From assembly GCA_035526765.1 (NCBI GenBank), contig DATLBS010000014.1, positions 15,612 to 79,611 on the forward strand: DNA of 64,000 nucleotides. Reading direction: 5' to 3'. The position numbers were made by a program, and so were the translations under genes. Shown here in pieces: positions 1 through 64,000 of this stretch. The DNA is from Thermoplasmatota archaeon (lineage in GTDB: Archaea; Thermoplasmatota; E2; JACPAO01; JAHFTW01). The notes under the pieces were generated by a model that worked only from the letters and a program-made list of their open reading frames with translations, did not search any database and was not told where the DNA came from. Position 1 is the stretch's first letter. Each line of letters opens with the position of its first letter.

Positions 1-12
1 GTCTCGCTGGTC

Positions 13-2097
13 TTGGGAATCCTGATCCCGGTGCGCTCGACTGGAGGCCCCTCGGGTCCCCTGCCGGCCCACGTGTCCACCGCCCTTGGGGCCAATGGCC
101 TGGCGCGGTTCTTGACGTACCCCGTACCAGCCGAGCTCCGGGAAGGGACAGGCCTGGCGCCCGGCACGCAACCCGTCGAGGCGGTGTACGAGTCCAGCGG
201 GGCGGAGCCCTCCATCGGCTTCAATCCGCGGTCGGGTGCCGTGCTCTACCAGGATGGTTCGCTGACCTACCGCGTCCGCTTCAGCCAGGGGGACGAGGCC
301 GCGGCGGCCTGGGATGACCGCACCTCCCCCTTTGCCGAATACAATCGCGACCCCATCCTGTTCACCGATGCGACGGGGCGCACCTTCGCGGGGGGGCTGA
401 TCGCCGCGGGGGGGTTCACGAACACGAAGGTCGTGCGGGCCTCCGTCCCCTTCGCGGGCACGCCCTGCAGCAACATCCAGTACACGGACGATGACGGCGC
501 CACCTGGCTGCGGTCGATCAACCCCTGCAGCCTCACCACGGACCATGAGACCATCGGTGGAGGACCCAGTTCGTCGTCGATGGTGGACGCCTTGCACAAG
601 CCCGTCATCTACTACTGCGCCCAGCAGTTGCCCACTGCGGTGCTCGGCCAACGCCAGTTCGAGGGGGCGCCGTCGCCTTCTCAATCGTCCGATTCCTGCT
701 CGGCGAGCCTGGACGGCGGCGTCACGTTCGGCCCTCCAGCCCTCCTGCCGGCCTGCGGTGGCCTGCACGGCCACATCAAGGTCGCGCAGGACGGCACCGC
801 CTACCTGCCCAACCGCCATTGCGCAGGCCGGGTGGGGGCCGCGACGACCTCCGACGATGGGCGCACGTGGCAGGGACACGGCATCCCCGGAAGCGAAGGG
901 GCCACCGGCTTCGACCCGTCCATCGGGATCACGCCGGACGGGACCGCCTACGAGGCCTGGAGCGGACGCGACGCCCATCCGCTTGTGGCCCGGACCAGGG
1001 ACCATGGCGCCTCGTGGTCGCCCATCACCGACCTCGCGTCCTCCGTGGATCCGCCCCTCACGGCCTCCACGCTTCATGCCGTGGTCGCGGGCGACGACGA
1101 CCGCGTGGCGGTGGCGTTCCTGGGCAGCACGACGCAGGACGAAGGCGACCCGTTCTCCTGCGAGTACGAAGGGACATGGGGCCTGTACATCGCCATGACC
1201 TACGACGGCGGCGCCCACTGGGCCACGTCCAAGGCGACGACCGACCCCGTCCAGCGCGGTGGAGTCTGGCCCAACGGGGGCACGGCGGTCTGCCGGAACC
1301 TTCTGGACTTCATGGATGCGACGAAGGACGCGCAAGGCCGCGTGCTGGTCGCGTTCACGGACGGCTGCGTGGATGCCTGCGCCCTCGCTGGCGGGACGAA
1401 GGGGGACTCCACCGGCCACTGGGCCACCATCGCGCGCCAAGCAACGGGCTGCAGCCTGCTCAAGGCCAGCGACCTCCCTGGCACCGATTGCACCGCCGAC
1501 CCCAACGAGATCCCCCTCCTGGCCATCCCGGGAGGTCCGGTCCAGACGGTCGCAGAAGGCGACACGCTGGCCTTCACGGTCGCCGCCAGCGACCCGGACG
1601 GCGACCCGGTGACCCTGTCCGCCCACGGCCTGCCGCCCGGTGCCGGCTTCGACCCCATGACGGGCGCCTTCGCGTGGACCCCTGACCCGGATGGCGCGGC
1701 AGGCTCCCCCTACAACGTCACCTTCGTGGCAGGCGATGGCCGGGGCGCGGCCCAGGTCGTGGTCGGCATCTTGGTCATGGACGTCGACCGCCCACCCGCC
1801 CTCGAGGCCCTCGCCGACCGCACCGTGGAGGAAGGGGATCCAGTGCGCATCGAAGTGCGCGCCACGGACCCGGGCGGCGACGCGCTGGTGCTGGACAGGC
1901 ACGGCCTCCCGGCGGGCGCGACGTTCACGGACCGCCACGATGGGACCGGCTGGTTCTCCTGGGTGCCAGGCAAGAAGACCGAAGGCACCCACGCCCTCAC
2001 GGCCACGGCCACCGACGGAGCAGGCCTGCAAGCCGCCACCAGCATGACCCTCCGGGTCCAGAAGCACCTGCAAGCCGCGACGCTCCTGTCGAGCTGA
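13..2097 (+). CDS. Secreted BNR (sialidase-like) repeat protein with two C-terminal Ig-like/He_PIG-type domains; probably 5'-truncated by the window edge
   Basis: Repeated S/T-x-D-x-G-x-T-W motifs (TDDDGATW, SDDGRTW, RDHGASW, YDGGAHW). C-terminal tandem roughly 90-aa acidic Ig-like repeats (DPDGDPVTLSAHGLP.. / DPGGDALVLDRHGLP..). The reading frame is open to position 1 and has no signal peptide, so the N-terminus is likely missing. Confidence 0.6.
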   Translation: MGILIPVRSTGGPSGPLPAHVSTALGANGLARFLTYPVPAELREGTGLAPGTQPVEAVYESSGAEPSIGFNPRSGAVLYQDGSLTYRVRFSQGDEAAAAWDDRTSPFAEYNRDPILFTDATGRTFAGGLIAAGGFTNTKVVRASVPFAGTPCSNIQYTDDDGATWLRSINPCSLTTDHETIGGGPSSSSMVDALHKPVIYYCAQQLPTAVLGQRQFEGAPSPSQSSDSCSASLDGGVTFGPPALLPACGGLHGHIKVAQDGTAYLPNRHCAGRVGAATTSDDGRTWQGHGIPGSEGATGFDPSIGITPDGTAYEAWSGRDAHPLVARTRDHGASWSPITDLASSVDPPLTASTLHAVVAGDDDRVAVAFLGSTTQDEGDPFSCEYEGTWGLYIAMTYDGGAHWATSKATTDPVQRGGVWPNGGTAVCRNLLDFMDATKDAQGRVLVAFTDGCVDACALAGGTKGDSTGHWATIARQATGCSLLKASDLPGTDCTADPNEIPLLAIPGGPVQTVAEGDTLAFTVAASDPDGDPVTLSAHGLPPGAGFDPMTGAFAWTPDPDGAAGSPYNVTFVAGDGRGAAQVVVGILVMDVDRPPALEALADRTVEEGDPVRIEVRATDPGGDALVLDRHGLPAGATFTDRHDGTGWFSWVPGKKTEGTHALTATATDGAGLQAATSMTLRVQKHLQAATLLSS

Positions 2098-2278
2098 AGC
2101 CAGGGACGCGCGGATCCGGATTGCGACCCGCGTGGCGCGAGCCGGAATGCCACGGGCCCGACATGTCCGGGCGACCATCCTCCAAGGGAGGCCGCCCTCC
2201 GCCGAAATCCGAGGTTTCCAGGAGATGCGGGCGTGCACATGCCAGCGCTTCTTTGGCATCCACCCCATTCCTGCGCCC

Positions 2279-4477
2279 ATGTCGCCGCGTCCCCTGGGGC
2301 TCCCTCGCGCAGCCTACTGGGCTTTCCTGTTCGTCTGCCTGCTGATCGGTGGGTCCATCGTGGCCATCGCCGACCACGTCCAGACCGAGAACGGCAAGGC
2401 CGTGAACTTCCACCACGGCACCGACGGCAATGAGTGGTGGGTCTCGGTCACCCTGTCCGGCACCGATGCCGGCACCGTCACGAAGGTCGAGGGCATGGAC
2501 ACGGGCGGCCCCTGGACGACCCTGGCCAAGCAGAGCTGGGGGGCTTACGCCGCCAGCTTCCACATCGAGCCGGGCCACCAGGTCCGCTTCCGCGCCACGT
2601 GGGGCAACGGCGTCGTGATCACCAGCTGCTGGTTCACGCACCCCGCCGGCGTGGAGCAGTGCGGCACCACGACAGGCACGACCACCTCCACCACGACCAG
2701 CACCACGACGACCCCGCCGCCCCCGCCCTCCGGCTGGCAGGTCGCCACGGTGGGCGAGGCCGGGACCGCCACGTACGGCGGCGACATGGCCATCGCGGAC
2801 ATCGACGGGGATGGCCGCCGCGACGTCGTGGTGGGACGCGGCAACGGCCTGCGCGCCTACGAGTGGACGGGCACCGCGTGGACGACGGAAGTCATCTCGG
2901 AGCGCCTCTTCGACGCCATCGCGGCGGGCGACGGCGACGTTGACGGCACCAGCGAGGTGTATGGTCTGGCCGTCGGCACGCCAGGCATGGACCTGCTGCA
3001 GTACCACAAGGTCAACGGCCTCTGGGTCGAGACCTTCGTGATGAAGCTCCAGGAACCGGTGGCTGGCGACATGACGATCGGCAACATCGACGGTGCCGCG
3101 GGCCCGGAACTGTACCTCGGGATGTACTACACCGAGTGCGACCCCGACCCGAACGTCCCCCTCTGCTCCTCCACCTCCCGGATCTACAAGGTGTGGCAAG
3201 ACACCGCATGGCGCTCCAGCATGATCGCGACACTGGCCGGCCACCTCGACTCGATGTGGATCGGCGACGGCGACAACGACGGCTCCTCCGAGCTGTACGT
3301 GGGCCACGGCACCCGGCACGCCGACCGCACCTCGCAGGTGAAGCTGGTCTCAGGCACGTGGCGGGTCGTCGGGTTCTCCGGCTCCGGCTCCGACTCCGGT
3401 TTCTCGCTGGTGGTGGTGGGCGACGGCGACCGCGACGGCCGCAACGAGGTCTACCAGGTCAACTACTACGGCGTCTTCCTGAAGCACTTCTACACCGCGG
3501 CCAACGGCTGGGACTACGACACCATGTTCGGCTTCAACGGCATGACGTCCCCCGAGGGGTACGAGGTGCACCCGACCAGCCTGTTCCTCGGCGATGCCGA
3601 CAACGATGGCGCCCAGGAGCTCTACATGGCCACGGACAATGGCGAGGTCTACCAGGTGCGCTGGAGCGGCTCCGCGTGGGTCGCGACCCGCATCGCGTAC
3701 CCCCAGGACCCTTACCGCGGCACGGGCGGCGCGGGTCTCCTCGTCGTGGGGGACGGCGACGGCGACGGGCGCCGCGAGGTCTACACCGCCATCTCGTTCT
3801 ACATGGCCAACACGGGCGAGGCCGGCGTGTCCCGCGTCTTCAAGGTCTTCCTGCCCCCCTCCGGCTTCGATGCCACCTTCAAGGGAGTGCGCGGCAACGA
3901 GTGGTGGGAGCAGGTCACGGTCACCACGACCGGTGGCACCCTGTCCAGGGTCGACATCCGCCTCAACGGCGGCGCCTGGCAGCCCCTCCAGAAGCAGTCC
4001 TGGGGCGGCTACGCGGCCAGCTACCGCGCCGTGCAGGGCACCATCGTGCAGTTCCGCGCCACCAGCACCACCGGCGCAACCGAACTCAGCGACTGCTACC
4101 GCTGGGTCCCGCCCTCGAACACGGACGCCACGAAGGTGACGTGCCCAGGCTCGACCGGCACCACCACGACCACCACGACGTCCACCACCGGGACCACGAC
4201 TGGAGCCTTCGACGCGACCTTCAGCGGCGTCTCCGGCAACGAGTGGTGGGTGCAGGCCACCGTCAAGGCGAACCAGCCCTTGCAGAAGGTGGAGGCGCGC
4301 ATCGACTGCGGCAGCACGTACCACCTCCTTGCGAAGCAGTCGTGGGGCGGATGGGCGGCAAGCTTCCACGTCCCCGACGGCTCCAAGGTGACGTTCCGCG
4401 CCACCTCGGGCACGGGTGCCACCGATTCCTCGGGCGGGTACATCTGGCCGGGCGCGACCCCCACGGGAGGATGCTGA
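2279..4477 (+). CDS. Membrane-anchored or secreted FG-GAP (integrin-alpha-like, Ca-binding DxDxDG) beta-propeller protein with three copies of a roughly 85-aa NEWW..QSWGG(Y/W)A beta-sandwich (putative carbohydrate-binding) domain and Thr/Pro-rich linkers
   Basis: ATG at 2279 precedes a hydrophobic signal/anchor (AYWAFLFVCLLIGGSIVAIA). FG-GAP-like loops: IADIDGDGRRDVVVG, VGDGDRDGRNEVY, LGDADNDGAQELY, VGDGDGDGRREVY. The domain FDATF.GV.GNEWW.QVTV...QSWGG.AAS..V..G..V.FRATS is present three times. Linkers TTTGTTTSTTTSTTTTPPPPP. Confidence 0.75.
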   Translation: MSPRPLGLPRAAYWAFLFVCLLIGGSIVAIADHVQTENGKAVNFHHGTDGNEWWVSVTLSGTDAGTVTKVEGMDTGGPWTTLAKQSWGAYAASFHIEPGHQVRFRATWGNGVVITSCWFTHPAGVEQCGTTTGTTTSTTTSTTTTPPPPPSGWQVATVGEAGTATYGGDMAIADIDGDGRRDVVVGRGNGLRAYEWTGTAWTTEVISERLFDAIAAGDGDVDGTSEVYGLAVGTPGMDLLQYHKVNGLWVETFVMKLQEPVAGDMTIGNIDGAAGPELYLGMYYTECDPDPNVPLCSSTSRIYKVWQDTAWRSSMIATLAGHLDSMWIGDGDNDGSSELYVGHGTRHADRTSQVKLVSGTWRVVGFSGSGSDSGFSLVVVGDGDRDGRNEVYQVNYYGVFLKHFYTAANGWDYDTMFGFNGMTSPEGYEVHPTSLFLGDADNDGAQELYMATDNGEVYQVRWSGSAWVATRIAYPQDPYRGTGGAGLLVVGDGDGDGRREVYTAISFYMANTGEAGVSRVFKVFLPPSGFDATFKGVRGNEWWEQVTVTTTGGTLSRVDIRLNGGAWQPLQKQSWGGYAASYRAVQGTIVQFRATSTTGATELSDCYRWVPPSNTDATKVTCPGSTGTTTTTTTSTTGTTTGAFDATFSGVSGNEWWVQATVKANQPLQKVEARIDCGSTYHLLAKQSWGGWAASFHVPDGSKVTFRATSGTGATDSSGGYIWPGATPTGGC

Positions 4478-4478
4478 C

Positions 4479-6674
4479 ATGGGACCCGCCAAGCTTGGCC
4501 AGACCCTGGGGGCCCTGGGCATCGTCGCCCTGCTGGCCCTCGTGACGCCCGCCCTCGCGAACCACACGCAGACCGACCTCGGAAAATCGATCAGCTTCGA
4601 CCACAAGACGGGCAACGCCTACTGGGTCGAGGTCACGATCGGCGGCGCTGACGCAGGACGCGTCACCAAGGTCGAGGCCCAGGTGGCGCCTCCCTCCAGC
4701 CACGGCTGGACCGTGCTGCCGAAGCAGAGCTGGGGCGCCTACGGCGGCAGCTTCCCTATCGGCACGGACGCCTACATCCGCTTCCGCGCCACCTTCACGG
4801 ACGGCGTGCAGGCGGTGTCGTGCTGGTTCGCGCACCCCGTGGGCACGGAGACCTGCTCCCATGCCCCGCCGCCCGGCAACTGGCGCTCGAGCCTCGTCGG
4901 TTCCGCCGGCCCCGGCTTCGGCGGCGAGTCCGTCGTGGTCGACGTCGACTTCGACGGTGTCGGCGAAGTGCTGGTGGCCTCGGAGGAGGCGGTCTACATG
5001 TTCGACCACACGGCGACGGGCTGGACCCGCAGCACCGCCTTCGCCAGTGGCCCGGACCAGGACTTCCGCCTCATCGCCGTGGGGACCACCGACAACGACG
5101 TCGTCCAGGAGGTCTACACCGTGGGCCGCCACTACGATGGGGAACGGTCCTACGACCGGCTCATGTGGCACCATTTCACCGGCGAGCGGTGGTCCAGCGA
5201 GGTCGTGTGGGACTTCCGCGGCGTAAGCGACATCCTGATCGGCAACATCGATGACGCGGGGGCAAGCGAGCTCCTGGTGGTCACCAACGACGGCTCCAAC
5301 AGCATCGTCTATAGCATCGAGCGCACGCCCGGGCAGTTCTTCTTCACGGAGATCGCACGCACGCCGCACGAGCTGCCCCTTGGCCGCGCCGCCGTGGGCG
5401 ACGCCGACCGGGACGGCGACCAGGAGCTGTACGTCCTGCACGGCCGCGACTCCGTGTTCACGACGGGCGTGCTGCGCGTCGACTGGACCGGGACCGGCTA
5501 CACCCAGGACTTCCTCTTCGAGGGGGACTATGGCACCGAGCTCAACGGCTTCGTGGCCGGCGACGGCGACAACGACGGCCTGCAGGAGCTGTACCTCCTC
5601 GACTCGGCGTTCTTCCCGGACGAGACCAGCACCCTGCACCGCTTCTCGATGCACGCGACGGGCTGGACGCACACCACGATCCCGCTCGGCAAGGGCCTCC
5701 ATTACGACCTTGAGCTGGGGGACGGCAACGGGGACGGGTTCAGCGAACTCTACTCCGGCACCCTGCAAGGCCACCTGGCGCAAGTGATGTGGAGCAGGAC
5801 CAGCTCGGCCTGGGTGGTGCGGGCGGTCTACCAGCTGGGCTCCGGCGAGTTCCTGCAGGATGTCTCCATCGGCGACACCGAGGGCGACGGCAGGCAGGAG
5901 GTGTACGGGCTCTCCTACGACGCCATCGTCGACGTGTGCTGCCCGACGACGCACCTCCACCGCTTCGCGCCGCTTGCCTCCACCACCACGACCAGCACCA
6001 GCGCCACGACGACCACCTCGGGCACGACGACCAGCGCCACGACGACGGGCACGGGCGGCTTCGACGCGACGTTCGAGGGAGTCCGCGGCAACGCCTGGTG
6101 GGAGCAGGTCACCGTCACGACGACGGGCGGCACCCTCTCCAAGGTGGACGTCCGCCTCAACGGCGGCGCCTGGCAACCCCTGCAGAAGCAGTCGTGGGGC
6201 GGCTACGCGGGGAGCTACCACGCCGTCCAGGGCACCATCGTCCAGTTCCGCGCCACGAGCGCCACGGGGGCCACCGACCTGAGCGGGTGCTACCGCTGGA
6301 TCTCGCCGTCGAACACGGATGCCGCAACCACTTCCTGTCCTGGCGGCGGAGGCACCACGACGACGTCCAGCACCTCGGCCTCGTCGACCACCAGCTCCGG
6401 CGGGTTCGACGCGACGTTCTCGGGCGTGCAGGGCAACGAGTGGTGGGTGCAGGCCACCGTGAAGGCCAACCAGGCCATCGCGGGCGTGGACGCGCGCGTC
6501 AACTGCGGCGCCTGGCAGGTGCTGGCCAAGCAGAGCTGGGGCGGCTGGGCTGCAAGCTTCCACGTGCCTGACGGCTCCAAGGTGGACTTCCGGGCCCGCA
6601 GCACGACGGGGACCCAGGACGTCTCGGGCGGCTACGTCTGGCCCTCCGCCACGCCAACGAGCGCGTGCCCATGA
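4479..6674 (+). CDS. Tandem paralog of the preceding gene: signal peptide, one NxWW beta-sandwich domain, FG-GAP repeats, Thr-rich linker, two more beta-sandwich domains
   Basis: Starts 2 nt after the upstream stop. Signal peptide MGPAKLGQTLGALGIVALLALVTPALA. Domains 2 and 3 are about 85-90% identical at protein level to the corresponding domains of the upstream gene. FG-GAP-like loops: VGDADRDGDQELY, AGDGDNDGLQELY, LGDGNGDGFSELY, IGDTEGDGRQEVY. Confidence 0.75.
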   Translation: MGPAKLGQTLGALGIVALLALVTPALANHTQTDLGKSISFDHKTGNAYWVEVTIGGADAGRVTKVEAQVAPPSSHGWTVLPKQSWGAYGGSFPIGTDAYIRFRATFTDGVQAVSCWFAHPVGTETCSHAPPPGNWRSSLVGSAGPGFGGESVVVDVDFDGVGEVLVASEEAVYMFDHTATGWTRSTAFASGPDQDFRLIAVGTTDNDVVQEVYTVGRHYDGERSYDRLMWHHFTGERWSSEVVWDFRGVSDILIGNIDDAGASELLVVTNDGSNSIVYSIERTPGQFFFTEIARTPHELPLGRAAVGDADRDGDQELYVLHGRDSVFTTGVLRVDWTGTGYTQDFLFEGDYGTELNGFVAGDGDNDGLQELYLLDSAFFPDETSTLHRFSMHATGWTHTTIPLGKGLHYDLELGDGNGDGFSELYSGTLQGHLAQVMWSRTSSAWVVRAVYQLGSGEFLQDVSIGDTEGDGRQEVYGLSYDAIVDVCCPTTHLHRFAPLASTTTTSTSATTTTSGTTTSATTTGTGGFDATFEGVRGNAWWEQVTVTTTGGTLSKVDVRLNGGAWQPLQKQSWGGYAGSYHAVQGTIVQFRATSATGATDLSGCYRWISPSNTDAATTSCPGGGGTTTTSSTSASSTTSSGGFDATFSGVQGNEWWVQATVKANQAIAGVDARVNCGAWQVLAKQSWGGWAASFHVPDGSKVDFRARSTTGTQDVSGGYVWPSATPTSACP

Positions 6675-6803
6675 ACGCTGCCCCGTGATCGGGTCGCAGT
6701 CGCCTTCTTCCTTCTTTCCCATCCCTTCATTCCAAGGGCCGGCGCGATCCAGGCAGGTTCTTTCTGACCCCGCAGGCACTCAACGCAAACGATAAACCCC
6801 AGG

Positions 6804-7421
6804 GTGGCCGTGCCGACGCCCATGGTGGCCCCACGCCTCGCCTTTTCCCTCGCCTGCATGTTCCTGGTCGGCGCCCTTGCGGGGTGCGCGGCGGATGGCG
6901 ACAGCACGGCCAGCGCCTACGTGAAGGACTCCGTCTCCACGAGTTTCCGCGAGGTCCACCTCGTCATCACCGGGGTCTCCATCCACCAGTCCGGGGGGGG
7001 CAACGAGACGTCCGGTTGGAAGGACCTCTTCAACGGGCCGGGCACGGACGTGAACCTCATGAACGCAAGCGGGTCGAAGGCGTTCTTCCTCGGGCGCACC
7101 GACCTGGCCGCCGGCAAGTACCAGCAGATGCGCATCCAGGCCAGCAGCGCCTACGGCATCGACATGGCCGGGGCCCATGTCGCCATCAGCCTCCCCGACA
7201 AGGACCTCAAGGTCGTGAAGGGCTTCAAGCTCGAGGCCGGCAAGGAGACCCAGCTGGTCCTGGACATCGACCTCGAGAAGTCCCTCAAGCAGGACAAGAG
7301 CGGCGCCTGGGAGTTCAAGCCCGTCATCGGCAAGCTCTACGCCGGCATCAAGGAGAAGGGCGACAAGCCGTCCGGCGGGGAACTCAAGGACGTCGACCTG
7401 AAGGACGACGCCACGGAGTGA
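6804..7421 (+). CDS. Lipoprotein, DUF4382-like (signal peptide + lipobox Cys)
   Basis: N-terminus LAFSLACMFLVGALAGCAADGD (lipobox). Body resembles DUF4382 lipoproteins (HLVITGVSIH.., KVVKGFKLEAGKETQLVLDIDLEKSL). Start could be GTG at 6804 or ATG at 6822. Confidence 0.55.
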   Translation: MAVPTPMVAPRLAFSLACMFLVGALAGCAADGDSTASAYVKDSVSTSFREVHLVITGVSIHQSGGGNETSGWKDLFNGPGTDVNLMNASGSKAFFLGRTDLAAGKYQQMRIQASSAYGIDMAGAHVAISLPDKDLKVVKGFKLEAGKETQLVLDIDLEKSLKQDKSGAWEFKPVIGKLYAGIKEKGDKPSGGELKDVDLKDDATE

Positions 7422-7610
7422 TCCCGCGGGACCCCCATCGGCCTCGCATCCCACCTCGGCCTTTCCTCCCCTGCGTTCGTCTCCGGTCCGTCCCCGGTCT
7501 CAGTCGGTCTCAGGCGTCGACCTAAAGGCTATAAACAAGGACCGGTCCTGGCCGCATCACCCACCCGTGGTGCCCCACCCAGGGCGCCGTTGGGAACCGA
7601 AGGTCCGACC

Positions 7611-7904
7611 ATGCCCGTCCGCTCCAAGGGGCTCCGCTCCAAGACCCGCCACCTGCTGCTGAAGGACCCCCGCAAGCGCGGCGTCCTGCCGCCCAACCGC
7701 GTCCTCGCGGACTTCCCCATCGGCAGCCGCGTCGCCATCAAGATGGAGCCCTCCCAGCACAAGGGCATGACCCACAAGCGCTTCCAGGGCCTCACCGGCA
7801 CCATCGCCTCCAAGCAGGGCGTCGCCTTCGTCGTCGACGTCATGCACGGCAACATGGCCAAGACCCTGGTCGTCCGCGCCGAGCACCTGCTCGCCCTCGA
7901 GTAA
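7611..7904 (+). CDS. rpl21e: 50S ribosomal protein L21e
   Basis: MPVRSKGLRSKTRHLL..KRFQGLTGTI..VVDV is the canonical L21e sequence. ATG at 7611 is preferred over the longer track ORF. Confidence 0.9.
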   Translation: MPVRSKGLRSKTRHLLLKDPRKRGVLPPNRVLADFPIGSRVAIKMEPSQHKGMTHKRFQGLTGTIASKQGVAFVVDVMHGNMAKTLVVRAEHLLALE

Positions 7905-7914
7905 GGTGCCTGCC

Positions 7915-8280
7915 ATGAGCGATGTCGATGTCATCCTGGAGGAGGCCGCCGAGCAGGGCCGCCTCGTCCCCCTCGCCGAAGTGAAGGCGATGCTGGAGAA
8001 GGCGCAGAAGGACCGCGAGGAGCTCACGTACGAGCAGAAGATCGCGATGGAGCACGCCAAGCGCTTCAGCCGCGTCGACCCCAAGGTCGCCAAGAAGATC
8101 GTCGCGGAGGTCCAGAAGGCCTTCCCCGACCTCGAGGAGAAGTTCGCCGTCCGCGTCGCGGACCTCCTGCCGCAGCACCCCGACGATGTGCGCGCCCTGT
8201 TCCAGAAGTCCCGCCACGAGCTCACGGACGCGGACATCGAGGGCGTCATCGGCATCGTCGACGCCAACTACACTGCCTAG
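7915..8280 (+). CDS. rpoF: DNA-directed RNA polymerase subunit Rpo4/F
   Basis: Roughly 120-aa protein MSDVDVILEEAAEQGRLVPLAEVKAMLE.., typical of Rpo4/F. It sits directly after L21e and before DUF655, a conserved euryarchaeal cluster. Confidence 0.85.
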   Translation: MSDVDVILEEAAEQGRLVPLAEVKAMLEKAQKDREELTYEQKIAMEHAKRFSRVDPKVAKKIVAEVQKAFPDLEEKFAVRVADLLPQHPDDVRALFQKSRHELTDADIEGVIGIVDANYTA

Positions 8281-8289
8281 GCGTGCCCC

Positions 8290-8874
8290 ATGGAAGACTA
8301 CGTCCACATCCTTGATTTCCTGCCCCACGGCCGGCCCGACGCGCCCCCCGCGCGCCGCGAGCCCACCCTGATGGGCCTGGGCGAGCAGCAGTTCACGCTG
8401 TTCGAGCTCGTCCCCAAGCCGGGCGCCAGCTTCACCATCGGCGACCGCGCCTACGTCGGCAAGGACGTGGACCAGCGCAGCCTCGTGCAGAAGATCCGCG
8501 GCCGCATCATGTACCACGAGCTGACCCCCGCGGCGCACGGCGAGCTGCCGTACGTCATCGAGGACATCGTGCGCGCCGACCCGAACCGGTTCCTCAAGTT
8601 CTTCAACGACGCCCCCAGCATCTCGGTGCGCTACCACGCCCTCGAGCTCCTGCCCGGCATCGGCAAGAAGTCGGTGGAGCACCTCGTGCACGAACGCAAG
8701 ACGCCGTTTGCCACCCTCGAGGACCTGGAGACGCGCGGCAAGGTCGCCAACCCGATGAAGGTCATCGTGGGCCGCATCCTGCACGAGCTGCAGGACCCCA
8801 CGGAGAAGTACCACATCTTCGTGCGCCCCCCCGCCCAGGAGCGGGACGAGTGGCGCGGCCCCAGGCGCAACTAG
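8290..8874 (+). CDS. DUF655-family protein (archaeal, putative RNA-binding; conserved L21e-Rpo4-DUF655 neighbourhood)
   Basis: MEDYVHILDFLPHGRP...GEQQFTLFELVPK... is the characteristic DUF655 N-terminus. Conserved synteny. Confidence 0.8.
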   Translation: MEDYVHILDFLPHGRPDAPPARREPTLMGLGEQQFTLFELVPKPGASFTIGDRAYVGKDVDQRSLVQKIRGRIMYHELTPAAHGELPYVIEDIVRADPNRFLKFFNDAPSISVRYHALELLPGIGKKSVEHLVHERKTPFATLEDLETRGKVANPMKVIVGRILHELQDPTEKYHIFVRPPAQERDEWRGPRRN

Positions 8875-8913
8875 CCGACCAATCGAGGGGTTCGTGGGAG
8901 TCTCCGGGCTGTC

Positions 8914-9230
8914 GGGCGCTCCGCGTTCAATTCTGGATCATTGACGGTCCAACACCCCTGTGACGTGGGGCGGCGGGCACCAGAAAGATGCCGCCGAACC
9001 TTGCTAAGCAGCCATGTGCGGCCGCAGGCCGCACGACGCAGGGTGGCGACGGACCTTTCCGTCGGCGTGGAGCGCACGGCACCCGACTAGCCACGAACCC
9101 ACGGAGGACACGGAAGCATTGTTTGGGAGCATCCCCGGGGCTCCGTGGTTTCCGTGGCTGGCGGCGGCAGGCGCGCCTTCGGCGCGCCCCATTCCATCGC
9201 ACGCAACAACAAGAACCCCCAATCAGACCG
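8914..9230. repeat. Intergenic mosaic repeat: 'GCGCTCCGCGTTCAATTCTGGA...AACACCCCTGTGACG' module followed by a GC hairpin with CUUCGG loop and 'CAACAACAAGAACCCC' tail
   Basis: Related copies at about 33613-33800, 44822-44895 and 63843-63915. Hairpin GGCGCGCC-TTCG-GCGCGCC at about 9166-9186. Confidence 0.5.
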
Positions 9231-9520
9231 GGATGGAATCCATTGTCCTTTGAGGGGGCGCAGGCCCCTCCTGTCGCGCATGTGCACGGAGCGAGGCGTT
9301 CTTCCCCACAAAACCCACAAGATTCTCTGCGGAACCGGCGTCTAGTGTCCACAAACCCCGCTTCCCCTGACGCCGTGCCACTTATGACACGCACTTCCCT
9401 TGGGTCACTGCTTGAAGGTCTTCGACGGCCCAATCCAGGACCAGCACGGACCGGTCCGTGCACACCCGCGACACGGAGGGCCTGCGGCCCTCCAAGGGAC
9501 AACCCGGAAGGGGGGCCCAA

Positions 9521-10366
9521 ATGAAGCCCTTTGACGGCCCCATCCACGACAATCATTTCCACTGCAAGCCGGACGGCTGGAAGGGGCTGGGCGCCGTGCG
9601 GGAGTTCATGGCGGCGGGAGGCACCAGCATCGCCCATGTCCGGCTTCCGGACTACCCCGCGACCCCTGCAGCGTTCGAGGCCTCCTGCCGCGCACACCTC
9701 GACTTCTCCGAGCGCATCCGCGCCGAGACAGGGTGCAAGGTCTGGAGCGCCGTCGGCCCTTACCCACTTGAGCCCATGCGGGTCGCCGAGGCGAAGGGGT
9801 GGCCGGCTGCCCTGGACTTCGCCCGGGCCTGCTACGACATCGCCGCCAGGTTCTGCGCCGAGGGGGAGGCCTCCTGCATCGGGGAGGTGGGCCGCGCCCA
9901 CTTCGACGTCCCCGCCGACGTCCAGCAGCACCACAACGAACTGCTTGCCTATGGGATGGGACTCGCCAAGGACGCGGGCGTCCCCATCATGCTGCACACC
10001 GAGCACACGACCCCCGACACCATGGAGGAGTTCGGGCGCATGGCGGATCGGGCAGGCCTTCGCCGCGACCGCGTCATCAAGCACTACTGCGGGCCCCTCG
10101 TGGAGGAGGACGCCCACGGCCTCGTGCCCAGCATCATCGCCGGCCGCAGCAACATCCAGGCAGCCCTCCTGAAGGCAAAGGGGCGTCCGATCGACTTCAT
10201 GCTGGAGACGGACTACATCGACGAGCCCACCCGCCCCGACGTCGTCATGCCCTGCGACACGGTCCCCAAGCGCACCCGCGGCCTCCTGGAGAACGGCACC
10301 ATGACGGTGGAGCAGGCGCAGCGCATCCACGGCGACGTCCCGCGGCGGCTCTACGACGACCCCTGA
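9521..10366 (+). CDS. TatD-related metal-dependent hydrolase (putative)
   Basis: MKPFDGPIHDNHFHCKPDG... has an H-x-H metal-binding start like the TatD/amidohydrolase fold. GGAAGGGGGG Shine-Dalgarno-like sequence lies upstream of ATG 9521. The track ORF extends further upstream, which is unlikely. Confidence 0.5.
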   Translation: MKPFDGPIHDNHFHCKPDGWKGLGAVREFMAAGGTSIAHVRLPDYPATPAAFEASCRAHLDFSERIRAETGCKVWSAVGPYPLEPMRVAEAKGWPAALDFARACYDIAARFCAEGEASCIGEVGRAHFDVPADVQQHHNELLAYGMGLAKDAGVPIMLHTEHTTPDTMEEFGRMADRAGLRRDRVIKHYCGPLVEEDAHGLVPSIIAGRSNIQAALLKAKGRPIDFMLETDYIDEPTRPDVVMPCDTVPKRTRGLLENGTMTVEQAQRIHGDVPRRLYDDP

Positions 10367-10409
10367 ACCGTACAGAAACGAGCAGCACTGCCGCAGGGAT
10401 GGCGCGATT

Positions 10410-10748
10410 GTGCCTGCCCGTTTCGGCATATGTTTTTCTCAGGCCGCCCGTCCACGACCTGGATTGGTGGCAGTGGAAGCAAGGCCCGTCGACCCACAAC
10501 AGGCGCTCCTGCGCGCCGTGAAGGCGTTGACGGAGGGCCACTTCGACTCCCGCGACCCCACGGGCGCGCAGGCCAACGCCCTCGAATCCATCGCGTGGAG
10601 CCTCGCCGGGCTGCTTGCCGACCGCGCGGAGACGGCACCGGTGCGCCCCGCCTCCATCAGGCCGCACGGGCACGGCGCCTCGACGCCCTCGGCGGAGTCG
10701 CTGAGCCACGAGCTGGTGGCGCGCGGGTTCGTTCCCCTGCGGAACTGA
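10410..10748 (+). CDS. Hypothetical small protein
   Basis: ORF only; no recognisable motifs. Confidence 0.25.
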   Translation: MPARFGICFSQAARPRPGLVAVEARPVDPQQALLRAVKALTEGHFDSRDPTGAQANALESIAWSLAGLLADRAETAPVRPASIRPHGHGASTPSAESLSHELVARGFVPLRN

Positions 10749-10927
10749 AGGCTTGGAGGCGGGCCCAATGGGCGACCTTCGAACGAAGGTCGATCACGTT
10801 GCCTCGTGGGGGCCTGCGGCCCCGCACATAGCGGGCCTAGAGAGAGGGCTGGAGACCAGCAGGCTCCAGCCTGGCGAGGCAACGAGCGGACCCTCTGGGC
10901 TCGCGATATCGAGCAGCGGGAGATTCA

Positions 10928-11001
10928 GCGGGCCTAGAGGGATTCGAACCCTCGTCGTCGGATTCGAAGTCCGACAGTATATCCAAGCTAGCCCATAGGC
11001 C
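10928..11001 (-). tRNA. tRNA-Arg (anticodon TCG), 74 nt, no encoded CCA
   Basis: Reverse complement reads GGGCCTATGGGCTAGCTTGGATATACTGTCGGACTTCGAATCCGACGACGAGGGTTCGAATCCCTCTAGGCCCG. 7-bp acceptor stem, T-arm GAGGG/TTCGAAT/CCCTC, anticodon arm TCGGA/CTTCGAA/TCCGA with anticodon TCG. The D-arm pairing is non-canonical in my hand fold. Confidence 0.7.
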
Positions 11002-11186
11002 CGTGCGGCTTGCGACTCAGGGGGCACGGAAAAGGTGGACGGCTCCAGGCGAACCGTCCTGGCATCCTCAGATTGCCCAGATTCTCCCAGACCGAACCTG
11101 GGTCATCTATGGAATCTGAGTCCGGTCGGGCGGCTCGCCAAAAAACAGGGAAGGGAGAAGGGGGGAAAGGAGGATCGTGGGGAGGA

Positions 11187-11954
11187 CTACGCCTCTTCCT
11201 CGGACTTCTCGTCCTCGGCGTCCTCGGCCTCGTCGCCAGCCGCGAGGTCCTCGACGGACTTCATCTCGGGGGCGCCGCCCTCGGCGGGCGCCTCGCCCTC
11301 GGCGGGCTCGGCGCTGGGCTCGCTGACCTTGAAGACCGGGGTCTCGTCGGTCTCGATGGTGGGGGCCACGAGGATCTCGCTCTTGGCGATCTCGATGCGG
11401 CGCAGCGGGTGGACCTTGCGGGCCTCCTTGTACATCGCGTTCGTGAGGTTGCCCAGCAGGATGTCGCCCAGGAAGCCGCTGAGGTTGTTCTTCTCGGCGG
11501 ACTCGGTGAGGAGGGCGCCCATGATGCGGCGGATCTCCTGCGCCTGGGTGGTCTGGCAGCGGCGGTCGGTGACGGCGAAGGGCTTGACGCGCACGCGGCT
11601 GCCGTCCTTGGTGACGAGGTCGAAGACCGCCGGGATCTTCGAGTTGCCGCGGCGGGTCAGGCGGCGGATGTAGTCGGAGGTCATGGTGTGGCCGACGAAG
11701 TCCGTCTTGGCCTGGTTGTCGACGACCTCGCCCACCTGGAAGGTGAGCTTGATGTGCATCTGCTTCATGTCGCCGGTGAGCTCGTTGAGGGGCACCTCGA
11801 TGGTGCGGCCGCTGAGCTTCTCGGCCTCGTCGGCCAGGGTCTCGGCGATCTGGGCGTTGTTGAAGGCGGCGGGGGCGGTGACCTTGAACCACTGCTTGCT
11901 CTTCCAGCGGTCCTTTGTTCGGCGGGCGGCGACACGTGCGCGGGCGAGGGCCAT
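11187..11954 (-). CDS. rps3ae: 30S ribosomal protein S3Ae (eS1)
   Basis: RRTKDRWKSKQWFKVTAP.. and the central region match S3Ae. Acidic C-terminal tail. Confidence 0.9.
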   Translation of the reverse strand: MALARARVAARRTKDRWKSKQWFKVTAPAAFNNAQIAETLADEAEKLSGRTIEVPLNELTGDMKQMHIKLTFQVGEVVDNQAKTDFVGHTMTSDYIRRLTRRGNSKIPAVFDLVTKDGSRVRVKPFAVTDRRCQTTQAQEIRRIMGALLTESAEKNNLSGFLGDILLGNLTNAMYKEARKVHPLRRIEIAKSEILVAPTIETDETPVFKVSEPSAEPAEGEAPAEGGAPEMKSVEDLAAGDEAEDAEDEKSEEEA

Positions 11955-12028
11955 GGCCTGCGCGACAAGGCTCCCCTATATCACGCAGTTGTCCCAAATT
12001 TGATACAATAGACCGGGCTCCGGAGGGT

Positions 12029-12307
12029 GTGCTCAACGACAATCCCGTCATCGCTTTCCTGGGTCGAAGGGGGCGCGGCGCCGTCGTGGAGGCCCTGCGA
12101 CGCAATCCCAACCGCGCCCTCAGCGTGCGTGAGTTGGCCAGGCTGGCTGACGTCGCCCCCATGGTGGCAAGCCGCGCCGTGGCCGAATTGCGTGGCTTTG
12201 AGGCGGTCCTCGTCCAGCGTGATGGCAAGGCACTGAGGGTGCGTTTCCAGGCAAGCTCCGTGGTGGGCGCTTTCCTAGCGCGGCTCGAGGTCCCGGATGT
12301 CTCCTAG
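12029..12307 (+). CDS. Small winged-helix (wHTH) DNA-binding protein
   Basis: LSVRELARLADVAPMVASRAVAELRGFEAVLV is an HTH. GTG at 12029 avoids overlap with S3Ae. Confidence 0.45.
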   Translation: MLNDNPVIAFLGRRGRGAVVEALRRNPNRALSVRELARLADVAPMVASRAVAELRGFEAVLVQRDGKALRVRFQASSVVGAFLARLEVPDVS

Positions 12308-12316
12308 GGCCAGGGA

Positions 12317-12499
12317 CTACATGTTGAGCAGGTAGCGCACGCCGAGGTAGATGGCGACACCGATCGCGACCACGATGAGGACCTTGATGAGGGTGAACGC
12401 GGCGCGGATGAGGAACAGGCCGATCGCGACGACCACGAGGATGGCCACGATACTCCAGGGGACGACGCCGAAGAGGCCGTCAGCAAGCACGGTGAGCAT
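12317..12499 (-). CDS. Small two-helix membrane protein
   Basis: Hydrophobic roughly 60-aa ORF (MLTVLADGLFGVVPWSIVAILVVVAIGLFLI...). Confidence 0.3.
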   Translation of the reverse strand: MLTVLADGLFGVVPWSIVAILVVVAIGLFLIRAAFTLIKVLIVVAIGVAIYLGVRYLLNM

Positions 12500-12809
12500 A
12501 GACGTGGGAGCCAGGAAGAGGGCCTTAGGCGTGTCGATGCGGTTGCACGGATCTTGCGGATGCAACCGCCAGGGCAGATAGGGTTAGGTCGCAAGACACG
12601 CCCCATCGCGTGTTGGTACAGGCTGCAATCCAACCGCCCCTCCGACGGCGGCGCGTACCACGGCCAGAACGCCCTCATGTTCCTGTTGTGGTGAGCGATG
12701 GAATTGGGGCGCGCGCAGCGCGCCCGCGAAGCCCCCAAAAGGCAGGGACTCTTGCTGACCTGAGCTGTCACCTGGGAATTTCTAAGTAACGGGGCATTGT
12801 CCGGAAAAC

Positions 12810-13304
12810 ATGCGCCAACTTCTCCCTCTGCTCCTGGTCCTCTTGCTTCTGGCGGGATGTGGGCAGAAGACTGAAGATCCATCATCTGGCCCCGACAGCA
12901 CGGATGGAACGGCCACCACGGCGTCCTCGCCCCCCGCTGCACTCGCCCAGGCCGCTGCTTGTGCAGCTGGTCAGGAACTTTTCTCAGGCACGTGGGACAC
13001 GTCCAGCGCCCCCAGCCCTACTGACGGCTCGAAAGCATTCACTTCCACCACCAAGGGATTCTCTGTCAATGGCAGCACGGGGAATTACGTCCAGGCCAAG
13101 TGGACCTTCAAGGTCATTGACGGCGCTGGGGCGGAAATCTGGAAGTACTCGGTTAGTGCGCCCGTCACCGCGGTCGGCAAGGACAACAACGCTCCCAAGG
13201 GCGACGTATGGACGGCCCCCGGCAACTACACTCTCTCTTGGCATCTGGAAGGCGCGTCCTACCACGTGGGCGTTCGGCTTCTAACCCTCTGCGAAGACGC
13301 GTAA
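12810..13304 (+). CDS. Lipoprotein, hypothetical
   Basis: MRQLLPLLLVLLLLAGCGQ signal with lipobox. Confidence 0.5.
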   Translation: MRQLLPLLLVLLLLAGCGQKTEDPSSGPDSTDGTATTASSPPAALAQAAACAAGQELFSGTWDTSSAPSPTDGSKAFTSTTKGFSVNGSTGNYVQAKWTFKVIDGAGAEIWKYSVSAPVTAVGKDNNAPKGDVWTAPGNYTLSWHLEGASYHVGVRLLTLCEDA

Positions 13305-13340
13305 GAACCGCCGTGCGGCGGCCTCCTTGGCAGGATGCCT

Positions 13341-13805
13341 TTACTTCGCGCCCACGGCCTTCTTCAGTCGCTTCTTGTCGAGGCGGTACACCCACGTGTT
13401 CGGGTTGCCCTCCTCCTTCACGCGCAGCCCCAGCGTGCAGTCGCGGTGGTGGCTGAACTCGAAGAGGTCCGAGATGAACTGCGGCTTCTGCCGGGCCAGC
13501 ACCTTCGCCGCCTCCTCCTCGTACGTGTCGTAGTGGAAGGGGAACTTGACGCCGGTGGCGACGACCTTGATGCTGCCCCGGGTGGTGAGGCCCGTGATGC
13601 TGACCAGCTCCCCCGTCAGGATGCGCTTGTGCACGGACTCGCCCTTGGTGGGGTTGGGGAACCAGTGGTTGCACTCGATGCACAGCAGCTCGTTGACCTT
13701 CTCGAGCCCCTCGGTGTCCTCGTGGTCCTCGAGGACGCGGATGAGGACGCCGTCCTTGAAGGCCATGAACATGTCGATGGCGTTGCAGTTCGGGCAGGCG
13801 TACAT
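13341..13805 (-). CDS. Zn-ribbon protein, hypothetical
   Basis: CPNC..(33)..CIEC at the N-terminus. Positioned immediately downstream of the GYTLY/HhH gene, parallel to 34424-35155 in the radA locus. Confidence 0.5.
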   Translation of the reverse strand: MYACPNCNAIDMFMAFKDGVLIRVLEDHEDTEGLEKVNELLCIECNHWFPNPTKGESVHKRILTGELVSITGLTTRGSIKVVATGVKFPFHYDTYEEEAAKVLARQKPQFISDLFEFSHHRDCTLGLRVKEEGNPNTWVYRLDKKRLKKAVGAK

Positions 13806-13932
13806 GGCTCCTCGAGGCTGCGCGAGTTGGCGTGGGTTATCAAGTTCACGTTTGGGAGCGCCCTCATCCAGATGTGTCCGGAGAGGGCTTCGCGCGACCC
13901 TGGGGCCGGGCCCCCCGGATACGGGATGCCTG

Positions 13933-15270
13933 CTACGACAAGGGATGCGGAGCCAGCTTCACGCGCCGCATCTTCTTGGCGGCCTTCTGCCACGTCGCGA
14001 CGCGCTGCGCGGTGAGGCGGGTCTTGATGACCGTCTGCCGCTGCTGGTCCAGCCACGTGTTGGTGGCCCCGACCAGCTCCTTCGGGTGGCGCGCCTTCAG
14101 CTCCTCGATGCCGTGCACGCCCGCGCGCGTGAGCGCCTCGGCGTACTGCGGGCCGATCCCCTTGACCTTCATCAGGTCGGCCATCTGCTGCCAGAACCGG
14201 ATGGTCTCCACCGCCTCCCCCATGCGGTGCGCCAGCGCCTCGGCGTCGCTGCGGCACAGCTCGTCCGTCGTCCGGACGCCGCAGCCCTCCAGCCTGGTGG
14301 CCCACATGGGCCCGATGCCCTCCACGTCCAGGACGGGGTGCGAGTCGCCCTTGTACCCGAACAGCGTGACCGCGTCCGCGGCCTTGGCGGAGCTCCCCTT
14401 GCGCAGGAACGGAAGCCCCGTGCGCTTGTTCACGCCCACCTCGTGCCCCTCGGGGAGGGCGGCCGGCTCGCCGGCCTTGGGAGAGCCCTTGCTGAAGAAG
14501 TAGAGGGGACGCGCCCCCGCCTTGCCCTCCACATCGCGCTTGTAGAGGGTGTACCCGTCGTGCGTGAAGGCGGCCGTCCTGGCCGGGGAGGGCTCCGGCT
14601 CCGCGGGAGCCAGCAGCGACTCGTCCAGCCGCACGGTCAGCCCGTCGTCACCCGCGGGGCCCCGCGGCGGCGTGGCACCTGCGGCTGGAGGCTCCGTGGC
14701 GAGGGCGGCGCCTCCGGGGCCTGCCCCTTGCACCGGCGTGCCCCCCTCCTGCTCCCGCGCCGCCAGGCAGCACTGGCAGGCCTCGCCGGGGCAGCAGCGC
14801 GCCACGTCGCAACCTGCGCGGCAGCAGCCCGTGGCCTCGCAGCACGCGGTGCAGCCGGCGTGGTCGCAGCAGTCGCCGCCCTCGCAGCAGCCGTCCGCGC
14901 AGCAGGCGCACTGGCCGCCGCGGGCCGCCTGCAGGCTCGCCGGGACGGAGCCGTCCTTGCCGGTGACCGCACCCAGCGCGTCCACCTCGTACTTGGAGGC
15001 GCAGATGGAGCAGTACACCGTGGCGGGCAGGGCCAGCCGGTAGAACTGCAGGTTCTGCAAGCAGCCGGTGCAGCGGAACGCGAGGCGGTCCTGCGCCGTC
15101 TCCACGAGGTGATGGCGCACGTGCCCGAAGACGCTGCGCTCGACCAGGACGGCGCCCAGGCGGGTGTTGGCCAGGACCTTGCCGGGACCGAGGGCGCGCC
15201 CGTTGAGGACGGGGTTGCCCGGCATCTCGCGGTCCAGGTGCTCGGTGGCCCAGTCGGGGAGTGCCGTCAT
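13933..15270 (-). CDS. Multi-domain nucleic-acid-binding protein: Zn ribbon, Cys-rich cluster (roughly 25 Cys in 55 aa), conserved GYTLY-YFF-RTGLPFL module, C-terminal tandem HhH (DUF4332-like)
   Basis: C-x2-C-x17-C-x2-C. CACCADGCCEGGDCCDHAGCTACCEATGCCRAGCDVARCC. FTHDGYTLYKRDVEGKAGARPLYFFSKGSPKAGEPAALPEGHEVGVNKRTGLPFLRK. VEGIGPMWATRLEGCGVRTTDEL.. and VKGIGPQYAEALTRAGVHGIEEL. Confidence 0.65.
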   Translation of the reverse strand: MTALPDWATEHLDREMPGNPVLNGRALGPGKVLANTRLGAVLVERSVFGHVRHHLVETAQDRLAFRCTGCLQNLQFYRLALPATVYCSICASKYEVDALGAVTGKDGSVPASLQAARGGQCACCADGCCEGGDCCDHAGCTACCEATGCCRAGCDVARCCPGEACQCCLAAREQEGGTPVQGAGPGGAALATEPPAAGATPPRGPAGDDGLTVRLDESLLAPAEPEPSPARTAAFTHDGYTLYKRDVEGKAGARPLYFFSKGSPKAGEPAALPEGHEVGVNKRTGLPFLRKGSSAKAADAVTLFGYKGDSHPVLDVEGIGPMWATRLEGCGVRTTDELCRSDAEALAHRMGEAVETIRFWQQMADLMKVKGIGPQYAEALTRAGVHGIEELKARHPKELVGATNTWLDQQRQTVIKTRLTAQRVATWQKAAKKMRRVKLAPHPLS

Positions 15271-15355
15271 CGGGGCGGGGACCCGCCCGGTGGGTTAGAC
15301 CGTTTCGTTGGGTCCGATGGGGTCCGATGGGGGGTCGGGGGTGGACTCGCCTGGC

Positions 15356-16093
15356 CTAGGCCGTCGCGCTCTTGCGGCGCACCGACGGCTTGGTGTCGGC
15401 GGCCTCGGGGACGCGGGGCTTGGTGTCCTCGCGGTTGGCGGCCGCCTTGGCGATGGCGGGCGGCTGGTACCCGAAGTGGCTGCTGCAGTACTTGCTCTCC
15501 GCGCGGGCGGAGTTGCGGCACTGGTGCCCCTCGTCGGTGAGGGCGGAGCACTGCGGGCGGTAGGCCTGCACCAGGTTCGGGGTGAGGTCCTCGCCGTCGG
15601 CGCCCGTGCCCTTCTTCAGGAACGGGAGGCCGGTGCGCTCGTTGACGCCGACGTGGTAGCCGGCCGGCTTGGCGGCCATGGCGCCGGACTTCGGGGTGTG
15701 CTTGGCGAAGAAGTAGATGGTGCGGTGGCCGCCGTTCTTGAGGTCGACGTCGCGGCTGTAGAGCGTGTAGCCCTCGTACGTGAAGGGGAACGGCTCGGCC
15801 TGGTCCTGCGGGACGGGCGCCACCAGCTCGGGCAGCGGCGCGATGGTCTCCGTGAAGGGGAGGGGCGCGGGGCGCTCCGCGACCTCGAAGGACTCGCGCA
15901 CGGTCACGGTGCGCGGCCAGGAGGCCGCCATGCTCAGGATGACCATGAGGACGATGACGAAGGCCCAGCCGACGAACAGGGGCCACATCAGCTTCGAGCC
16001 GTCGAAGGAGTAGTCAAGCAGCGACAGCATCAGGAACAGGACGTTGGCGCCTAGGCCGGCCATCAGAAGGCCGCGGGTGGTGGTGTGGTTCAT
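15356..16093 (-). CDS. Membrane protein (2 TM) with cytoplasmic GYTLY-YFF-RTGLPFL module and C-terminal Cys cluster
   Basis: Start MNHTTTRGLLMAGLGANVLFLMLSLL. FTYEGYTLYSRDVDLKNGGHRTIYFFAKHTPKSGAMAAKPAGYHVGVNERTGLPFLKK. QCSALTDEGHQCRN..YCSSH. Confidence 0.6.
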   Translation of the reverse strand: MNHTTTRGLLMAGLGANVLFLMLSLLDYSFDGSKLMWPLFVGWAFVIVLMVILSMAASWPRTVTVRESFEVAERPAPLPFTETIAPLPELVAPVPQDQAEPFPFTYEGYTLYSRDVDLKNGGHRTIYFFAKHTPKSGAMAAKPAGYHVGVNERTGLPFLKKGTGADGEDLTPNLVQAYRPQCSALTDEGHQCRNSARAESKYCSSHFGYQPPAIAKAAANREDTKPRVPEAADTKPSVRRKSATA

Positions 16094-16095
16094 GG

Positions 16096-17274
16096 TCAGA
16101 TCCTCCTTGAGAGAGCGACGAGGGCGATGGTGGAGCCGGTGGCGAAGAAGGCCGCGCCGGCGACGGGTTCGGGGACCCCCTTGGCGCCGATGACGGTCAG
16201 CGTGGTGGGGCTTGCGCGGGCCTTGGCCTCGTCCCCGTCGAGGATGCCGTTGCCGTTGGTGTCGGGGTTGAAGGGGTCGGTGCCGTTGGCGGCCTCGCAC
16301 AGGTTGCTGCAGCCGTCGTGGTCAGGGTCTCCGTTGGGGTCCACGCCCCCGGCCTGGTTCACCGTGGTGCTGTTGAAGTAGCGGATCTCCCAGACGTCGG
16401 GCAGGCCGTTGCCGTTGCCGTCGACGCCGTTGCGGTCGTAGGGCTTGGAGAGCTTGTTCAGCGGGTTGCTGCCGGCGTGGATCTCGACGCCGTCGCCGTA
16501 GGCGTCCCCATCGGTGTCGACCTTCCTGGGGTCGGTGCCGATGGCGCGCTCGAAGGTGTCGGACAGGCCGTCCTGGTCGGAGTCCAGCCCCTTGTCGGCC
16601 TTCTGGTCGGTGGGGTCAAGGGGGTTGCTGCCGGAGGCGATCTCGTCGGAGTCGCCGACCCCGTCGCCGTCGGAGTCGAGCCAGCGGACCTTCAGGTCGT
16701 GGACGGCCGAGGGGGTCGCGGCGCCGTAGTCCAGGAGGACCAGGGCGTTGGCGGTCTGCACGAAGACCTCGAGCTTGAGGGTGTGGCCCTTGTAGAGGAT
16801 GGCCCCCTGCGCGTGCAGGTCGAAGGTGACGGGCTGCGCGTCGAGGGCGGTGATGAACTGCTGGTCGTCCTGCGCCACGAGGTGCTGCGTGCCATCGGGG
16901 GCCACGTCCTGCAGCCGGACCTGGAAGACGGTGAGGCCCTGGGCGTTGGCGCGGAAGTAAAGGACGGCCTGCGTCGCGTCGGCGATCTCGACGTCCTTCT
17001 CCCATGCGATGGTCGTCACCCACGCGTCGCTGGAGGGCTGGTCGACGAGGCCGAGGGCGCGCACGCCGGGGGCCACGAACGTCGTGGAGCCGCCGGGGCC
17101 GGCCTGCTCGGAAAGCTGCTTGGCCCCGCCCGTGGCGGCGGTGGCCGTCAGGAAGAAGTCGTGGTCCGCCACCTGGAACTTGTTGCCGGGCAGCATGCTG
17201 TTGGCGGCTTGGACCGGGGAGGCCGCAAGGGCTAGGAGGAACACGAGGGCAACGCCTGCCCAGACAGTCCGCAT
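16096..17274 (-). CDS. Secreted thrombospondin-type-3-like Ca-binding repeat protein with PEP-CTERM-like C-terminal sorting signal
   Basis: Signal peptide MRTVWAGVALVFLLALAASPVQA. Repeats DSDGDGVGDSDE, DSDQDGLSDTFE, DTDGDAYGDGVE, DPDHDG... C-terminus VPEPVAGAAFFATGSTIALVALSRRI (PEP, then a TM helix, then RR). Confidence 0.65.
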   Translation of the reverse strand: MRTVWAGVALVFLLALAASPVQAANSMLPGNKFQVADHDFFLTATAATGGAKQLSEQAGPGGSTTFVAPGVRALGLVDQPSSDAWVTTIAWEKDVEIADATQAVLYFRANAQGLTVFQVRLQDVAPDGTQHLVAQDDQQFITALDAQPVTFDLHAQGAILYKGHTLKLEVFVQTANALVLLDYGAATPSAVHDLKVRWLDSDGDGVGDSDEIASGSNPLDPTDQKADKGLDSDQDGLSDTFERAIGTDPRKVDTDGDAYGDGVEIHAGSNPLNKLSKPYDRNGVDGNGNGLPDVWEIRYFNSTTVNQAGGVDPNGDPDHDGCSNLCEAANGTDPFNPDTNGNGILDGDEAKARASPTTLTVIGAKGVPEPVAGAAFFATGSTIALVALSRRI

Positions 17275-17304
17275 GATGCCGGCCTGACCTGAGGAAGGAT
17301 ATAG

Positions 17305-18729
<1,425 letters not shown>

Positions 18730-19141
18730 CGGCGAGACCTAGGGCTCCAGGAGGCCCGCGAGCCTGTTGCAGCACGACGCTAGCGTGCCCGACGGTCCGT
18801 CCCCTCGAGATGCGTGTCGTTCCTCGCCCCGGGGGCGTCGCCATGGGCGACAACGCGGCTGGTCCCCAACGGGTTGAATCCGCGGTTGCGCTGCGCCGCG
18901 GTCCCGCGCAGGCGGCGCGCGCTGCGGCTGGCGTACACGTTGGCCCCGCGGGCGCTTGCCGAGGAGGAGACGACGGCGCGCTTGGTCTTGCGTTCGCCGG
19001 CCTGGTGCTTGCGGGGTCCTTCCATGCAGGGGGATCGGCGGCCCACGGCACAAGCCGATAGGGACGTCGAGAGGCGGACGGTCACGGTCACGGTTGCGAC
19101 CTCGTCGCAACGCTTTTCCCTGCGTGGCCGGCGTCGCAGCC

Positions 19142-20470
19142 ATGCGCCCCCTGGTCCTCCTGGCTGCCCTGCTGCTCCCCCTGGCGGGCTGCTTCTCGGC
19201 GCCGGGCGGCACGCTGTCCACCTCCGATGTCCCGACGGATCCCGGCCGCCTTCCCTTCGCCAGCCACCACGGGCTCATCACCGACGGCGACGGCTCCGGC
19301 GAGCCCAGCATGGGCGTGAGTCCAGGTGGCGTGCTGTTCACCGACGTCGGCTCCGACGTGCACGTCTCGCGCGACAACGGCACCACGTGGAAGAACACGG
19401 GCGACCACCAGCCCGGCATCCCGAACCTGGACCCCGACCTCGCCGTCGGCATCGATGGGACGGTCTGGGAATCGCGCGACTACGTCGGGTGCGTCGGTGT
19501 GGCCGTGAGCCGCGACCTGGGCGCCACCTGGACCGCGAACCCCCTCGTCTGCCCAGGCACCGCGCTCGACCGCCAGTACGTGGTGCCCACGCGGGAAGGC
19601 ACGGCGTACCTCTACGCGCACCAGATCGGCAGCCAGCAGCAGCTTGCCTCCAAGACCACGGACTATGGCGCCACGTGGCTGCCGCTGCCACCCCCCGAGG
19701 GCGTGGGCCACGCGTACTTCGCCAACGGTGGCTCCGGCTGGGGCGGCGGCGGGTTCTGGGACCCCGTGCACGACTCCGTGTACTTCACGTACAACTACGT
19801 CGAAGGAAAACCCTCCATCTTCGTGGACTCCACGGCCCACCCAGCCTTCTCCGTCTCGCACGACGGCGGGCAGAGCTGGCGCCTGGGCTTCGCGGGGGAC
19901 CTCACGGGGCAGCAACTTGGCCTTGGCCTGGTGACGGGTGCGGTCGACGACGCCGGCAACGTCTACCTCACGTGGGGCGAAGCCTCCGGCTCGAGCAACG
20001 AGAAGGTCGCGATCTATGTGGCCGCATCACGGGACGACGGAGCCACCTGGACCCCGAAGGTCCGCGTCGATGCGGGGACGGGCAGCAAGGTGTTCCCCAT
20101 CATGGCCGCGGGGCAGCCCGGCCGCGCCGCAGTGGCGTACTACGAGGGCAGCAAGGAGGCCTTCCCGGACGCGATGGACGGCGTGTGGAACGTGACGCTC
20201 GCCTGGACGGAGGACTTCTTCGCCGCCAACGCAAGCTGGCAGCACGGCACCTTGGAGGCCGGGGTCAAGAAGGGCCCCATCTGCATCAGCGGCACGGTCT
20301 GCCAGGGCGACCGCGAGTTCGCCGACTACTTCGACGTCGTCCGCATGCCGGATGGGCGGGTCGCCGCGACGTACAACGTCCTCAAGCCCGGCAGCAGCAG
20401 CGTCCGCAACGGGTTCGCGATCACGTCGGAGCCGCTGCTGGGTCCGCGTGACAGGACCCTTGCTGGATGA
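19142..20470 (+). CDS. BNR-repeat lipoprotein (sialidase/glycosidase-like beta-propeller)
   Basis: MRPLVLLAALLLPLAGC lipobox. BNR motifs SRDNGTTW, SRDLGATW, TTDYGATW, SHDGGQSW, SRDDGATW. Confidence 0.7.
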   Translation: MRPLVLLAALLLPLAGCFSAPGGTLSTSDVPTDPGRLPFASHHGLITDGDGSGEPSMGVSPGGVLFTDVGSDVHVSRDNGTTWKNTGDHQPGIPNLDPDLAVGIDGTVWESRDYVGCVGVAVSRDLGATWTANPLVCPGTALDRQYVVPTREGTAYLYAHQIGSQQQLASKTTDYGATWLPLPPPEGVGHAYFANGGSGWGGGGFWDPVHDSVYFTYNYVEGKPSIFVDSTAHPAFSVSHDGGQSWRLGFAGDLTGQQLGLGLVTGAVDDAGNVYLTWGEASGSSNEKVAIYVAASRDDGATWTPKVRVDAGTGSKVFPIMAAGQPGRAAVAYYEGSKEAFPDAMDGVWNVTLAWTEDFFAANASWQHGTLEAGVKKGPICISGTVCQGDREFADYFDVVRMPDGRVAATYNVLKPGSSSVRNGFAITSEPLLGPRDRTLAG

Positions 20471-20640
20471 GGACATGAGCCAACCTGGCATTGGGCCCTA
20501 TTGGACGCAGGTCCTGCAGAAACCTTGGGCATAGGACCCCGTCTCCACCCTCATTTCGTTTGCAAACCCTTATCCTGGCCCATCAGGGTCGGAGGGCGGG
20601 ATGGGAGCCACGGCACCGTAGGTTCCCGGGGAGTGCACTC

Positions 20641-21777
20641 ATGAAGGACATCATCCGCGAAGCGGTCGCCCGTGCCGAGCAGGAAGCCCGCACGCCACAG
20701 CCCAGGTTCAACCCCGCCATGGCGGGGCCGGGCGCCATCGCCAACACGCGCGACGGCGACCTCGAGTCCGTGATGCAGTCCCTCATGACCAGGATCAAGG
20801 TCATCGGCTGCGGCGGCGCCGGCAGCAACACCATCGCCCGCTGCACCGAGATCGACCTCGGCGACATCGAGCTTGTCGCCCTCAACACCGACGCGCAGCA
20901 CCTGCTGATGTCCCGCTCCCCCCAGAAGCTCCTCATCGGCCGGCACCTCACGCGCGGCCTCGGCGCCGGCGCGCTCCCCCAGATCGGCGAGGAGGCCGCC
21001 ATGGAGACCGAGGCGGACATCCGCCAGGCCGTGCAGGGCTCCGACATCGTCTTCGTCACGTGCGGCCTCGGCGGCGGCACCGGCACCGGCTCGGCCCCCG
21101 TCGTCGCGAAGCTGGCCCGCGAGGCGGGCGCGCTGACCATCGCCGTGTGCACCCTGCCCTTCGGCGTCGAGGGCGCGGTCCGCATGGAGAACGCAGAAGC
21201 GGGATTGGCCCGCCTGCGCGATGTGTGCGACACCGTCATCGTCATCCCCAACGACAAGCTCCTCGAGATCGCGCCCCGGCTGCCCCTTGCGGCGGCGTTC
21301 AAGGCCGCCGACGAGGTCCTGATGCGCTCCATCAAGGGGATCTCCGAGATGATCACGAAGCCCGGCCTCGTGAACCTCGACTTCGCCGACCTCAAGACCA
21401 TCATGAAGAAGGGCGGCGTCGCCATGATCGGGCTGGGCGAGTCCGACACGCAGGACCGCGCCCGCGACGCCGTGCTGGAGGCCCTCAACTCCCCCCTGCT
21501 GGACGTCGACATCTCGGACGCCACCGGCGCCCTCGTGAACGTGGTGGGCGGCCCCGACATGACGCTGGCCGAGGCGCAGCAGGTCGTGCAGGAGATCCAC
21601 GACCGCATCAACAAGGACGCCCGCATCATCTGGGGCTCCTCCGTCGACCCCAACCTCGAGCGCACCATCCGGGCCATGCTGGTCATCACGGGCGTCAAGT
21701 CGCGCCAGATCCTTGGCCCGACGGCGAAGAAGCAGCAGCGGCAGCAGAAAGAGATGGGCCTGGATTTCGTTCTGTAG
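20641..21777 (+). CDS. ftsZ: Cell division GTPase FtsZ
   Basis: GCGGAGSN, GLGGGTGTGSAPVVA tubulin signature, NLDFADLKT. Confidence 0.9.
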   Translation: MKDIIREAVARAEQEARTPQPRFNPAMAGPGAIANTRDGDLESVMQSLMTRIKVIGCGGAGSNTIARCTEIDLGDIELVALNTDAQHLLMSRSPQKLLIGRHLTRGLGAGALPQIGEEAAMETEADIRQAVQGSDIVFVTCGLGGGTGTGSAPVVAKLAREAGALTIAVCTLPFGVEGAVRMENAEAGLARLRDVCDTVIVIPNDKLLEIAPRLPLAAAFKAADEVLMRSIKGISEMITKPGLVNLDFADLKTIMKKGGVAMIGLGESDTQDRARDAVLEALNSPLLDVDISDATGALVNVVGGPDMTLAEAQQVVQEIHDRINKDARIIWGSSVDPNLERTIRAMLVITGVKSRQILGPTAKKQQRQQKEMGLDFVL

Positions 21778-21790
21778 GTTTCGGCCCCAC

Positions 21791-21879
21791 GAACCACAGA
21801 TTGCACAGATTTCACAGAACCCACTCCTTTGGTGGGCTAGCCATGGCGCCAATCTGTGCCATCGGTGAAATCTGTGGTT
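21791..21879. repeat. Palindromic element of inverted triple CACAGAT heptad arrays (GAACCACAGATTGCACAGATTTCACAGAA ... inverted copy), immediately 3' of ftsZ
   Basis: Right arm AATCTGTGCCATCGGTGAAATCTGTGGTT is the reverse complement of AACCACAGATTTCACCGATGGCACAGATT. Single-arm copies at 44773, 46138, 60129, 63800. Confidence 0.6.
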
Positions 21880-22015
21880 AGGCTGGGCGCGAAGCTGCTC
21901 GACCAAACGATTCGTCACTGGAGCACAACCAGGGACAATCAGGAATCAAGCCCATTCACCCAAGCGCCTATAACACGCCCCTGATGTGCTGCGAACAACT
22001 GGAGAAGGCCGTTCG

Positions 22016-22666
22016 ATGACCTCCCGCCAACACCTGGACACGCCCGCCACCGTCATCTGCCTCGTGCTTGGCGTCGTGGTCGTGGCCGCAGCCCTGCCCT
22101 TCGCCATCGCGTCGCTGCCGGACACGTCGCCCAAGAAGTTCGACGTCAACTGGTCGCAGGAGACCGCCGCCCAGGGCCAGCTGACCTTCGCGGGACAACC
22201 TGTGAACAAGGTCCTCACCGTGAACGGCCTCGCGTCCATGGTGCGCGTCGACCCATCCGGGGCCTGCAGCGACACCGCCAACCAGGTCCAGGCCAAGGCC
22301 ACCATCACCTACAACGTCAAGAAGAAGGTCGGCAACCAGGAGTCCACGGTCATCGACAACACCTCCTACACCTGCGCCACGAAGGACGGCGCCAAGAAGG
22401 AGGCCAGCCTCATGGGCCACGCCGACATCGCCAGCCGCGACGCCGCCGACCTCAACGCCGCCCGCACGTCTCTCTGGAACCAGGCAGGCGCCGGCAACGA
22501 GACCGCCACGTACACCCTCAGCATCACCATCAGCCGCAGCACCGCCCCCGGCACCCTGCCCGGCATCGGCCCCGCGGCGCCCACCCTGGCCGGCAGCATC
22601 GACTTCTCCGTCCTGCGCTGGACCGCGGGTGTCCAGCCCCACCAGGAGGAGGTGACGGTCCGATGA
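22016..22666 (+). CDS. Membrane-anchored hypothetical protein, overlaps permease start (ATGA), likely co-transcribed
   Basis: TM anchor TVICLVLGVVVVAAALPFAIA. 4-nt overlap with the downstream gene. Confidence 0.45.
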   Translation: MTSRQHLDTPATVICLVLGVVVVAAALPFAIASLPDTSPKKFDVNWSQETAAQGQLTFAGQPVNKVLTVNGLASMVRVDPSGACSDTANQVQAKATITYNVKKKVGNQESTVIDNTSYTCATKDGAKKEASLMGHADIASRDAADLNAARTSLWNQAGAGNETATYTLSITISRSTAPGTLPGIGPAAPTLAGSIDFSVLRWTAGVQPHQEEVTVR

Positions 22667-24345
22667 GCGCCCGTGCCGCCCCGGCCCACCCCATCGCGCG
22701 CGGCTTCCACCGCCTCGGCACCAAGAAGGACGTCGACCGCATCCTCGCCGAGGCCAGCAGCAAGCACGGCCTGGCCAAGACCCTCACGGCCCGCGACCTC
22801 GTCGTCCTGGGTGTCGCCGGCATCATCGGCGCCGGCATCTTCGTCCTCATCGGGCAGGGCATCGCCAAGGCCGGCATCGCCGTCATCCCCGCCTTCATCG
22901 TCGCCGCGGCCATCTGCGCCGTGGCCGGCTTCGCGTACGCCGAGCTGGCCGCCGCCATCCCCGCCTCCGGCTCCGCGTACGCCTACATCTACACGGCCCT
23001 GGGCGAGCTGCCCGGCTGGATGGTCGCCTGGGCGCTCATCCTGGAGTACGCCGTGGGCGCCATCGCGGTCTCCATCGGCTGGAGGAACAACTTCCTCGCC
23101 CTGTGGAACCAGTTCGTCGACAAGGGCGCCGACGGCCTCGGCTCCTTCGGCAGCACGCTGGGGTACGGCCTCACGCACAGCCCCCTCGAGTCGGTGCAGC
23201 TGGCTTCCGGGACCACCCTGCACGGCTTCATCAACCTGCCCTCGATCCTCATCGTCCTGCTGTGCACGCTCCTGCTGGTGCGCGGCGCCAAGGAGTCGGC
23301 CCGCTTCACGACCGTGCTGGTCATCGTGAAGGTCCTGATCCTGCTGTTCGCCATCATCGTCGGCTTCGCCCTCTTCAAGGCCAGCAACTTCAACGACGCG
23401 ATGCCCCACTACACGCTGCCCGACGGCAAGCCCTACGACACCCGTGGCTTCCTCGACGCCCTCAAGGCGGTCTTCGCGGCGGGCGCCATCATGTTCTTCG
23501 CGTACATCGGGTTCGACTCCGTCTCCACGACCGCGGAGGAGACGAAGGACCCCAAGAAGGCCCTCCCCGTGGGCATCCTCGGCTCGCTGGGCATCACGAC
23601 GCTGCTCTACGTCCTGGCCGCCTCCGCCCTCGTGGGTGCCGCCCACTGGACCCTCTTCGTCGGCGACTCCGCGGCGGCGCAGCTGGCCCGTGGCGAGCCC
23701 TTCGGCTACGTCTTCGAGCAGAACAACGTCCTCATGGCCGGCAACATCTCCATCGCCGCCGTCCTGGTGCGCGTGGGCGCCCTCATCGGCACGACCTCCG
23801 TGCTGCTGGTGCTGATCCTCGGCGGCGTGCGCGTGTTCTTCAACATGAGCCGCGACGGCCTGCTGCCGGGTCGCCTGAGCACCGTCAGCCGTCGCGGCGC
23901 CCCCGCCTTCACGACGCTGGTCTATGGCGGCTTCACGATGCTGTTCGCCGGCTTCCTCACCCTGGGCGCCGCCGTGGACATCGTCAACATCGGGACGCTG
24001 TTCGCGTTCTTCATGGTCATCCTGGCCGTGTGGGTGTTCCGCCTGCAGCGCCCCGACGTGCACCGCCCCTTCGTGATGCCCCTGTGGTCCGTCCTCAACG
24101 TGCGCGGCCGCCCCTATCTGCCCATCTTCACCATCCTTGGGCTCATCGGCACCGCGGCCCTCATCTTCAGCCTGGACCGCTTCACCATCCTGGCCTCCGT
24201 CGTGTGGGGCGGCCTCGGCTTCATCGTGTATGCCCTCTACGGAGTGCGCCGCAGCAAGCAGGCCGCCGAGAACTTCGCGACCCTCGAGGACACGCGCGCG
24301 AGCCCCGGGCGCCAAGGCCTCACCGTCGTCACGCCCGACGAGTGA
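22663..24345 (+). CDS. Amino acid permease (APC superfamily)
   Basis: 12+ hydrophobic segments. N-terminal ...DLVVLGVAGIIGAGIFVLIG... is the APC signature region. Confidence 0.85.
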   Translation: MSARAAPAHPIARGFHRLGTKKDVDRILAEASSKHGLAKTLTARDLVVLGVAGIIGAGIFVLIGQGIAKAGIAVIPAFIVAAAICAVAGFAYAELAAAIPASGSAYAYIYTALGELPGWMVAWALILEYAVGAIAVSIGWRNNFLALWNQFVDKGADGLGSFGSTLGYGLTHSPLESVQLASGTTLHGFINLPSILIVLLCTLLLVRGAKESARFTTVLVIVKVLILLFAIIVGFALFKASNFNDAMPHYTLPDGKPYDTRGFLDALKAVFAAGAIMFFAYIGFDSVSTTAEETKDPKKALPVGILGSLGITTLLYVLAASALVGAAHWTLFVGDSAAAQLARGEPFGYVFEQNNVLMAGNISIAAVLVRVGALIGTTSVLLVLILGGVRVFFNMSRDGLLPGRLSTVSRRGAPAFTTLVYGGFTMLFAGFLTLGAAVDIVNIGTLFAFFMVILAVWVFRLQRPDVHRPFVMPLWSVLNVRGRPYLPIFTILGLIGTAALIFSLDRFTILASVVWGGLGFIVYALYGVRRSKQAAENFATLEDTRASPGRQGLTVVTPDE

Positions 24346-24395
24346 CCGCGGTCCGCGCCGCAGTGCCTAAATAAAGCCCACCAGTCGCGCCGCCC

Positions 24396-24719
24396 ATGGA
24401 CGAGGAAGAGGGCATCGACGAGATCATCGACGCGGAGACCGCGCCGAAGCCGAAGCCCCACCCTGTCCACACGCCCGCCGGCGCGCAGCCCGGCTTCGTC
24501 GACCGCGCCTGGACGGTCCAGGACCGCGTTAGCAAGCGCTGGGACGGCCTGGGCAAGGGCCGCATCGCGCGCGTGCTGCGCATGGCGCGCAAGCCCGAGC
24601 CCGAGGAGTTCCGCCAGAGCGCGCTCATCGTGCTCGTGGGCATCGCCGTCATCGGCGCCCTCGGCTTCTTCGTGTACCTCTTCATGAGCTGGCTGCTGAA
24701 GGCCATCACCCCGGTGTAG
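24396..24719 (+). CDS. secE: Preprotein translocase subunit SecE (Sec61 gamma)
   Basis: RIARVLRMARKPEPEEFRQSALIVLVGIAVIGALGFFVYLF matches the archaeal SecE C-terminal helix. Long acidic N-terminal extension. Upstream of Spt5 as expected, but separated from it by an extra gene. Confidence 0.6.
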   Translation: MDEEEGIDEIIDAETAPKPKPHPVHTPAGAQPGFVDRAWTVQDRVSKRWDGLGKGRIARVLRMARKPEPEEFRQSALIVLVGIAVIGALGFFVYLFMSWLLKAITPV

Positions 24720-24725
24720 GCCCCC

Positions 24726-25670
24726 ATGCGCGCGGTCCTGCTCGCAGCCCTCGCGTGCGCGGCGGGATTGGCGGGATGCTCCCAGGACCCTGAGACTGCC
24801 TCCTCGTGCCCGGAGGTGCCCTACGGCACCGTCCACTACGGTTCCGCCCCTGCAGGCGACGTCGACCCCAGGCAACCCACGGACATCCCTTACATCATCA
24901 CAGGCCTCATCAAAGACCAGGGCCCGCGTCTGGTCGTCAACGTCACGGACGGGAGCGGGCCGGTGAATGGCGATGGGAACTTGCGCCCGTTCAATTGGAC
25001 CCTCTTCCCCTCCGACCTTCCGGGGCAGCGGCTAGCAAGCCTCCGGTTGGACGGGGCCGTGGCCCAGCAGCCGGGGACCTACGTGAATTGGCGAATCCGG
25101 TACGGGGCGGATTCATGCTCGGGTTACGGGGGCTTCACCCATAACCTCGCTTTCGTGGCGGATGAAGGCATGATACTCACGGCCGGCCATGGCACACATG
25201 CCTTCTATGCGGGCTTCTGGGAAAACGGCACGCTGTTCGAGACCAACATCGAGGACTTCGATCACAGTGACTGGCCCCGCGCAGGCTGGTACGAGTCCAT
25301 CCCCTACGACCCACTTCCAGTCTACATCTACGACCAGGCGCGCAGCGAGCAGCCCGCCCATTGGAAGGCGCCCCCCGGGGTACCCGCAAGCGGCACTCCA
25401 GTGGATGGCCCCGTCGGCACCGCCACCTCGGCGCCCGGCCTCGGCTACTACACCACCATCAAGGGCTTCAACGACAACCTGAAGGGACTTTCCACGACGT
25501 CGGCGCGCGTCTTCCGCATGGACGCCAAGGACGCCTACCCCGAAGGCACGCCCAACAACCCGCTGGCGGGGGACAACCTGGTGTTCTACGTCTACCTCCA
25601 GGACGTCGTGGACTACCCTTGCCCCACTCCTGCGGCCGGGCCCACGCCCCAGTGCCCCTCGTCGCCCTGA
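24726..25670 (+). CDS. Lipoprotein, hypothetical
   Basis: MRAVLLAALACAAGLAGCSQ lipobox. Confidence 0.55.
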   Translation: MRAVLLAALACAAGLAGCSQDPETASSCPEVPYGTVHYGSAPAGDVDPRQPTDIPYIITGLIKDQGPRLVVNVTDGSGPVNGDGNLRPFNWTLFPSDLPGQRLASLRLDGAVAQQPGTYVNWRIRYGADSCSGYGGFTHNLAFVADEGMILTAGHGTHAFYAGFWENGTLFETNIEDFDHSDWPRAGWYESIPYDPLPVYIYDQARSEQPAHWKAPPGVPASGTPVDGPVGTATSAPGLGYYTTIKGFNDNLKGLSTTSARVFRMDAKDAYPEGTPNNPLAGDNLVFYVYLQDVVDYPCPTPAAGPTPQCPSSP

Positions 25671-25761
25671 CGATCCTTGGGCTCCGTCGTAATGGTGAAA
25701 TAGCGGCTCCCTGTCGCACGACTGCTCTGTTGGTTTCCCAGCGGGAGCAGGACTGAATCGC

Positions 25762-26415
25762 ATGGACGACGAAGGCGGACTGGGCATCCTCCCCACCAAG
25801 GAAGAACTCGCGAAGAAGGCCGAGGCCAAGCCCGTGGCCGCCCCCGTGCCCACCGACCCCGCCGCCCCCAAGGCCAAGAAGGGCAAGGGCACCAAGAAGT
25901 CCCGCAAGGAGGAGGCCGAGATGGCCGAGCCCGCCCCCCTCGAGGGCACCCAGGTCCTCGTCCTCAAGACCCAGGTCGGCCAGGAGCGCCGTGTCGCCGA
26001 GGCCCTCGGCAACAAGGCCCGCCGCTTCAAGCTCCCCATCCTCGCCCTGCTGGCGCCCGCCGAGCTGCGCGGCTACGTCTTCATCGAGACCACGGACCCC
26101 ATCAACGTCGAGAAGGGCGTCCGCGGCATCTCCTACGCCCGCTCGCTCATCAAGGACCCGATGACGAACCAGCCGAAGGACACGCCGTTCTCCGAGATCG
26201 CGCACTTCCTCACCCCCGTCTCGGCCGTCGCGAAGATCGCCGAGGGCGACATCGTCGAGCTTGTCTCCGGACCGTTCCGCGGCGAGAAGGCGAAGGTCAC
26301 CCGCGTCGACGACACGAAGGAGGAGATCACCGTGGAGCTCATCGAGAGCATGGTGCCCATCCCCATCACCGTCAAGGGCGAGCACGTCCGCGTCCTCGAG
26401 AAGTCGCAGGCCTAG
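25762..26415 (+). CDS. spt5: Transcription elongation factor Spt5 (NusG homolog), NGN + KOW domains, with Lys-rich N-terminal extension
   Basis: QVLVLKTQVGQERRVAEAL.. (NGN). GDIVELVSGPFRGEKAKVTRVD (KOW). An alternative internal start at about 25921 is possible. Confidence 0.85.
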   Translation: MDDEGGLGILPTKEELAKKAEAKPVAAPVPTDPAAPKAKKGKGTKKSRKEEAEMAEPAPLEGTQVLVLKTQVGQERRVAEALGNKARRFKLPILALLAPAELRGYVFIETTDPINVEKGVRGISYARSLIKDPMTNQPKDTPFSEIAHFLTPVSAVAKIAEGDIVELVSGPFRGEKAKVTRVDDTKEEITVELIESMVPIPITVKGEHVRVLEKSQA

Positions 26416-26672
26416 GCCCACCCCAGGACCGGATCATGGGGGCTCCGCTGGCCCATCGGGGCGCCAGCCAGGCAAGAAAAGGGTTGGTGGTGGTTGGTGG
26501 TCCGATGCGCGTGCTGCGTAGCGGGGGCCTGGCCGGCTTGCCCAGCACGGGTGGGCCAGGACATCAGGTTTGGTCCGCGTTGCCCCACTGACGAAGTTCC
26601 CTTCCCCCCCCGGAGTGCCTTCGGCAGGTGGGGTACATCGGGAAGCCTTTTACGGCCGACAGGGGCTGGCGC

Positions 26673-26936
26673 ATGATGCGAGCCATGTTCCGCCCCGGCG
26701 TCCTGCTCACCATCCTTCTGCTGCTGGGCCTGAGCGTGCCCGCCAGCGCGGACCCGGATCCGTGCATGACCGCGCAGTGCATCCGCCTGCCGGACCCCAG
26801 GGACGCGCCAGGCTGCGACCCCGTGGAGTTCACCGGCGGCGAGCCCAGGCTGCAGCTTCACCCTCTCCTCAACATGGTCAACATCGACCTGAGCTGCCTG
26901 GGAACCAAGATGCCCGTCAGGATCCCCCCGCGATGA
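26673..26936 (+). CDS. Small secreted Cys-containing protein
   Basis: Signal MMRAMFRPGVLLTILLLLGLSVPASA. Four Cys. Confidence 0.4.
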   Translation: MMRAMFRPGVLLTILLLLGLSVPASADPDPCMTAQCIRLPDPRDAPGCDPVEFTGGEPRLQLHPLLNMVNIDLSCLGTKMPVRIPPR

Positions 26937-26940
26937 CCCG

Positions 26941-28512
26941 ATGACCTCCGCCGCGCTCCCCCGCATCCTGCCGGTCCTGGCCCTCTGCGCGGTGCTGTCG
27001 CTCCCGGGTGCCGCGGCGGAATCCGCGCTGTCCGGCAGCGTCGTGGCCCGGACGCTGGCCTTCGAGCAGCCTGCCCAGCAGTCCGGCCAGGCGTCGTTCC
27101 TCCACATCCTGCAGGAGGACAACGGGGAACCGCACGCCATCACGATGTCCTTTGCGGGGACCCACGTGGAGGGGACGCAGTACACGGCGGAAGGCTACCG
27201 GGAGGAGAGCCAGGTGCCGTTCAGCACGCTGCACGCCCTCGACGCCCTTCAGCCTCCGGCGCAGACGCCGTTCTCCGCCGACCACGCAGTCGCCGCGTTG
27301 TCCGGTGCCGATGCCGGGTACACGCTCAACATCTTCAGCCCGCAGCCCCTCTCCTTCGAGGCCAGTCTCCGGGAGGGGACCCAGGCGGTCCTTGCGCACC
27401 CCGAGCTCAACCATGGCAGCATCCAGGAACGGCCCGACCCGAGCACGGTGCCCCAGGCCTCCAGTCAAGACCCCGAGCCCTACTGGACCGTCACCCACTC
27501 CGAGACAGCCCACGTGGTGACGGAGGCCCTCTCGGCCACCCTGCATCTCGCCGGGACCTTCACCATCGAGGTCATCGGGCTGGACTTCGACCTGCGCGGC
27601 GACGGGGGCAGCACGCAGCTCCACAGCGGCGTCCAGCGCGACCGCCTCGTCCCCGGCGTCGACGCGTACAAGGTCCGGCAGGATTTCCTGCGCATCGAGG
27701 TCACCGACGGGTCGCTGGACCTCGGGGTGCGCCTGGCCCCTGCCATGACCGCGTCGGTCAATGGCCAGTCCGTGCCCGACGCGACGCTGGCGCAATGGTC
27801 AGGCCCTGGCGCCGACTCCGCCAGCGGCTCCATCTCCCTGGACGGTGCCACGGGATCCTTCCTGCGCGCCGATGGCCAGCAGCAGCGCCTCACGGGCTCC
27901 AGCTACCGTTTCGAGGGGCGTTACGAGCTGCACGCCAACCCCTCTGAGCAGGGCCTCCAGCTTGGCATCACCGGCCTGGACGACCAGGGGCAACCCCTGT
28001 CCCCGGCGACCCAGACCGTGCGCCCCGTGGCCTCCACGCTGGCCTGGCTCATCGCCCTGGCCGCGGCCGCCGTGGCCGCCGGTGCGACGGTCGCCATCGT
28101 CCTGCTGCGCCGCCACCCCACGATGGCGGACCTCGAATCCGGCCTGGAGACCGGCCACTTCCGGCGCGTCGTGCGCGACTCCGCCCGCATCCTCCGCAAG
28201 CGCCCAGGCTTCGAGGACGCCGTCATCAGCCGCTCCATCGCCTTGTCGAAGCTGGGCCGCAACGGCCGCGTGGTGCGCGAGGTCCGCACCCACTTCGCGA
28301 GCCGCGAACCCTCCGATGGCGTGCTCCACTACGTCCTTGGCCTTGCCCTGAAGGAGCTCGGGGAGACGGCGCAGGCCCAGGAGGCCTGGAAGGAGGCCGT
28401 GCGGCGCACGCCTGGGCTCCTTCCCCAGGTCGCCCCCTTCTTCCCGGCACAACAAGCTTCAAGCACTCCCAGTGCCGTCACGGGCGTGGTGGACGGGACC
28501 GCGTACGCATAG
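26941..28512 (+). CDS. Type I membrane protein: signal peptide, extracellular domain, TM helix, cytoplasmic TPR-like tail
   Basis: Signal peptide ILPVLALCAVLSLPGAAA. TM helix LAWLIALAAAAVAAGATVAIVLL. C-terminal helical repeats. Confidence 0.55.
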   Translation: MTSAALPRILPVLALCAVLSLPGAAAESALSGSVVARTLAFEQPAQQSGQASFLHILQEDNGEPHAITMSFAGTHVEGTQYTAEGYREESQVPFSTLHALDALQPPAQTPFSADHAVAALSGADAGYTLNIFSPQPLSFEASLREGTQAVLAHPELNHGSIQERPDPSTVPQASSQDPEPYWTVTHSETAHVVTEALSATLHLAGTFTIEVIGLDFDLRGDGGSTQLHSGVQRDRLVPGVDAYKVRQDFLRIEVTDGSLDLGVRLAPAMTASVNGQSVPDATLAQWSGPGADSASGSISLDGATGSFLRADGQQQRLTGSSYRFEGRYELHANPSEQGLQLGITGLDDQGQPLSPATQTVRPVASTLAWLIALAAAAVAAGATVAIVLLRRHPTMADLESGLETGHFRRVVRDSARILRKRPGFEDAVISRSIALSKLGRNGRVVREVRTHFASREPSDGVLHYVLGLALKELGETAQAQEAWKEAVRRTPGLLPQVAPFFPAQQASSTPSAVTGVVDGTAYA

Positions 28513-28521
28513 GGGATCTGC

Positions 28522-29070
28522 ATGATCGACATCCTAGCCCAACTTGCCGCCTCCGCCGGAACGACCCTCTTCGGCCGTGTCGGCGACGCCCCGAACCTCC
28601 TCGAGCAGCCTCTGCGCCGCCGCCTGCTGGCCATCATCTCCGAGAAGCCGGGCATCCATGCCTCCGAGCTGGCGCGCGAGGCCGGCGAGCCGTGGGGCAC
28701 GGTCCAGTACCACCTCAGCCTCCTGCACAAAGGGCAGGCCGTCACCTCCGTCGAGGCAGGCCGCGAGCGCCTGTTCTTCCCCAACGAGGTGGCCCCCGCG
28801 CGTGCCCGCCTGCTGGGCATGCTGGGGCAGGGGCGCCGCCCAGAGATCGCGACCTTCATCCGCGAGAACCCGGGGGCGCGCCAGATCGACATCTGCGACG
28901 CCCTCGACGTGAGCCGAAAAACGTTCCGCAGCAGCATCGAGCCCCTGGTGGAGGAAGGGCTCGTTCACGAGCGCAAGGGCCTGCAGTCCAACCGGTACTT
29001 CGCGCAGCCCCCTCTGGCCGAGCTCCTGGCGCCCCCCGCGCCGGAGGGGCCGTCCCTGCCGACCGCGTAG
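28522..29070 (+). CDS. Tandem winged-helix (ArsR/MarR-like) transcription regulator
   Basis: LLAIISEKPGIHASELAREAGEPWGTVQYHLSLLHKGQAV, plus a second wHTH (..ICDALDVSRKTFRSSIEPLVEEGLV). Homologous to the cytoplasmic tail of 48154-49839. Confidence 0.65.
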   Translation: MIDILAQLAASAGTTLFGRVGDAPNLLEQPLRRRLLAIISEKPGIHASELAREAGEPWGTVQYHLSLLHKGQAVTSVEAGRERLFFPNEVAPARARLLGMLGQGRRPEIATFIRENPGARQIDICDALDVSRKTFRSSIEPLVEEGLVHERKGLQSNRYFAQPPLAELLAPPAPEGPSLPTA

Positions 29071-29107
29071 GCTCAGCGTTAAGCCCGGCCGGCAAGTCGC
29101 GGCGCCC

Positions 29108-30298
29108 GTGAAGGTGGGGCTCGTCGGCAAGCCCAACGTCGGCAAATCCACGTTCTTCGCGGCGGCCACGCTGGCGGAAGCCGCGATCGGCAACTACCCG
29201 TTCACCACCATCCAGCCCAACCACGGCGTGGCTTACGTGCGGGTCCCCGACCCTGGCCCCGCCATGAAGGTGGTGAGCACGCCGCGCCACGGCCGCGTCG
29301 CCGGGGGGACGCGCTACGTCCCGGTGGAGGTGGTGGACGTCGCCGGCCTGGTGCCCGGGGCGCACGAGGGCCGCGGGCTGGGCAACAAGTTCCTCGCCGA
29401 CCTCGCGCAGGCCGACGTCCTCGTCCACGTCGTCGATGCCTCAGGCGGCACGGACCCCGAGGGCAACGTCCTGCCGCAGCGCGGCCACGACCCCGCCAAG
29501 GACCTCGCGTTCCTTCCGGACGAGATGGACTGGTGGATCGAGGGCCTGCTGGCCGACGGGTGGGACCGCGTGGCCAAGCGCACCCAGATGGAGGGCCGCA
29601 AGGTGGAGGCCGCCATCGCGGAGAAGCTGGGCGGCATCGGCGTCTCCGAGACCCTCGCCGCGCGCGGCCTGCGCGAGGCGGGACTTGCCGGAAAGAAGGC
29701 GGTCGAGCTCGAGGCCAACGGGCTCCTGGCCCTTGCAAAGGCCCTGCGGCGCGCCTCGAAGCCGATGGTGGTGGCCCTCAACAAGGCTGACCTCGCGGCG
29801 CCGGCCGAGCTGGTCCGCCTGGAGGCGGCCGCCGGGGTGCCGGCCGTCCGCACGAGCGCGCAGTCGGAGCTTGCCCTGCAGAAGGCCAGCCAGGCCGGCC
29901 TCGTGTCGTACCATGCGGGGGAGGGCTCGTTCGATGTCCGGGGCACGCTTTCGGCGCCGCAGCAGAAAGGCCTGGACTACATCCGCGACCATGTCCTCAA
30001 GCCCTTGGGGTCCACGGGGGTCGCGCAGGCGCTGGAGACGGCGGTGCTTGGGCTGCTGCACCGTATCCCGGTTTTCCCCGTCGAGGACGAGACGAAGCTG
30101 ACCGACAAGGAGGGCCGCGTCCTGCCGGATTGCCATCTCGTGCCGCCGGGGACGACAGCTCGCCAACTAGCCTACAAGGTGCACACCGACTTGGGGGAGC
30201 ACTTCATCCGGGCCATCGACTGCCGCACCCATCGGGCCATCGGGGCCGACCACGAGTTGAAGACTGGCGACATCGTGAAGATCTTCGCGAAGGCCTGA
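29108..30298 (+). CDS. Obg-family P-loop GTPase/ATPase, YchF/OLA1-like with C-terminal TGS domain
   Basis: N-terminal G1 GKPNVGKST, FTTIQPN, VVDVAGLV. C-terminal TGS-like ..TGDIVKIFAKA. Confidence 0.8.
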   Translation: MKVGLVGKPNVGKSTFFAAATLAEAAIGNYPFTTIQPNHGVAYVRVPDPGPAMKVVSTPRHGRVAGGTRYVPVEVVDVAGLVPGAHEGRGLGNKFLADLAQADVLVHVVDASGGTDPEGNVLPQRGHDPAKDLAFLPDEMDWWIEGLLADGWDRVAKRTQMEGRKVEAAIAEKLGGIGVSETLAARGLREAGLAGKKAVELEANGLLALAKALRRASKPMVVALNKADLAAPAELVRLEAAAGVPAVRTSAQSELALQKASQAGLVSYHAGEGSFDVRGTLSAPQQKGLDYIRDHVLKPLGSTGVAQALETAVLGLLHRIPVFPVEDETKLTDKEGRVLPDCHLVPPGTTARQLAYKVHTDLGEHFIRAIDCRTHRAIGADHELKTGDIVKIFAKA

Positions 30299-30484
30299 CC
30301 CTGCCTGTCCCGTACTTAAGCAAACGCCCCTCGCACTCGCCGTCCTTTTTGAAGGCCTTGCCCGGGGCCGCGGCGGACCCTTGCCACGCGCGCCATTTCC
30401 AGGAGAGAAACCGCGTTTCCAACACGTCACCTTGATGGCGTTTGGGGCCAAACCTTAATCCGGATGGGTCGTCCACGGGAGTGC

Positions 30485-30871
30485 ATGACCTCTCCCCTTG
30501 CTGCTTCCCGGCGCGTCAAGGACAACCGTTTCTTCCAGAACCGCGTCGAGATCGGACCCCCCAGCATCCCGACCCTCCCAGGCCAGGGCATCCAGAAGGG
30601 CGAGAAGACGGCCGCCCAGGTGGCCCTCGAGGAGGACGCCGAGATCCGCGGCTTCCTGCATGAGCAGGGCCCCGTGGCAGACGGGGTGCGCCGGGTCCTC
30701 CTGTCGATCCGGCAGAAGCGGCGCGAGCTGGGCAACGAGTGGGACGTCCGGGGCGCCGTGGCGCACTTCGTGCAGGCCTACGCCCACGCTGTCCCCAACG
30801 CCGACAAGGAGTACCTGCGCGGCATGAACCTCGCCCTCAAGGTCTACCTCAGCCAGAAGGAGGCCATCTGA
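30485..30871 (+). CDS. Hypothetical protein
   Basis: ORF with stop overlapping the next ATG (TGATG), so in an operon with 30871-31695. Confidence 0.4.
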   Translation: MTSPLAASRRVKDNRFFQNRVEIGPPSIPTLPGQGIQKGEKTAAQVALEEDAEIRGFLHEQGPVADGVRRVLLSIRQKRRELGNEWDVRGAVAHFVQAYAHAVPNADKEYLRGMNLALKVYLSQKEAI

Positions 30872-31695
30872 TGACCGCGAAGGCCACCGCCAAGTCCAAC
30901 GCGAAGCCCGCCCGCAAGGCCGACGCTTCGCATTCCGCCTCTGGCCATGCCGCGGCCCACGCCGCACCCGCCCACAAGGCGACGCATGCTCCCTCCCACC
31001 CCGCGAAGGCGCACAAGTCCGCCAGCAAGCAGCCCAAGGCCCCGGTCCACCACGCCGAGAAGGCGCACGCGAAGCCGTCCGCGCCAGCAAAAGCGCACAA
31101 GCCCGCAAAGCCCGCGAAGGCCCCCAAGCCGACCGAGACCGCCCAGAACATCCTCAAGCGCGCCAAGCCCGCCAAGGTGGAGGCCAACCATGACGCCGTC
31201 GCGCAGGTCAAGGTCAGGGGCAAGGCTCCCATCCTGGCCAAGGAGCTCCTGAAGCACGTGAAGCCCGCCGTGCCCAACATCACGCACGACCAGGCCGAGA
31301 AGCCCGTGCAGCACGCCAAGCACCTGCTGAAGCAGCTCGGGAAGCAGCAGTTCACGTTCAACCGCGCCTACTCGAAGGCCACCTTCGAGGAGCAGACCTT
31401 CATGGACTTCTTCGGCCCCGAGATCGAGGCCGAGCTGGAGTCCACCGCGACCATCTACAACGACCGCTTCGCCCGCTGGCCGTGCCAGTGCTGCGACGTC
31501 GTCATCCGCGTGCCCCGCCGCACCGAGGTCTTCCACGGCGACTACCACCTCGTCCACGACGACGTGCTGGGTCTCCTGGTCAACGGCGAGCGCTGGGTGC
31601 CCAACGCGGAGACCCCCATCGAGGTCAACCAGCCGGGCCGCATCCGCAACCCCTGGACAGGCGAGCTCGTGAAGCCGACGCGCCGCAGCGTTTGA
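30871..31695 (+). CDS. Protein with histone-H1-like Ala/Lys/His/Pro-rich N-terminal tail (AKAHK repeats) and C-terminal Cys cluster domain
   Basis: MTAKATAKSNAKPARKAD...AKAHKPAKPAKAPKP. C-terminal ..WPCQCCDVVIRVP... Confidence 0.55.
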   Translation: MTAKATAKSNAKPARKADASHSASGHAAAHAAPAHKATHAPSHPAKAHKSASKQPKAPVHHAEKAHAKPSAPAKAHKPAKPAKAPKPTETAQNILKRAKPAKVEANHDAVAQVKVRGKAPILAKELLKHVKPAVPNITHDQAEKPVQHAKHLLKQLGKQQFTFNRAYSKATFEEQTFMDFFGPEIEAELESTATIYNDRFARWPCQCCDVVIRVPRRTEVFHGDYHLVHDDVLGLLVNGERWVPNAETPIEVNQPGRIRNPWTGELVKPTRRSV

Positions 31696-32138
31696 ACGCT
31701 GTCACGCCCGCCACCATCCGCGCCCATGTCGAGGCCACCTGCCCCGGGACGAAGGTCTCGCAGGACGAGGGCAGCCTCTTCTTCATCCACGACCCGCGCC
31801 GCGACCTGCCGCCCAACAGGCAGGTCCCGTTCGCCACCCTCACGGTGAGCGACAAGTACGACCCGGGGTCCGACCTGGCGCGACGCGGCTACTTCCGCCT
31901 CAACATCGGGGTCCGACCGGGGACCTACCAGGCCCGCTTCGGCGCCCTCCCGCCGTTCCCCAAGGACGGCGGCATCGTGCCCGGCCACGACTACACCCGG
32001 GTGGACACCCTCCTGCCGCACCCTATCTACGCCGCCATGGGCTGGGTGTGCGTCGTGCAGCCCAGCCCCGCGACGTGGGAGCAGGCCAAGCCGATGCTGG
32101 CCGAAGCCTACGCCTTGGCCAACCAGCGGAACGCATGA
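31692..32138 (+). CDS. Hypothetical protein
   Basis: ORF only. Probable TTG start at 31692 avoids a long overlap with the upstream gene. Confidence 0.4.
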   Translation: MNAVTPATIRAHVEATCPGTKVSQDEGSLFFIHDPRRDLPPNRQVPFATLTVSDKYDPGSDLARRGYFRLNIGVRPGTYQARFGALPPFPKDGGIVPGHDYTRVDTLLPHPIYAAMGWVCVVQPSPATWEQAKPMLAEAYALANQRNA

Positions 32139-32647
32139 TCCTCCCCAAGGTGCGCGACCCCCGGTTCACCACGCTGCGCCGCGGCGGCACGCTCACCGAC
32201 CCGCACCACCACATGCTTGCCCTCTGGGCCGCCCAATGCGCGGAGCACGTGCTGCCCCGCTTCGAGCGCGACCAGCCGCAGGACCTGCGCCCCCGCGCGG
32301 CCATCGAGGCCGCCCGCGCCTGGACGCGCGGCGAACTGGGCATGATGCAGGCGCGTCAGCTCGCCTTCGGCGCCAATGCAGCCGCCAGCCCCCTCAAGGG
32401 CGCCGCCAGGTTTGCGGCGTATTCGGCGGGCCAGGCCGGCGCCGTGGGCCACGTCGCCGCCCACTATCTGGGCGCGGCAGCGTATGCCATCAAGGCGGCC
32501 GGCGTGGCCATGCCGCCGCCCGGGCGTGAGGAGGCGCAGCGCAAGGAGTGCGCGTGGCAGCGCAAGCGCATCCCGGCCGAGCTGCGGGACCTGGTGCTGG
32601 ACGACCAGCGGCTGCGCGATAAGCTGTGCTGGGGCGTGTTCCGCTAG
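32135..32647 (+). CDS. Hypothetical protein
   Basis: MILPKVRDPRFTTLRRGG.. start overlaps the previous stop. Confidence 0.4.
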   Translation: MILPKVRDPRFTTLRRGGTLTDPHHHMLALWAAQCAEHVLPRFERDQPQDLRPRAAIEAARAWTRGELGMMQARQLAFGANAAASPLKGAARFAAYSAGQAGAVGHVAAHYLGAAAYAIKAAGVAMPPPGREEAQRKECAWQRKRIPAELRDLVLDDQRLRDKLCWGVFR

Positions 32648-32888
32648 CGTTGGGGGCACGCCGCCGTGGAATGCCCTCCCTTCGCCTCCGCCCTCCACAC
32701 TCATATACCCCCCCTTCGTCGGCGAACCTGCGCCCAGGAAACTGGACGCACCGGAATGTGCCCCTGCTCCTCGGAGCGCGACGGTCCCATGGACACCAAC
32801 GTCGGCGGGTGAACCGGCCAACCGCGACCCGCAACGGAACCGGCCCCATCCGGGCCGATCCGCTGCATCGCACCATCAGGTGCACCAC

Positions 32889-33530
32889 ATGCCCAACGCG
32901 TACCACCACATCGGAGAGACGTGGAAGACCCACGACAAGACCCACGGCAGCGCCCAGTGGAACCGCCTCATCGCCTGGCGCGAGGGCGAGTCCTTCGAGC
33001 GCGTCGAGAAGCCCCTGCGCCTGGACCGCGCCCGCACGCTGGGCTACAAGGCCAAGCAGGGCGTCGTCGTCGTGCGCGCCCGCGTCCGCCGCGGTGGCCT
33101 GAACAAGGTCCGCCCCGTGCAGGGCCGTGTCCCCTCCAAGATGGGTGTCAACAAGATCACGATGCGCCAGAACATCCAGGCCATCGCCGAGGTCCGCACC
33201 GCGAAGCACTTCCCGAACCTCGAGGTCCTCAACTCGTACTGGATCGGCGAGGACGGCAAGAACCACTACTACGAGGTCATCCTGGTGGACCCCTTCCACC
33301 CCTCGATCCGCAGCGACAAGGACCTGGCCTGGATCGCCACCCGCCCCGCCACCAACCGTGTGCTGCGCGGCAAGACGTCGGCCGGCCAGAAGCACCGCGG
33401 CCTGCGCTACAAGGGCAAGGGCTCGGAGCACACGCGCCCGTCCGTGCGCCAGAGCGGCGTCCGCGCCAAGGACAAGCTGCTGTGGAAGAAGCAGGACCAG
33501 GCCGTCAAGAACCGCCTGAAGCGCGCGTAG
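32889..33530 (+). CDS. rpl15e: 50S ribosomal protein L15e
   Basis: ..WREGESFERVEKPLRLDRARTLGYKAKQGVVVVRARVRRGG.. is canonical L15e. The track's 384-aa N-terminal extension is rejected. Confidence 0.9.
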   Translation: MPNAYHHIGETWKTHDKTHGSAQWNRLIAWREGESFERVEKPLRLDRARTLGYKAKQGVVVVRARVRRGGLNKVRPVQGRVPSKMGVNKITMRQNIQAIAEVRTAKHFPNLEVLNSYWIGEDGKNHYYEVILVDPFHPSIRSDKDLAWIATRPATNRVLRGKTSAGQKHRGLRYKGKGSEHTRPSVRQSGVRAKDKLLWKKQDQAVKNRLKRA

Positions 33531-33540
33531 TCACGCAGCG

Positions 33541-33600
33541 ATCCCCTTTTCCTTTCCTTCTCTATTTCTTTTGGTTCTTCGAGACACAAGAGTCTCTGTC
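33541..33600 (+). terminator. Pyrimidine/T-rich tract plus short hairpin downstream of rpl15e (archaeal-style terminator)
   Basis: ATCCCCTTTTCCTTTCCTTCTCTATTTCTTTTGGTTCTTC, then GAGAC-ACAAGA-GTCTC. This is the only strongly T-rich stretch in the otherwise GC-rich surroundings. Confidence 0.4.
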
Positions 33601-33612
33601 CCGGTCAGGACG

Positions 33613-33860
33613 GCTCCGCGTTCGGTTCTGGGCCGATTCGGGGACTTCCTCCCGTGTGGCTGGCGGCGGGGGCGCGTTCGTGAAGCAAGATGGTTCCTAG
33701 TGGGCGGAGCCCACAGCCCCGTGACCACTCGGTGGGTTTCGGCGGGCGCGCTTCGCGCGCCCCAGGCCATTCGCTCGTGACAACAAGAACCCCAAACCGT
33801 GCTGGCCGTGCCACGCGCCGCCGTCGGAGAGGCGGTTGGACTGGAGCCTGCACCAACACG
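33613..33860. repeat. Mosaic intergenic repeat (degenerate GCTCCGCGTTC..GGCGGCGGGGGCG module, GGCGCGC-TTCG-CGCGCC hairpin, CAACAAGAACCCC, then GTGCTGGCCGTGCCACGCGCCGCCGTCGGAG..ACCAACACGCGATG module)
   Basis: Shares segments with 8914-9230 and 44822-44970. Confidence 0.5.
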
Positions 33861-33959
33861 CGATGGGTCGCTGCCGTTTCTGTGCCTTCAGCGGATGACC
33901 AGAAGCGGGATCCTTCGCATCTGGGGAATCTGTGGAACGGCAGGGGCCAAAAACCAGCC

Positions 33960-34373
33960 CTACTTGTCGACCAATTGTTCCTGCAGCGTGATGACCATCT
34001 CGGTCAGCAGGTCCTCGAAGACCGTGTTCTTGTATTCCTTGTCGGCGCCGCCCTCGGTCTGGGTGCGCGCGATGAAGAAGTGGCCGTCCTTGACAATCTC
34101 GATCTGGCACAGCGTGTCGCGGCCGGGGACCTTGACCAGGCCCTGCTTGGGGAGCATGGGGGCCGCCTCGCCGCCCTCCACCGGGACGCCAGGCTTGGGC
34201 ATCGGCTTGGCAGGCATCGCGCCCTTCGAGGGGGAGGCGGAGGGGGACGGCTTGGCGGAGGGGGCCTTGGGGGACGGCCTGGCCTGGGGGGGCGCGGGCT
34301 TGGCGGCCGGCTTCGGGGCGGCCTTGGGTGCGCTCTTCTTCGCAGGGGCGGCGGTCTTCTTCGCGGTGGCCAT
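33960..34373 (-). CDS. Hypothetical protein with Ala/Lys/Pro-rich N-terminal tail and conserved-looking C-terminal domain
   Basis: MATAKKTAAPAKKSAPKAAPKPAAKPAPP... C-terminal LCQIEIVKDGHFFIARTQ...VFEDLLTEMVITLQEQLVDK. Confidence 0.5.
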   Translation of the reverse strand: MATAKKTAAPAKKSAPKAAPKPAAKPAPPQARPSPKAPSAKPSPSASPSKGAMPAKPMPKPGVPVEGGEAAPMLPKQGLVKVPGRDTLCQIEIVKDGHFFIARTQTEGGADKEYKNTVFEDLLTEMVITLQEQLVDK

Positions 34374-34423
34374 GCGAAACCGTCACTGGGGATTCGTTTA
34401 AACCCTTCTCCCAACGGGAGGGG

Positions 34424-35155
34424 CTAGGCGCGGCGGGGACGCATGGGGCCCGGGCGCTTGTCCTTGTTGCGGGGCGCCGACTGGCCCTTGGGTGCGCCGC
34501 GGCGGCGGACCTTCGCCTTGTGCCCCGGCTTCGAGCCCTTGGGCGCGAGGTCGGCAAAGACGCGGCGGACGTTGCGGGCCAGCAGGAAGCCGCGGTGGAG
34601 GGTGCGGTTCTGGTCGGACTTGAGGGTCTTCACCACCAGGTTGATGCCCTGCACCTCCCGCACGTAGCCGACGTGGATCTCCTCCTCGGGCTCGGCCTCT
34701 TCCTGGAAGCTTCGGGTGAGGTCGCCCTCGTTGACGGTGTAGCGGAGGCGGACCGTGTCGAACAGGACGGCGTACACCATCTTGATGTCCCGGCCGGGCA
34801 GGCTCTTCGGGCGGCTGCCATCGCGTTTCTCGACGGCTGTGATGCGTACGCGGTGCCCCTCGACCTCGGTCTCGGCGTCCACCTGCACGGGGTCGTCCAG
34901 CGGGACCTCGATCTGCACGGTGCGGGCGGCGGCCCCCTCGCTGAGGATCACGGGAACCGTCACCATGCGCTGCTTGCGGGGAGCGGCCACGGTCTGCTTG
35001 GTGTGGCATTCCAGGCACTCGACGGTCCATCCAGACTCGGCGGCGCGCAGGACGGCATGGTCCTCGACGCGGCCGCACGTGGGGCACTCGAGGAAGACGG
35101 GCTCCTCGCCCTCCTCGATGTCCTCCGAGCCATCGTCCCAGCCGGTCTCGCCCAT
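34424..35155 (-). CDS. Zn-ribbon protein with acidic N-terminus and basic C-terminal tail
   Basis: CPTCG..(17)..CLEC. Downstream of the GYTLY gene and radA on the same strand. Confidence 0.5.
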   Translation of the reverse strand: MGETGWDDGSEDIEEGEEPVFLECPTCGRVEDHAVLRAAESGWTVECLECHTKQTVAAPRKQRMVTVPVILSEGAAARTVQIEVPLDDPVQVDAETEVEGHRVRITAVEKRDGSRPKSLPGRDIKMVYAVLFDTVRLRYTVNEGDLTRSFQEEAEPEEEIHVGYVREVQGINLVVKTLKSDQNRTLHRGFLLARNVRRVFADLAPKGSKPGHKAKVRRRGAPKGQSAPRNKDKRPGPMRPRRA

Positions 35156-35258
35156 GTGTCGTTCCACGCCCGCCCTGTGAAAAAGGCTTGTGCGCGACCC
35201 TCCAGACGAAGGTCGATGACGTTGCGTCGTGCCATTTGCGGCCGCCATGGCGACCTGG

Positions 35259-35444
35259 CTACAGTTTCTTCAGGTAAGGCAGGCCCGTGCGCTTGTTCTC
35301 GGCGAGCGCGTAGCCGGCGGGCATCTCGACGGGGATGCCGCTCTGGGGACGCCGCTGGCTGAAGAAGTAGATGACCTGCTTGTGGCCGCCCTTGAGCGCC
35401 ACCTCACGGGCGTGCAGGGTGTACCCGTTGTGCGTGAAGGCCAT
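35259..35444 (-). CDS. Stand-alone GYTLY-YFF-RTGLPYL module protein (roughly 61 aa)
   Basis: MAFTHNGYTLHAREVALKGGHKQVIYFFSQRRPQSGIPVEMPAGYALAENKRTGLPYLKKL. Confidence 0.5.
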   Translation of the reverse strand: MAFTHNGYTLHAREVALKGGHKQVIYFFSQRRPQSGIPVEMPAGYALAENKRTGLPYLKKL

Positions 35445-35579
35445 GAGAAGAAGAGGAAGGAAGGAAGAGAAAAGCTGGGAGGGTCCTGGTACGGCGAGCC
35501 CCCCGACCAAACAGGGATCACGGGGATTTCGGAGAGGGGAACCGGGTCGTTCCCGAAAATCCCTGTTTCATGGTGGGCG

Positions 35580-36629
35580 CTAGACCGCGTCTCGGATGCC
35601 GTCTTCCGTCACATTGACCACGGCCTCGCCCTCGGGCAGGTGCGGGGAGTCGACGAGACGGCAGATGCGCTTCCCGCCCTTCGACTTGCGGAGGTAGATG
35701 CGGAACGTGCTGGTGTGGCCCACGATGTGGCCGCCGATGGGGCGGGTGGGGTCGCCGAAGAAGGCATCCGGCTTGGCGGAGACCTGGTTCGTGACGATGA
35801 CGGCCGCGTTGTTGATGCCGCCCAGCCGCTGCAGGTCGTGCATGTGCCGGTTGAGCTTCTGCTGGCGGTCGGCCAGGGTGCCACGGCCCACGAACTCGGC
35901 GCGGAAGTGCGCGGTCAGGGAGTCGACCACGATGAGCTTGATGGGGAAGTCGCGGCAGATCTCCTGGGCGCGCTCGGCCAGCAGCATCTGGTGGTTGGAG
36001 TTGAAGGCGCGCGCGACATGGATCTTCTTCAGGGCTTCCTGGGGGTCCATGCCCATGGCGTTGGCCATCTGGGTGATGCGCTCGGGGCGGAACGTGTTCT
36101 CGGTGTCGATGTAGAGCGCGTGCCCGTTCAGGCCGCCTTCCGCCTCGGGGCGCTGCACGTTGACGGCCAGCTGCATGGCGAACTGGGTCTTGCAGGAGCC
36201 GAACTCGCCGTAGAACTCGGTGATGGACTGGGTCTCGATGCCGCCGCCCATCAGTTCGTCGAAGGCCTTGCTGCCGGTGCCGATCTTGTTGACGGTCTTG
36301 CGGCGCTCGGCCACTTCCAGGCCTGTCTCGAAGCCACCGACGTCGGCCAGCTTGCGGGCCGCGTTGATGATCTTCTGCGCCACGCCTTCGCCGATGTCGC
36401 ACTTCTCGGCGATGTCGCCAGGGGACGCGACGGCGATGGCCATGAGGTCCTCGTAGCCGGCCTCCTTCAGCTTGTCCGCCGTGGCAGGGCCGACGCCGGG
36501 GAGGTCCTCCACCGTCATGCGGATGTGGCCTTCCTTCTTCGGGTCCGCTCGCGCGGCGCTCAGCTCGTTGTCGAAGGTTGCGTCGTAGTCCTCTTCCATG
36601 GCAACCGGGGTTCCGTTCTTCTTGGCCAT
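35580..36629 (-). CDS. radA: DNA repair and recombination protein RadA
   Basis: N-terminal HhH ([23 protein letters not shown]). Walker [10 protein letters not shown], Walker [16 protein letters not shown]. Full RecA fold. Confidence 0.9.
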
Positions 36630-36766
36630 TCGTGGCACCAAGCCCACAAGGCCTGGCCCGCTAGTTAGGCAGGAGGGGCCGGACAGATGAAACTACTCGT
36701 CCGAGGGCTGGCTGGCGCGCGCTGGAGCTGGCCGCCAAGCCCTACCGCCGGCTTTCCTGCACGCGG

Positions 36767-39700
36767 CTACCGCTGGGACTCGTGCTCGCGGATGATCGCG
36801 TCGATGGCCTTGGGGTCGTAGCCGCGCGGCCTGGGAAGCGCCAACGACACGGGCCTGGCAGGGGCCTTCGCCTTGGCCGCCTTCGCCTTGGCGGGACGCG
36901 CCTTGGGGGGCGCATGCCCGGGCTTTCGCGCCTGCGCGGTCGCGGCCGGGGCTTCCCATGGCTCCGCGTCCGATTCCCCGGCCGCAACGCTGGTGTCCCG
37001 GGTTGCGGTCCCGAAGGCGTCCTGCGCGTCGGCGGCCCGCCCTGCCGGCTCCGAGGCCGGAGCGGACGCAGTCGCCTCACGTGCCTCGCGCGCCAACCGC
37101 TTCTCTTCCGCCAGGCGCATCTTCTCCGCCTGCTTCAGCTCGGCGGCGTGCCGCTTCGCAGCCTCCCGCTCCGCGGCCACCCTCTGCTTCTCGGCGGCGG
37201 CGCGTTCCCTCTCTTCGCGGGCACGGACCTGCGCGGCGGCCTTCTCCTCGGCGGCGCGCTGCTTTCCGGCCAACCGCTCCGCCAGAAGCCGCTCCTTCTC
37301 CGCCTGCCGGGCTGCCTTGGCGTCCCGCACGGGCGTCACGGCCTCCTGGAACTCGTGGATGGGGGCCTCGGCGGCCGCGGTCGCGGCAGGGGCGTCGTCC
37401 TCGCCGGCCGGCGCTGCGACCTCGCGGGCCGCCTTCTCCTGCTCGCGCCGCCGGCGCTCGTCCTCCTTGGCCTGCAGGGCCTGGGCCTTCGCCTGGGCAC
37501 GCGCCTCGATCTGGCGGGCCTTCTCGGCCTCCCGCTCGGCGGCCCCTCGCGCCTTCTCCTGCGCGGCGCGTTCCCGGGCCGCTTGGGCCTCCTGGCGCGC
37601 CCGCTCCTTGGCCTGCGCGACGCGCATCTTCTCGGTGGCCTTCTCCTCGGCCTCTCGGGCCCTGGCCGCCTCCTTCTCGGCGGCGGCGCGCTCCTTCTCC
37701 GCCTGCCGCTCGGCGGCCAAGCGCGCCTTCTCGGCCTCGGCCTGCTGCTGCGCACGGGCCTTCTCCTTCTCGGCCTTCAGCTTGGCAGCGGCTTCCGCCT
37801 TCTCCTCCCGTTCCCGCTGCTTGGCGATGCGCGCCTCCTCGCGCAGCCGCGCCTTCTCCTGCTTGGGATCGACCGGCCTGGGTTCGCGCTTCAGCAGCTT
37901 CCCCAATGAGAACCCGCCTTCCTTCGCGGGTCCCGCATCGGCCGTGGTCTCCTCCTTCTTGCCGCGCCTGCCTTTTGGGGCCTCGGCCAACTCAAGTGCA
38001 GGCTCCTCGGCCTGCCGTTTGGCGGCGAGTCTTGCCTCGCGGGCGGCGGCCTTCTCCTCCTCCTTGCGCTCGGCCGCGGCTTGCTTCTCCTCGGCGGCGC
38101 GTTGCTTGGCGACTTCCTTCGCACGGGCGGCCGCTTCCTTCTCGGCAGCCTTGCGGGCCTTCGCGTCCCCTTGCGGTGCCGACCCTTCGGTTGCGTCGGA
38201 GGTGCGCTTGAAACGGGAAAGGAACGACCCTGTGCGTTCCTCGGTGGCTGGCCCGGGGACCTCTTCGGCCTGTTTGCCTGCCCTGCCTTTCTTCGCGGGC
38301 AAGGACTCGATGGGTTCCGCCTCGCGGGGCTCCTCCTTGCGCTTGAGCCGGGACAAGAACGAGCCCTTGGGTTCCTCGTGGGCTGGTTCTACCGCCGGCG
38401 TGGGTTCGGCCTGTTTGCCTGCCGTGCCTTTCTTGGAGGGGGCTTCCTCGATGGCCGGCTCGGCGGTTGCCTCCTTGGGCTTCAGGCGTGACAGGAAGGA
38501 CCCCTTGGGCTCCCCTGGAGCGGGGTCCTGTTCGGCCGGGGGCTCCCGGGCTGCTGCCTTGCCCTTCTTCGCAGGCTTCTCCGGCGTGGCGGGCGCTTCC
38601 TCGGTCGCTTCTGCACCTACCTTGGCAGGCTTGCCGGCCTTCTTGGCGGCACGCTCGTCCTCGATGAGCTTCTGCTTCTCAACCTTCCGCAGCGCCGCTT
38701 CCTCGCGGGCTTTGCGCTGCGACTCCTTGCGGGCCTTGCGCTCCTCCTCCTTCTCGCGGCGCTGCTCCTCCCGCAGGGTGCGGCGGTCGGTGCCGGAGCC
38801 CAGGTCGACCTCGGGGGCAGCCTCGGTTGCGATGACCTCCTCCACGATGCGGAAGCCGGCGGACGTGGTGTACGCGCGCCCGGGCTGGTGGCCGAAGGCA
38901 TAGAGCCGCTCGGCGTCGGACTTCTCGTCCTCGGGCAGCTTCACGAAGGGGCTGCGGCCGTCGGCCAGGCGGGGGGCCTGGTGGCCCTTGCGCTCGTCCT
39001 CGGGCAGTTTGGCGAAGGCGCTGGACCCATCGGGCAGGCGGGGCTTCTCCCGCTCCAGGTGGTCCTCCGGCAGCTTGGCGAAGAGGCTGCTGCCATCGAT
39101 GAGGCGCGGCGGCGCCTTGGAGATCTCCTTCTTGGCCGGCTTGGAGGTGGCCTCCGCGAAGCCCTCCTTGCGGGCGACGATGGACTGCTCCCAGATGCCG
39201 CCCTCGCCGGTGGCCTGCGGGATCTTCTGCGCCACGGCCTCCGACCAGATGCCCTTCGGCTGGCTGCCCTCGCGCGCGGCGTCGCGGGCGCGGCGCTCCT
39301 CCTCTTTCTTGAGCCGGGCATCTTCCTTGGCCTTCTCCTTCTCTTCTTCGGAGCGGCGCTTGGCCTCCGCGGCCTCGGCCTTCGCCCTGGCCTTCAGGTC
39401 CGCCTTCGTCGGCTCGGCCGAGGCAGCAACGGCGGGAGCGTCCTTGGCGTCCTTCGCCGCCTGTTTCTCGGCCAGCATGCGTTCCTTCTCCGCCTTCCTG
39501 GCGGCCTTGGCATCCAGGGGGGCGTCGACCGCGGCAGGGGCGGGCGCAGGGGGTTCCTTGCCGGACTTCGCAGCCTTCTTGGCTTCCTTGGCGGCCAGTC
39601 TCTCGGCCTTGGCGCGTTCCTTCTCCGCCACCTTGGCCTGCTTCGCAGCCAGCTTCGCGGCCTTGGCTTGTTCCTTCTGGGCGAGCTTCTCGGCCTTGGC

Positions 39701-41461
39701 GGCCGCCTTGGGGTCCGGCACGTCGGCCGCCGCTGGCGTGGGCGGAGTGGGGGGCGCGAGGGGCGCGGCTGGCGCTTCCGTCTGCAGCTTCCCCTTGGTC
39801 CTGCGCAGTTCCTGCTGGACCTTCACGTCGGCGGTGCGGACGCTTCCACCCAGGATCGCCTGCGCGTCCGCGACCCACGCGGCCGCCGTCGCGTCGTCCT
39901 GGCCTGCCGCCTTGGCCACCAGGGCCAAGTCCGCCGCGGCCAGGGTCTGGAGCGTGAGGATCCCCTTCTTGCCAAGCTTCTTGGCCTGAGCCGGCCCGAT
40001 CCCCTTCACGTCGGTGACCGGGCGTTCGTGGGGCGTCGCGCTGCCGCTGGCCCCTTGGGACATGGTCGCGGCGGGTGCGGCAGCCGTTTGCGTGGCTTGC
40101 CTGATTTCCAGGGCCGACAGTTTGGCGCGGGCCATCGCCTCCTTCTCCTCCTGCCTGCGTTGCTGGGCGGCCTCTTTCTCGGCCTGCTTGGCGCGGCGTG
40201 CCTCCTCTTTTGCGGCGGCGGCCGCCTGGGCCTCCTGCTCGGCAAGCTGGCGTTTGGCCTCCTTCTCGGCCTTCGCGTTCGCCACGGCGATGCGCTTCTC
40301 TTCCTCGCGGGCCGCCTTGGCGGCGGCCTTCTCGGCAAGGGCGGCCTCTTTCTCACGCTGCTTCTGCGCCTTGGCCTCTGCCTTCAGGTCGGGCAGGGGG
40401 GCAGCGGGGGGTGCCTCAAGGACCGGTTGAGGTTCAGCGGTGGGCGGTGCGGCCTTGGCGGCGGCCTTCGCTGCGCGCTCGGCCTCCTTGGCCTGCTGCG
40501 CTGCCTGCTTCGCACGTGCGGCCTCCTCCGCGGCGGCCGCCTTGGCCAGCCGCTTCTGTTCCCTGGCATCCAGCGCGGGTGCGGCCGCGGCGGCGCCGGC
40601 TGGGGCCGGGGCATCGTCGCGGGCCAGGCCCAGCAACGACTTGCATTTTGGACAGGTGGCCTGCGTCGCGTCGGCGGCGACTGGGAACACGGTCCGGCAG
40701 TTGGCGCACTCGACGGTCTCGCCGCCGGGCGCCGCCTTGGCCGCCTTCGCGAGGCGCTTCTGCTCGGCCGCGCGCTCCCTGGCCGCCTTCTTCTCGGCGG
40801 CCGCGGCCTTGGCAGCGGCCTCCTTCCCGCGCCGCGCCGCCTCCTTCGCGGCGGCTGCCTGCGCCTTTGCGTCGTCCTTGGCCGGGGCGGCCGGGGCGCC
40901 AGCCTCGGACGGGGCGGGGGAGGCCGCGGCCTTGGCGGCGTCGGCGCCGCGCCTCGCTTCCTCCTTCTGGCGCTCGCGGGCCTCGGCGGCGGCCAGCTTG
41001 GCGGCGGCCTTCTCGGCCTTGGCGGCTTCCTTCGCCCGAGCCTTCCCTTCCGCAGCCTGCTTCTTGGCCTCCAGCCGGGCCCTGGCGGCTGCGGCCTTGT
41101 CGTCGGGATCTGCCTGGCTGGCTTCGGCCGCTGCCCTGGGCTTGCGGCGGAACAGTCCCGCCTTCTCGCGGGGGGGCTCGTGCAGCTCGACCTTCGGCGC
41201 GGCGGGCTCCTTGCGGCGGAAGCGGTGCAGGAACCCGCGCTCGGCCTCCTTCACGGCTTCCTTGGCAAGCTGCTTGTCGTCGAGGTCGGCCTTCTCGACG
41301 AACTGGATCTGCTCCTCCTCGTCCTGGTCGACCGCGGGCTCGGGCAGTCCCTGGACCTTCCGCAGGGCCCGGATCCCCACGTCGTCCGCCTTGGGGCGTG
41401 GGGTCCTGCCAGGCTTGCGGGAGGTCTTGGCGGGCTTGGACGGCTGGGTCTTGCGGGCCAC
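36767..41461 (-). CDS. Giant (roughly 1565 aa) Ala/Lys/Glu/Arg-rich (single-alpha-helix-like ER/K) protein with Zn ribbon, HhH motif and internal tandem peptide repeats
   Basis: Putative GTG start at 41461, with a GGAG 10 nt upstream and a CTTTATCTAT TATA-like box 45 nt upstream. Zn ribbon CANCRTVFPV...CPKCKS. HhH VTDVKGIGPAQAKKLGKKGILTLQTLAAADL. 3x DGSS.FAKLPED and 3x KGSFLSRLK.K repeats. Long AKEAAKAEKAA..-type low-complexity helices. Overlapping plus-strand ORFs are antisense shadows. Confidence 0.7.
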   Translation of the reverse strand: MARKTQPSKPAKTSRKPGRTPRPKADDVGIRALRKVQGLPEPAVDQDEEEQIQFVEKADLDDKQLAKEAVKEAERGFLHRFRRKEPAAPKVELHEPPREKAGLFRRKPRAAAEASQADPDDKAAAARARLEAKKQAAEGKARAKEAAKAEKAAAKLAAAEARERQKEEARRGADAAKAAASPAPSEAGAPAAPAKDDAKAQAAAAKEAARRGKEAAAKAAAAEKKAARERAAEQKRLAKAAKAAPGGETVECANCRTVFPVAADATQATCPKCKSLLGLARDDAPAPAGAAAAAPALDAREQKRLAKAAAAEEAARAKQAAQQAKEAERAAKAAAKAAPPTAEPQPVLEAPPAAPLPDLKAEAKAQKQREKEAALAEKAAAKAAREEEKRIAVANAKAEKEAKRQLAEQEAQAAAAAKEEARRAKQAEKEAAQQRRQEEKEAMARAKLSALEIRQATQTAAAPAATMSQGASGSATPHERPVTDVKGIGPAQAKKLGKKGILTLQTLAAADLALVAKAAGQDDATAAAWVADAQAILGGSVRTADVKVQQELRRTKGKLQTEAPAAPLAPPTPPTPAAADVPDPKAAAKAEKLAQKEQAKAAKLAAKQAKVAEKERAKAERLAAKEAKKAAKSGKEPPAPAPAAVDAPLDAKAARKAEKERMLAEKQAAKDAKDAPAVAASAEPTKADLKARAKAEAAEAKRRSEEEKEKAKEDARLKKEEERRARDAAREGSQPKGIWSEAVAQKIPQATGEGGIWEQSIVARKEGFAEATSKPAKKEISKAPPRLIDGSSLFAKLPEDHLEREKPRLPDGSSAFAKLPEDERKGHQAPRLADGRSPFVKLPEDEKSDAERLYAFGHQPGRAYTTSAGFRIVEEVIATEAAPEVDLGSGTDRRTLREEQRREKEEERKARKESQRKAREEAALRKVEKQKLIEDERAAKKAGKPAKVGAEATEEAPATPEKPAKKGKAAAREPPAEQDPAPGEPKGSFLSRLKPKEATAEPAIEEAPSKKGTAGKQAEPTPAVEPAHEEPKGSFLSRLKRKEEPREAEPIESLPAKKGRAGKQAEEVPGPATEERTGSFLSRFKRTSDATEGSAPQGDAKARKAAEKEAAARAKEVAKQRAAEEKQAAAERKEEEKAAAREARLAAKRQAEEPALELAEAPKGRRGKKEETTADAGPAKEGGFSLGKLLKREPRPVDPKQEKARLREEARIAKQREREEKAEAAAKLKAEKEKARAQQQAEAEKARLAAERQAEKERAAAEKEAARAREAEEKATEKMRVAQAKERARQEAQAARERAAQEKARGAAEREAEKARQIEARAQAKAQALQAKEDERRRREQEKAAREVAAPAGEDDAPAATAAAEAPIHEFQEAVTPVRDAKAARQAEKERLLAERLAGKQRAAEEKAAAQVRAREERERAAAEKQRVAAEREAAKRHAAELKQAEKMRLAEEKRLAREAREATASAPASEPAGRAADAQDAFGTATRDTSVAAGESDAEPWEAPAATAQARKPGHAPPKARPAKAKAAKAKAPARPVSLALPRPRGYDPKAIDAIIREHESQR

Positions 41462-41505
41462 GTTGATTCGTCCACTCCAGGAGGCACGCGGCACACCCGA
41501 GGGAC

Positions 41506-41515
41506 ATAGATAAAG
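41506..41515 (-). promoter_or_regulatory. TATA-like box (CTTTATCTAT on minus strand) for the giant gene, in a divergent intergenic region shared with polB
   Basis: It is the only AT-rich octamer in a GC-rich spacer, and its position relative to the GTG start is appropriate. Confidence 0.3.
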
Positions 41516-41732
41516 GATATCTGGAAGCCTGGAAGCCGGGACGGTCGGATGGCCGCACTGCGCAGGCGCGCCCGTTTGGGGTAGCCACGGAGCGCACGGA
41601 AAACACGGAGGGCTTCGCTGTCGTGCGCAGGCCACGCTCCGTGGACTCCGTTCCCTCCGTGGCTTGCCGTGACCATGGAACATCCTGGCCGTTGGCCCAA
41701 ACCCCTAAGCCCGTCGGCCAACTCGCCGCGGC

Positions 41733-44700
41733 GTGTCGGTCCTGCTCAGCCTCTCGAACAGCCACCTGTTCTGGCAGGGGCGGGAGCCGGAGCCCATCGA
41801 GAAGCACCATCGCCCCTTCTTCCTCGCGTTCCCGCAAGACCCCCATGAGCCCATCGGCAAGGCGCATGCCAGGCTGGTGGCGTTGGTGGGTGCCGCGCAG
41901 GGGAGGTCGCCGGACGAGGACCCCTTGGCCAAGGCGCTGGAGGTGCACGAGCCCATCCAGTACAGGTCGTTCTGGAACCATGGCCAGCACCGCATGGCGA
42001 TCCCCGTGGTGGCGCGGCGGCCCTTCTGGATCCCGGACATCTCGGAGGCCCTGTTCTTCACGCATGGCTTCTACACCTGCGAGCACGACATCCCGTACAC
42101 GGAGCGCGCCAACGCCGACCTCGCGGCGGAGAAGGGCTGGTGGCTGCTGGACACGCGCGGGCAGCCCAACAAGCTCAACGTGATGACGTACGACATCGAG
42201 ACGACGCAGTACGGCAAGGGCCCGGCGCCTCCCTTGCCCACGCGTCCTGGCGCGGCGGCCCCCTCCATCCCCATCGACATCATCGGCTATTCCCACTTCG
42301 ACCTCGAGTACTCCGCCGCCAAGGACCTCGACACGGAGCAGTTCGACTTCCAGTTCCGCCACCTCCCCAACGACTGGGCCGAGCGCGAGGTCGTGCAGCT
42401 CACCTCCCGCAACCTGGACGAGGAGCTGGACCACCTGCAGCAGTTCACGGAGCATGCCGTGAAGCAGGACATCATCGCGGGCCACAACATCCTGGGCTTC
42501 GACAACAAGCAGATCCACGACCGTCTGGTGGAGTTGCTGCAGAAGGACCAGCGGCGGCAGACCCTGTCACCGAAGATGCGCGAATGGTTCCAGCGCTTCA
42601 CGAACGTCCACAGCCGTCCCGACCGCAGTTTCCATTTCGGCACGAGCCAGGACATCGCGACGTGGCACCCCATCACGCTGGACACGTTCCACGCGGCGCG
42701 CAAGTTCTTCTTCTTCCACGACGACTTCACCCTGAAGGGCCTTGCCCCTTGGCTGGGCATCAACGTCCCCGATCGCCTTTACCTCGAATCGCACGAGATG
42801 GGGCTCGACGCCAAGACGCTGCTGTACAACAAGCACGACGTCCAGGAGCAGATGGGCATCACGCAGATGCTCATCGCGCAGGCGCTCCCCCTCTGCTTCA
42901 CCGTCAACCTCCCGCTCGACGACCTGCTGACCGGGGGCAACACGAAGATGTGGGACCACATGGCCTTCATCCGCGCCCGCCGCCAGAGGCGCTTCATGCC
43001 GGCGACCTCCCGCGCCCAGGCCATCGCGCGCGCCGTGCAGCGCGTGCTGCCGCGCACGCCGTTCCCCACGCGCGAGCAGGTGAGCGAGGCGGTGCGCCAG
43101 CTGCCGCCCGAGGAGCGGGCCACGAGCGCGAACAAGGAGATCGTGCGCGTCGCGAAGCAGGGACCCGAGATGCCGTTCTGGTGCGAGCACCCGGGCGTCA
43201 TCGTGAAGGCGGACCCCACGACGTCGGGTGACCCCGATGACCCGAACGGCTACGCCATCCCCGGAGGCATGACGCTCAAGCCCGACTCGGAGCTCAAGTC
43301 CCACTTCGTGCCGTGGTACCACGTGGTCGCGGCGGACGTGGGCGCCATGTACCCGACGATCCTCAAGGCCCGCAACCTCACGGCCGACACGGTGCGGCCG
43401 GCGCGGGCGGGGGAGACGCCGGACGACTGGATCTGGCTGTTCGAGCTGGACGAGGTGTTCGCCAGCAGTGGGAGATACGTCGTCAAGAAGGCGGATGCGG
43501 CGGACAAGTTCACGAAGGGCAAGGGATGGCTCATCGGCGTCAAGCACTCGGGCGAGCCAGGCATGGTCAACCTCGCGATGACGGGCATCCTGAGCACCAT
43601 CCAGAAAGTGAAGGACGAACGTGCCCGGGCCAAGAAGGAAGGTCGCCCGAAGGACGCCATCCGCATCCTCGACATGACGTACCAGAGCCTGAAAGCGGCC
43701 CGCAACGCCGGCACGCACGGCATCCTCGTCGCCGTCAACGTCTCCTGCCGCCAGTTCAACGTGTGGGGCGGCGCCAACATCACGACGATCGGCCAGAAGA
43801 TCCTGCACGACACCCTCACCGATTGGGAAGGCCAGGGCATCCGCGTGGTCTACGGCGACACGGACGGCATCTACATGGGCTGCAGCAAATCGGCGGGGAA
43901 CATCCCCCACTTCGCCGAGGCGCTGGGCGCCGACGTGGAGCCGCAGGCGGACAAGTGGATCACGATGCCGGACCAGGCCCTCGCGGCGGTGGCGGCGGCG
44001 AACAAGAAGTGGCGCGACGAACTGCAGTACGAGGGGTTCGAGCTGGAGGCGGAGACGCATGACGCCATGGTCTTCGTCGTGCACAAGAACTACCTCATCT
44101 TCGACGCCAACCCCAAGGGCGACGGCATCCTCCTCGAGACGAAGGGGAACAACTTCAAGGCCTCCGACAAGGCGCCCTTGACGCAGGAGGTCATGCGCAA
44201 CATCATGGCCCGGGCGCTGCGGGAGGTCAGTGCCTGGGACTCGGAGGAGAAGGCGCGCGAGGCCATGAAGACCGCCATCAAGAAGGCGACGCGCGAGGTG
44301 ATGGGGACCATCCAGGTCGCGAAGACCGAGCGGCGTGACCTCATCCTGCGCCAGTCCGTGGGCTCCATCAAGAGCTACGAGCCGAACCCCGACGGCACCC
44401 TCCGGAGCCAGGCCGTCCGCACCGCCGCGCTGGAGGACCTGCTGGGAGAGCCGATCACCTCCACGCGCAAGATGCGCTTCATCGTCTGCAAGACCCCTCT
44501 GCCCCTGTACACGAGCCCCGACCGGCAGCAGGCCAAGCAGCAGGAGCTGGCCCGCAGCGGCCACCAATTGGTCGTGAAGGAGCCGAAGAACCGCGGCCTC
44601 AAGCCCATCGAGTACATGTGGCCCGTCGAAAGGGTCGACCCCGCCGCCATCGACTGGGTGTGGTACAAGTCCATGGTGGAGGACTACGTGAAGGGGGCGT

Positions 44701-44756
44701 TCGGGTTCGATTCCCTGGAGCTCGTGGTGCAGCGGGACCTGTCGAGCTGGTTCTGA
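41733..44756 (+). CDS. polB: Family B DNA polymerase, divergent
   Basis: Exo I MTYDIETTQYG. Exo II IAGHNILGFDNKQI. Exo III LLYNKHDVQE. Pol motif A VVAADVGAMYPTIL. Motif C VYGDTDGIYMG. Motif B region atypical (LKAARNAGTHGIL). Confidence 0.8.
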   Translation: MSVLLSLSNSHLFWQGREPEPIEKHHRPFFLAFPQDPHEPIGKAHARLVALVGAAQGRSPDEDPLAKALEVHEPIQYRSFWNHGQHRMAIPVVARRPFWIPDISEALFFTHGFYTCEHDIPYTERANADLAAEKGWWLLDTRGQPNKLNVMTYDIETTQYGKGPAPPLPTRPGAAAPSIPIDIIGYSHFDLEYSAAKDLDTEQFDFQFRHLPNDWAEREVVQLTSRNLDEELDHLQQFTEHAVKQDIIAGHNILGFDNKQIHDRLVELLQKDQRRQTLSPKMREWFQRFTNVHSRPDRSFHFGTSQDIATWHPITLDTFHAARKFFFFHDDFTLKGLAPWLGINVPDRLYLESHEMGLDAKTLLYNKHDVQEQMGITQMLIAQALPLCFTVNLPLDDLLTGGNTKMWDHMAFIRARRQRRFMPATSRAQAIARAVQRVLPRTPFPTREQVSEAVRQLPPEERATSANKEIVRVAKQGPEMPFWCEHPGVIVKADPTTSGDPDDPNGYAIPGGMTLKPDSELKSHFVPWYHVVAADVGAMYPTILKARNLTADTVRPARAGETPDDWIWLFELDEVFASSGRYVVKKADAADKFTKGKGWLIGVKHSGEPGMVNLAMTGILSTIQKVKDERARAKKEGRPKDAIRILDMTYQSLKAARNAGTHGILVAVNVSCRQFNVWGGANITTIGQKILHDTLTDWEGQGIRVVYGDTDGIYMGCSKSAGNIPHFAEALGADVEPQADKWITMPDQALAAVAAANKKWRDELQYEGFELEAETHDAMVFVVHKNYLIFDANPKGDGILLETKGNNFKASDKAPLTQEVMRNIMARALREVSAWDSEEKAREAMKTAIKKATREVMGTIQVAKTERRDLILRQSVGSIKSYEPNPDGTLRSQAVRTAALEDLLGEPITSTRKMRFIVCKTPLPLYTSPDRQQAKQQELARSGHQLVVKEPKNRGLKPIEYMWPVERVDPAAIDWVWYKSMVEDYVKGAFGFDSLELVVQRDLSSWF

Positions 44757-44772
44757 GCTTCGGCGCCCAACC

Positions 44773-44970
44773 GAACCACAGATTCCACGGATTTCACAGA
44801 CCCATGTTCTCAGGCCGTCATGCGCTCCGCGTTCAATTCTGGACCGATTCCAGTCCAACACCCCTGTGACGGCGGGGGCGTCGAACACCAGAAGCGAGCC
44901 GTGCTGGCCGTGCCACGCGCCGCCGTCGGAGGCGCCGGTAAACCAGAGCCTGTACCAACACGCGATGCCC
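44773..44970. repeat. Composite intergenic repeat 3' of polB: CACAGAT-array module, then GCGCTCCGCGTTCAATTCTGGA module, then GTGCTGGCCGTGCCACGCG module
   Basis: Shares modules with 21791, 63800-63915, 8914 and 33613-33860. Confidence 0.55.
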
Positions 44971-45061
44971 AGACTGCGTGCCGCAACACGTTGTCGGTGA
45001 CCCAGATGGCTTTGGCGTCGCATCCCGGCAACCTCAAGTGCAAGCACCCACGCTTCCCCGC

Positions 45062-45403
45062 ATGCGCTGGTCCTGGCCCTCGTGGCTTGCCATCATCTTC
45101 GGCGCCCTGCTGGCCGTGGCTGCCTTCTGGCTCACCAACGACCAGCACGATGTCGCCTACCTCACGGGCCTCCTCATCCCGGGGGCTATCCTCATGGGTG
45201 CTGGCCTCCACGCCCTGCAGGCCAGCTACGATTCCTGGTGCGGCGACGACTGCTACGGGTACGGTGGCGGTTCGTGCGGGTGCGACCACTGCGGCGACTG
45301 CTCGGGCGGCGACTGTTGCGGCCACTGCGGCTGCAGCAACATGCGCACGGACGGGCAGGGGCACGACGGCCACGGCCACGACCACGGCGAGCACAGCCAC
45401 TGA
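45062..45403 (+). CDS. Small membrane protein with Cys/Gly-rich and His/Asp-rich (metal-binding-like) C-terminal tail
   Basis: MRWSWPSWLAIIFGALLAVAAFWL... two TM helices. CGDDCYGYGGGSCGCDHCGDCSGGDCCGHCGC....GQGHDGHGHDHGEHSH. Confidence 0.5.
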   Translation: MRWSWPSWLAIIFGALLAVAAFWLTNDQHDVAYLTGLLIPGAILMGAGLHALQASYDSWCGDDCYGYGGGSCGCDHCGDCSGGDCCGHCGCSNMRTDGQGHDGHGHDHGEHSH

Positions 45404-45600
45404 TGCGCATCCTCTGGGCCGTCCTGGCCGCCGTCGTGGTCGTGGCGATGAGCGTCTACCTGTCCTCCGCGTACCGCAACCCCATGTACGCCGTCCTGGG
45501 CCTCGCCGCTGGACTCGTCGTGGTCATCGGGGGCCTTGCCAGCATGATGGTCAAGCGCCGGTCGGGGCCGCCCCCCTCATCCCCGCCCCCGCCCACCTGA
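45403..45600 (+). CDS. Small membrane protein (65 aa), TGATG-coupled to the previous gene
   Basis: MRILWAVLAAVVVVAMSVYLSSAYRNPMYAVLGLAAGLVVVIGGLASMM. Confidence 0.4.
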   Translation: MRILWAVLAAVVVVAMSVYLSSAYRNPMYAVLGLAAGLVVVIGGLASMMVKRRSGPPPSSPPPPT

Positions 45601-45680
45601 CCGTCGAGGCCTTCAGCGATGCGGGAAGCCGCAAAGCCAAAGCACGGCCGCAGGCCTCGCCCCGCGTGAAGCATTGGCTG

Positions 45681-46139
45681 ATGAAGTCCGAGCCCGAGTC
45701 GTACTCCATCGACGACCTGGCGCGCGACGGCACGACCGACTGGACCGGCGTCCGGAACTTCAAGGCCCGCAACTGGATGAAGGAGATGCAGGTCGGCGAC
45801 AAGGTCCTCTTCTACCACAGCAACGCCGATCCTCCCGGCGCCGCCGGTGTGGCCGAGGTCTGCGCAGTGGCCCACGCCGACCGCACCCAGTACGATGCCA
45901 GATCGGACTACTTCGAGCCCAAGGCCACCCCGGAGAAGCCGTACTGGTACTGCCCGGACATCAGGTTCGTGGCGAAGTTCACCCGCTTCGTCCCTCTGCA
46001 GGAATTGCGCGACAGCGATGCGCTGAACGGCATGCTGCTCACGTCCGGCAAGGCGTCACGCCTTTCGGTGCAGCCGGTGGACAAGAAGCACTTCGATGCG
46101 ATCGTCAAGATGGGCAGCAAGGTTTCGCCCCCCACGTAA
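45681..46139 (+). CDS. EVE (PUA-like) domain protein
   Basis: HWLMKSEPESYSIDDL..WTGVRNFKARNWMKEMQVGDKVLFYHSN.. is the typical EVE/Thy1-like fold signature. Confidence 0.7.
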   Translation: MKSEPESYSIDDLARDGTTDWTGVRNFKARNWMKEMQVGDKVLFYHSNADPPGAAGVAEVCAVAHADRTQYDARSDYFEPKATPEKPYWYCPDIRFVAKFTRFVPLQELRDSDALNGMLLTSGKASRLSVQPVDKKHFDAIVKMGSKVSPPT

Positions 46140-46340
46140 CCACAGATGGCACAGATGCCCAAGATGCCCGCCCAGCCCCCTGAGCAGGGCTTGGTGGTGC
46201 TCCAAATGCCCTTCAGTGGATTGGTCTGGGCGGTCGCGTTCGCGCAGCGAACCCAGCGCGCGCAGCGCAAGGGGACGAAGCCGGCCGCGCGGTGAGCGCG
46301 GCCACGATGCTGCGACCGCCCCGTCCTCCGAGGGGTACGA
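46136..46340. repeat. Left copy of an approximately 200-bp direct repeat (CACAGAT module + structured W element) bounding the lower-GC island
   Basis: About 75% identical to 60127-60335 over its length. Contains the identical 28-mer GCCGGCCGCGCGGTGAGCGCGGCCACG. Confidence 0.6.
46228..46321. ncRNA. Candidate structured RNA 'W' (copy A): closing stem GGGCGGTCGC/GCGACCGCCC, hairpin GTTCGC/GCGAAC, hairpin GGCCGCGC-GGTGA-GCGCGGCC
   Basis: Two stems show compensatory changes relative to copy B (60224-60316). No match to tRNA or 5S recognised. Confidence 0.45.
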
Positions 46341-46391
46341 GGCCCGGAGGTAGAGGACCCTCTTTGGTGGTAATCTCACCTCCCCTGTTGG

Positions 46392-46907
46392 ATGCGGTTC
46401 TTCGGAGTTGATCCCATGAAACCCCAAAAACACCCCCGAACAGCAGACATCGCCCGACTTGTCGCGCGAGCGTCCGATGCGAACCGGCCCCAATTGGAAG
46501 CCCACATCGAATGGAACCGGGGCCAGAACCAAATGAGCGAGAACGGCGTGTACAGTTTTGCGCGCCCCATCGTCCACGCGGACTCGATCCTGGAAGGCAA
46601 GCCCTTCCACACGACAAAAACCCAGGACTGGCTCAAGGTGGTCTCCGTGTTCCGGACCATCTACAGCCCCCACAGCCTCCGGATCAGGGTCGTGAATCTG
46701 CGAAAACATGTGCGGTACTGCTTCGACGTGGACGACCTGGAAAAAGCCGAGGAGTTGGGCAAGAAAGAGGGCCGCGCCATGGAGAAGGCCCTTTGGGTCA
46801 AGCGCGAGAAGCCTCAGGTCGTGGGCCAAGTCATCCTGGAAACGGACGTGGATGCCATGCTGGCGGCAATCGCGGCGCGCAACAGCCTAGGGGGCAAAAC
46901 CAGATGA
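46392..46907 (+). CDS. Hypothetical protein (island cargo)
   Basis: ORF in the lower-GC region. No motifs recognised. Confidence 0.4.
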   Translation: MRFFGVDPMKPQKHPRTADIARLVARASDANRPQLEAHIEWNRGQNQMSENGVYSFARPIVHADSILEGKPFHTTKTQDWLKVVSVFRTIYSPHSLRIRVVNLRKHVRYCFDVDDLEKAEELGKKEGRAMEKALWVKREKPQVVGQVILETDVDAMLAAIAARNSLGGKTR

Positions 46908-47297
46908 TTTCTGCACGTTCTTGTTCAAATTTCCGGGTGCGTAACGATTACACAATTGCCTGTTCCAGTGTATTGCCACTGGGGACTCGTCGGAACCCAT
47001 ACGGCCGCCCCAGTCTTGTGGGCATCATTGTATGGACGGACCAAATTGAAGGTGAGCGGGTAAGAGTCAGTGCCGTCCGGGGACATCGCGCATGGACCAA
47101 AAGAAAGGCAAGCTGGGGAATCCTCCGGACAAATGGCCACTTCGCGGATTTCGACCGGGGGCGGGGGTAGACCTGGCAAGGGTTGAGCGTTGGCCGGAGA
47201 CATGCAAAACAGCATGGCGAGAAGGCAACATAGAATTCCTAGAGGGGTTCCGTTTGGCATAGAGTTCAGTTTCCTTGGGATGTTTTTTTGGAGATTG

Positions 47298-48152
47298 TCA
47301 CGGCAAATCCATGATGACTTTGAGCGTTGCAATGGTGGTCTCAGTTGTTTGGGATCCTGCTCCGTAGTCAGCCACCGCCCCTACCATCCCGCCGTGTATC
47401 GTTAGTGGCCCGATTGTTCCTACGAACGTCAGAATCTCGTAGAATGTTTCGTTGAGCCAAGCATGTCGGGTGCCGTCGCTTTGGTGCCATCGGCCGCCGG
47501 TTATGGCGTTCCCCTGCGGAGGGCTTGTCTCTCCTGCCCCAATGAAATCATACAGGACGTCATCTTGGGTTGCCACGTGGTATTGCAGAGTTTGCCCAGT
47601 CACGGCGCCTTCCACGGTCCCCAGCCGAGCATGGAAGCCTGCTTTTTGGAACAAGGAGACCATTGATTGGTTTGCAGCAATCAATTCCAGGAGATAGAAG
47701 TCGCCTCGATTCGGGTCATGAGATTGCACGTCGGCCGGAACTTTTGCGGGCGCCGTCAAGGTTGCGTACCTAATGTCGTGAAGCACTTCCAGGCTGTCGA
47801 CCACCCCGGTGTCACAAAGGAAAATGCTGAAGTGGGCGAGTTCTAGATTCCCAGCCACGGGATCTGGCCGGTATCCATCTGGAAGCTGGGCCTTCATCTT
47901 GTCCGCGTCCGCGGCCAGGCTAGTGTAGTAGGCTTGGCAGCCGTTCATTTCCAGCTTCTTCGGGGATGCAGCAAGAACAAGGTTGCAAGCCGTGGAATTC
48001 TGCTTGCAAGAGTCAGGCGTCGATGTGGTGTCAAGCGTGGCTGTCGTCGAGGCGGTGCCGGAAGAGGTTGTGATTGGATTGTTGGTTCGTGAGCCGCAAC
48101 CTGCTAAGGAAAGCATGAGGACCAGGATGCAAGGGATCCAAGCAGTGCGCAT
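47298..48152 (-). CDS. Lipoprotein, hypothetical (island cargo)
   Basis: MRTAWIPCILVLMLSLAGCGS lipobox. Thr/Ser-rich linker. Abuts the upstream regulator gene. Confidence 0.55.
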   Translation of the reverse strand: MRTAWIPCILVLMLSLAGCGSRTNNPITTSSGTASTTATLDTTSTPDSCKQNSTACNLVLAASPKKLEMNGCQAYYTSLAADADKMKAQLPDGYRPDPVAGNLELAHFSIFLCDTGVVDSLEVLHDIRYATLTAPAKVPADVQSHDPNRGDFYLLELIAANQSMVSLFQKAGFHARLGTVEGAVTGQTLQYHVATQDDVLYDFIGAGETSPPQGNAITGGRWHQSDGTRHAWLNETFYEILTFVGTIGPLTIHGGMVGAVADYGAGSQTTETTIATLKVIMDLP

Positions 48153-48153
48153 G

Positions 48154-49839
48154 TTATGCATCTCCAGGATGTGTGGTCCTACTTTGCGTTTCCGGGGTTC
48201 GAATCCAGGGTAGCGCAATGGAAGCCGGATTGCTCGGGCCAGCCAATCGGGGGTGCAGCGCCCAGAGCGTGGTGCGGCCGGTGCGCGAACGCAGCAAGAC
48301 TCCATCGGCTTCCATCCGGCGCATGTGGTACGAGAAAAGGCTAGTTTTCGGCACGGGACTCCCGTGCAAGCCCAATGCCTTGCGAATCGAATCCGCGTCC
48401 ATCGGCGTGGCGGCTTGGCCTAGGATTTCGATGATGCTCTTGCGGATGGGGTGGCGCGAATCGGCCAGGGCATTCTGCACAATCCTATCAGATGCCCCCA
48501 GGGGGTAAGCGGGCTCGAAGTGTTGGCGGTGGCCGTGCGAATACACTTTGATGAGATCCGCGTCCGCAAGGATCTGGGCATGGAAATTGAGTGAAGAACG
48601 ACGCAAGCCCACGGTCTGCATTAGCTGCGGGGCGCCAATTCCGGGAACTTCCCGGATTAGTTTCAGCAGCTGGACGCGCGTGGGGTGTTCCAGGGGTTGG
48701 GCACGAGAATTTCTTAGCAGGAAAAACCGGATTCCCTTCGCAACGCTCGACGAGGAGGCAACAAGCCATGCAAGTAGACTGAAGCCGGCAAGGGCTCCTA
48801 GGGCCGGCAGCCATTCCCGAGTGCCAAAGACTGCCACCCCATCAATTCCAAGGTAGCTCGCTTCGCCATCCAATTTCCACTGGCTGCTGGGCGCCCCATA
48901 CCTGCCTTGGAACTTGAAGTCGCCAATGGTTTGAACAAGACCCAATTCTTTGTTCACGAATCGGGCGTCGACGCTCGTGCTCCCAACGTCAGCAAAGGCG
49001 ATGTCGCCGTCGTAATGACCCTCAAGGGATTCAAGAAGAGGATTCCAAAGACCGCCGCGGTCTTGTTGAAGATGAATCGCCGTTGAGGGGGCCGTGATGA
49101 GCACGGCAATACGGTCGTAGTATCCCGTCGTGGAATAGCCCAAGGGGTCGCTGAACTCTGTGCCCTGGTGGGGATAGATTCCGGTGTGGATAACGCGATC
49201 CCCACCCAGGGCAACGGATGACCCATACGCAAGAATCGCGAATTCCCCAGTGTATGACCGGGTATCGGCTTGTTCGTGATTCCAGCGGCCCGCTTGCTCG
49301 TAAGGGGCATAGTGGCGAGGCGCTTCATTGGTGCCTTGCAGTGTAAATTCATAGCGGTGATCTGGAATCTCAATCGACTGCTTCCCGGTCTCATCAAGCT
49401 GCAATCGGATGGCTTGATGCTCAGTCGGGGGGAGGAAACGAACGGCCGAAATGATTTGCTCGTTCCGGATCTCAACGGTACCAGTAAAAGCAAAGTCTTC
49501 GTTCTTCTGTTCCGGAGGCTCAGGGGCGTACGCAGCCCCTTGGCCCACGGGGCTCTCTCTGCTTGTTCTGGCCTTGGCCAGAGGATCCGAAAGAATTTGG
49601 ATGTGGGCGCCCGTAACGGAAAAATTGGCTGTGATGTTTCCTGAGTGCCAGAAGGATTCGAAGGCGATGCCGGCCAAGTTCGCGAGGCCCTGGTACCGGC
49701 CGTTCAAAGCAAGCGTGCCTGAGGAAACGATGTCGCCTGAAACATGGGTCGTATCAGGAGGCTTGGCGATGGCGGCCGGCAAGAAAGCCAGGATGCAGCA
49801 CGCCGCCGCAGCGACAATCTGAACCCTGCTTCCGGACAT
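48154..49839 (-). CDS. Membrane-tethered one-component regulator: signal peptide, extracellular domain, single TM, cytoplasmic tandem winged-helix domains
   Basis: Signal peptide MSGSRVQIVAAAACCILAFLPAAIA. TM helix LPALGALAGFSLLAWLVASS. C-terminal LIREVPGIGAPQLMQTVGLRRSSLNFHAQILADADLI plus a second wHTH. The cytoplasmic part is homologous to 28522-29070. Confidence 0.65.
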   Translation of the reverse strand: MSGSRVQIVAAAACCILAFLPAAIAKPPDTTHVSGDIVSSGTLALNGRYQGLANLAGIAFESFWHSGNITANFSVTGAHIQILSDPLAKARTSRESPVGQGAAYAPEPPEQKNEDFAFTGTVEIRNEQIISAVRFLPPTEHQAIRLQLDETGKQSIEIPDHRYEFTLQGTNEAPRHYAPYEQAGRWNHEQADTRSYTGEFAILAYGSSVALGGDRVIHTGIYPHQGTEFSDPLGYSTTGYYDRIAVLITAPSTAIHLQQDRGGLWNPLLESLEGHYDGDIAFADVGSTSVDARFVNKELGLVQTIGDFKFQGRYGAPSSQWKLDGEASYLGIDGVAVFGTREWLPALGALAGFSLLAWLVASSSSVAKGIRFFLLRNSRAQPLEHPTRVQLLKLIREVPGIGAPQLMQTVGLRRSSLNFHAQILADADLIKVYSHGHRQHFEPAYPLGASDRIVQNALADSRHPIRKSIIEILGQAATPMDADSIRKALGLHGSPVPKTSLFSYHMRRMEADGVLLRSRTGRTTLWALHPRLAGPSNPASIALPWIRTPETQSRTTHPGDA

Positions 49840-50001
49840 CGCGGCAACCACTCGCGTGTCCCTATAAATCTCTTGGCGCAGCGTTTGCTGGATTGTTCCA
49901 ATCAACGTTACACAGTTGATGATATACCCTGACTCCATCGCCGCGTTTCATATGGTTACGTCCGCGCCCTTCGCTTTGGTTCCCCTTCCACAGGAGGAAC
50001 G

Positions 50002-50613
50002 ATGAACGTCTGGTGGATGCTCTGCCTGGCGGGTGCCACCTGCGGGGCGGTGTTCGTCGCCTCGCATCTTCTTGGTCCCTATTTTCGGTGGTGGCGAGAG
50101 CAACCCCGCGAAACCCCCTTGGAACGCCGCCAACGCCGGCTCGCGAACGCCGTCGAGAACTCCTTCGGAGCAGCCGCGGACGGGCACCCCTGGGATGCCC
50201 GTTGGTGGGGTGCCAAGGCATGCCGCTTGGACCCGCGCGCACCATCGGCCATGCATTCGCTTGGACACGCCTGGATGCTCTGCAACCGACCCGTCCTGGC
50301 GTTGAAGCACCTTGAGCGCGCCGTCGTCTTGTTGGACGAGGGTGTGTGCGCGGATGACCCAATGGAGCTCACGGCGGAGATTGCCGTCGATGCCAGCCGA
50401 TGCTGCGCCATGCTCCGTCTCGATTGCACCGACCCTGTGGAGAAAGAACAGTGGGGGGAGGGCGTGCTGCGCTGGGCCCGCGTTGCCATCGAATCGAAAC
50501 CTGACGTGGCCCAGGAACTCCGTTCCAACCACTACTTGCGGGATCTAGAATCCGCGATCCACGTCCTGTTGACCAGCCTTGACTCCAAGGCGCAACCCCT
50601 GGGGATCCGCTAA
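50002..50613 (+). CDS. N-terminally anchored helical-repeat (TPR-like) protein
   Basis: MNVWWMLCLAGATCGAVFVASHLL TM anchor. Helical repeats follow. Confidence 0.4.
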   Translation: MNVWWMLCLAGATCGAVFVASHLLGPYFRWWREQPRETPLERRQRRLANAVENSFGAAADGHPWDARWWGAKACRLDPRAPSAMHSLGHAWMLCNRPVLALKHLERAVVLLDEGVCADDPMELTAEIAVDASRCCAMLRLDCTDPVEKEQWGEGVLRWARVAIESKPDVAQELRSNHYLRDLESAIHVLLTSLDSKAQPLGIR

Positions 50614-50875
50614 TGCTTGCGCCTCTGCTTTTCCACGCGTCACCTCAAAACGGGAAACCCTCGGGTTCGGGGCTGCCGCCGAGCAAACGCGTGGAATGTG
50701 TGTCATGTTGCTCGCGTGGCAGCCCCGTTTTCCTCTCTAATCCCCAACTTGCAACTGGCAATCCCATGCCAAGAGCCCACCGTCAATTTGAATCTATGAA
50801 ACCGGCACCCGCATCGTCATCCCCATCTCGCCGGGTCCTCTTCCCCATCCCAAAACATCAGGAGATTGACCACCC

Positions 50876-53800
50876 TTGACATTGAATTTTGCCGCTTCGA
50901 AGAAATCCCCGTTGCCTTTCTTGGTGGCGGCCCTCCTGGTCGCTGGGGCCTTCGCGCACGGGGTGGGTGCCCAATCGGATCCGCCCATCAATTGCCAAGC
51001 ACTCGTGATCGGCCCGATTCCCGACGTCGGGCCAATCCCTTTGCCGCTAGTCCCTGGCGGGGGGATTCCCAAGCTGGGCCCGTGCACCGCTTTCCAACTT
51101 TTCAACACCTTCGTGCAAAAGGACCAGAACCGTGACGGCGCCGGCGACGATTGGCAGAAATCCTACGACCTCGACGTCCTGGGCGGCGACACGGATCACG
51201 ACGGCTTGACGGACCTGAACGAGTACAAGTGGCTCTCCAATCCCATCGTCGCAGACAGCGATGCGGATGGTTGGCAGGATGGGCCCGAAGCTTCTTACTG
51301 GAGCAAGATGGCCAGATCGGAAGCCAATCCCCCACCCGTTGCAGGGTACGCCGTTGCCGGACCCGGATCCCAACTCGATACCGACGGCGACCATGTGCCC
51401 AACATCATGGACGCAGATTCCGACAACGATGGACTGCTGGATGGAGCGGAGAGCAATATCTACCACACGGACCCCGCGGTGGCCGACACGGACCAGGACG
51501 GCATCCTGGACGGAGGAGTCACACCCCTTGGTGCCCCTCACATCAATGGAGAAGTCCATGACTACGGCACCAATCCAGTCCAAGGCGATTCCGACGGGGA
51601 CGGCTTGGAGGATGCCCAAGAAATCCAGTACTGGCAAAGCCGCGGCAACCTGACCACCGGTGCCAACCGCGTGGACACGGACCATGACGGACTATGGAAC
51701 GCCGTCGACCTGGACTCCGACAACGACGGATTGAGCGACGGCGAAGAAGTCACAACCTATCACAGCGACCCAACGTTGAGCGACACGGATGGCGACTCGA
51801 TGCCCGACGCCTGGGAGGCCCACCACAGCTTGGACCCAGCAAGTGCGGCGGATGCAAACCTCGACGCCGACGGTGATGAACTCGCGAATGTGGCCGAGTA
51901 CCAAGCCGACACGGATCCCCATGACATGGACACCGACAACGACCTCCTGCTGGACGGCGAGGAAGTCAACACGTACCACACCAATCCCTTGAACGGGGAT
52001 TCGGATTCGGACGGGATGCCGGATCGTTTCGAGATCCAGCACGGCCTGCTCCCTCTGGACGCAACGGATGCCGTAGCCGACCCGGATGGGGACTCCTTCG
52101 ACCAAGGCGCGGACGGCAGCATCGAACAAGCCTGGCCCAACCTCGCTGAATACCAGTACGGCCGCCCCATCGGATACTCAGAGGCCGCCTCCGGCCCGTG
52201 GTTGGCTGGCACGGATCCCCACAAGGCTGACACCGACGGCGACGGCGCTCCCGACGGTTACGAGGCATACTATGGAACGAACCCTGTCCTTCCTGCGGAT
52301 GGCAGCACCGATGAGGACAAGGATGGCCTCAACTTCACGCAAGAAGTACGCCACGGCACCGACCCAGGCGACCCCGACACCGATGGCGACGGGTTGTGCG
52401 ATGGCGGACGCGCCGCCAATTGCTTCTTCCCGGGGCTGGGCACCACAGGCTTCCAGCCGGGAGAATCCGATTACGGCTCCGTGCCTTGGATGACGGATTC
52501 GGATGGCGATGGCATCCCCGATGGCCAGGAAGCCCAGAAATGGGACCCGAGCGCCACCGGCCGCGCCCAAGACCTCGACCACGACTCCTTGGGCGGGATC
52601 ATCGACTCTGACAGTGACGGCGACGGGCTGGCGGATGGCTCCGAGATTGTATATCATGCCGACATGGCTGTGTCCGATTCCGACCAGGACGGCCTCAATG
52701 ACGGCCCCGAGGTCAACACTTGGGCCACTAGTCCCACTAGCACGGATAGCGACCAGGACGGCCTCTTGGATGGAGCGGAAGCCATGGCCCACCACACGGA
52801 TCCCGCTGTGGCGGATTCGGATGGGGATGGGGTTGGCGACGGCCAAGAAGTCAACAGGTTGGGAACCGACCCGTTGAGCGCGGATACCGATCAGGATCAT
52901 CTGCCGGATGGTTGGGAAGCCGCGGAAGGCACGCAGCCTCGCGTTTCAGATGCGGGCCAGGACATCGACATCGATGGCCTCTCCAACGCCTATGAATTCA
53001 TCATTGGCACCCACCCAAACTCGAAGGATTCCGATGGAGACGGTATGCCTGACACTTACGAGGACACCTACCTTCTGGACCCCGCACACGACACCGCCGC
53101 CGGTGACGCAGATGGGGACGGGCTTGCCAACCTGGACGAGTACGCCCAAGGCACGAATCCGTTGGTGGTCGACAGCGATGGCGACGGCATCGACGACGGT
53201 CCCGAAATCCACTTGCACCAAACGAATCCATTGATGAATGACACCGACAACGATGGCCTGGGGGACGGCGTCGAGTTGGCGGCGTGGAACATGCTTGGCT
53301 CCTCGGCATGGAACACCAACTATGATGGCGACACGTTTGCCAACAACCTCCTCGACTCGGACTCCGATGGGGACCAGCTCTCTGATGGGTACGAGTTCGT
53401 CACCAGCCACACCGACCCCAAGGACACGGATTCCGATGGCGACGGCTTGACCGACTACCAAGAGGTCTTCGTGTACCAGGGCCAATACGACCCCAACAAG
53501 GCCGACACCGATGGCGACGGCCAAAGTGACGGCGTCGAGGTCGCCTTGGCGGACACCAATGGGGATGCCGACAAGGACGGCATCAAGAACGGCGACGAGG
53601 GCTCGGTCTACGGCACCGATCCAACCGTCGCGGATACGGATTGCGATGGCATCAACGACGGCCCCGAGCTTGCCTATTGGGGAGCAACGTGGAGTATGGG
53701 CGGGAACCGGTTGAGGCAAGGCGACGTCGATGGAGACACGTTGAAGGACGGCCTCGAGATTGCGTCCATGGATGCCCCTGGGGGCACCTTCACGCGCACC

Positions 53801-55744
53801 TTGCCCGACAAGGCGGACAGCGACAACGATCTTTTGGGGGACGCCGTGGAGGCCCAGAACAATGCCCGCGTCACCTGCGGCACCAGCAGCCAACGATTGG
53901 GCCCCGTCAACCCTCTGGGAGGCTTGAACGTGGTCGAGGTCGCCAACAACGCTGCAGCACTTGCCACGTTGGGTCCGGGGGTCTATTATCGGGGGCCGGA
54001 TGGCAATGTGTACGCCAAGGACCTCAACGGGCTCTTTGTCCAGGGCGGCTACGGCATCCACCTCTACCTGAACTTGCCCGGCAAGTCCGCGAACCCGTTG
54101 AGTCAACTCAGCGTCAAGCCAAGCTCAGCCACGTATGCGTCCATGTCGCCGGGCACGAACGGCAAACGGACCGACCCCTTGAAGCCGGACACGGATGGCG
54201 ATGGATTGCTGGATGGCGTCGAGATCACGGCGTCGTTGAATCCGTTTTCTGGGCCTCCATTGGATCCAACGTTGTGCGATACGGACCATGATGGGCTTGG
54301 TGATGGCTTGGAGTTGGGCCTGACTTTGGGGGTGCCTGTCCAGAATGGAGCCGACCCCTCCTGCAATCAACGTGACATGGATCCCGCCACGAAGACCGAC
54401 CCGAACAACCCTGACACGGATGGGGATGGCGCAACGGATGGTCGTCCTGCGCAGGCCAGGGGTCAGGCGTTCGAGGACGGGAACGGCAATGGCCGCTTGG
54501 ATGGTGCCACGAGTGGATATTGTGGCATCCCGGGCGCCGAATCGGATCCCCAGGACGCCGACACTGACGATGATGGGATCAGTGATGGCGCTGAAATCCT
54601 AGGGAGCTTGGGTGGCATCCAAACCAGCCCGTATTGCTTCGATTTGGATGGGGATGGCCTCTCGGATGGTTTGGAGCAGGGCCTGGGGCCTGGCCAATTC
54701 GTGCCGGCCACGACTAGTGGTGGGGTTCTTGTGCAAGGCACCAATCCCGCTCACACCGTGTCCATGGGAAGCTTCGCGTGGCCGACTTGGCAAGCCTGGT
54801 CGGGAACCACCGACTCGGCAAGCCGAAAAATCACGACGCTTGTGGATGATGGCGATTCTGACAATGATGGCGTCATCGATGGCCTAGAGGATTTGAACCA
54901 TAACGGCAAGTTCGGAACCACGGATAGCGCAGAATTGGATGCCAAGAGTCCTGACACGGATGGCGACGGTTTGGCGGATGGCTTGGAGTTGATGATTTGG
55001 GGTTCGACCAGCAATCCCAATTTCACGCCTTACACGTTCCCGGATGCCGTGGCCCAGTGGCACGCGGTGTCCTTGCTGGATGTGAAGCAGAAGCTGCAAT
55101 GGAATCCCGCCAACAAACTCCAAACGGATCCCCGCAACGCGAATACGGACGGCACGGACCTCATTCCGGACGGCCTGGACGTGAATCCCTTGGGGGACGC
55201 CAAGATGACGTTGACATTCGGCTTCTTCCAGATGTTGGAGAAACCCGATGCCGACTGTCCGTGGTGCGAAGACGGTTGGGCGCCTGACGTAAAAATCAGC
55301 TTGTTGGCCACTCTTCCATCGAATGTCGGTTTCACTGCAAACACCATTGAATTGGATCTTCCTCGTGCCAAAGAAGGATTCGACTTAGGTGGTTGGCTTA
55401 ACGCGCATGCGAACTTTGTGACGGATACGGGTTCGCCATCAGGCGTGATGGGATTGGTTTGGACAGGGGGCCGAGTCTTGATGGATCTCTATGACTCTGT
55501 TGATCAATTCCCAACGACATCCGCCTGCAAAGACGCCGTCTGTTTGAGCCTGCATTTCCGGGAAATTGATGACGCACCCTTCGAACCGGATTCGAATGAC
55601 AATGATGTTGATTTTGAACCCTGCAGACGGCCGAACATACTATGGGCAAAACAGCATCCAAGACGAGCCCATTGGCTTTGCCGCGAGCCCCTGTGCCAGC
55701 GGCTTGCCAAGAATCGAGATGCGTGGTGTCGGCGATCCGAATGA
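50876..55744 (+). CDS. Giant (1622+ aa) secreted protein with dozens of thrombospondin-type-3-like Ca-binding repeats (DxDxDGxxDxxE); probable frameshift near 55620, with the reading frame continuing to 55889
   Basis: Signal peptide (TTG start) MTLNFAASKKSPLPFLVAALLVAGAFAHG. Repeats DTDHDGLTDLNE, DSDADGWQDGPE, DSDNDGLLDGAE, DTDQDGILDG, DSDGDGLEDAQE and so on throughout. The last 40 codons of this frame are Arg/Cys/Trp-rich junk, while the +1 frame (55566-55889) continues with protein-like sequence. Confidence 0.75.
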   Translation: MTLNFAASKKSPLPFLVAALLVAGAFAHGVGAQSDPPINCQALVIGPIPDVGPIPLPLVPGGGIPKLGPCTAFQLFNTFVQKDQNRDGAGDDWQKSYDLDVLGGDTDHDGLTDLNEYKWLSNPIVADSDADGWQDGPEASYWSKMARSEANPPPVAGYAVAGPGSQLDTDGDHVPNIMDADSDNDGLLDGAESNIYHTDPAVADTDQDGILDGGVTPLGAPHINGEVHDYGTNPVQGDSDGDGLEDAQEIQYWQSRGNLTTGANRVDTDHDGLWNAVDLDSDNDGLSDGEEVTTYHSDPTLSDTDGDSMPDAWEAHHSLDPASAADANLDADGDELANVAEYQADTDPHDMDTDNDLLLDGEEVNTYHTNPLNGDSDSDGMPDRFEIQHGLLPLDATDAVADPDGDSFDQGADGSIEQAWPNLAEYQYGRPIGYSEAASGPWLAGTDPHKADTDGDGAPDGYEAYYGTNPVLPADGSTDEDKDGLNFTQEVRHGTDPGDPDTDGDGLCDGGRAANCFFPGLGTTGFQPGESDYGSVPWMTDSDGDGIPDGQEAQKWDPSATGRAQDLDHDSLGGIIDSDSDGDGLADGSEIVYHADMAVSDSDQDGLNDGPEVNTWATSPTSTDSDQDGLLDGAEAMAHHTDPAVADSDGDGVGDGQEVNRLGTDPLSADTDQDHLPDGWEAAEGTQPRVSDAGQDIDIDGLSNAYEFIIGTHPNSKDSDGDGMPDTYEDTYLLDPAHDTAAGDADGDGLANLDEYAQGTNPLVVDSDGDGIDDGPEIHLHQTNPLMNDTDNDGLGDGVELAAWNMLGSSAWNTNYDGDTFANNLLDSDSDGDQLSDGYEFVTSHTDPKDTDSDGDGLTDYQEVFVYQGQYDPNKADTDGDGQSDGVEVALADTNGDADKDGIKNGDEGSVYGTDPTVADTDCDGINDGPELAYWGATWSMGGNRLRQGDVDGDTLKDGLEIASMDAPGGTFTRTLPDKADSDNDLLGDAVEAQNNARVTCGTSSQRLGPVNPLGGLNVVEVANNAAALATLGPGVYYRGPDGNVYAKDLNGLFVQGGYGIHLYLNLPGKSANPLSQLSVKPSSATYASMSPGTNGKRTDPLKPDTDGDGLLDGVEITASLNPFSGPPLDPTLCDTDHDGLGDGLELGLTLGVPVQNGADPSCNQRDMDPATKTDPNNPDTDGDGATDGRPAQARGQAFEDGNGNGRLDGATSGYCGIPGAESDPQDADTDDDGISDGAEILGSLGGIQTSPYCFDLDGDGLSDGLEQGLGPGQFVPATTSGGVLVQGTNPAHTVSMGSFAWPTWQAWSGTTDSASRKITTLVDDGDSDNDGVIDGLEDLNHNGKFGTTDSAELDAKSPDTDGDGLADGLELMIWGSTSNPNFTPYTFPDAVAQWHAVSLLDVKQKLQWNPANKLQTDPRNANTDGTDLIPDGLDVNPLGDAKMTLTFGFFQMLEKPDADCPWCEDGWAPDVKISLLATLPSNVGFTANTIELDLPRAKEGFDLGGWLNAHANFVTDTGSPSGVMGLVWTGGRVLMDLYDSVDQFPTTSACKDAVCLSLHFREIDDAPFEPDSNDNDVDFEPCRRPNILWAKQHPRRAHWLCREPLCQRLAKNRDAWCRRSE

Positions 55745-55889
55745 TGAGGACGGGCTACTGACCCTCACTCCGGATATCACAGTATTCGGGAATTTCCTGG
55801 ACAATGCCCGCGTCCACTCCGCCAACCCAAGCGGCGTTGTCATGCCCCCCACAACTAGCGTGCCGCGACAACTTGCTGGTGGCTGCTAA
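55566..55889 (+). other. Probable authentic C-terminal continuation of the giant repeat protein in the +1 frame (frameshift, pseudogene or sequencing indel), carrying the conserved LPRIEMRGVGDPNDEDGLLTLTPDITVFGNFLDNARVH module
   Basis: From about 55625 the sequence reads ADGRTYYGQNSIQDEPIGFAASPCASGLPRIEMRGVGDPNDEDGLLTLTPDITVFGNFLDNARVHSANPSG.., which matches the repeat-protein style (DPNDEDG). Confidence 0.5.
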
Positions 55890-56894
55890 ATGCGAACCAC
55901 TGGCGCGCATCGAACTCCGCAGTCCACTAGCGCGCCCTCTTCCCCCCCTTCTTCTCCTGATGCCCAGCCCCCAACATCATTCTCTGATCGGTTTGCTGCT
56001 CGAAACTTCAGGCAGGTAACACTCTTGTGTCTTGCCGCTTGGGTGCTTTTTCGGATATTCTACGCCCCCTTCGATGGTTGGATTCTAACGCACTCTGATT
56101 CGCCGCATCCGGGGTCAGGAATTCAGAACCCTGCCCTCCTGAGCCTGCATGGCGCTGGTTGGTTCTTCATTGGACTAGGCATCCTCTGGTGCGTTATTTC
56201 GGCCCGTCAGCGAGGCATCACCGATTCTGCATGGTTTGCATTTTTCTCCTTGGCGGCGGGGTTCATTGGCTTGACCTGGATGACGCCTGGCGTCTTGGAT
56301 GCTGAATATCGCAACGGCATCGGATTCAAGGTCGCAACAGAGTCCGGCCTGGTCCTTCTTGCCATCGTATTCCTGGTCACTCCTAGACTTCCCAGATTGG
56401 TGATGGGCACGGACCACACCTCACGCCCGCCAAGAATTGCCAAAGCGAAGTCGCTTCTGCCTGTATCATTGAGGGTTGAACTCTTGGTACTCTCCGCGGT
56501 CCTGTTGTGCGCGTGGGGCATCTCGGCATGGACTCTGCAACGAGAATGGCAGCCCAGTCAAGGATTTTCGACAAATGCGCTCTACGCAGCAGGATCGCCC
56601 CTGCCTTTTCTGGCTGCGAGTTTTGCGCTGATGCTGTTCCATCAATTTCCGATGACCCAGGTCGCGCGGCGCATTCTCTTCTGGCTCTTGATTCCACTGC
56701 AGGGCTTGGCACTCGTCTTGTTTTTGGTTTCCGGGCCCACTGCCCTCCTTGCGGGAGGGACGGATGCTCTATTGGTTGCAATGGTCTTGGTCCAGGCCGC
56801 GGCGCATGCCTGGTGGATATGGACGACAATTCATGTCTGCAGACCCCTATTTGGGTGGCGTGTCCACTGGCAGAGCCCTTCCCAAGGATTGTGA
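55890..56894 (+). CDS. Polytopic integral membrane protein (about 8 hydrophobic segments), hypothetical
   Basis: Segments LLCLAAWVLFRIFYAPF, WFFIGLGILWCVI, AWFAFFSLAAGFIGLTWM, LVLLAIVFLVT, LLVLSAVLLCAWGISAW, LPFLAASFALMLF, ILFWLLIPLQGLALVLFLV, LLVAMVLVQAAAHAWWIW. Flanked on both sides by copies of the 36-aa module. Confidence 0.6.
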   Translation: MRTTGAHRTPQSTSAPSSPPSSPDAQPPTSFSDRFAARNFRQVTLLCLAAWVLFRIFYAPFDGWILTHSDSPHPGSGIQNPALLSLHGAGWFFIGLGILWCVISARQRGITDSAWFAFFSLAAGFIGLTWMTPGVLDAEYRNGIGFKVATESGLVLLAIVFLVTPRLPRLVMGTDHTSRPPRIAKAKSLLPVSLRVELLVLSAVLLCAWGISAWTLQREWQPSQGFSTNALYAAGSPLPFLAASFALMLFHQFPMTQVARRILFWLLIPLQGLALVLFLVSGPTALLAGGTDALLVAMVLVQAAAHAWWIWTTIHVCRPLFGWRVHWQSPSQGL

Positions 56895-57424
56895 GCCCCG
56901 TTGGATTTACCGATGAACGAGTTTTGCTGACGTTGACGCCAAACATCGCGATCTTCGGGAACTTCCTTACGCAAGCGCGCGAGCACGGCATGCTACTCAA
57001 TTTTCTATCCGCACAATCGGGGTTGCCAAAAAAGGAATTGCGGGGGCCGATGAGACCGCGTCCTCGTTTCTACGGCCTGATTCTTTGTTTCGGCGTCCTT
57101 CTTGCGTTTGCCATTGTGTTTGGGAACACCTTTCTCCTTGCCATGAACCCATCTTTCGGCGGGGGTCACGTGCGGCACGCTATCTTGGTCATGGACCGGG
57201 GTGCCCTTGATAACCAGACGGCAAGAGCCCTACTGCCCCCAGCAGACTGGAACGCTTCCGGCAAAGTACAGACCAAACTGCTTGAGGTCATCTTCGCGGA
57301 CCCCACACAGATCGTCCTGGGTGATGTACCAGACCTGCCCAGGCAGGTTCTTGAGATCCCACGAACGGAAATCACATCCATCATCTGGATGGACGAGTCC
57401 GCCTTGTTCAAGACTGGCACGTAA
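56819..57424 (+). CDS. Small single-TM protein whose N-terminus carries the second copy of the conserved module (FPRIVSPVGFTDERVLLTLTPNIAIFGNFLTQAREH)
   Basis: Module conserved with synonymous DNA differences relative to 55704-55817, implying the frame is coding. TM FYGLILCFGVLLAFAIVFGNTFLLAM. The start is uncertain and the gene overlaps the 3' end of the upstream gene. Confidence 0.4.
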   Translation: MDDNSCLQTPIWVACPLAEPFPRIVSPVGFTDERVLLTLTPNIAIFGNFLTQAREHGMLLNFLSAQSGLPKKELRGPMRPRPRFYGLILCFGVLLAFAIVFGNTFLLAMNPSFGGGHVRHAILVMDRGALDNQTARALLPPADWNASGKVQTKLLEVIFADPTQIVLGDVPDLPRQVLEIPRTEITSIIWMDESALFKTGT

Positions 57425-58399
57425 GCGCCTAAGAGGTCTGGCGTCGGAGTAATACACCGGCCAAATGCCGGCGGTGCTCCGCTCCTGCTCCGCGCGCTGG
57501 CGCCCTGCGGTCGCCCGCCGCCTCCCACGACAAGAAGAATCCGGATGCTTAATGCCTGAACCGGCCCGGTGCGGTGTGCCGGACGCGGACGACCAATGAG
57601 GTTGGGTCGGGTCGACCCTGCTGCGGCATCTGGACAACGGCAAGTCGCCGTGCGGTGGGCTGGACGCCCGAACGACCCGATCCGCGGTTCCCGGAGCCTC
57701 GGGCGCCGCTTGGGGCGCCTAGGCTGTTGCAGGCGATGCTGTGATGCCTACGCCGCCCGGGACCGTGTACTGGCTGGATTGCCGGGAATTGAACTACTTG
57801 TACCGCACGGCCGCGTTTGAGGACCCGGTGCAGGCCATGGGGGCCTTCGGCGACCATGACCCTGCGCACCCCGGCAAGACCAGCCAGGCCATCAAGCACC
57901 CCCAAGGCATCGACTGGATCATCCTCGGGGGGAGCCTCCAGGAGCGGGCCAGACCCCGTTCCAACAATGGAGGTTTAGAGAGCCAGAATCGGACGCCCCC
58001 GATGAAAACGAAGAGGATGCTAAGGAGGCGGATTTAGGTGAATAGAAAACCGAGCGTCGGCGCCAGATCTACTTTGGGCGATTCACGAACACCCTTCCCA
58101 AACCTTGGCTGCACGCAGATTCTTGCACTTGTGTCCAACGGAGATCTTCGCCAATGCTCCGTTTGCCTGCGTACCCTTGCCTTCGCCCGTCCAGAATCAT
58201 GTACCCCTCTACGGGGGTACTGTCCAGGCCGGTCAAGGCCAGTACGCGACAAGGACAAGTCGGAACCCCCCAAAGCCCAGTTCCGAACCTCCCCCGCCCA
58301 ATTGGAAGGAGAGTATTTCCCCAAAGAGTGATTACCGGAGGGCACCGATTTGAAGGCCATCGGACGAACGGCTGGAGCGAAGCGGAACCCGGTGGGCCG

Positions 58400-60061
58400 C
58401 TAGCCGATCCAAGGGTTGTTCGGCCAGGGTAGCGCCGGAATTACGCGCGCATCGTTTGCGTGGAAACGCACTGTGTACGCCCCCGACGAGCCGTCGAACA
58501 CGAGCAGGTCGCCGTCGCCGAGGCTGAGGACCTCGAGGACCTCCGGCGCGGGGCCGCCCTTGAACGGCTTGCCGGCGGGCTCCATCGCGGGGACGAAGAC
58601 GCCGACGCTTGGAAGGTCGGGCCAGTTCGCCATCGAGGCATTGGCGGCCCACACCCCGCCGTGGTACATCGACACGAACAGGGTGCCGTTGACGAGGACG
58701 GGGTAGTGGGTGCTGAACATCTCGCCCTGGCTGGGGGGCCACTGCACGTCGATGGGGAGCGTCCACTTGGCGCCCTTCACGACGGTGGTGGGGTCGGTGA
58801 CGTCGAGGATGACGACCTGGCCCGACGAGCGGTCGCTGGGGCGCCCGATGACCTCCTGGCCGGTCAGCAGGTAGTGCCTTCCTTCTTGGACGCCAGGGAC
58901 CGCCCAGACGGAGTGGATGTGCCCGAACATCTGCTTCGGGTCGCCGCCAGGCCTAGCTCCCCAGCTGGCAAGGGCGGTGGCGCGTCCGGGGCCATCGAGG
59001 CGGATGATGTGCAGGCCGCCGTCCCAGTCCGCGAGGTACGCGACCGTTTGGCCGGTGACCGGGTGCTTCTCGATGGAGGCATCGGTGTGGCCGTTGGAGA
59101 GGCGCAGCAGCTCGGGGTCGAGGTGCGTCTGGTCCGTGGGCGTGTAGATGAGGTCCACGGCGAGGCGGGCGCCCGCCGGGGTCTGCCGCACGGTGAGGAT
59201 GTCGAAGTGGCTCAGGGCGTTGCCGTAGCGGGGTACCTGCGGCTCGCACGGGATCGGGTTCGTGACGGGGTTGCCACTGACGTTGGGGAGGGTGCAGGGG
59301 ACCGCCATGAGGCCGGAGGTGGCGACGTAGCGGGTGCCGTCGACGATGGCGGTGCTGATGCTGTGCACGTTGCGGCCGCCAGGGTACTCGTAGAAGTCGG
59401 CGACCTTCGGGGAAGCGGGGTCCGTGAGGTCGACGAGGATGGCGGCGTAGCCGTACGGGACCTTGTCGACGTTGGAGGCCATCGCGTGCTCGCCGCAGGC
59501 ATCCCGCCACACCGGCGCGAAGGGGACCATGCCCTGCGCGTCCACGGCCACGGGCGGCTTGTCGGTGGCGAGGTCGGGGTTCCCCGCGATGACGGCGTAC
59601 CTGCCGTCCGCGAAGACGTCGGCGTCGTACGTGAACTCGTAGGGGAGGACCAGTTCGCCCAGCATCGCGGGCCGGGCGCGGTCGGTGACGTCCATCACGG
59701 TGAGGGCCACGTCGGTCTGGAAGGAGTGGACGACGGCGAGTTGCCGGCCGCCCCTGTCCGCGACGCCGCCGCAGTAACCGGTGCCAGCCGTGGTGCCGAA
59801 GTACGGGCTCAGCAGGGGGTCGTGGCCGAGGACCTCGAAGTTGGGGGTGCTGAAGCCCTGGTGCTGCAAGCGGTCGTCGTGGTCATGCGACTCGGGCAAC
59901 GCGAACGCGGAATCGGCGGGGTCGGCGTCGCCAAAGATGGAGTGGACGGCCCAGGTCGGATCGCGAACCGGCACGTTTGCGGTGGGGGGCGCCGGCTGGG
60001 TCGACGCGCATCCGGCCAGCAGGCCAAGGACCAAGAGTCCGGCTAGGACGAGGGCTCGCAC
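58400..60061 (-). CDS. Lipoprotein with beta-propeller (LVIVD-repeat-like) architecture
   Basis: Lipobox MRALVLAGLLVLGLLAGC. Repeated ..G..YV..SG..V.D... blades (LVNGTLFVSMYHGGVWAANAS, RYAVIAGNP..). Confidence 0.65.
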   Translation of the reverse strand: MRALVLAGLLVLGLLAGCASTQPAPPTANVPVRDPTWAVHSIFGDADPADSAFALPESHDHDDRLQHQGFSTPNFEVLGHDPLLSPYFGTTAGTGYCGGVADRGGRQLAVVHSFQTDVALTVMDVTDRARPAMLGELVLPYEFTYDADVFADGRYAVIAGNPDLATDKPPVAVDAQGMVPFAPVWRDACGEHAMASNVDKVPYGYAAILVDLTDPASPKVADFYEYPGGRNVHSISTAIVDGTRYVATSGLMAVPCTLPNVSGNPVTNPIPCEPQVPRYGNALSHFDILTVRQTPAGARLAVDLIYTPTDQTHLDPELLRLSNGHTDASIEKHPVTGQTVAYLADWDGGLHIIRLDGPGRATALASWGARPGGDPKQMFGHIHSVWAVPGVQEGRHYLLTGQEVIGRPSDRSSGQVVILDVTDPTTVVKGAKWTLPIDVQWPPSQGEMFSTHYPVLVNGTLFVSMYHGGVWAANASMANWPDLPSVGVFVPAMEPAGKPFKGGPAPEVLEVLSLGDGDLLVFDGSSGAYTVRFHANDARVIPALPWPNNPWIG

Positions 60062-60126
60062 ATTGGCGCAGCGGGGAAGCCGGGGGAAAATGTTTGTGGC
60101 GAGGCAGCGCGACCGATCCCGCGACC

Positions 60127-60335
60127 GACGGAACCACAGATGTCACAGCTGACAAGGATGCCCATGTTCCAGGCCAACTGAGCACCCTGCTGCAATCTCC
60201 AGACCCTCGACCTGCTTTGGCCTGGGCGGTCCGCGCACGAAGTGCGCCGCCCCGAGCGCAGCGAGCGTGAAGAGCCCGGCCGCGCGGTGAGCGCGGCCAC
60301 GGCGGCGGGACCGCCCTCTTCCCGGGGTGCAGGGG
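60127..60335. repeat. Right copy of the approximately 200-bp direct repeat (CACAGAT module + W element)
   Basis: Aligns with 46136-46340. Identical core GCCGGCCGCGCGGTGAGCGCGGCCACG. Confidence 0.6.
60224..60316. ncRNA. Candidate structured RNA 'W' (copy B): closing stem GGGCGGTCC/GGACCGCCC, hairpin GCGCAC/GTGCGC, hairpin GGCCGCGC-GGTGA-GCGCGGCC
   Basis: Compensatory substitutions in two stems relative to copy A. The third hairpin is identical. Confidence 0.45.
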
Positions 60336-60391
60336 CGGAGCCCCTGCGAAGGCTTTGCGCCTCGGACGAACGGCCGCAAGCCGTTCGGCCG

Positions 60392-61201
60392 CTAGCCCAC
60401 CATTTTCTTGTACACGCGCCAGTTGAGCACGCCGAACAGGGCGGCCGCGACGGCGCTGGCCACCAGCACGATGGCGATCTTGTCCCACGGGTAGTCGGCC
60501 ACCATGGTGCCGCCCACGTTGGCCCCGATCATGAGCTGGCGCAGCACCTCGACGAGGTAGTTGACGGGGTTCAGCTCGACCACCTTCTTCAGCCAGTCCT
60601 TGTCGATGAGCTCCTTGGCCTGGAAGGCGCTGCTGAGGAACATCAGCACGAAGAACAACGGGAACGCCGATTGGGTGGCCTGGTCCGACTTGGTCTTGAG
60701 CGCGAGGGCCATGACGCCGAGCCCCGCGATGCAGGCGCTGAACACGGTGGCAAGGGCGATCATGAACAGGGCGCCCACGACGCCGCTCTTGACGGAGGCC
60801 CCGAAGGCGATGGCGATGAGGAGCACCAGGAGGCCCTGGGCGGCCACACGGGTCATCTCGGCGAACATGCGCGCGGTGAGGACGATCCAAGGCTGGGCGG
60901 GCGTCGTCCGGAGCTTGTCGAAGTAGCCGGTGCGCAGGTCCACGATGAGGGCGGCGCTGGAGTTGGCCATGCCGACGAAGATGGTGAACAGCAGCACCGC
61001 GGGCACGATGAAGGACTCGTACTCGACGCCCGGGTAGGCGGCCTGGAACGCGGGCTGCTTGGCGATGCTGCTGAACAGGTTCCCGAACAGCAGGAGCTGG
61101 ATGACGGGCATCACGATGCCGAACACCAGCACGACGGGGATGCGCGGGAACTGGCGGATGTTGCGGCCGTACATCAGGCCGAACGTGCGGAGGGTGCTCA
61201 T
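60392..61201 (-). CDS. ABC-2 type transporter permease
   Basis: MSTLRTFGLMYGRNIRQFPRIPVVLVFGIVMPVIQLLLFGNLF.., six TM segments. ATGA overlap with the upstream ATPase gene. The track ORF's 190-aa N-terminal extension is rejected. Confidence 0.8.
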   Translation of the reverse strand: MSTLRTFGLMYGRNIRQFPRIPVVLVFGIVMPVIQLLLFGNLFSSIAKQPAFQAAYPGVEYESFIVPAVLLFTIFVGMANSSAALIVDLRTGYFDKLRTTPAQPWIVLTARMFAEMTRVAAQGLLVLLIAIAFGASVKSGVVGALFMIALATVFSACIAGLGVMALALKTKSDQATQSAFPLFFVLMFLSSAFQAKELIDKDWLKKVVELNPVNYLVEVLRQLMIGANVGGTMVADYPWDKIAIVLVASAVAAALFGVLNWRVYKKMVG

Positions 61202-62361
61202 GCCAGGACCTCCTGGGTCGGTTCGAGCTTCTCGTCCGAGATCTTGACGTTGGCGCTGCGCTTGCGGCGCTTCTTCTCCTGCTTCTTGTCCTTCTTGTCC
61301 CCCTGGTCCATTCCGTTGGCCTCGGCCTCGGCGTGCTTCTCCTCGCCGCTGAGCTTGGCGCCGGTGTACTTCAGGAACACGTCCTCGAGGGTGGGTGTCA
61401 TGACCTTCGTCTCGCGCACCTGGATGCCGAGGTCGGTCACGATGCGGAGGGCGGGCACGAGGGACCTGGCGCCGTCCTTGACGCGGATGTCGAGGTGCTG
61501 GCCCTCGTGCTTGACGTTGGCGGGCCGGAAGACGCGCTGCAGCTCGGTCCACTGCGCGGAGGACATGGGCTCGGCCAGCGTGATGCGGACCGTGTCGGCC
61601 CCGACGCCGCGCTTCAGGTTCGTGGGCGTGTCGATCGCCGCGATGACGCCCTTGCTCATGATGGCGATGCGGTCGCAGAGCGCGTCCGCCTCCTCCATGT
61701 AATGCGTCGACATGAGGATCGTGATCTTCTCCTGGTCGCGCAGGCGGCGCAGCACGGTCCACAGGTCGCTGCGGGACTTCGGGTCCAACCCGGTGCTGGG
61801 CTCGTCGAGGAAGAGGACCTCCGGCGTGTGGATGAGGGAGACGGCGAGGTCGAGGCGGCGCTGCATCCCTCCCGAGAACCGGGTGACGCGGCGGTCCTTG
61901 TGCGGCGTGAGGTCGAAGGTGTCCAGCAGGCGGGCCGCCTTCTCCTGCGCCTCACGCCCGGAGATGCCGTACAGCTTGGCGTGCAGCACCAGCATCTCCT
62001 GCGCCGTGGCGAGGTCGTCCATGCCGATCTCCTGCATCGCGAACCCGATGCGCTCCTTGACCTGCTTGGACTGCCTCTCGACGTCGTGGCCGAGCACCGT
62101 GGCGGAGCCCCCCGAGGCGCTGTGCAGCGTCCCCAGGATGCGCATGCTGGTGGTCTTGCCGGCGCCGTTCGGGCCGAGGAAGCCGAAGATCTCCCCTTCC
62201 ATGACCGAGAAGCTGATGCCCTTCACGGCGGCCGTGCCGTCCGGGTAGGTCTTCTGCAGGTCCCTGACCTCGATGACGGGCTTGCCGGCGGGGGGCACGA
62301 GGCCGCCCACCCTGGGCTCCCGTTTAGGCTTGATGACTCCCGTCCAACAGGAGGGCCCCAT
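61198..62361 (-). CDS. ABC transporter ATP-binding protein with basic Lys-rich C-terminal tail
   Basis: Walker A GPNGAGKTT. Signature FSGGMQRRLDLA. Walker B LFLDEPSTGLD. Confidence 0.85.
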   Translation of the reverse strand: MGPSCWTGVIKPKREPRVGGLVPPAGKPVIEVRDLQKTYPDGTAAVKGISFSVMEGEIFGFLGPNGAGKTTSMRILGTLHSASGGSATVLGHDVERQSKQVKERIGFAMQEIGMDDLATAQEMLVLHAKLYGISGREAQEKAARLLDTFDLTPHKDRRVTRFSGGMQRRLDLAVSLIHTPEVLFLDEPSTGLDPKSRSDLWTVLRRLRDQEKITILMSTHYMEEADALCDRIAIMSKGVIAAIDTPTNLKRGVGADTVRITLAEPMSSAQWTELQRVFRPANVKHEGQHLDIRVKDGARSLVPALRIVTDLGIQVRETKVMTPTLEDVFLKYTGAKLSGEEKHAEAEANGMDQGDKKDKKQEKKRRKRSANVKISDEKLEPTQEVLA

Positions 62362-62419
62362 CTGGACCCGTCAATTGACGGGGCAATCCCTAACCCGTGC
62401 CAGGACCCTTGATGCATCC

Positions 62420-63784
62420 GTGGGCTACGACGCACGGAGGGTGCGGGCGGACTTCCCGATCCTGCGCCGCCGCATCCGCACCCTGGACGGCAGCGACCGG
62501 CCCCTGGTCTACCTCGACCACGGCGCCAGCACCCACGCCCCCCGCCAGGTCATCGCGGCGGTGACCCAGCTGCTGGAATCGCAGTACGCCAACATCCACC
62601 GCGGCAACCACACCCTCAGCCGCGAATCCTCCGAGCTCTTCGACGACGCCCTCGCCACCTTCCAGCGCTTCGTGAGGGCGGAAGCCGACACCACGGTCAC
62701 CGTCCTGGGCCAGAACACGACGATGGCCCTCGACCTTGCCGCCCACGTCATGGAGGGGACTCCCGGCGCGACCCTCGTGACGCTCCTCGAGCACCACAGC
62801 AACGACCTGCCGCACCGTGCCCGCGGCCCCGTGCTGCACGCCGACGTCGACGGCGAGGCCCGCCTCGTCCTCGAGGACATCGAGGCCAAGCTCCAGGAGA
62901 ACCACGTCAAGCTCCTCGCGGTCACGGGCGCCAGCAACGTCGCCGGCACCCTCCCGCCCCTGGGCAAGCTCGCCCGCCTGGCGCACGACGCCGGCGCGCG
63001 CATCCTCGTGGACGCGGCACAGCTGTACGCGCACGCCCCCATCGACCGCAAGCCCGAGGGCCACCCGGAGCACCTCGACTTCCTCGCCGCGGCGGGCCAC
63101 AAGGCATACGCGCCCCTCGGCTCCGCGTTCCTGATGGGCCCCAAGGACGTCATGGACCAGGCCACGCCTTACATCCCGGGGGGCGGCACGGTCGAATGGG
63201 TGACCCCCGAGTCCGCGCTGTTCGTGAAGGGCCCCGACCGCCACATGGGCGGCACCCCCAACGTCGCGGGCGCCGTCGCCTTCGCCACCGCCACGCGCTA
63301 CCTCGAGGGCATCGGCATGGAGGCCATCCGCGACCACGAGGTCGAGCTCATCCGGCACGCCCTGGCCCGCTTCGGCGAACTGGAGGAATCGCGCGGCCTC
63401 ACCTTGTACGGCCCCCGCCGCGCCACCGAGAAGGCCGGCGTCTTCACGTTCTCCGTGCCCGAGGTGCGGCACGAGCTCGTGTCCTCCATCCTCAACCACG
63501 AGCACGCCATCGCGACCCGCAACGGCTGCTTCTGCGCGCACCCGCTGCTGCACCGCCTGCTGGACCTCAGGGACACCTCCGCGTGGACCAATGCCCTGGG
63601 AAGGGGCGACCACGTGGACCTGCCGGGCGCCACGCGCGCCAGCCTTGGCATCTACAACACGGCCGAGGAGATCGACCTGCTGGCGGAAGGGTTGGAGACC
63701 ATCGCGCGCGGTGCCTGGAAGGGCAGGTACGACATGCACGAGGGCCAGTGCGTCCCGCGCGAGAGCCCGCTGGTCACGGCGTAG
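62420..63784 (+). CDS. sufS: Cysteine desulfurase (SufS/Csd-like aminotransferase class V)
   Basis: VRADFPILRR...LVYLDHGAST..., HK PLP-lysine region (AAGHKAYAPLGSAFLMG), TRNGCFCAHPLL. GTG start at 62420 is chosen to avoid the divergent overlap. Confidence 0.8.
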   Translation: MGYDARRVRADFPILRRRIRTLDGSDRPLVYLDHGASTHAPRQVIAAVTQLLESQYANIHRGNHTLSRESSELFDDALATFQRFVRAEADTTVTVLGQNTTMALDLAAHVMEGTPGATLVTLLEHHSNDLPHRARGPVLHADVDGEARLVLEDIEAKLQENHVKLLAVTGASNVAGTLPPLGKLARLAHDAGARILVDAAQLYAHAPIDRKPEGHPEHLDFLAAAGHKAYAPLGSAFLMGPKDVMDQATPYIPGGGTVEWVTPESALFVKGPDRHMGGTPNVAGAVAFATATRYLEGIGMEAIRDHEVELIRHALARFGELEESRGLTLYGPRRATEKAGVFTFSVPEVRHELVSSILNHEHAIATRNGCFCAHPLLHRLLDLRDTSAWTNALGRGDHVDLPGATRASLGIYNTAEEIDLLAEGLETIARGAWKGRYDMHEGQCVPRESPLVTA

Positions 63785-63799
63785 GGTTACCCGCCCTAC

Positions 63800-63915
63800 C
63801 GAACCAGATTCCACAGAACCATGTTCGGTTCTTGATTGCCGGGCGCTCCGCGTTCAATTCTGGATCGATTCTAGTCTAACACCCCTGTGACGGCGGGGGC
63901 GTCCAGCACCAGAGA
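63800..63915. repeat. Intergenic repeat 3' of sufS: CACAGA module followed by GCGCTCCGCGTTCAATTCTGGA..AACACCCCTGTGACGGCGGGGGCG module
   Basis: Near-identical to 44822-44880 and 8914-8975. Confidence 0.5.
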
Positions 63916-64000
63916 GATCCCTTGTGGTTGCGCGGAGCGCACGGACCCGTGGCTCTGACAGTGTCGGCGGGCGCGCTTGTGACCTTGCTCGCGTGCGCTC

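Follow-up and report, generated by a model that had tools for sequence, protein, structure and literature searches.

A probable degraded, site-specifically integrated element with ORFan cell-envelope genes in a soil Thermoplasmatota archaeon

Type II pNOB8/SNJ2-like elements have been described in archaea, where intergenic attB sites also occur, and PF16795 (Phage_integr_3) is the domain of suicidal integrases (PMC8371274). Replacement flexible genomic islands are known in Haloquadratum or Alteromonas (PMC4033161, PMC4535781). Here we present the analysis of a lower-GC segment in a 64,000-nt stretch of a Thermoplasmatota contig (DATLBS010000014.1, assembly GCA_035526765.1), referred to as the window, in which all positions are given. 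We concluded that this segment is very probably a degraded integrative element of ~12.1 kb (~46,242-58,390), site-specifically inserted by a tyrosine recombinase.

The island shares with the type II pNOB8/SNJ2-like elements an integrase of the PF00589 family, the position of its gene at the edge beside an att arm, variable cargo, a non-host composition and short direct core repeats. It differs from them in its target, an intergenic hairpin region by a host dispersed repeat instead of a tRNA gene, in arms that flank the core as a long, imperfect palindrome, and in an integrase that lacks the catalytic domain in the window and belongs to an uncharacterised family. SSV1, pTN3 and pT26-2 are likewise archaeal, and their integrated copies have an N-terminal integrase pseudogene at the border; unlike these, the island has neither int(C) nor PF16795, and in its intact homologues att lies outside the ORF. 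With the cell-wall or replacement flexible islands found in aquatic prokaryotes, such as GI1 of Haloquadratum walsbyi (PMC4535781, PMC4033161), it has in common surface-protein cargo, many hypotheticals, giant surface proteins rich in repeats, a slot of changing content with conserved genes on either side, and a composition unlike the core genome, but the integrase remnant and att arms at its borders point to site-specific integration, not homologous recombination in the flanks.

Composition and cargo of the island

In 1-kb windows the mean GC was 0.596 for 46.35-58.4 kb (n=12) and 0.688 ± 0.026 for the rest of the window (n=52; Mann-Whitney p ~9e-8). The tetranucleotide signature agreed with that of the host at r 0.57-0.65 in the island versus r 0.76-0.96 in the other 5-kb windows, and GC3 was 0.54-0.77 for island ORFs versus 0.86-0.98 for flank ORFs. 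GC, GC3 and tetranucleotides all deviated from the host. A preliminary description had reported an AT-richer interval of 14.2 kb. The dip is real by all three measures, but the lower-GC segment is ~12.1 kb long (about 46.25-58.39 kb, overall GC 0.594 versus 0.688), and the stretches quoted there at 45-55% GC read 0.51-0.60 in 300-nt windows. The cargo block contained the following genes.

46925 to 57424, both strands: whole cargo block, GC3 0.54-0.76
46925 to 47332, minus strand: secreted 135-aa protein
47298 to 48305, minus strand: lipoprotein (signal and lipobox sequences read directly, as for the cargo generally)
48154 to 49938, minus strand: membrane-anchored ArsR/HTH_20 protein (Pfam HTH_20; NCBIfam ArsR)
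50002 to 50613, plus strand: 203-aa anchored protein
50876 to 55744, plus strand: 1622-aa TSP3-repeat surface protein (Pfam TSP3_bac; NCBIfam CglD-type TSP3)
55890 to 56894, plus strand: polytopic membrane protein
56891 to 57424, plus strand: ~177-aa ORF

The cargo proteins are ORFans that are secreted or membrane-bound; a TSP3-repeat protein and an ArsR-type regulator are among them. A 594-aa protein matched only itself among 5.8e9 proteins. The island yielded no genes for replication, a capsid or conjugation, and the element may be a provirus, a plasmid or of another type. Searches of the cargo ORFs against PHROG, Pfam and NCBIfam gave no mobility function, and no cargo was common to the island and the other integrase elements compared. 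Among the gene calls of the preliminary description, those of a lipoprotein, a membrane-tethered wHTH protein and a TSP3 calcium-repeat protein were confirmed; its TPR anchor was sub-threshold, and its LVIVD lipoprotein (LVIVD Pfam match only E 0.24) is a host backbone gene. Its view of foreign DNA with accessory cell-envelope genes and a mobile-element origin is supported.

Attachment-site regions and the integrase remnant

The left end of the island was resolved into the following features.

45669 to 46139, plus strand: EVE-domain gene, host, left backbone flank (3' part of the 439-aa ORF 44820-46139; Pfam)
46120 to 46235, plus strand: host dispersed intergenic element, head AACCACAGATGGCACAGATG and ~60 nt, ending CTGGGCGGTC
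46242 to 46269, plus strand: attL crossover region, motif GCGCAGCGAACCC (46242-46254) and second copy GCGCGCAGCGCA (46258-46269)
46270 to 46415, plus strand: element-side arm (P') of attL, the 3' half of the left repeat and the spacer to the integrase gene, with hairpin GGCCGCGC-GGUGA-GCGCGGCC (46283-46303), motif GACCGCCC (46314), hairpin CCTCCG..CGGAGG (46325-46350) and motif CTCTTTGGTGGTAATC (46360-46375)
46392/46416 to 46907, plus strand: int(N), truncated tyrosine recombinase gene, homology 46416-46889, catalytic half missing

The EVE domain (E 1e-48, Pfam) lies at residues 284-431 of the 439-aa ORF, whose last 7 codons overlap the dispersed head element. The 5' half of the left repeat is the dispersed element at 46120-46235, whose GC of 0.66 is host-like and which would form the host-side arm (B) of attL. 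The core-like motif GAGCGYAGCGA(ACCC) recurs upstream of the integrase genes in comparator loci L255, L257 and L259/L260, and is also present at the right end of the L258 element. L259 and L260 have the same integrase and their contexts part exactly 5' of this motif; strand exchange would take place within the attL crossover region. In the alignment, the P' arm is kept upstream of six integrase genes (window, L255/L256, L257, L258, L259/L260 and L261; nhmmer E 1e-15 to 1e-27), the conserved upstream stretch being 130-150 nt in all these loci, window copy included. The arm could in part be an integrase promoter rather than binding sites.

ORF 46416-46889 corresponds to the N-terminal 43% of a tyrosine recombinase, the catalytic C-terminal 57% being lost. 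Homologues of 378-442 aa were 33-56% identical over residues 11-166 (HMMER, 1.84e9 proteins), and all ten that were scanned contained PF00589 in the C-terminal half. The window protein stops at ..AARNSL, where the aligned homologues go on into the catalytic domain; the catalytic R..HxxR..Y domain is absent from the window copy, and tblastn of the whole window did not find the C-terminal half. Because the catalytic half is absent from the window, the window integrase is a remnant of a family member and not functional. The full-length homologues also match PHROG integrase families, the nearest PDB matches of the family are XerA/XerD (E 1e-6), and in five independent archaeal contigs they border variable cargo and adjoin host genes. 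With a GC of 0.60, int(N) has the same composition as the island, is positioned at its very edge and reads into the element, not out. An integrase had been reported as not visible; ORF 46392/46416-46907 is its truncated gene, with homologues that carry PF00589. The 171-aa "hypothetical protein" VM286_04805 is thus an integrase pseudogene, a lesson for annotation.

A "suicidal" integrase of the SSV type, in which integration splits the gene and int(C) lies at the other element end, would agree with an N-terminal fragment alone at the edge of the element, and a 13-nt inverted match (GCAACAGCCTAGG) joins the exact break point at 46879-46891 to 57718-57730. However, the frame continuing from 57717 is not integrase-like and int(C) was not found in the window by tblastn. 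Furthermore, the homologues carry PF00589, not PF16795 (PMC8371274), their conserved att arm is upstream of the intact gene and not inside it, and int(N) has the wrong direction, into the element. We consider a split gene highly improbable compared with a degraded element that has lost part of its integrase.

At the right end, two features precede the host gene.

58279 to 58347, minus strand: element-side arm (P) of attR, inverted copy of the P' arm, with CCAAAGAGTGATTACCGGAGGG (58321-58342)
58348 to 58399, plus strand: attR inner part, abutting the stop codon of the 553-aa gene, with hairpin CCGAT..ATCGG, then TCGGACGAACGGC (58360-58372) and core-like GGAGCGAAGCGGAACCC (58374-58390)

The P'-arm HMM matched the window at 58347-58279 on the minus strand (E 2e-4) and L258 at the equivalent place, 9994-9924(-) (E 4e-4); beyond these two inverted far-end matches no further ones were found in the window or its relatives. 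Window 58294-58404 aligned to L258 9940-10050 with a score of 39, ~15 sd above 500 shuffles (10.1 ± 1.9, max 17). L258, with an intact integrase, is the only two-ended comparator, its attL being cut off by the contig end. Att sequence of one family was found at both ends of the island, the P' arm on the left and the inverted arm on the right. Between the two ends, the core-like motif recurs in direct orientation as a short, imperfect repeat (GCGCAGCG-AACCC versus GCGAAGCGGAACCC). AttR coincides with the jump in GC3, and both island ends are compositional borders.

Both island junctions are real, because an independent Logan assembly of SRR8554898 (12,661 bp) reproduces them, spanning 46,067-58,727 with the same genes and gene order. 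A metagenome assembly chimera, in which lower-GC DNA of another organism was joined in, would fit a source that is a MAG contig and the abrupt change in composition. Given that the per-run assembly gave both junctions and the gene order, and that the junctions have att-site structure, a chimera is scarcely conceivable.

Host backbone, relatives and the right repeat

The right flank contained two host genes and, between them, the right repeat.

58400 to 60061, minus strand: 553-aa lipoprotein gene (LVIVD-like), host right flank, GC3 0.92, lipobox LLAGC read directly
60120 to 60391, plus strand: right repeat, with host head (60120-60165), core-like GAGCGCAGCGAGCG (60254-60267), inner P'-like segment running to GACCGCCC (60309-60316), and tail with TCGGACGAACGGC (60362-60374) and hairpin GAACGGC-CGCAA-GCCGTTC
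60392 to 61201, minus strand: ABC-2 permease, 269 aa, host (Pfam ABC2_membrane)

The 553-aa protein was 80% identical to that of a 551-aa gene in L085, which adjoins the ABC-2 permease in the same orientation, and 75% identical to that of an L087 gene directly after EVE. The permease was 89% identical to its L085 orthologue (homologues 269-273 aa), and EVE orthologues follow PolB in L085 and L086/L087. Relatives with 81-83% identical PolB keep EVE and the 553-aa orthologue without the element: the slot holds two unrelated genes of host GC in L085, and in L086/L087 the genes are adjacent with nothing between them. The element was absent from the syntenic site in L085, L086/L087 and L083, so that comparison of relatives for presence or absence, as proposed earlier, showed it missing between EVE and the 553-aa gene. 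An exact empty site, with EVE facing the 553-aa gene across an unoccupied hairpin, was not recovered in the relatives, and no conspecific genomes were found (best PolB match besides the source 83%). With protein identities of only ~80% to the closest relatives, the insertion can be dated only loosely.

The variation of this slot among genus-level relatives (L085, L086/L087, window) would also suit a replacement flexible genomic island, exchanged by homologous recombination in the flanks, with integrase fragment and att-like sequence as incidental debris. Its cell-envelope cargo is that of such islands (PMC4033161, PMC4535781), and the Logan contig ends lie just inside both flanking genes. Replacement is nevertheless unlikely: family-specific arms occupy both low-GC ends in the geometry of an integrated element, and the integrase fragment sits at the very edge with the composition of the island (GC 0.60).

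The two direct repeats described earlier do exist as sequence (~220 bp, ~70% identical, blastn). The left copy (46126-46349) and the right copy (60120-60340) differ by indels of 2, 4 and 5 nt and agree in full over one block of 27 nt (blastn E 1e-22 to 1e-23). Their first ~45 nt are a dispersed motif, also found at 21.8 kb (both strands), 33.9 kb and 44.8 kb; head copies lie at 21792(+), 21879(-), 33935(-), 44776(+) and 60134(+). The repeats do not border the island. The low-GC segment stops at ~58.39 kb, leaving a gap of 1.7 kb before the right repeat, because the host-like gene 58400-60061(-) intervenes; 58400-60119 is host backbone, so content between the repeats is not all foreign, and on the right host DNA resumes 1.7 kb before the repeat and not immediately outside it. 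The true right end is at 58.28-58.39 kb, marked by the inverted integrase-proximal arm and the homology to the right end of the intact element.

A 14.2-kb island at 46136-60335, with the 200-bp repeats as attL and attR and the 553-aa gene as cargo, would agree with the direct orientation of the copies and their 27-nt block, with the occurrence in both copies of inner-arm sequence and a core-like motif known from this integrase family, and with an integrase fragment adjoining the left one. We regard it as distinctly unlikely, as the 553-aa gene has a host GC3 of 0.92, and in island-free L085 its orthologue is likewise the neighbour of ABC-2 and has the promoter motif and head in common with the window. 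In addition, the inverted outer arm and the L258-like attR lie at 58.28-58.39 kb, at the compositional border, and the right repeat has no outer arm.

In the orthologous spacer of L085, counterparts of the right-repeat head and of the promoter motif GGAAAATGTTTG could be aligned, but the ~190-nt body of the repeat is missing. After GACCGCCC the right repeat departs from the left copy and the other P' arms in the alignment; its tail scored 18 against the island attR (shuffled 9.4 ± 1.7). No integrase adjoins it, the outer arm is absent, and no Rfam covariance model matched the repeat body near the gathering score. The right repeat may be what is left, in solo or miniature form, of a related element. 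Most likely a related element would have inserted here in a separate event, beside another copy of the head element, and its interior would have been deleted. The evidence for such a derivation is a similarity over ~100 nt and one 13-mer; an unoccupied paralogous target may be an alternative. It recalls solo att relics or miniature derivatives (cf. MITEs from insertion sequences) in keeping core-like and inner-arm sequence and no genes. Because the two repeats appear to be attachment-site sequence of two separate events, the island becomes an ordinary one, its ends and integrase now identified. For annotation, flanking repeats can mislead on island borders.

Proposed integration and its significance

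The att arms, the integrase fragment and the absence in relatives together led us to favour a degraded, site-specifically integrated element with ORFan cell-envelope genes. In the proposed course of events, a tyrosine recombinase would have inserted the element into the intergenic hairpin region between the convergent EVE and 553-aa lipoprotein genes. The left repeat would be attL, in which the core joins the host dispersed element to the inner arm of the element. The left end presents the integrase-proximal att arm and then the integrase gene, and the right end an inverted copy of that arm with a core-like motif of GAGCGYAGCGAACCC type. The integrase gene has lost its catalytic C-terminal 57%, and the element would now be immobile, except where a related integrase is supplied in trans.

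Each att region has the form of a long, imperfect palindrome or hairpin built around the conserved GAGCGYAGCGA loop motif. Outer stems vary in sequence between elements yet stay paired (GGGCGGUC/GACCGCCC, GGUGGCCGC/GCGGCCACC, CGGUUCGGCC/GGCCGAACCG, GGUGGGC/GCCCACC). We tentatively suggest, as a minority possibility, that the integrase family may read structure more than sequence, insert by preference beside the CCACAGAT head, a dispersed repeat of the host, and leave gene-less miniatures of which the right repeat is an example. If true, Thermoplasmatota would have an integration system that targets repeats and reads hairpins, with a functional resemblance to integron attC or folded single-stranded att sites.

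To our knowledge, almost no mobile elements have been characterised in soil Thermoplasmatota. An island without a mobilisation mechanism is now a defined case: the remnant of its integrase and its two att ends have been identified, and there is a comparator in which the integrase is intact. It documents a non-tRNA, hairpin-type intergenic target and, for soil Thermoplasmatota, an integrative-element family that had not been described.

Composition and host setting of the island

Mean GC content was 0.596 at 46.35-58.4 kb, compared with 0.688 +/- 0.026 elsewhere in the window (1-kb windows; p ~9e-8). The tetranucleotide correlation with the rest of the window was r 0.57-0.65 for the island and 0.76-0.96 for other 5-kb windows, and GC3 was 0.54-0.77 in island ORFs and 0.86-0.98 in flank ORFs. 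The GC dip of the preliminary description was thus real and strong by all three measures; the 45-55% GC quoted for it was too low, as the lowest 300-nt windows had a GC content of 0.51-0.57. The low-GC DNA ended at ~58.39 kb, next to the following gene.

58400-60061, minus strand: 553-aa lipoprotein gene (lipobox LLAGC, GC3 0.92), between the low-GC DNA and the right repeat

The MAG contig is 83,198 bp long (locus tags VM286_) and its PolB (41733-44756) was 100% identical to HUR61661.1. Its gene content is archaeal (FtsZ, PolB, RadA; in relatives also Cdc6 and GINS). PolB of the closest relatives in the protein collection was only 79-83% identical. No close relative was found by a genome-collection scan with the EVE protein, which gave distant EVE domains only, and exact look-ups of the 439-aa EVE ORF and of the window PolB returned no record.

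In the related contig L085 (JGI 3300044704; identity to the window 83% for PolB, 89% for ABC-2, 80% for the 551-aa protein and 63% for EVE) the gene order was PolB, 134 aa, 252 aa, EVE, 300 aa, 312 aa, 551 aa(-), ABC-2(-) and ABC ATPase. All of these genes had a GC3 of 0.92-0.99, and the 300-aa and 312-aa genes were without counterpart in the window. L086/L087 (PolB 81%) showed PolB, 109 aa, EVE and then directly a homologue of the 553-aa gene, 75% identical, and L083 (PolB 78%) showed PolB, two small genes and ABC-2. From these gene orders we concluded that EVE and the 553-aa gene belong to the backbone and enclose a variable slot. The island is foreign in composition and absent from the relatives.

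In L086/L087 the 553-aa orthologue comes directly after EVE and is oppositely oriented; in the window and L085 it is a neighbour of ABC-2 and points towards EVE. Judged from gene order, this segment was inverted or moved as the L086/L087, L085 and window genomes diverged. ABC-2 was most similar (87% identity) in L081/L082, among contigs long enough to show context. There the gene downstream of ABC-2 encodes a 487-aa protein, and the relatives of this protein in the window are two tandem paralogues (2132-6674); synteny around the ABC operon is not kept even at this distance.

Other features of the backbone were also observed. Within the 439-aa "EVE" ORF (44820-46139) the frame of GC3 periodicity switches and the EVE domain covers only residues 284-431, so that the ORF probably represents two genes. 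The stretch 44978-45403 encodes a hydrophobic 141-aa protein that looks real and is weakly similar to the 106-aa protein of L083 and the 252-aa protein of L085. A second small GC dip (0.63-0.64) was seen at 12000-13500, with an ORF of GC3 0.70 (12810-13304), ~1-2 kb from the sole tRNA gene of the window, tRNA-Arg(TCG) at 10928-11002. A 1,638-aa ORF at 36767-41683(-) has an extreme AT skew of -0.5 to -0.6 over 4 kb and a GC content of up to 0.75; Pfam gave only HHH_5 and zinc-ribbon hints. It is kept beside RadA and PolB in L085 (1,363 aa) and L086 (1,632 aa), and is otherwise unannotated.

The integrase remnant and the left attachment arm

Searches of the island ORFs against Pfam, PHROGs and NCBIfam, covering all ORFs with coding signal and the alternative-frame ORFs of 56.4-58.4 kb, yielded no match other than HTH_20/ArsR, in the 594-aa membrane protein, and the TSP3 repeats of the 1,622-aa protein. 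The 594-aa protein had no homologue besides itself among 5.8e9 proteins. A further ORF starts 70 nt right of the left repeat.

46392-46907, plus strand: int(N), 171 aa, GC3 0.77, the only cytoplasmic ORF of the island

An exhaustive HMMER search with this ORF matched 16 proteins, the best of which have 378-442 aa and 33-56% identity over query residues 11-166. PF00589 was present in the C-terminal half of all ten homologues scanned, and the homologues match PHROG integrase families 1 and 216 as well as XerA/XerD structures. In the alignment the window protein stops at ..AARNSL, exactly where the homologues run on into the catalytic domain, and tblastn detected no C-terminal integrase half anywhere in the 64 kb. 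We therefore interpret the 171-aa ORF as an integrase pseudogene. The mobilisation mechanism, missing from the preliminary description, is found in this remnant at the island edge. AlphaFold prediction of the fragment without alignment was unusable (pLDDT 36). Viral-contig scans with the integrase protein P0245 and with the 25-nt core gave no match, and the integrase alignment gave only generic recombinases, 30% identical.

An exact 13-nt inverted match, GCAACAGCCTAGG, was observed between 46879-46891, at the break point of integrase homology, and 57718-57730(-). It may be a chance match (E ~0.01 for the region searched) or a trace of internal rearrangement. We rejected an inversion at this 13-mer as the cause of a separation of int(N) and int(C): read on from the second copy, the frame was not integrase-like.

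The genomic contexts of full-length homologues were examined in five cases (L255/L256, L257, L258, L259/L260 and L261). In all five, variable cargo has the integrase at its edge, with ordinary host genes (e.g. UvrC, acyl-CoA dehydrogenase) next to the integrase. Three of the contigs start 78-135 nt 5' of the integrase gene. Conservation with window 46290-46415 (arm HMM, E 1e-15 to 1e-27) covers the 130-150 nt that precede this gene in all five contexts; the common features are a GGUGA-loop hairpin, GACCGCCC, a CCTCCG..CGGAGG hairpin, CTCTTTGGTGGTAATC and, ahead of the ATG, a GGGGGTC..GACCCC hairpin. This conservation indicates that the 3' half of the left repeat is element sequence (P' arm). 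L259 and L260 carry an identical integrase in different contexts and diverge exactly 5' of GGCCGAGCGCGAGCCC, which places the element edge at a GAGCGYAGCGA(ACCC)-type motif; this motif is present in the window at 46242-46254. An SSV-type "suicidal" integrase, according to the criteria in PMC8371274, disagreed with three tested features: the domain found in the homologues, the lack of int(C) in the window and the position of the att arm.

The right end of the element and the second repeat

The arm HMM gave just two further matches, both inverted, at window 58347-58279 (E 2e-4) and at 9994-9924 (E 4e-4) of L258 (JGI 3300044739, Ga0467042_0001765). In L258 the inverted arm lies 10 kb downstream of the intact integrase, after lower-GC cargo with Mrr, HNH and ParB domains, and is followed by the hairpin GGCGAAACG-CGGUGAGCGCAGCGAACC-CGUUUCGCC and a host gene with a GC3 value of 0.98. 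Window 58294-58404 aligned to L258 9940-10050 with a score of 39 (shuffles 10.1 +/- 1.9); the aligned segment contains CCAAAGAG..TACCGGAGGG and GGAGCGAAGCGGAACCC (58374-58390) and borders directly on the 553-aa gene at its stop codon. The geometry is that of inverted arms with a short imperfect direct core, GCGCAGCG-AACCC / GCGAAGCGGAACCC. The right end was recognised only via homology with L258; when the compositional borders were searched by exact k-mers for direct repeats resembling att sites, nothing beyond a 12-mer and an inverted 13-mer emerged.

These comparisons show family-specific arms at both ends of the element and an integrase pseudogene at its edge. The element thus extends from ~46,242 to ~58,390 (12.1 kb, GC 0.594), coinciding with the compositional island and replacing the 14-kb, repeat-to-repeat borders proposed before. 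Homologous recombination of the kind described for replacement flexible islands (PMC4033161, PMC4535781) may have exchanged DNA in the variable slot at a later stage, but it leaves the island ends unexplained.

The Logan assembly of SRR8554898 includes a contig of 12,661 bp that encodes the 171-aa protein and has its genes in the same order. Its offset places it at window 46,067-58,727, hence both element junctions are crossed in an independent assembly. The contig ends ~50 nt outside attL and ~330 nt outside attR, the left and right element ends, so that it stops shortly within the flanking host gene on either side. Where strains with and without an element coexist, assembly graphs often break at such positions, and the contig ends may hint at a presence/absence polymorphism.

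The two long repeats are real as sequence: 46126-46349 and 60120-60340 share ~70% identity and a 27-nt identical block. The indels between them (2, 4 and 5 nt) mark the sequence as non-coding. The right repeat is not the island border it was taken for, as the 553-aa gene intervenes. The L085 spacer between the 551-aa and ABC-2 genes can be aligned with the window spacer across the promoter-like GGAAAATGTTTG and the initial ~45 nt of the right repeat, but it lacks the next ~190 nt of that repeat; accordingly, the right repeat is located in host DNA and not in the island.

The first ~45 nt of the repeat, the head, read (T)TTCGGCCCCNACGNAACCACAGATNNCACAGATNNCA.

Copies of the head motif
Window, 21792-21879: right after the FtsZ stop codon (21.8 kb), an 88-nt palindromic pair
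Window, 33905-33951, minus strand: 3' of the gene ending at 33.96 kb
Window, 44756-44845: right after the PolB stop codon (44.8 kb)
Window, 46126-46170: left repeat
Window, 60120-60165: right repeat
L085, 1276-1293
L085, 15278-15340

Variants (CCACGGAT) occur in L085 and in 56 IMG/VR contig stretches (GC 0.37-0.68), and some IMG/VR contigs carry the pattern several times. On this distribution we regard the head as a generic dispersed intergenic element, not an island-specific one. It consists of two or three CAC(A/G)GAT units with 9-10-nt spacing (AACCACAGATNNCACAGATNNCAC), often begins directly after a stop codon and sometimes forms an inverted pair, a 60-90-nt hairpin; the pattern is apparently a repeat type of very wide distribution. 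The last seven EVE codons come from the head (the orthologues of L085 and L087 end ..KMGHG and ..KMGR).

The right repeat comprises the host head, the core-like GAGCGCAGCGAGCG and ~50 nt of inner P'-like sequence to GACCGCCC, beyond which it departs from the left copy and from all other arms. Its tail has TCGGACGAACGGC and the ending GGCCGCTAGCC in common with the island attR (score 18 vs 9.4 +/- 1.7). The arm HMM found no outer arms in it, and no integrase was present. We give an even chance to the right repeat being what is left of a related element that inserted in a second event and lost its interior; that it is a paralogous, unoccupied target appears rather unlikely. Its body was not found elsewhere by the metagenome hairpin scan or the viral-contig 25-nt core scan. 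The metagenome scan with the 21-nt repeat hairpin gave 101 matches, which were considered chance GC-rich hairpins since none reached past the hairpin. Rfam had no match for the repeat or for the point at which integrase homology breaks off, and tRNA remnants were not detected. The repeat body folds as an outer stem around the GAGCGYAGCGA-type motif, and the homologous regions of L255, L257 and L259 have the same fold with different stem sequences, which in these few sequences is suggestive of covariation.

Cargo and proposed integration

Two ORFs on either side of the polytopic membrane gene, 55566-55889 and 56891-57424, both contain LLTLTP(D/N)I(T/A)(V/I)FGNFL..AR.H, and the former shares sequence with the 3' end of the TSP3 gene but is read in a different frame. 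Duplication of a module or a frameshift within the cargo may account for this.

The island is real and of a known kind, with its borders corrected and a mobilisation mechanism found. The element would have integrated site-specifically at the hairpin in the intergenic region where EVE and the 553-aa gene converge, and the catalytic half of the integrase would have been lost afterwards, leaving the element presumably immobile unless complemented in trans. The cargo may have a role in the cell envelope. For soil Thermoplasmatota, these results sketch for the first time a family of integrases and att sites whose target is of a hairpin type and not a tRNA gene.

Follow-up and report, generated by a model that had tools for sequence, protein, structure and literature searches.

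Much work has been done on dispersed structured repeats of bacteria, hardly any on those of archaea, and none has been described for uncultured, very GC-rich soil Thermoplasmatota. The BOX elements of Streptococcus pneumoniae and the ERIC/IRU elements of enterobacteria are modular or long (100-200 nt) imperfect intergenic palindromes. Archaeal MITEs include the SM types of Sulfolobus and PATE of Haloquadratum from IS200/IS605-type elements. A census of prokaryotic MITEs, those of archaea included, is available (PMC11602168). At the level of structural motifs, hairpins of the type GCGNAGC or CCGAAGG, known as mini-hairpin DNA, are extraordinarily stable in DNA, considerably less so in RNA, and are used at single-stranded DNA (ssDNA) priming signals and N4 promoters (PMC13037366). 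The repeat analyzed here occurs in two copies, A and B, in the window, that is, the whole 64-kb stretch of Thermoplasmatota DNA under study. It is best classed as a new archaeal family of intergenic repeats that are dispersed, modular and structured, called the cloverleaf repeat in the following; no description of such a family was found in the literature on archaeal REPs and MITEs or Thermoplasmatota repeats.

The window encodes the archaeal ribosomal proteins L21e and S3Ae as well as Rpb4, Spt5, FtsZ and RadA. Its PolB has a counterpart of 100% identity in the TPA MAG Candidatus Thermoplasmatota archaeon, and an exact look-up of three window proteins returned no record. Copy A is located 3' of an EVE-domain gene (about 45681-46139) and 5' of an ORF starting at 46392 or 46417, both on the plus strand. 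Copy B lies between two minus-strand genes, encoding an ABC-2 permease (stop codon at 60392-60394) and a lipoprotein (58400-60061(-), product beginning VRALVLAGLLVLGLLAGC). Based on the strands of these neighboring genes, A is in sense and B in antisense orientation to its neighbors. Genes at 46392-58037 show a GC3 of 0.62-0.83 compared with 0.92-0.97 for native window genes, and a syntenic relative, L072, has two unrelated genes in their place; this stretch is thus a variable region with A at its left edge. Encoded in the low-GC3 region (46392-58300) are a 1622-aa protein with a wealth of bacterial TSP3 repeats (50876-55744) and an HTH_20 protein (48154-49938, minus strand).

Three further observations concern the gene content of the window. 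The mechanically called 439-aa ORF at 44820-46139 is probably not a single gene, as relatives carry separate small genes there, and the match to the 147-aa EVE-domain protein is confined to about 45681-46139. A 1638-aa ORF at 36767-41683(-) consists of many degenerate repeats (about 33-60 nt), is Ala/Lys/Glu-rich by codon pattern, is without a Pfam family and is kept beside radA and polB in relatives (1363 aa in L072, 1632 aa in L074). PolB homologs P0017, P0027, P0075 and P0091 include several proteins of about 1400-1490 aa with LAGLIDADG or intein-type Pfam domains, from which it follows that PolB inteins come and go in this clade; the window PolB (1007 aa) is without an intein.

The features of copies A and B and of the modules directly upstream of them are listed below, with hairpins numbered P1 to P4 within the cloverleaf and m2 and m3 downstream of it.

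46136-46170, plus strand: CACAGAT module upstream of A (GTAACCACAGATGGCACAGATGCCCAAGATGCCCG), member of a separate repeat family
46221-46227, plus strand: 7-nt leader of A, TTGGTCT (family consensus YYGGCCT), from copy alignments
46228-46321, plus strand: cloverleaf core of A, a four-way junction, from the covariance model (99.4 bits) and the fold
46228-46237 with 46312-46321, plus strand: P1 of A, GGGCGGTCGC with GCGACCGCCC, 10 bp
46238-46252, plus strand: P2 (hairpin 1) of A, GTTCGC-GCA-GCGAAC
about 46253-46272, plus strand: P3 of A, the small middle hairpin
46283-46303, plus strand: P4 (hairpin 3) of A, GGCCGCGC-GGTGA-GCGCGGCC
46322-46362, plus strand: 3' linker of A (CGTCCTCCGAGGGG) and decayed m2 remnant, from comparison with the L034 and L016 units
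60130-60165, plus strand: CACAGAT module upstream of B, with an orthologous module in the cloverleaf-free L072
60217-60223, plus strand: 7-nt leader of B, TTGGCCT
60224-60316, plus strand: cloverleaf core of B, from the covariance model (96.5 bits) and the fold
60224-60232 with 60308-60316, plus strand: P1 of B, GGGCGGTCC with GGACCGCCC, 9 bp
60233-60247, plus strand: P2 (hairpin 1) of B, GCGCAC-GAA-GTGCGC
60248-60270, plus strand: P3 region of B, the small middle hairpin
60278-60298, plus strand: P4 (hairpin 3) of B, identical to that of A
60329-60347, plus strand: m2 hairpin of B, GCAGGGGC-GGA-GCCCCTGC, a module common to L050, L006, L069, L070 and L071
60364-60390, plus strand: m3 hairpin of B, CGAACGGC-CGCAA-GCCGTTCG (short m3)

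The preliminary description of this DNA had proposed that A and B share one fold, that hairpin 1 pairs in both despite its different sequence and that the third hairpin is the same in both. All of this was borne out: a closing stem and three hairpins are present in either copy, both versions of hairpin 1 are self-complementary, and hairpin 3 is found unchanged at A and B and nowhere else in the 64-kb window. Each fold has a z-score of -3.4 relative to dinucleotide shuffles, with none of 200 shuffles being equally stable, and the reverse strands fold about equally well using RNA or DNA parameters. The similarity between the copies is longer than first noted, extending over about 46136-46362 and 60130-60390. 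Its additional upstream part is due to the separate CACAGAT module while its downstream part consists of further hairpin modules belonging to the same cloverleaf repeat unit. In copy B, m3 ends 1-2 nt from the stop codon of the ABC-2 permease; from copy A, m3 is absent, and the low-GC3 variable region begins just past 46362.

Using the 21-mer of hairpin 3 as a query, one genome per GTDB species was scanned. This yielded 66 loci, of which 62 are GC-rich hairpins or terminators of unrelated taxa that match by chance. The other four, all located in the MAG Thermoplasmatota archaeon S2_bin.14 (JBHELM01), carry the element in full, with GGGCGGTC on its upstream and GACCGCCC on its downstream side. 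A covariance model built on six copies (A, B and the four JBHELM01 loci) gives 99 bits for A (E 7e-20) and 97 bits for B (E 3e-19), detects no further copy in the window and finds three diverged copies, subfamily sub2, in the JBHELM01 loci. Each sub2 copy is arranged head-to-head with one copy of subfamily sub1, at three of the four MAG loci, with 49-59 nt between the P1 stems. A metagenome scan returned five loci, three of them genuine copies from soil samples (L069, L070, L071). The family, a GC-rich one of soil Thermoplasmatota, comprises 12 copies in total, namely A and B and ten others, contributed by a single Thermoplasmatota MAG and by three contigs from soil metagenomes. No family member was found in scans of viral contigs. 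A protein-database search with a translated open frame of the repeat, meant to detect any spurious ORFs annotated across copies, gave no match at E up to 1.

Every copy folds on its own into a four-way junction with a core of 94-120 nt. P1 closes the junction with 9-12 bp, P2 is a short hairpin, and P3 and P4 are long arms, P3 with the tip C-GA-NN-GNA-NN-GA-G and P4 with the loop G-N-U-G-A. Covariation was assessed on an alignment of the 12 copies, which derive from fragmentary assemblies and at least five contig sets, using a hand-written structure of 38 pairs (413 cells). Standard pairs occupy 95.4% of the 413 cells, and both sides have changed in 17 of the 38 pairs. None of 500 column shuffles reaches the observed values, and sliding the 3' partners by 1-3 columns results in 30-47% pairing. 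The P3a/P3b pairs lie outside the model used to make the alignment and are therefore independent of fitting. RNAalifold was additionally run on a MAFFT alignment of the homologous copies that had not been fitted to the structure; P1 and P4 are recovered with covariation.

The compensatory changes can be followed stem by stem. In P1, GGGCGGUCGC/GCGACCGCCC is replaced by GGGUGGCCGC/GCGGCCACCC, and in P4, GGCCGCGC/GCGCGGCC is replaced by GGCGGGCC/GGCCCGCC, GACCGCGC/GCGCGGUC or CCCGCGC/GCGCGGG. The central pair of P3a is C-G, G-C or U-A depending on the copy, and P2 varies between GUUCGC, GCGCAC, GCUCGC and GCC; in four MAG copies, P2 consists of GCGAGC with GCGAGC, paired through tandem G-A. As differences between sub1 and sub2 are inherited, the independent compensatory events are estimated at roughly a dozen, not 36. 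Covariation between A and B had been taken at the outset to imply selection on an RNA structure rather than neutral decay. The constraint on a single-strand fold holds across the 12 copies and speaks against neutral decay; the identification of the folded molecule as RNA does not follow: covariation alone gives no proof that it is RNA, and finding it in a repeat pair is not enough to diagnose an RNA gene.

The sole tRNA identified by ARAGORN in the window is a tRNA-Arg at 10928-11002, with none at A or B, and Rfam 15, applied to the whole window at gathering threshold, returned tRNA only. Around A and B, with E up to 10, the best Rfam matches score 10-16 bits compared with thresholds of 57-153, and no match to the tRNA clan was obtained. 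A tRNA identity was rejected given stems of 6-12 bp instead of 7/4/5/5 and negative ARAGORN and Rfam (RF00005) results at both copies. The curated Rfam families, including ribozymes, SRP, RNase P and archaeal sRNAs, were rejected as well, nothing coming near the gathering threshold. Rfam explains neither A nor B, in agreement with the initial exclusion of tRNA, 5S and box C/D from the letters alone.

The cloverleaf is part of a full unit of about 180-240 nt consisting of a 7-nt leader, the cloverleaf itself, a short CNUCC linker, hairpin m2 and hairpin m3. Two types of m2 occur, GGGGCCC-GGA-GGGCCCC and GCAGGGGGC-GGA-GCCCCCUGC, and the family m3 hairpin is GGCGAAACGGG...CCCGUUUCGCC. All 12 copies are intergenic. 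Units span the distance from a stop codon (or gene start) to the next promoter, with the m3 end always directed toward the neighboring gene and the 5' side of P1 toward the intergenic middle. Of the 12 units, seven run antisense to the gene beside them, beginning 1-5 nt past a stop codon (B, L034 sub2, L050 sub2, L006, L070, L071) or a tRNA 3' end (L069). The other five (A, L034 sub1, L050 sub1 and both L016 units) are in sense orientation and face a gene start, the L016 pair being located between divergently transcribed transporter genes. On the soil contig Ga0137411_1312762, the antisense L069 unit (about 790-870) ends a few nt from the 3' end of a tRNA gene whose anticodon loop, TTCGTAA, identifies it as probably tRNA-Thr. 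No consistent AT-rich box is present 25-35 nt upstream of the units, while nearby real promoters show TTAAAT, TTATAT or ACATTTT, and no oligo-T tract is found downstream. Head-to-head pairs terminate in a palindromic m3 on both sides, and single units also occur. The central spacers are not conserved among the three pairs and do not support movement of a pair as one piece.

Comparison with close relatives indicates that units are gained and lost at orthologous intergenic sites. L072 is syntenic with the window over RadA, the giant protein, PolB, two small genes, EVE, two genes, lipoprotein(-) and ABC-2(-), with a PolB 83% identical to that of the window and proteins flanking the site 80-89% identical. 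The covariance model did not find the element over L072, L073, L074 and L075 (66 kb), and the orthologous A and B sites of L072 are without the cloverleaf. At its B site, the promoter-proximal box and an intact CACGGAT module are kept, with cloverleaf, m2 and m3 all missing. L230 encodes an ortholog, 97% identical, of the permease beside the L050 pair, and the covariance model did not find the element over L230-L233 (42 kb). Flanking DNA of L050 and L230 is 95-98% identical up to the stop codon TGA and again from GCCGTTAWATCGCG (GCCGTTA(A/T)ATCGCG). Between these points, L050 carries a 456-nt double unit (2119-2574) and L230 a 96-nt CACGGAT module. Two kinds of modules occupying the same slot in near-identical genomes are expected of mobile or cassette-like DNA, not of a conserved RNA gene. 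At this precisely mapped site, no target-site duplication or classical terminal inverted repeat was seen.

Two other repeat families occur in the same DNA. CACRGAT elements are palindromic modules of about 60-90 nt whose arms consist of three roughly 9-nt periodic repeats (AACCACGGATTNCACGGA...TCCGTGNAATCCGTGGTT). They usually begin 10-20 nt past a stop codon, are present in relatives without the cloverleaf (L072, L230) and could represent a protein-binding array or a 3'-end element. The third family consists of repeats of about 70-140 nt with a core that is 80% or more identical (CATCGCGTGTTGGTACAGGCTCCAGTCCAACCGCC..CTCCGACGGCGGCGCGTGGCACGGCCAGCACGG...). Two of its copies terminate in a GGGGCGCGC-GNA-GCGCGCCC hairpin, and Rfam gave no match at gathering threshold. 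In addition to the modules at 46136-46170 and 60130-60165, copies are located as follows.

21792-21879, window: complete inverted pair of CACRGAT modules, 21792(+)/21863(-)
44774-44806, window: CACRGAT module
11065-11082, window: weaker CACRGAT module
33919-33936, window, minus strand: weaker CACRGAT module
1277-1334 and 15276-15335, L072: CACRGAT modules
1327-1388, L230: CACRGAT module
788-850, L006: CACRGAT module
12600-12740, window, plus strand: third repeat family
33730-33870, window, minus strand: third repeat family
44900-44970, window, minus strand: third repeat family

Unpaired bases of the cloverleaf repeat are 78% purine on one strand compared with 51% in stems, and tandem G-A mismatches are conserved. 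Both features point to one particular strand being the one that matters. G-U accounts for 2 of the 413 cells, so stems are almost purely Watson-Crick, and a wobble-pair strand test (2 G-U versus 5 A-C/C-A) has too few cells to discriminate. C-GNA-G triloops are found 18 times on perfect stems of at least 3 bp and cap P2, the P3 tip, m2 and most m3 hairpins in the variants GCGAAGC, GCGCAGC, GCGGAGC and CCGAAGG. Nearest-neighbor folding separates neither the strands nor DNA from RNA. The near-absence of G-U, the C-GNA-G caps and an orientation independent of neighboring transcription would point toward ssDNA as the folded form, although the near-absence of G-U could simply reflect extreme GC pressure (native GC3 0.92-0.97). 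RNA is kept open by the expectation that units would be read through from upstream genes at most loci and would then form very stable structures.

Taken as a whole, A and B are probably copies of a non-autonomous mobile or dispersed palindromic repeat of the REP/BIME/MITE kind, with the folded single strand as the selected entity. An alternative suggested by their arrangement is that they are attL/attR duplicates resulting from integration of the intervening low-GC segment. The two copies are repeated directly at a distance of 14 kb and share an identical core of 26 nt, GC3 drops to the values given above between 46.4 and 58.0 kb, and the segment is swapped for other genes in L072, all of which would fit an integration event. 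However, the foreign segment ends near 58.3 kb, about 2 kb short of B, and the lipoprotein gene between island and B is native (GC3 0.92; 80% identical to its L072 ortholog). Overall identity between A and B is only about 77%, Pfam detects no integrase on the ORFs between 46.4 and 58.4 kb, which a very divergent enzyme could escape, and the element is also present at unrelated loci of other genomes. The position of B beyond the border and behind a native gene, the Pfam result and the loci elsewhere together make an att origin exceedingly improbable. The early suggestion of an RNA target of an integrase also loses its footing here, given the same Pfam result and the distance of B from the island border.

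Two further alternatives assign the function to RNA. Selection could act in cis on an element of 3'-UTRs or inter-cistronic regions, serving as terminator, exonuclease barrier or operon insulator, that has spread by duplication or recombination, an explanation we consider unlikely while granting it more weight than any other rival. The host is very GC-rich with few oligo-T terminators, the seven antisense units begin directly past a stop codon or tRNA 3' end, the L050 double unit is bounded by a stop codon on one side and the TATA-like box of the following gene on the other, and an unrelated module, CACRGAT, takes the same post-stop position; very stable folds and strong covariation fit such a role as well. 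Yet transcripts of stop-abutting units would contain the complement, with pyrimidine loops instead of the conserved purine and GNA loops, since these units are antisense. Read-through is not expected for the L016 pair between divergent genes, and close relatives are without the unit at the same sites. Far less credible still is that each copy represents an independently transcribed small RNA gene of a trans-acting sRNA family; a novel small RNA had been one possibility raised in the preliminary description. A fold kept with covariation, conserved purine-rich loops and junctions (GAAGAG, GNUGA), the conserved 7-nt leader and head-to-head pairs that could share a central bidirectional promoter would all suit such genes. 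Against this, Rfam is empty at E up to 10, no consistent promoter-like box lies upstream and no oligo-T tract downstream, and the unit runs on into two more hairpins butting against coding sequence. The repeat is moreover multi-copy, found in either orientation and absent at orthologous sites, so that its position is not conserved between relatives; a dedicated small RNA is not borne out.

Under the preferred explanation of a dispersed or mobile palindromic repeat, we hypothesize that units resemble REP/BIME, BOX or MITE elements in behavior, as mobile or cassette-like DNA that is non-autonomous, with selection acting on the fold of one single strand with purine-rich loops and C-GNA-G caps. 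The folded form would most likely be ssDNA, recognized during mobilization or replication. Read-through of neighboring genes would yield RNA of very high stability (-60 to -75 kcal/mol per cloverleaf), which could block 3' exonucleases or RNA polymerase as a secondary, exapted role. In the repeat loci examined, neither a transposase nor a RAYT-like or other candidate partner gene was detected. A bolder version, which we regard as improbable, is that the cloverleaf unit, as a four-way junction with mini-hairpin DNA caps, constitutes the recognition scaffold of a new archaeal mobilization system acting on folded ssDNA through an HUH/Y1-type or primase-like enzyme, or else a self-propagating structured RNA element. 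In either case, if true, non-autonomous mobile elements would gain a new class, distinct from REP or MITE look-alikes. The family shows clearly how compensatory change can preserve a multi-stem fold in a repeat that is gained and lost between near-identical genomes. It can serve as a marker for strain typing and for assembly problems in Thermoplasmatota MAGs, and its strand-specific C-GNA-G caps offer a handle on element movement in archaea and on a possible role at transcript 3' ends where oligo-T terminators are scarce.

Cloverleaf units share several features with the REP/BIME/REPIN elements of proteobacteria: both are GC-rich intergenic palindromes that are multi-copy, located past stop codons and strain-variable. 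Inverted doublets, found here at three of the four MAG loci, and mosaic arrays with other modules are also characteristic of REP/BIME, for which single-strand folding is likewise thought to matter. Unlike the cloverleaf unit with its four-way junction of 94-120 nt plus two hairpins, REPs are single hairpins of 20-40 nt, and only m2 and m3 are REP-sized parts of the unit. In addition, the cloverleaf is without the GTAG/CGTC tag, no RAYT partner is known and the host is an archaeon. BOX and ERIC elements resemble the family in that stems are kept by compensatory changes and presence varies between strains; however, they are without sequence similarity to the cloverleaf, form one long hairpin instead of a four-way junction and are bacterial.

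MITEs are, like the cloverleaf repeat, non-coding, 100-500 nt in length, intergenic, multi-copy and polymorphic between relatives, the family showing 12 copies and empty orthologous sites in L072 and L230, and a head-to-head pair resembles an element with long-armed inverted repeats. In contrast to MITEs, no target-site duplication was seen for the cloverleaf at the L050/L230 junctions, an autonomous insertion sequence to match it is not known, arms also occur singly and spacers within pairs are not conserved. The mini-hairpin DNA motif is matched exactly by the caps at P2, the P3 tip, m2 and most m3, but it defines a type of structure, not a family of elements, and its known uses are single ssDNA sites (phage G4, ssiA priming and N4 promoters). 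The family behaves like REP/BIME, BOX or MITE elements but fully matches the defining features of none of these systems: the cloverleaf unit is too large and branched for a REP, and it shows neither a target-site duplication at the precisely mapped site nor a known autonomous partner as in a MITE.

Follow-up and report, generated by a model that had tools for sequence, protein, structure and literature searches.

A candidate membrane partner for a giant TSP3-repeat protein in a Thermoplasmatota archaeon, and a C-terminal module duplicated in a neighbouring protein

In the genome of a Candidatus Thermoplasmatota archaeon, the gene for a giant secreted TSP3-repeat protein is followed by the gene for an eight-TM membrane protein. 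By sequence comparison, the two genes form a conserved cassette that is seen in three other independent metagenomic lineages. We infer that the eight-TM protein is most likely a dedicated membrane partner, an anchor or a maturation factor, of the giant adhesin. A partner system is suggested by two features: a peptide of the giant's tail has been copied onto a neighbouring protein, and the giant always precedes the same eight-TM protein. The DNA analysed, hereafter the window, is 64 kb long and was assigned to its host by the archaeal markers L21e, RpoF, S3ae and RadA (NCBI HUR61669.1 and HUR61670.1). It is strongly supported that a low-GC3 island in the window carries a three-gene operon encoding the giant, the eight-TM protein and a single-pass orphan; the GC3 of the island is 0.63-0.77, compared with about 0.9 or more for most host genes. 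A 12.7-kb Logan contig (SRR8554898) corresponds to about 46067-58727 of the window. A phage origin of the island was rejected, as there were no PHROG matches, and no convincing att-like repeats were found flanking it. The features, in window coordinates, are:

46400-57500, no strand assigned: compositionally atypical island with the cassette, GC 55-62% against 67-70% in the flanks
50924-55744, + strand: giant secreted TSP3-repeat (calcium-binding) protein HUR61669.1, 1606 aa, frame 2, as annotated
55616-55625, + strand: putative +1 frameshift site (gaa ccc t gca gac), frame 2 ...DVDFEP, frame 0 ADGRTYYG...
55623-55889, + strand: frame-0 continuation, the putative true C-terminal 88 residues of the giant, ending ...PRQLAGGC, then TAA and the membrane-gene ATG
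55704-55817, + strand: module copy 1 (LPRIEMRGVGDPNDEDGLLTLTPDITVFGNFLDNARVH), core 55743-55817, probable extended module 55650-55817
55890-56894, + strand: eight-TM membrane protein, 334 aa, predicted N-in/C-in, unannotated in the NCBI record
56813-57424, + strand: small single-pass membrane protein with copy 2 at its N-terminus, TM at about 57074-57124
56879-56986, + strand: module copy 2 (FPRIVSPVGFTDERVLLTLTPNIAIFGNFLTQAREH), frame 2, probable extended module 56828-56986

Three distant homologues of the eight-TM protein were found by exhaustive phmmer among 1.84e9 cluster representatives (E 1.6e-12, 2.8e-9 and 2.3e-4), and all three lie directly downstream of a gene with a hydrophilic, Cys-terminated tail. 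The window protein, P0003, P0004/P0006 and P0005 thus make up a new family, defined by mutual homology (E 1.6e-12 to 2.3e-4) and by a position downstream of a tail gene at all loci. At L002, L003, L004, L005 and L006 the homologue directly follows an ORF ending ...D.DED..L.L..GD.....YF..GL..AR.G..PP.G.C....C. Every tail has a Cys within its last four residues, and the window tail ends in Cys, as do those of L002, L003 and L004. The known family comprises five loci (four lineages), two of them fragments of 1.3-1.7 kb, and the whole upstream gene is visible at one locus only, L004, where it encodes an 1885-aa TSP3 giant (TSP3_bac, E 2.3e-60). The gap from giant stop to membrane-gene start is 4 nt in L004 and 0 nt in the window (frame 0). 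Among themselves, the tails of the other loci align significantly (E about 1e-8 to 1e-9; z 5-15); their homology to the window module is weakly supported (hhalign P 0.018), and an HMM built from three of them did not detect the window copies. Genes 3' of the cassette vary: L004-L006 have a PQQ beta-propeller and L003 a small 2-TM protein. No second module copy was found at the other loci, so the bracketing of the membrane gene described in the initial annotation is confined to the window. Since the eight-TM homologues always lie downstream of tail genes, the giant and the eight-TM protein form a conserved two-gene cassette, which supports a functional coupling of the two genes.

The window giant matches Pfam TSP3_bac (PF18884) at E 2.5e-56 and contains ~18 repeat copies, seen at the DNA level. 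Its N-terminus, like that of the L004 giant, is signal-peptide-like, with a hydrophobic segment at residues 15-31 of the window protein, and an alternative TTG start at 50876 would extend it to 1622 aa. Up to nt 55330 the C-terminal region is homologous to the L004 giant (E 4e-37). The initial annotation placed copy 1 at the real C-terminus of the giant; its membership of the ancestral tail stands, but copy 1 is in frame 0 and the annotated ORF (50876/50924-55744) in frame 2, so that a real C-terminus at this place needs a frameshift. The last ~41 codons of the annotated giant (55622-55744) are read out of frame, and their richness in Cys, Trp and Arg is typical of such text. In the codon-usage log-odds, frame 0 takes over from frame 2 between window starts 55593 and 55611; the frame-2 score turns negative after ~55600, and the frame-0 score is positive throughout 55623-55889. 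The junction peptide SNDNDVDFEP/ADGRTYYGQNS is collinear with STDDVLDFNWNEGQDDFTQAS of the L004 giant. Beyond the strongly aligned block, the frame-corrected tail has 185 aa compared with 187 aa in L004, to which it aligns with z 2.2, against z 0.7 for the uncorrected frame-2 tail. The frame switch at ~55600-55625, synteny, tail length and the terminal Cys common to three other loci support the view that the module is part of the giant's ancestral C-terminal tail. With this tail out of frame, the giant as annotated would be without the module. RNA structure downstream of the shift site was not unusual (z -1.2), and the tail sequence contains no hydrophobic segment or TM anchor.

The frameshift may itself be a sequencing or assembly artefact, the real gene being one ORF of about 1650-1670 aa that ends at 55889. 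Removal of one base from the C3 or T4 run (55612-55621) repairs the shift, and the coding signal downstream of it is intact. However, the homopolymers at the shift are very short, and the NCBI MAG and the independent Logan assembly (SRR8554898) give an identical 1606-aa product ending at 55744. We consider an artefact doubtful though credible, and it would alter only the frameshift part of our explanation.

Both module peptides quoted in the initial annotation match the translations exactly. In a six-frame tblastn of the whole 64-kb window the two copies find only each other (E 8e-8, 17/25 identical in the core), and the next-best match has E 0.1. The core consensus is DE..LLTLTP.I..FGNFL..AR.H, and its degenerate DNA pattern matches exactly the two copy sites, against an expectation of 0 (100 shuffles); within the window the module is thus present in two copies only. 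At the DNA level the likeness amounts to one 14-bp stretch, and identity by codon position across the 25 core codons is 17/25, 21/25 and 8/25. With synonymous sites saturated (pS 0.83 against pN 0.24, Fisher p 6e-6), both copies have been kept at the protein level, as had been proposed from their synonymous divergence; the LTLTP codons given for copy 2, ttgacgttgacgcca, are in fact ctgacgttgacgcca. The likeness probably extends ~20 residues further upstream (NS....PI..A.P.A...PRI), a score reached by 7 of 5000 shuffles in an anchored alignment. The first half of copy 1 resembles a degenerate TSP3 calcium loop, its NDEDGLL matching SDNDGLL/SDQDGLL repeats within the giant, and the loop residues DPNDEDG are degraded to FTDERV in copy 2. 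Both copies lack three residues that are present at the other loci, and each resembles the other more than it does any other locus. On this sequence evidence, copy 2 arose in the window lineage alone, by duplication of about 110-170 nt from the giant's 3' end, and was then kept by purifying selection. Elsewhere, module patterns and profiles gave one chance off-frame match in GTDB genomes, in a Chloroflexia MAG, and none in viral contigs or JGI metagenome contigs; within these collections the module was not found without the membrane protein. The small protein, the membrane protein and the frameshift-corrected giant C-terminus gave only self-matches or none in word-indexed homology searches.

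Copy 2 lies in a small protein that may start at GTG 56813 (NCBI, 203 aa), possibly at ATG 56819, or at GTG 56891 (Prodigal, 177 aa, GTGA overlap). The copy had been placed just past the membrane gene; it begins 16 nt before that gene's stop (56892-56894), and the probable extended copy overlaps the last 64 nt of the gene in another frame. The small protein is an orphan, matching only itself among 5.8e9 proteins, and its identity as a truncated eight-TM paralogue was rejected (hhalign P 0.23). Its single TM is flanked by charges of +4 on the N side and +1 on the C side, and its N-terminus is predicted to be cytoplasmic (positive-inside rule). As the tail of the Sec-exported giant would be extracellular, the two copies are unlikely to be equivalent ligands of one site.

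Copy 2 could be an evolutionary by-product, a captured fragment of the giant's 3' end that is functionally unconnected with the eight-TM protein and the giant and gives the small protein a generic folded extension at its N-terminus. The copy and the entire small protein are unique to the window lineage, downstream genes differ between loci (as above), and copy 2 retains the calcium loop of copy 1 only in degraded form. The strong purifying selection after duplication and the retention of copy 2 in the same operon, in translational overlap with the eight-TM gene, nevertheless make this reading rather unlikely. Another alternative takes 55744 as the end of the giant, as two gene callers do, and the module as the N-terminus of two paralogues, namely a 56-97-aa frame-0 ORF (ending at 55889) and the 177-203-aa protein. 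In the module alignment ATG 55719 falls exactly opposite GTG 56891, and more in-frame ATGs lie at 55596-55605, but the proposal is improbable: the frame-0 signal starts exactly where frame 2 loses its own, the frame-2 tail has the composition of out-of-frame text, the equivalent tails of L004, L002 and L003 are in frame with the upstream protein, tail length agrees with L004 only after frame correction, and the candidate small ORFs are absent as called proteins from databases.

The eight TM helices proposed in the initial annotation are supported by hydropathy and by an AF2 model with eight long helices (pLDDT 65 from a 4-sequence alignment; 54 from the single sequence). Foldseek gave no usable PDB-fold match for these models, whose low confidence makes the fold comparison a weak test. 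The membrane-gene ATG has its own GGTGG 7 nt upstream. A module-bearing N-terminus of the eight-TM protein, read through the in-frame TAA at 55887, was rejected because of this GGTGG and because tail and membrane gene are in different frames elsewhere. S85, H87, Y140, G225-F226, L238-P239, A259-R260, W265, P319 and G322 are invariant in the family, which also shares the ungapped block GF..8..G..LP...A...15...M...AR..L.W. The invariant residues fall on both membrane faces in the predicted topology and so do not single out an extracellular binding surface. The block pattern fits all known loci and had no match in the metagenome and viral collections, which evidently do not hold these contigs. 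None of the four family members matched an NCBIfam family at E <= 1; the window protein gave only a noise match to COX8 in Pfam at E <= 10, the L004 ORF, P0003 and P0005 had no Pfam match at E <= 0.01, and profile searches of PHROG and PDB sequences with the window protein gave no match. No known transporter family was matched either, and the initial suggestion of an exosortase or archaeosortase (TIGR04178-type), rhomboid, CPBP or O-antigen-ligase relative found no matching model.

These results bear on a sortase-like reading, in which the eight-TM protein would be an intramembrane transpeptidase or protease that cleaves the tail and attaches the giant, and the small protein, to lipid or wall, possibly via Cys. 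Like archaeosortase/PGF-CTERM and exosortase/PEP-CTERM, the cassette combines a conserved C-terminal region on a large surface protein with a linked, dedicated protein of ~8 TM helices. The eight-TM gene strictly adjoins the tail gene at every locus, S85-x-H87 and [DE]-Y140 are invariant, polar and near the predicted outer face, and every tail carries the near-terminal Cys. Yet the window protein has no sequence or profile similarity to archaeosortase/exosortase models, and exosortase, archaeosortase, rhombosortase, CPBP and other NCBIfam/Pfam models were unmatched by all four members (E <= 1-10), with no PDB sequence or fold match for the eight-TM protein. The known signals consist of a motif, a TM helix and a basic cluster; the window tail has none of these, and the tails ...ARVHSANPSGVVMPPTTSVPRQLAGGC, ...ARSGTAPPPSGTCLGTLAGTPTCPSV and others are hydrophilic and without a TM segment. 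This goes against the sorting-signal logic first invoked, while its caveat that the module is not a classical tripartite signal holds. Archaeosortases and exosortases serve many clients genome-wide, whereas one client is seen at each cassette, with two copies of the module in the 64-kb window. The second copy is N-terminal and probably cytoplasmic, a poor fit to a C-terminal cleavage signal, and the family has no conserved Cys. We therefore regard sortase-like processing as improbable.

In the explanation that we favour, tentatively and as a whole somewhat short of probable, the operon anatomy, the frameshifted tail, the dedicated eight-TM partner and the re-use of the module by the small protein are taken together. 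The giant adhesin would have no membrane anchor of its own, and its dedicated eight-TM partner would bind the C-terminal region for retention at the surface, or would mature or insert that end. The module would be an integral part of this region, a terminal TSP3-like half-repeat followed by two beta-strand-like segments, rather than a sorting signal that is cleaved off; the +1 frameshift near 55622 would, in this genome, cut the tail off from the main ORF. The small protein probably acts as an adaptor or regulator, using its copy of the module to contact the same partner or complex; this is the weakest step, given the predicted cytoplasmic location of that copy. The earlier view of a cognate signal and its partner is thus retained for the coupling of tail gene and membrane gene, and not for a sortase-family match, bracketing or a hydrophobic/basic signal. 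Rather less likely is a form of archaeal anchoring as yet unrecognised, in which the giant would be tethered via its hydrophilic, Cys-terminated region to the new eight-TM family and the small protein's module may substitute or compete. There, the small protein could provide in trans the terminal strands that the giant loses through the frameshift, and inefficient +1 shifting at CCC-U could determine how much adhesin is anchored relative to that released.

Several known systems resemble parts of the favoured arrangement. The Myxococcus adhesins CglD, MtsC and MtsD have the same TSP3_bac calcium-binding repeats, and CglD is the best NCBIfam match of the giant (NF033765 equivalog), at 256 bits, below the 400-bit cutoff, with the similarity confined to the repeats. 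The Glt/Mts machinery, however, is unrelated to the giant's non-repeat C-terminal region and its eight-TM partner, and the giant comes from an archaeal host and has no MYXO-CTERM. The short module, with its calcium-loop-like DxNxDG start and two occurrences in the locus, recalls dockerin-cohesin pairs and could mediate docking. The cohesin receptor is a beta-sandwich, whereas the candidate receptor here is a polytopic membrane protein, and the window copies, which belong to separate proteins, probably lie across the membrane from each other; no dockerin was found in the frame-0 ORF or small protein (Pfam, E <= 10), and no cohesin-like protein in the operon. LapA-type RTX adhesins likewise combine giant calcium-binding repeats with neighbouring membrane components and terminal non-repeat regions for retention or export, but genes for an ABC transporter, MFP or TolC are absent from the window locus, the giant carries a Sec-type signal at its N-terminus, and the archaeon is monoderm. 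In the same phylum, thrombospondin-type genes of Ca. Poseidoniales, with the same repeat type as the window giant, are regarded as adhesion genes and inferred to be secreted (PMC6461757). Neither a conserved membrane partner nor a duplicated tail module is described there, and the window sub-family is extremely rare (five loci).

Both the eight-TM gene and the true 3' end of the giant are missing from the current annotation. Uncultured archaea commonly have giant repeat adhesins, among them some without a TM anchor or PGF-CTERM-type signal. With five loci in the public data searched, general impact would be limited unless wider relatives emerge. The conserved giant/eight-TM cassette is a concrete candidate for a sortase-independent tethering or maturation partner, with the duplicated module marking a likely interaction element. 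Together, these results suggest that the giant and the eight-TM protein represent an uncharacterised and very rare partner system for holding or maturing the giant at the cell surface.

The initial annotation had described a peptide module on both sides of a polytopic membrane protein gene, and both peptides were recovered at the positions and with the translations it had given. The features concerned are as follows.

50924-55744, frame 2: annotated ORF of the giant, a secreted TSP3-repeat protein
55704-55817, frame 0: module copy 1
55890-56894, frame 0: 334-aa membrane protein with eight predicted transmembrane helices (8-TM protein)
56813-57424: small protein with a single transmembrane helix
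56879-56986, frame 2: module copy 2

The giant has a signal-peptide-like N-terminus and is built of consecutive TSP3_bac calcium-binding repeats (E 2.5e-56); its best NCBIfam match, CglD, fell under the cutoff. In a six-frame search of the whole window, the two module copies were each other's only credible match (E 8e-8), with 17 of 25 core residues identical and the next-best match at E 0.1. Their core consensus is DE..LLTLTP.I..FGNFL..AR.H, and a degenerate DNA pattern for this core matched the window at these two sites only, with 0 matches expected by chance. The copies could be aligned over just 14 bp at the DNA level. Identity across the 25 core codons was 17, 21 and 8 at the first, second and third positions, respectively, with a pN of 0.24 and a saturated pS of 0.83 (Fisher p 6e-6). 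The similarity has therefore been kept at the protein level, which bears out the earlier proposal that both copies are maintained as peptides in these frames. An anchored alignment of the copies suggested homology for ~20 residues further upstream (NS....PI..A.P.A...PRI), its score being reached by 7 of 5000 shuffles; the full module is thus probably ~56 aa long. A 29-nt direct repeat, 79% identical, was also observed between 53854-53882 and 55796-55824, joining AQNNARVTCG, inside the giant, to LDNARVHSA at the end of copy 1; it may be due to chance or be a trace of internal duplication.

Copy 1 is read in frame 0, and the giant's long ORF (50876/50924-55744) in frame 2. When codon-usage log-odds were profiled with genes of the surrounding genomic island as the training set, frame 2 lost and frame 0 gained coding signal between ~55600 and 55625. 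The frame 0 score stayed positive to ~55820, slightly past the module; over the final ~70 nt, up to the TAA (55887-55889), all frames scored around zero or lower. The frame 2 text after DVDFEP (CRRPNILWAKQHPRRAHWLCREPLCQ...) resembles an out-of-frame reading, and the frame 0 text (ADGRTYYGQNSIQDEPIGF...) is protein-like. The two frames become continuous if one base is deleted from the gaaCCCt run or from the TTTT that shortly precedes it. An artefactual frameshift keeps some weight as an explanation but is unlikely to come from the assembler, since HUR61669.1 (NCBI; Candidatus Thermoplasmatota archaeon MAG) and the Logan assembly of SRR8554898, made independently, contain the same 1606-aa product, though the two assemblies may share reads. 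The gene may also undergo +1 recoding at CCC-U, for which no supporting sign such as RNA structure downstream of the shift site was detected.

The 8-TM protein has a predicted N-in/C-in topology, judged from loop charges. It matched no Pfam, NCBIfam or PHROG family, including the exosortase, archaeosortase, rhomboid, CPBP and Wzy-type families. AlphaFold2 models reached a pLDDT of 54 from the single sequence and only 65 from four sequences, and neither Foldseek against the PDB nor a PDB sequence-profile search with the 8-TM protein gave a significant hit. The gene appears to be absent from the NCBI annotation of the MAG: VM286_04825 (giant) and VM286_04830 (small protein) are successive locus tags, and no NCBI source is listed for the membrane protein. 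The protein is known only from Logan gene calls. Among 5.8 billion proteins, word-indexed searches returned self-hits only; phmmer, run exhaustively over 1.84 billion representatives with the membrane protein as query, detected three distant homologues, P0003 (E 1.6e-12), P0004 (E 2.8e-9) and P0005 (E 2.3e-4). A further homologue, P0006, is closely related to P0004. A block conserved without gaps is common to the homologues, as is a conserved P..G[WIF] tail at the C-terminus.

At all five metagenomic loci of these homologues (L002-L006), the membrane gene is immediately preceded by an ORF that ends in a related hydrophilic tail. The upstream gene at L004 encodes a 1885-aa TSP3_bac giant ending in ...NEHDVDSILDLEIGDNVQSYFVSGLIAARSGTAPPPSGTCLGTLAGTPTCPSV, and the upstream ORFs at L002 and L003 end in ...GDGDEDVRVTLGAGDNIPLYFIQGLRDARAGGASPPMGFCPGMEVPSC and ...GDDDEDAALGLAGGDTAPTYLIGALRTMRDTGQPAGLSTLCYGTNPCT, respectively. 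These three tails show clear mutual homology (E ~1e-8 to 1e-9; z 5-15). Upstream of the giant gene at L004 (830-2253) are a pair of response-regulator genes and one Roadblock/LC7 (MglB-like) gene, a hint of signal-transduction or polarity control over the cassette in that lineage. What lies downstream of the membrane gene varies, with a secreted PQQ-type beta-propeller at L004-L006 and a small two-TM protein at L003, and a second copy of the locus's own tail was absent from all other loci examined.

In the window, copy 2 starts 16 nt upstream of the membrane gene's stop, at the N-terminus of the small protein. NCBI starts this protein at GTG 56813 (203 aa, HUR61670.1) and Prodigal at GTG 56891 (177 aa), in a GTGA overlap; the extended module similarity favours the longer version. 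About 64-82 nt of 56813-56894 seem to be dual-coding, with frame 0 encoding the conserved 8-TM C-terminal tail RPLFGW..W.S..QG, also present in P0003 and P0005, and frame 2 the N-terminal part of the small protein's extended module. At L002, the called downstream ORF likewise overlaps the 3' end of the membrane gene, by 47 nt. The small protein has no Pfam, NCBIfam or PHROG match and proved unrelated to the 8-TM family on comparison. Its single helix has a net flank charge of +4 on the N side and +1 on the C side, so its N-terminus, and hence copy 2, is predicted to be cytoplasmic. Compared with the other loci, both window copies lack the same three residues, and each is most closely related to the other; the family consensus (DED, D) is better kept in copy 1, and the calcium-loop residues of copy 2 have decayed (FTDERV). 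Copy 2 is an addition specific to this lineage. That it is a functionless capture of a fragment is unlikely; the decayed calcium loop would fit such a capture, and the maintenance of the core as protein speaks against it.

The frame 0 tail of the window ends in ...GDPNDEDGLLTLTPDITVFGNFLDNARVHSANPSGVVMPPTTSVPRQLAGGC and is laid out like the tails at the other loci, with an acidic TSP3-like loop, then L.L, a stretch of aromatic and aliphatic residues, AR, a linker of Pro, Gly and Ser, and Cys at the terminus. On its own it is weakly similar to them (hhalign P 0.018), and an HMM built from the L002, L003 and L004 tails did not retrieve it. Up to nt 55330, the window giant aligned with the L004 giant's C-terminal region (E 4e-37). 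Past this point L004 has 187 further residues and the window 185, a count that is reached only with a frame correction at 55622. The corrected window tail was collinear end to end with the L004 tail at z 2.2, compared with z 0.7 for the uncorrected tail. The real start of the membrane gene lies 4 nt past the giant's stop at L004, and in the window its ATG directly follows the frame 0 TAA. From the upstream tails, the L004 alignment and tail length, and the gene spacing, we conclude that copy 1 is part of the ancestral C-terminus of the giant, and that the giant and 8-TM protein form a conserved cassette. It is quite improbable that copy 1, despite its separate frame, belongs to an independent small ORF.

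The window encodes L21e, RpoF, S3ae and RadA, and the host is therefore an archaeon. The cassette lies within an ~11-kb island (46.4-57.5 kb) with a GC content of 55-62% vs 67-70% in the flanks, and a GC3 of 0.63-0.77 vs ~0.9 or more for most host genes. The remaining island genes are orphans and one ArsR-type HTH protein; no phage-family matches were found in the island, and no integrase, tRNA or att-like repeats at its edges. A 12.7-kb independent Logan contig (~46067-58727) nearly coincides with the island (46400-57500), which suggests that it is strain-variable and flexible. Other features of the island and its upstream side were noted.

36767-46139, upstream of the island: a 1638-aa minus-strand ORF with HHH_5 and zinc-ribbon matches, a highly divergent 1007-aa family-B DNA polymerase that scores weakly in Pfam, and a 439-aa protein with an EVE domain
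47298-48305, minus strand: ~290-330-aa orphan ORF overlapping the next, with weak lipoprotein-like matches
48154-49938, minus strand: 594-aa orphan with a C-terminal ArsR/HTH_20 domain

The region 36767-46139 is an unusual replication/repair neighbourhood that might be part of a mobile element. The 594-aa protein and the overlapping ORF lie inside the island and are divergent from the cassette, making the HTH protein a possible local regulator.

C-terminal sorting logic is well known, and the initial annotation had likened the module and membrane protein to a sorting signal and its sortase. The analogy holds in one respect: the C-terminal end of a giant surface protein and a polytopic membrane protein are linked genetically, in a conserved and dedicated way. 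It fails in others: no profile matched, the tail has neither a hydrophobic nor a basic signal, each locus has one client, and copy 2 is at an N-terminus that probably faces the cytoplasm; on these grounds a true processing enzyme is a doubtful identity for the 8-TM protein. In our searches the module was not found widely without the membrane protein, nor did the latter fall into an unrelated transporter family lacking co-occurrence. The most likely, though tentative, reading is that the 8-TM protein is the membrane partner of the giant. It would serve as a tether or maturation factor for an adhesin otherwise without an anchor; the module would belong integrally to the C-terminal region of the giant and would not be a signal that is cleaved off, and the small protein would have captured a copy as an interaction element.

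Adhesion genes of the thrombospondin type have been described in Thermoplasmatota (PMC6461757). The giant/8-TM system is very rare, and its function is only inferred. What it would add is a small 8-TM family strictly linked to a particular giant-adhesin tail, a duplicated module on a neighbouring membrane protein, and a frameshifted, partly unannotated gene structure.
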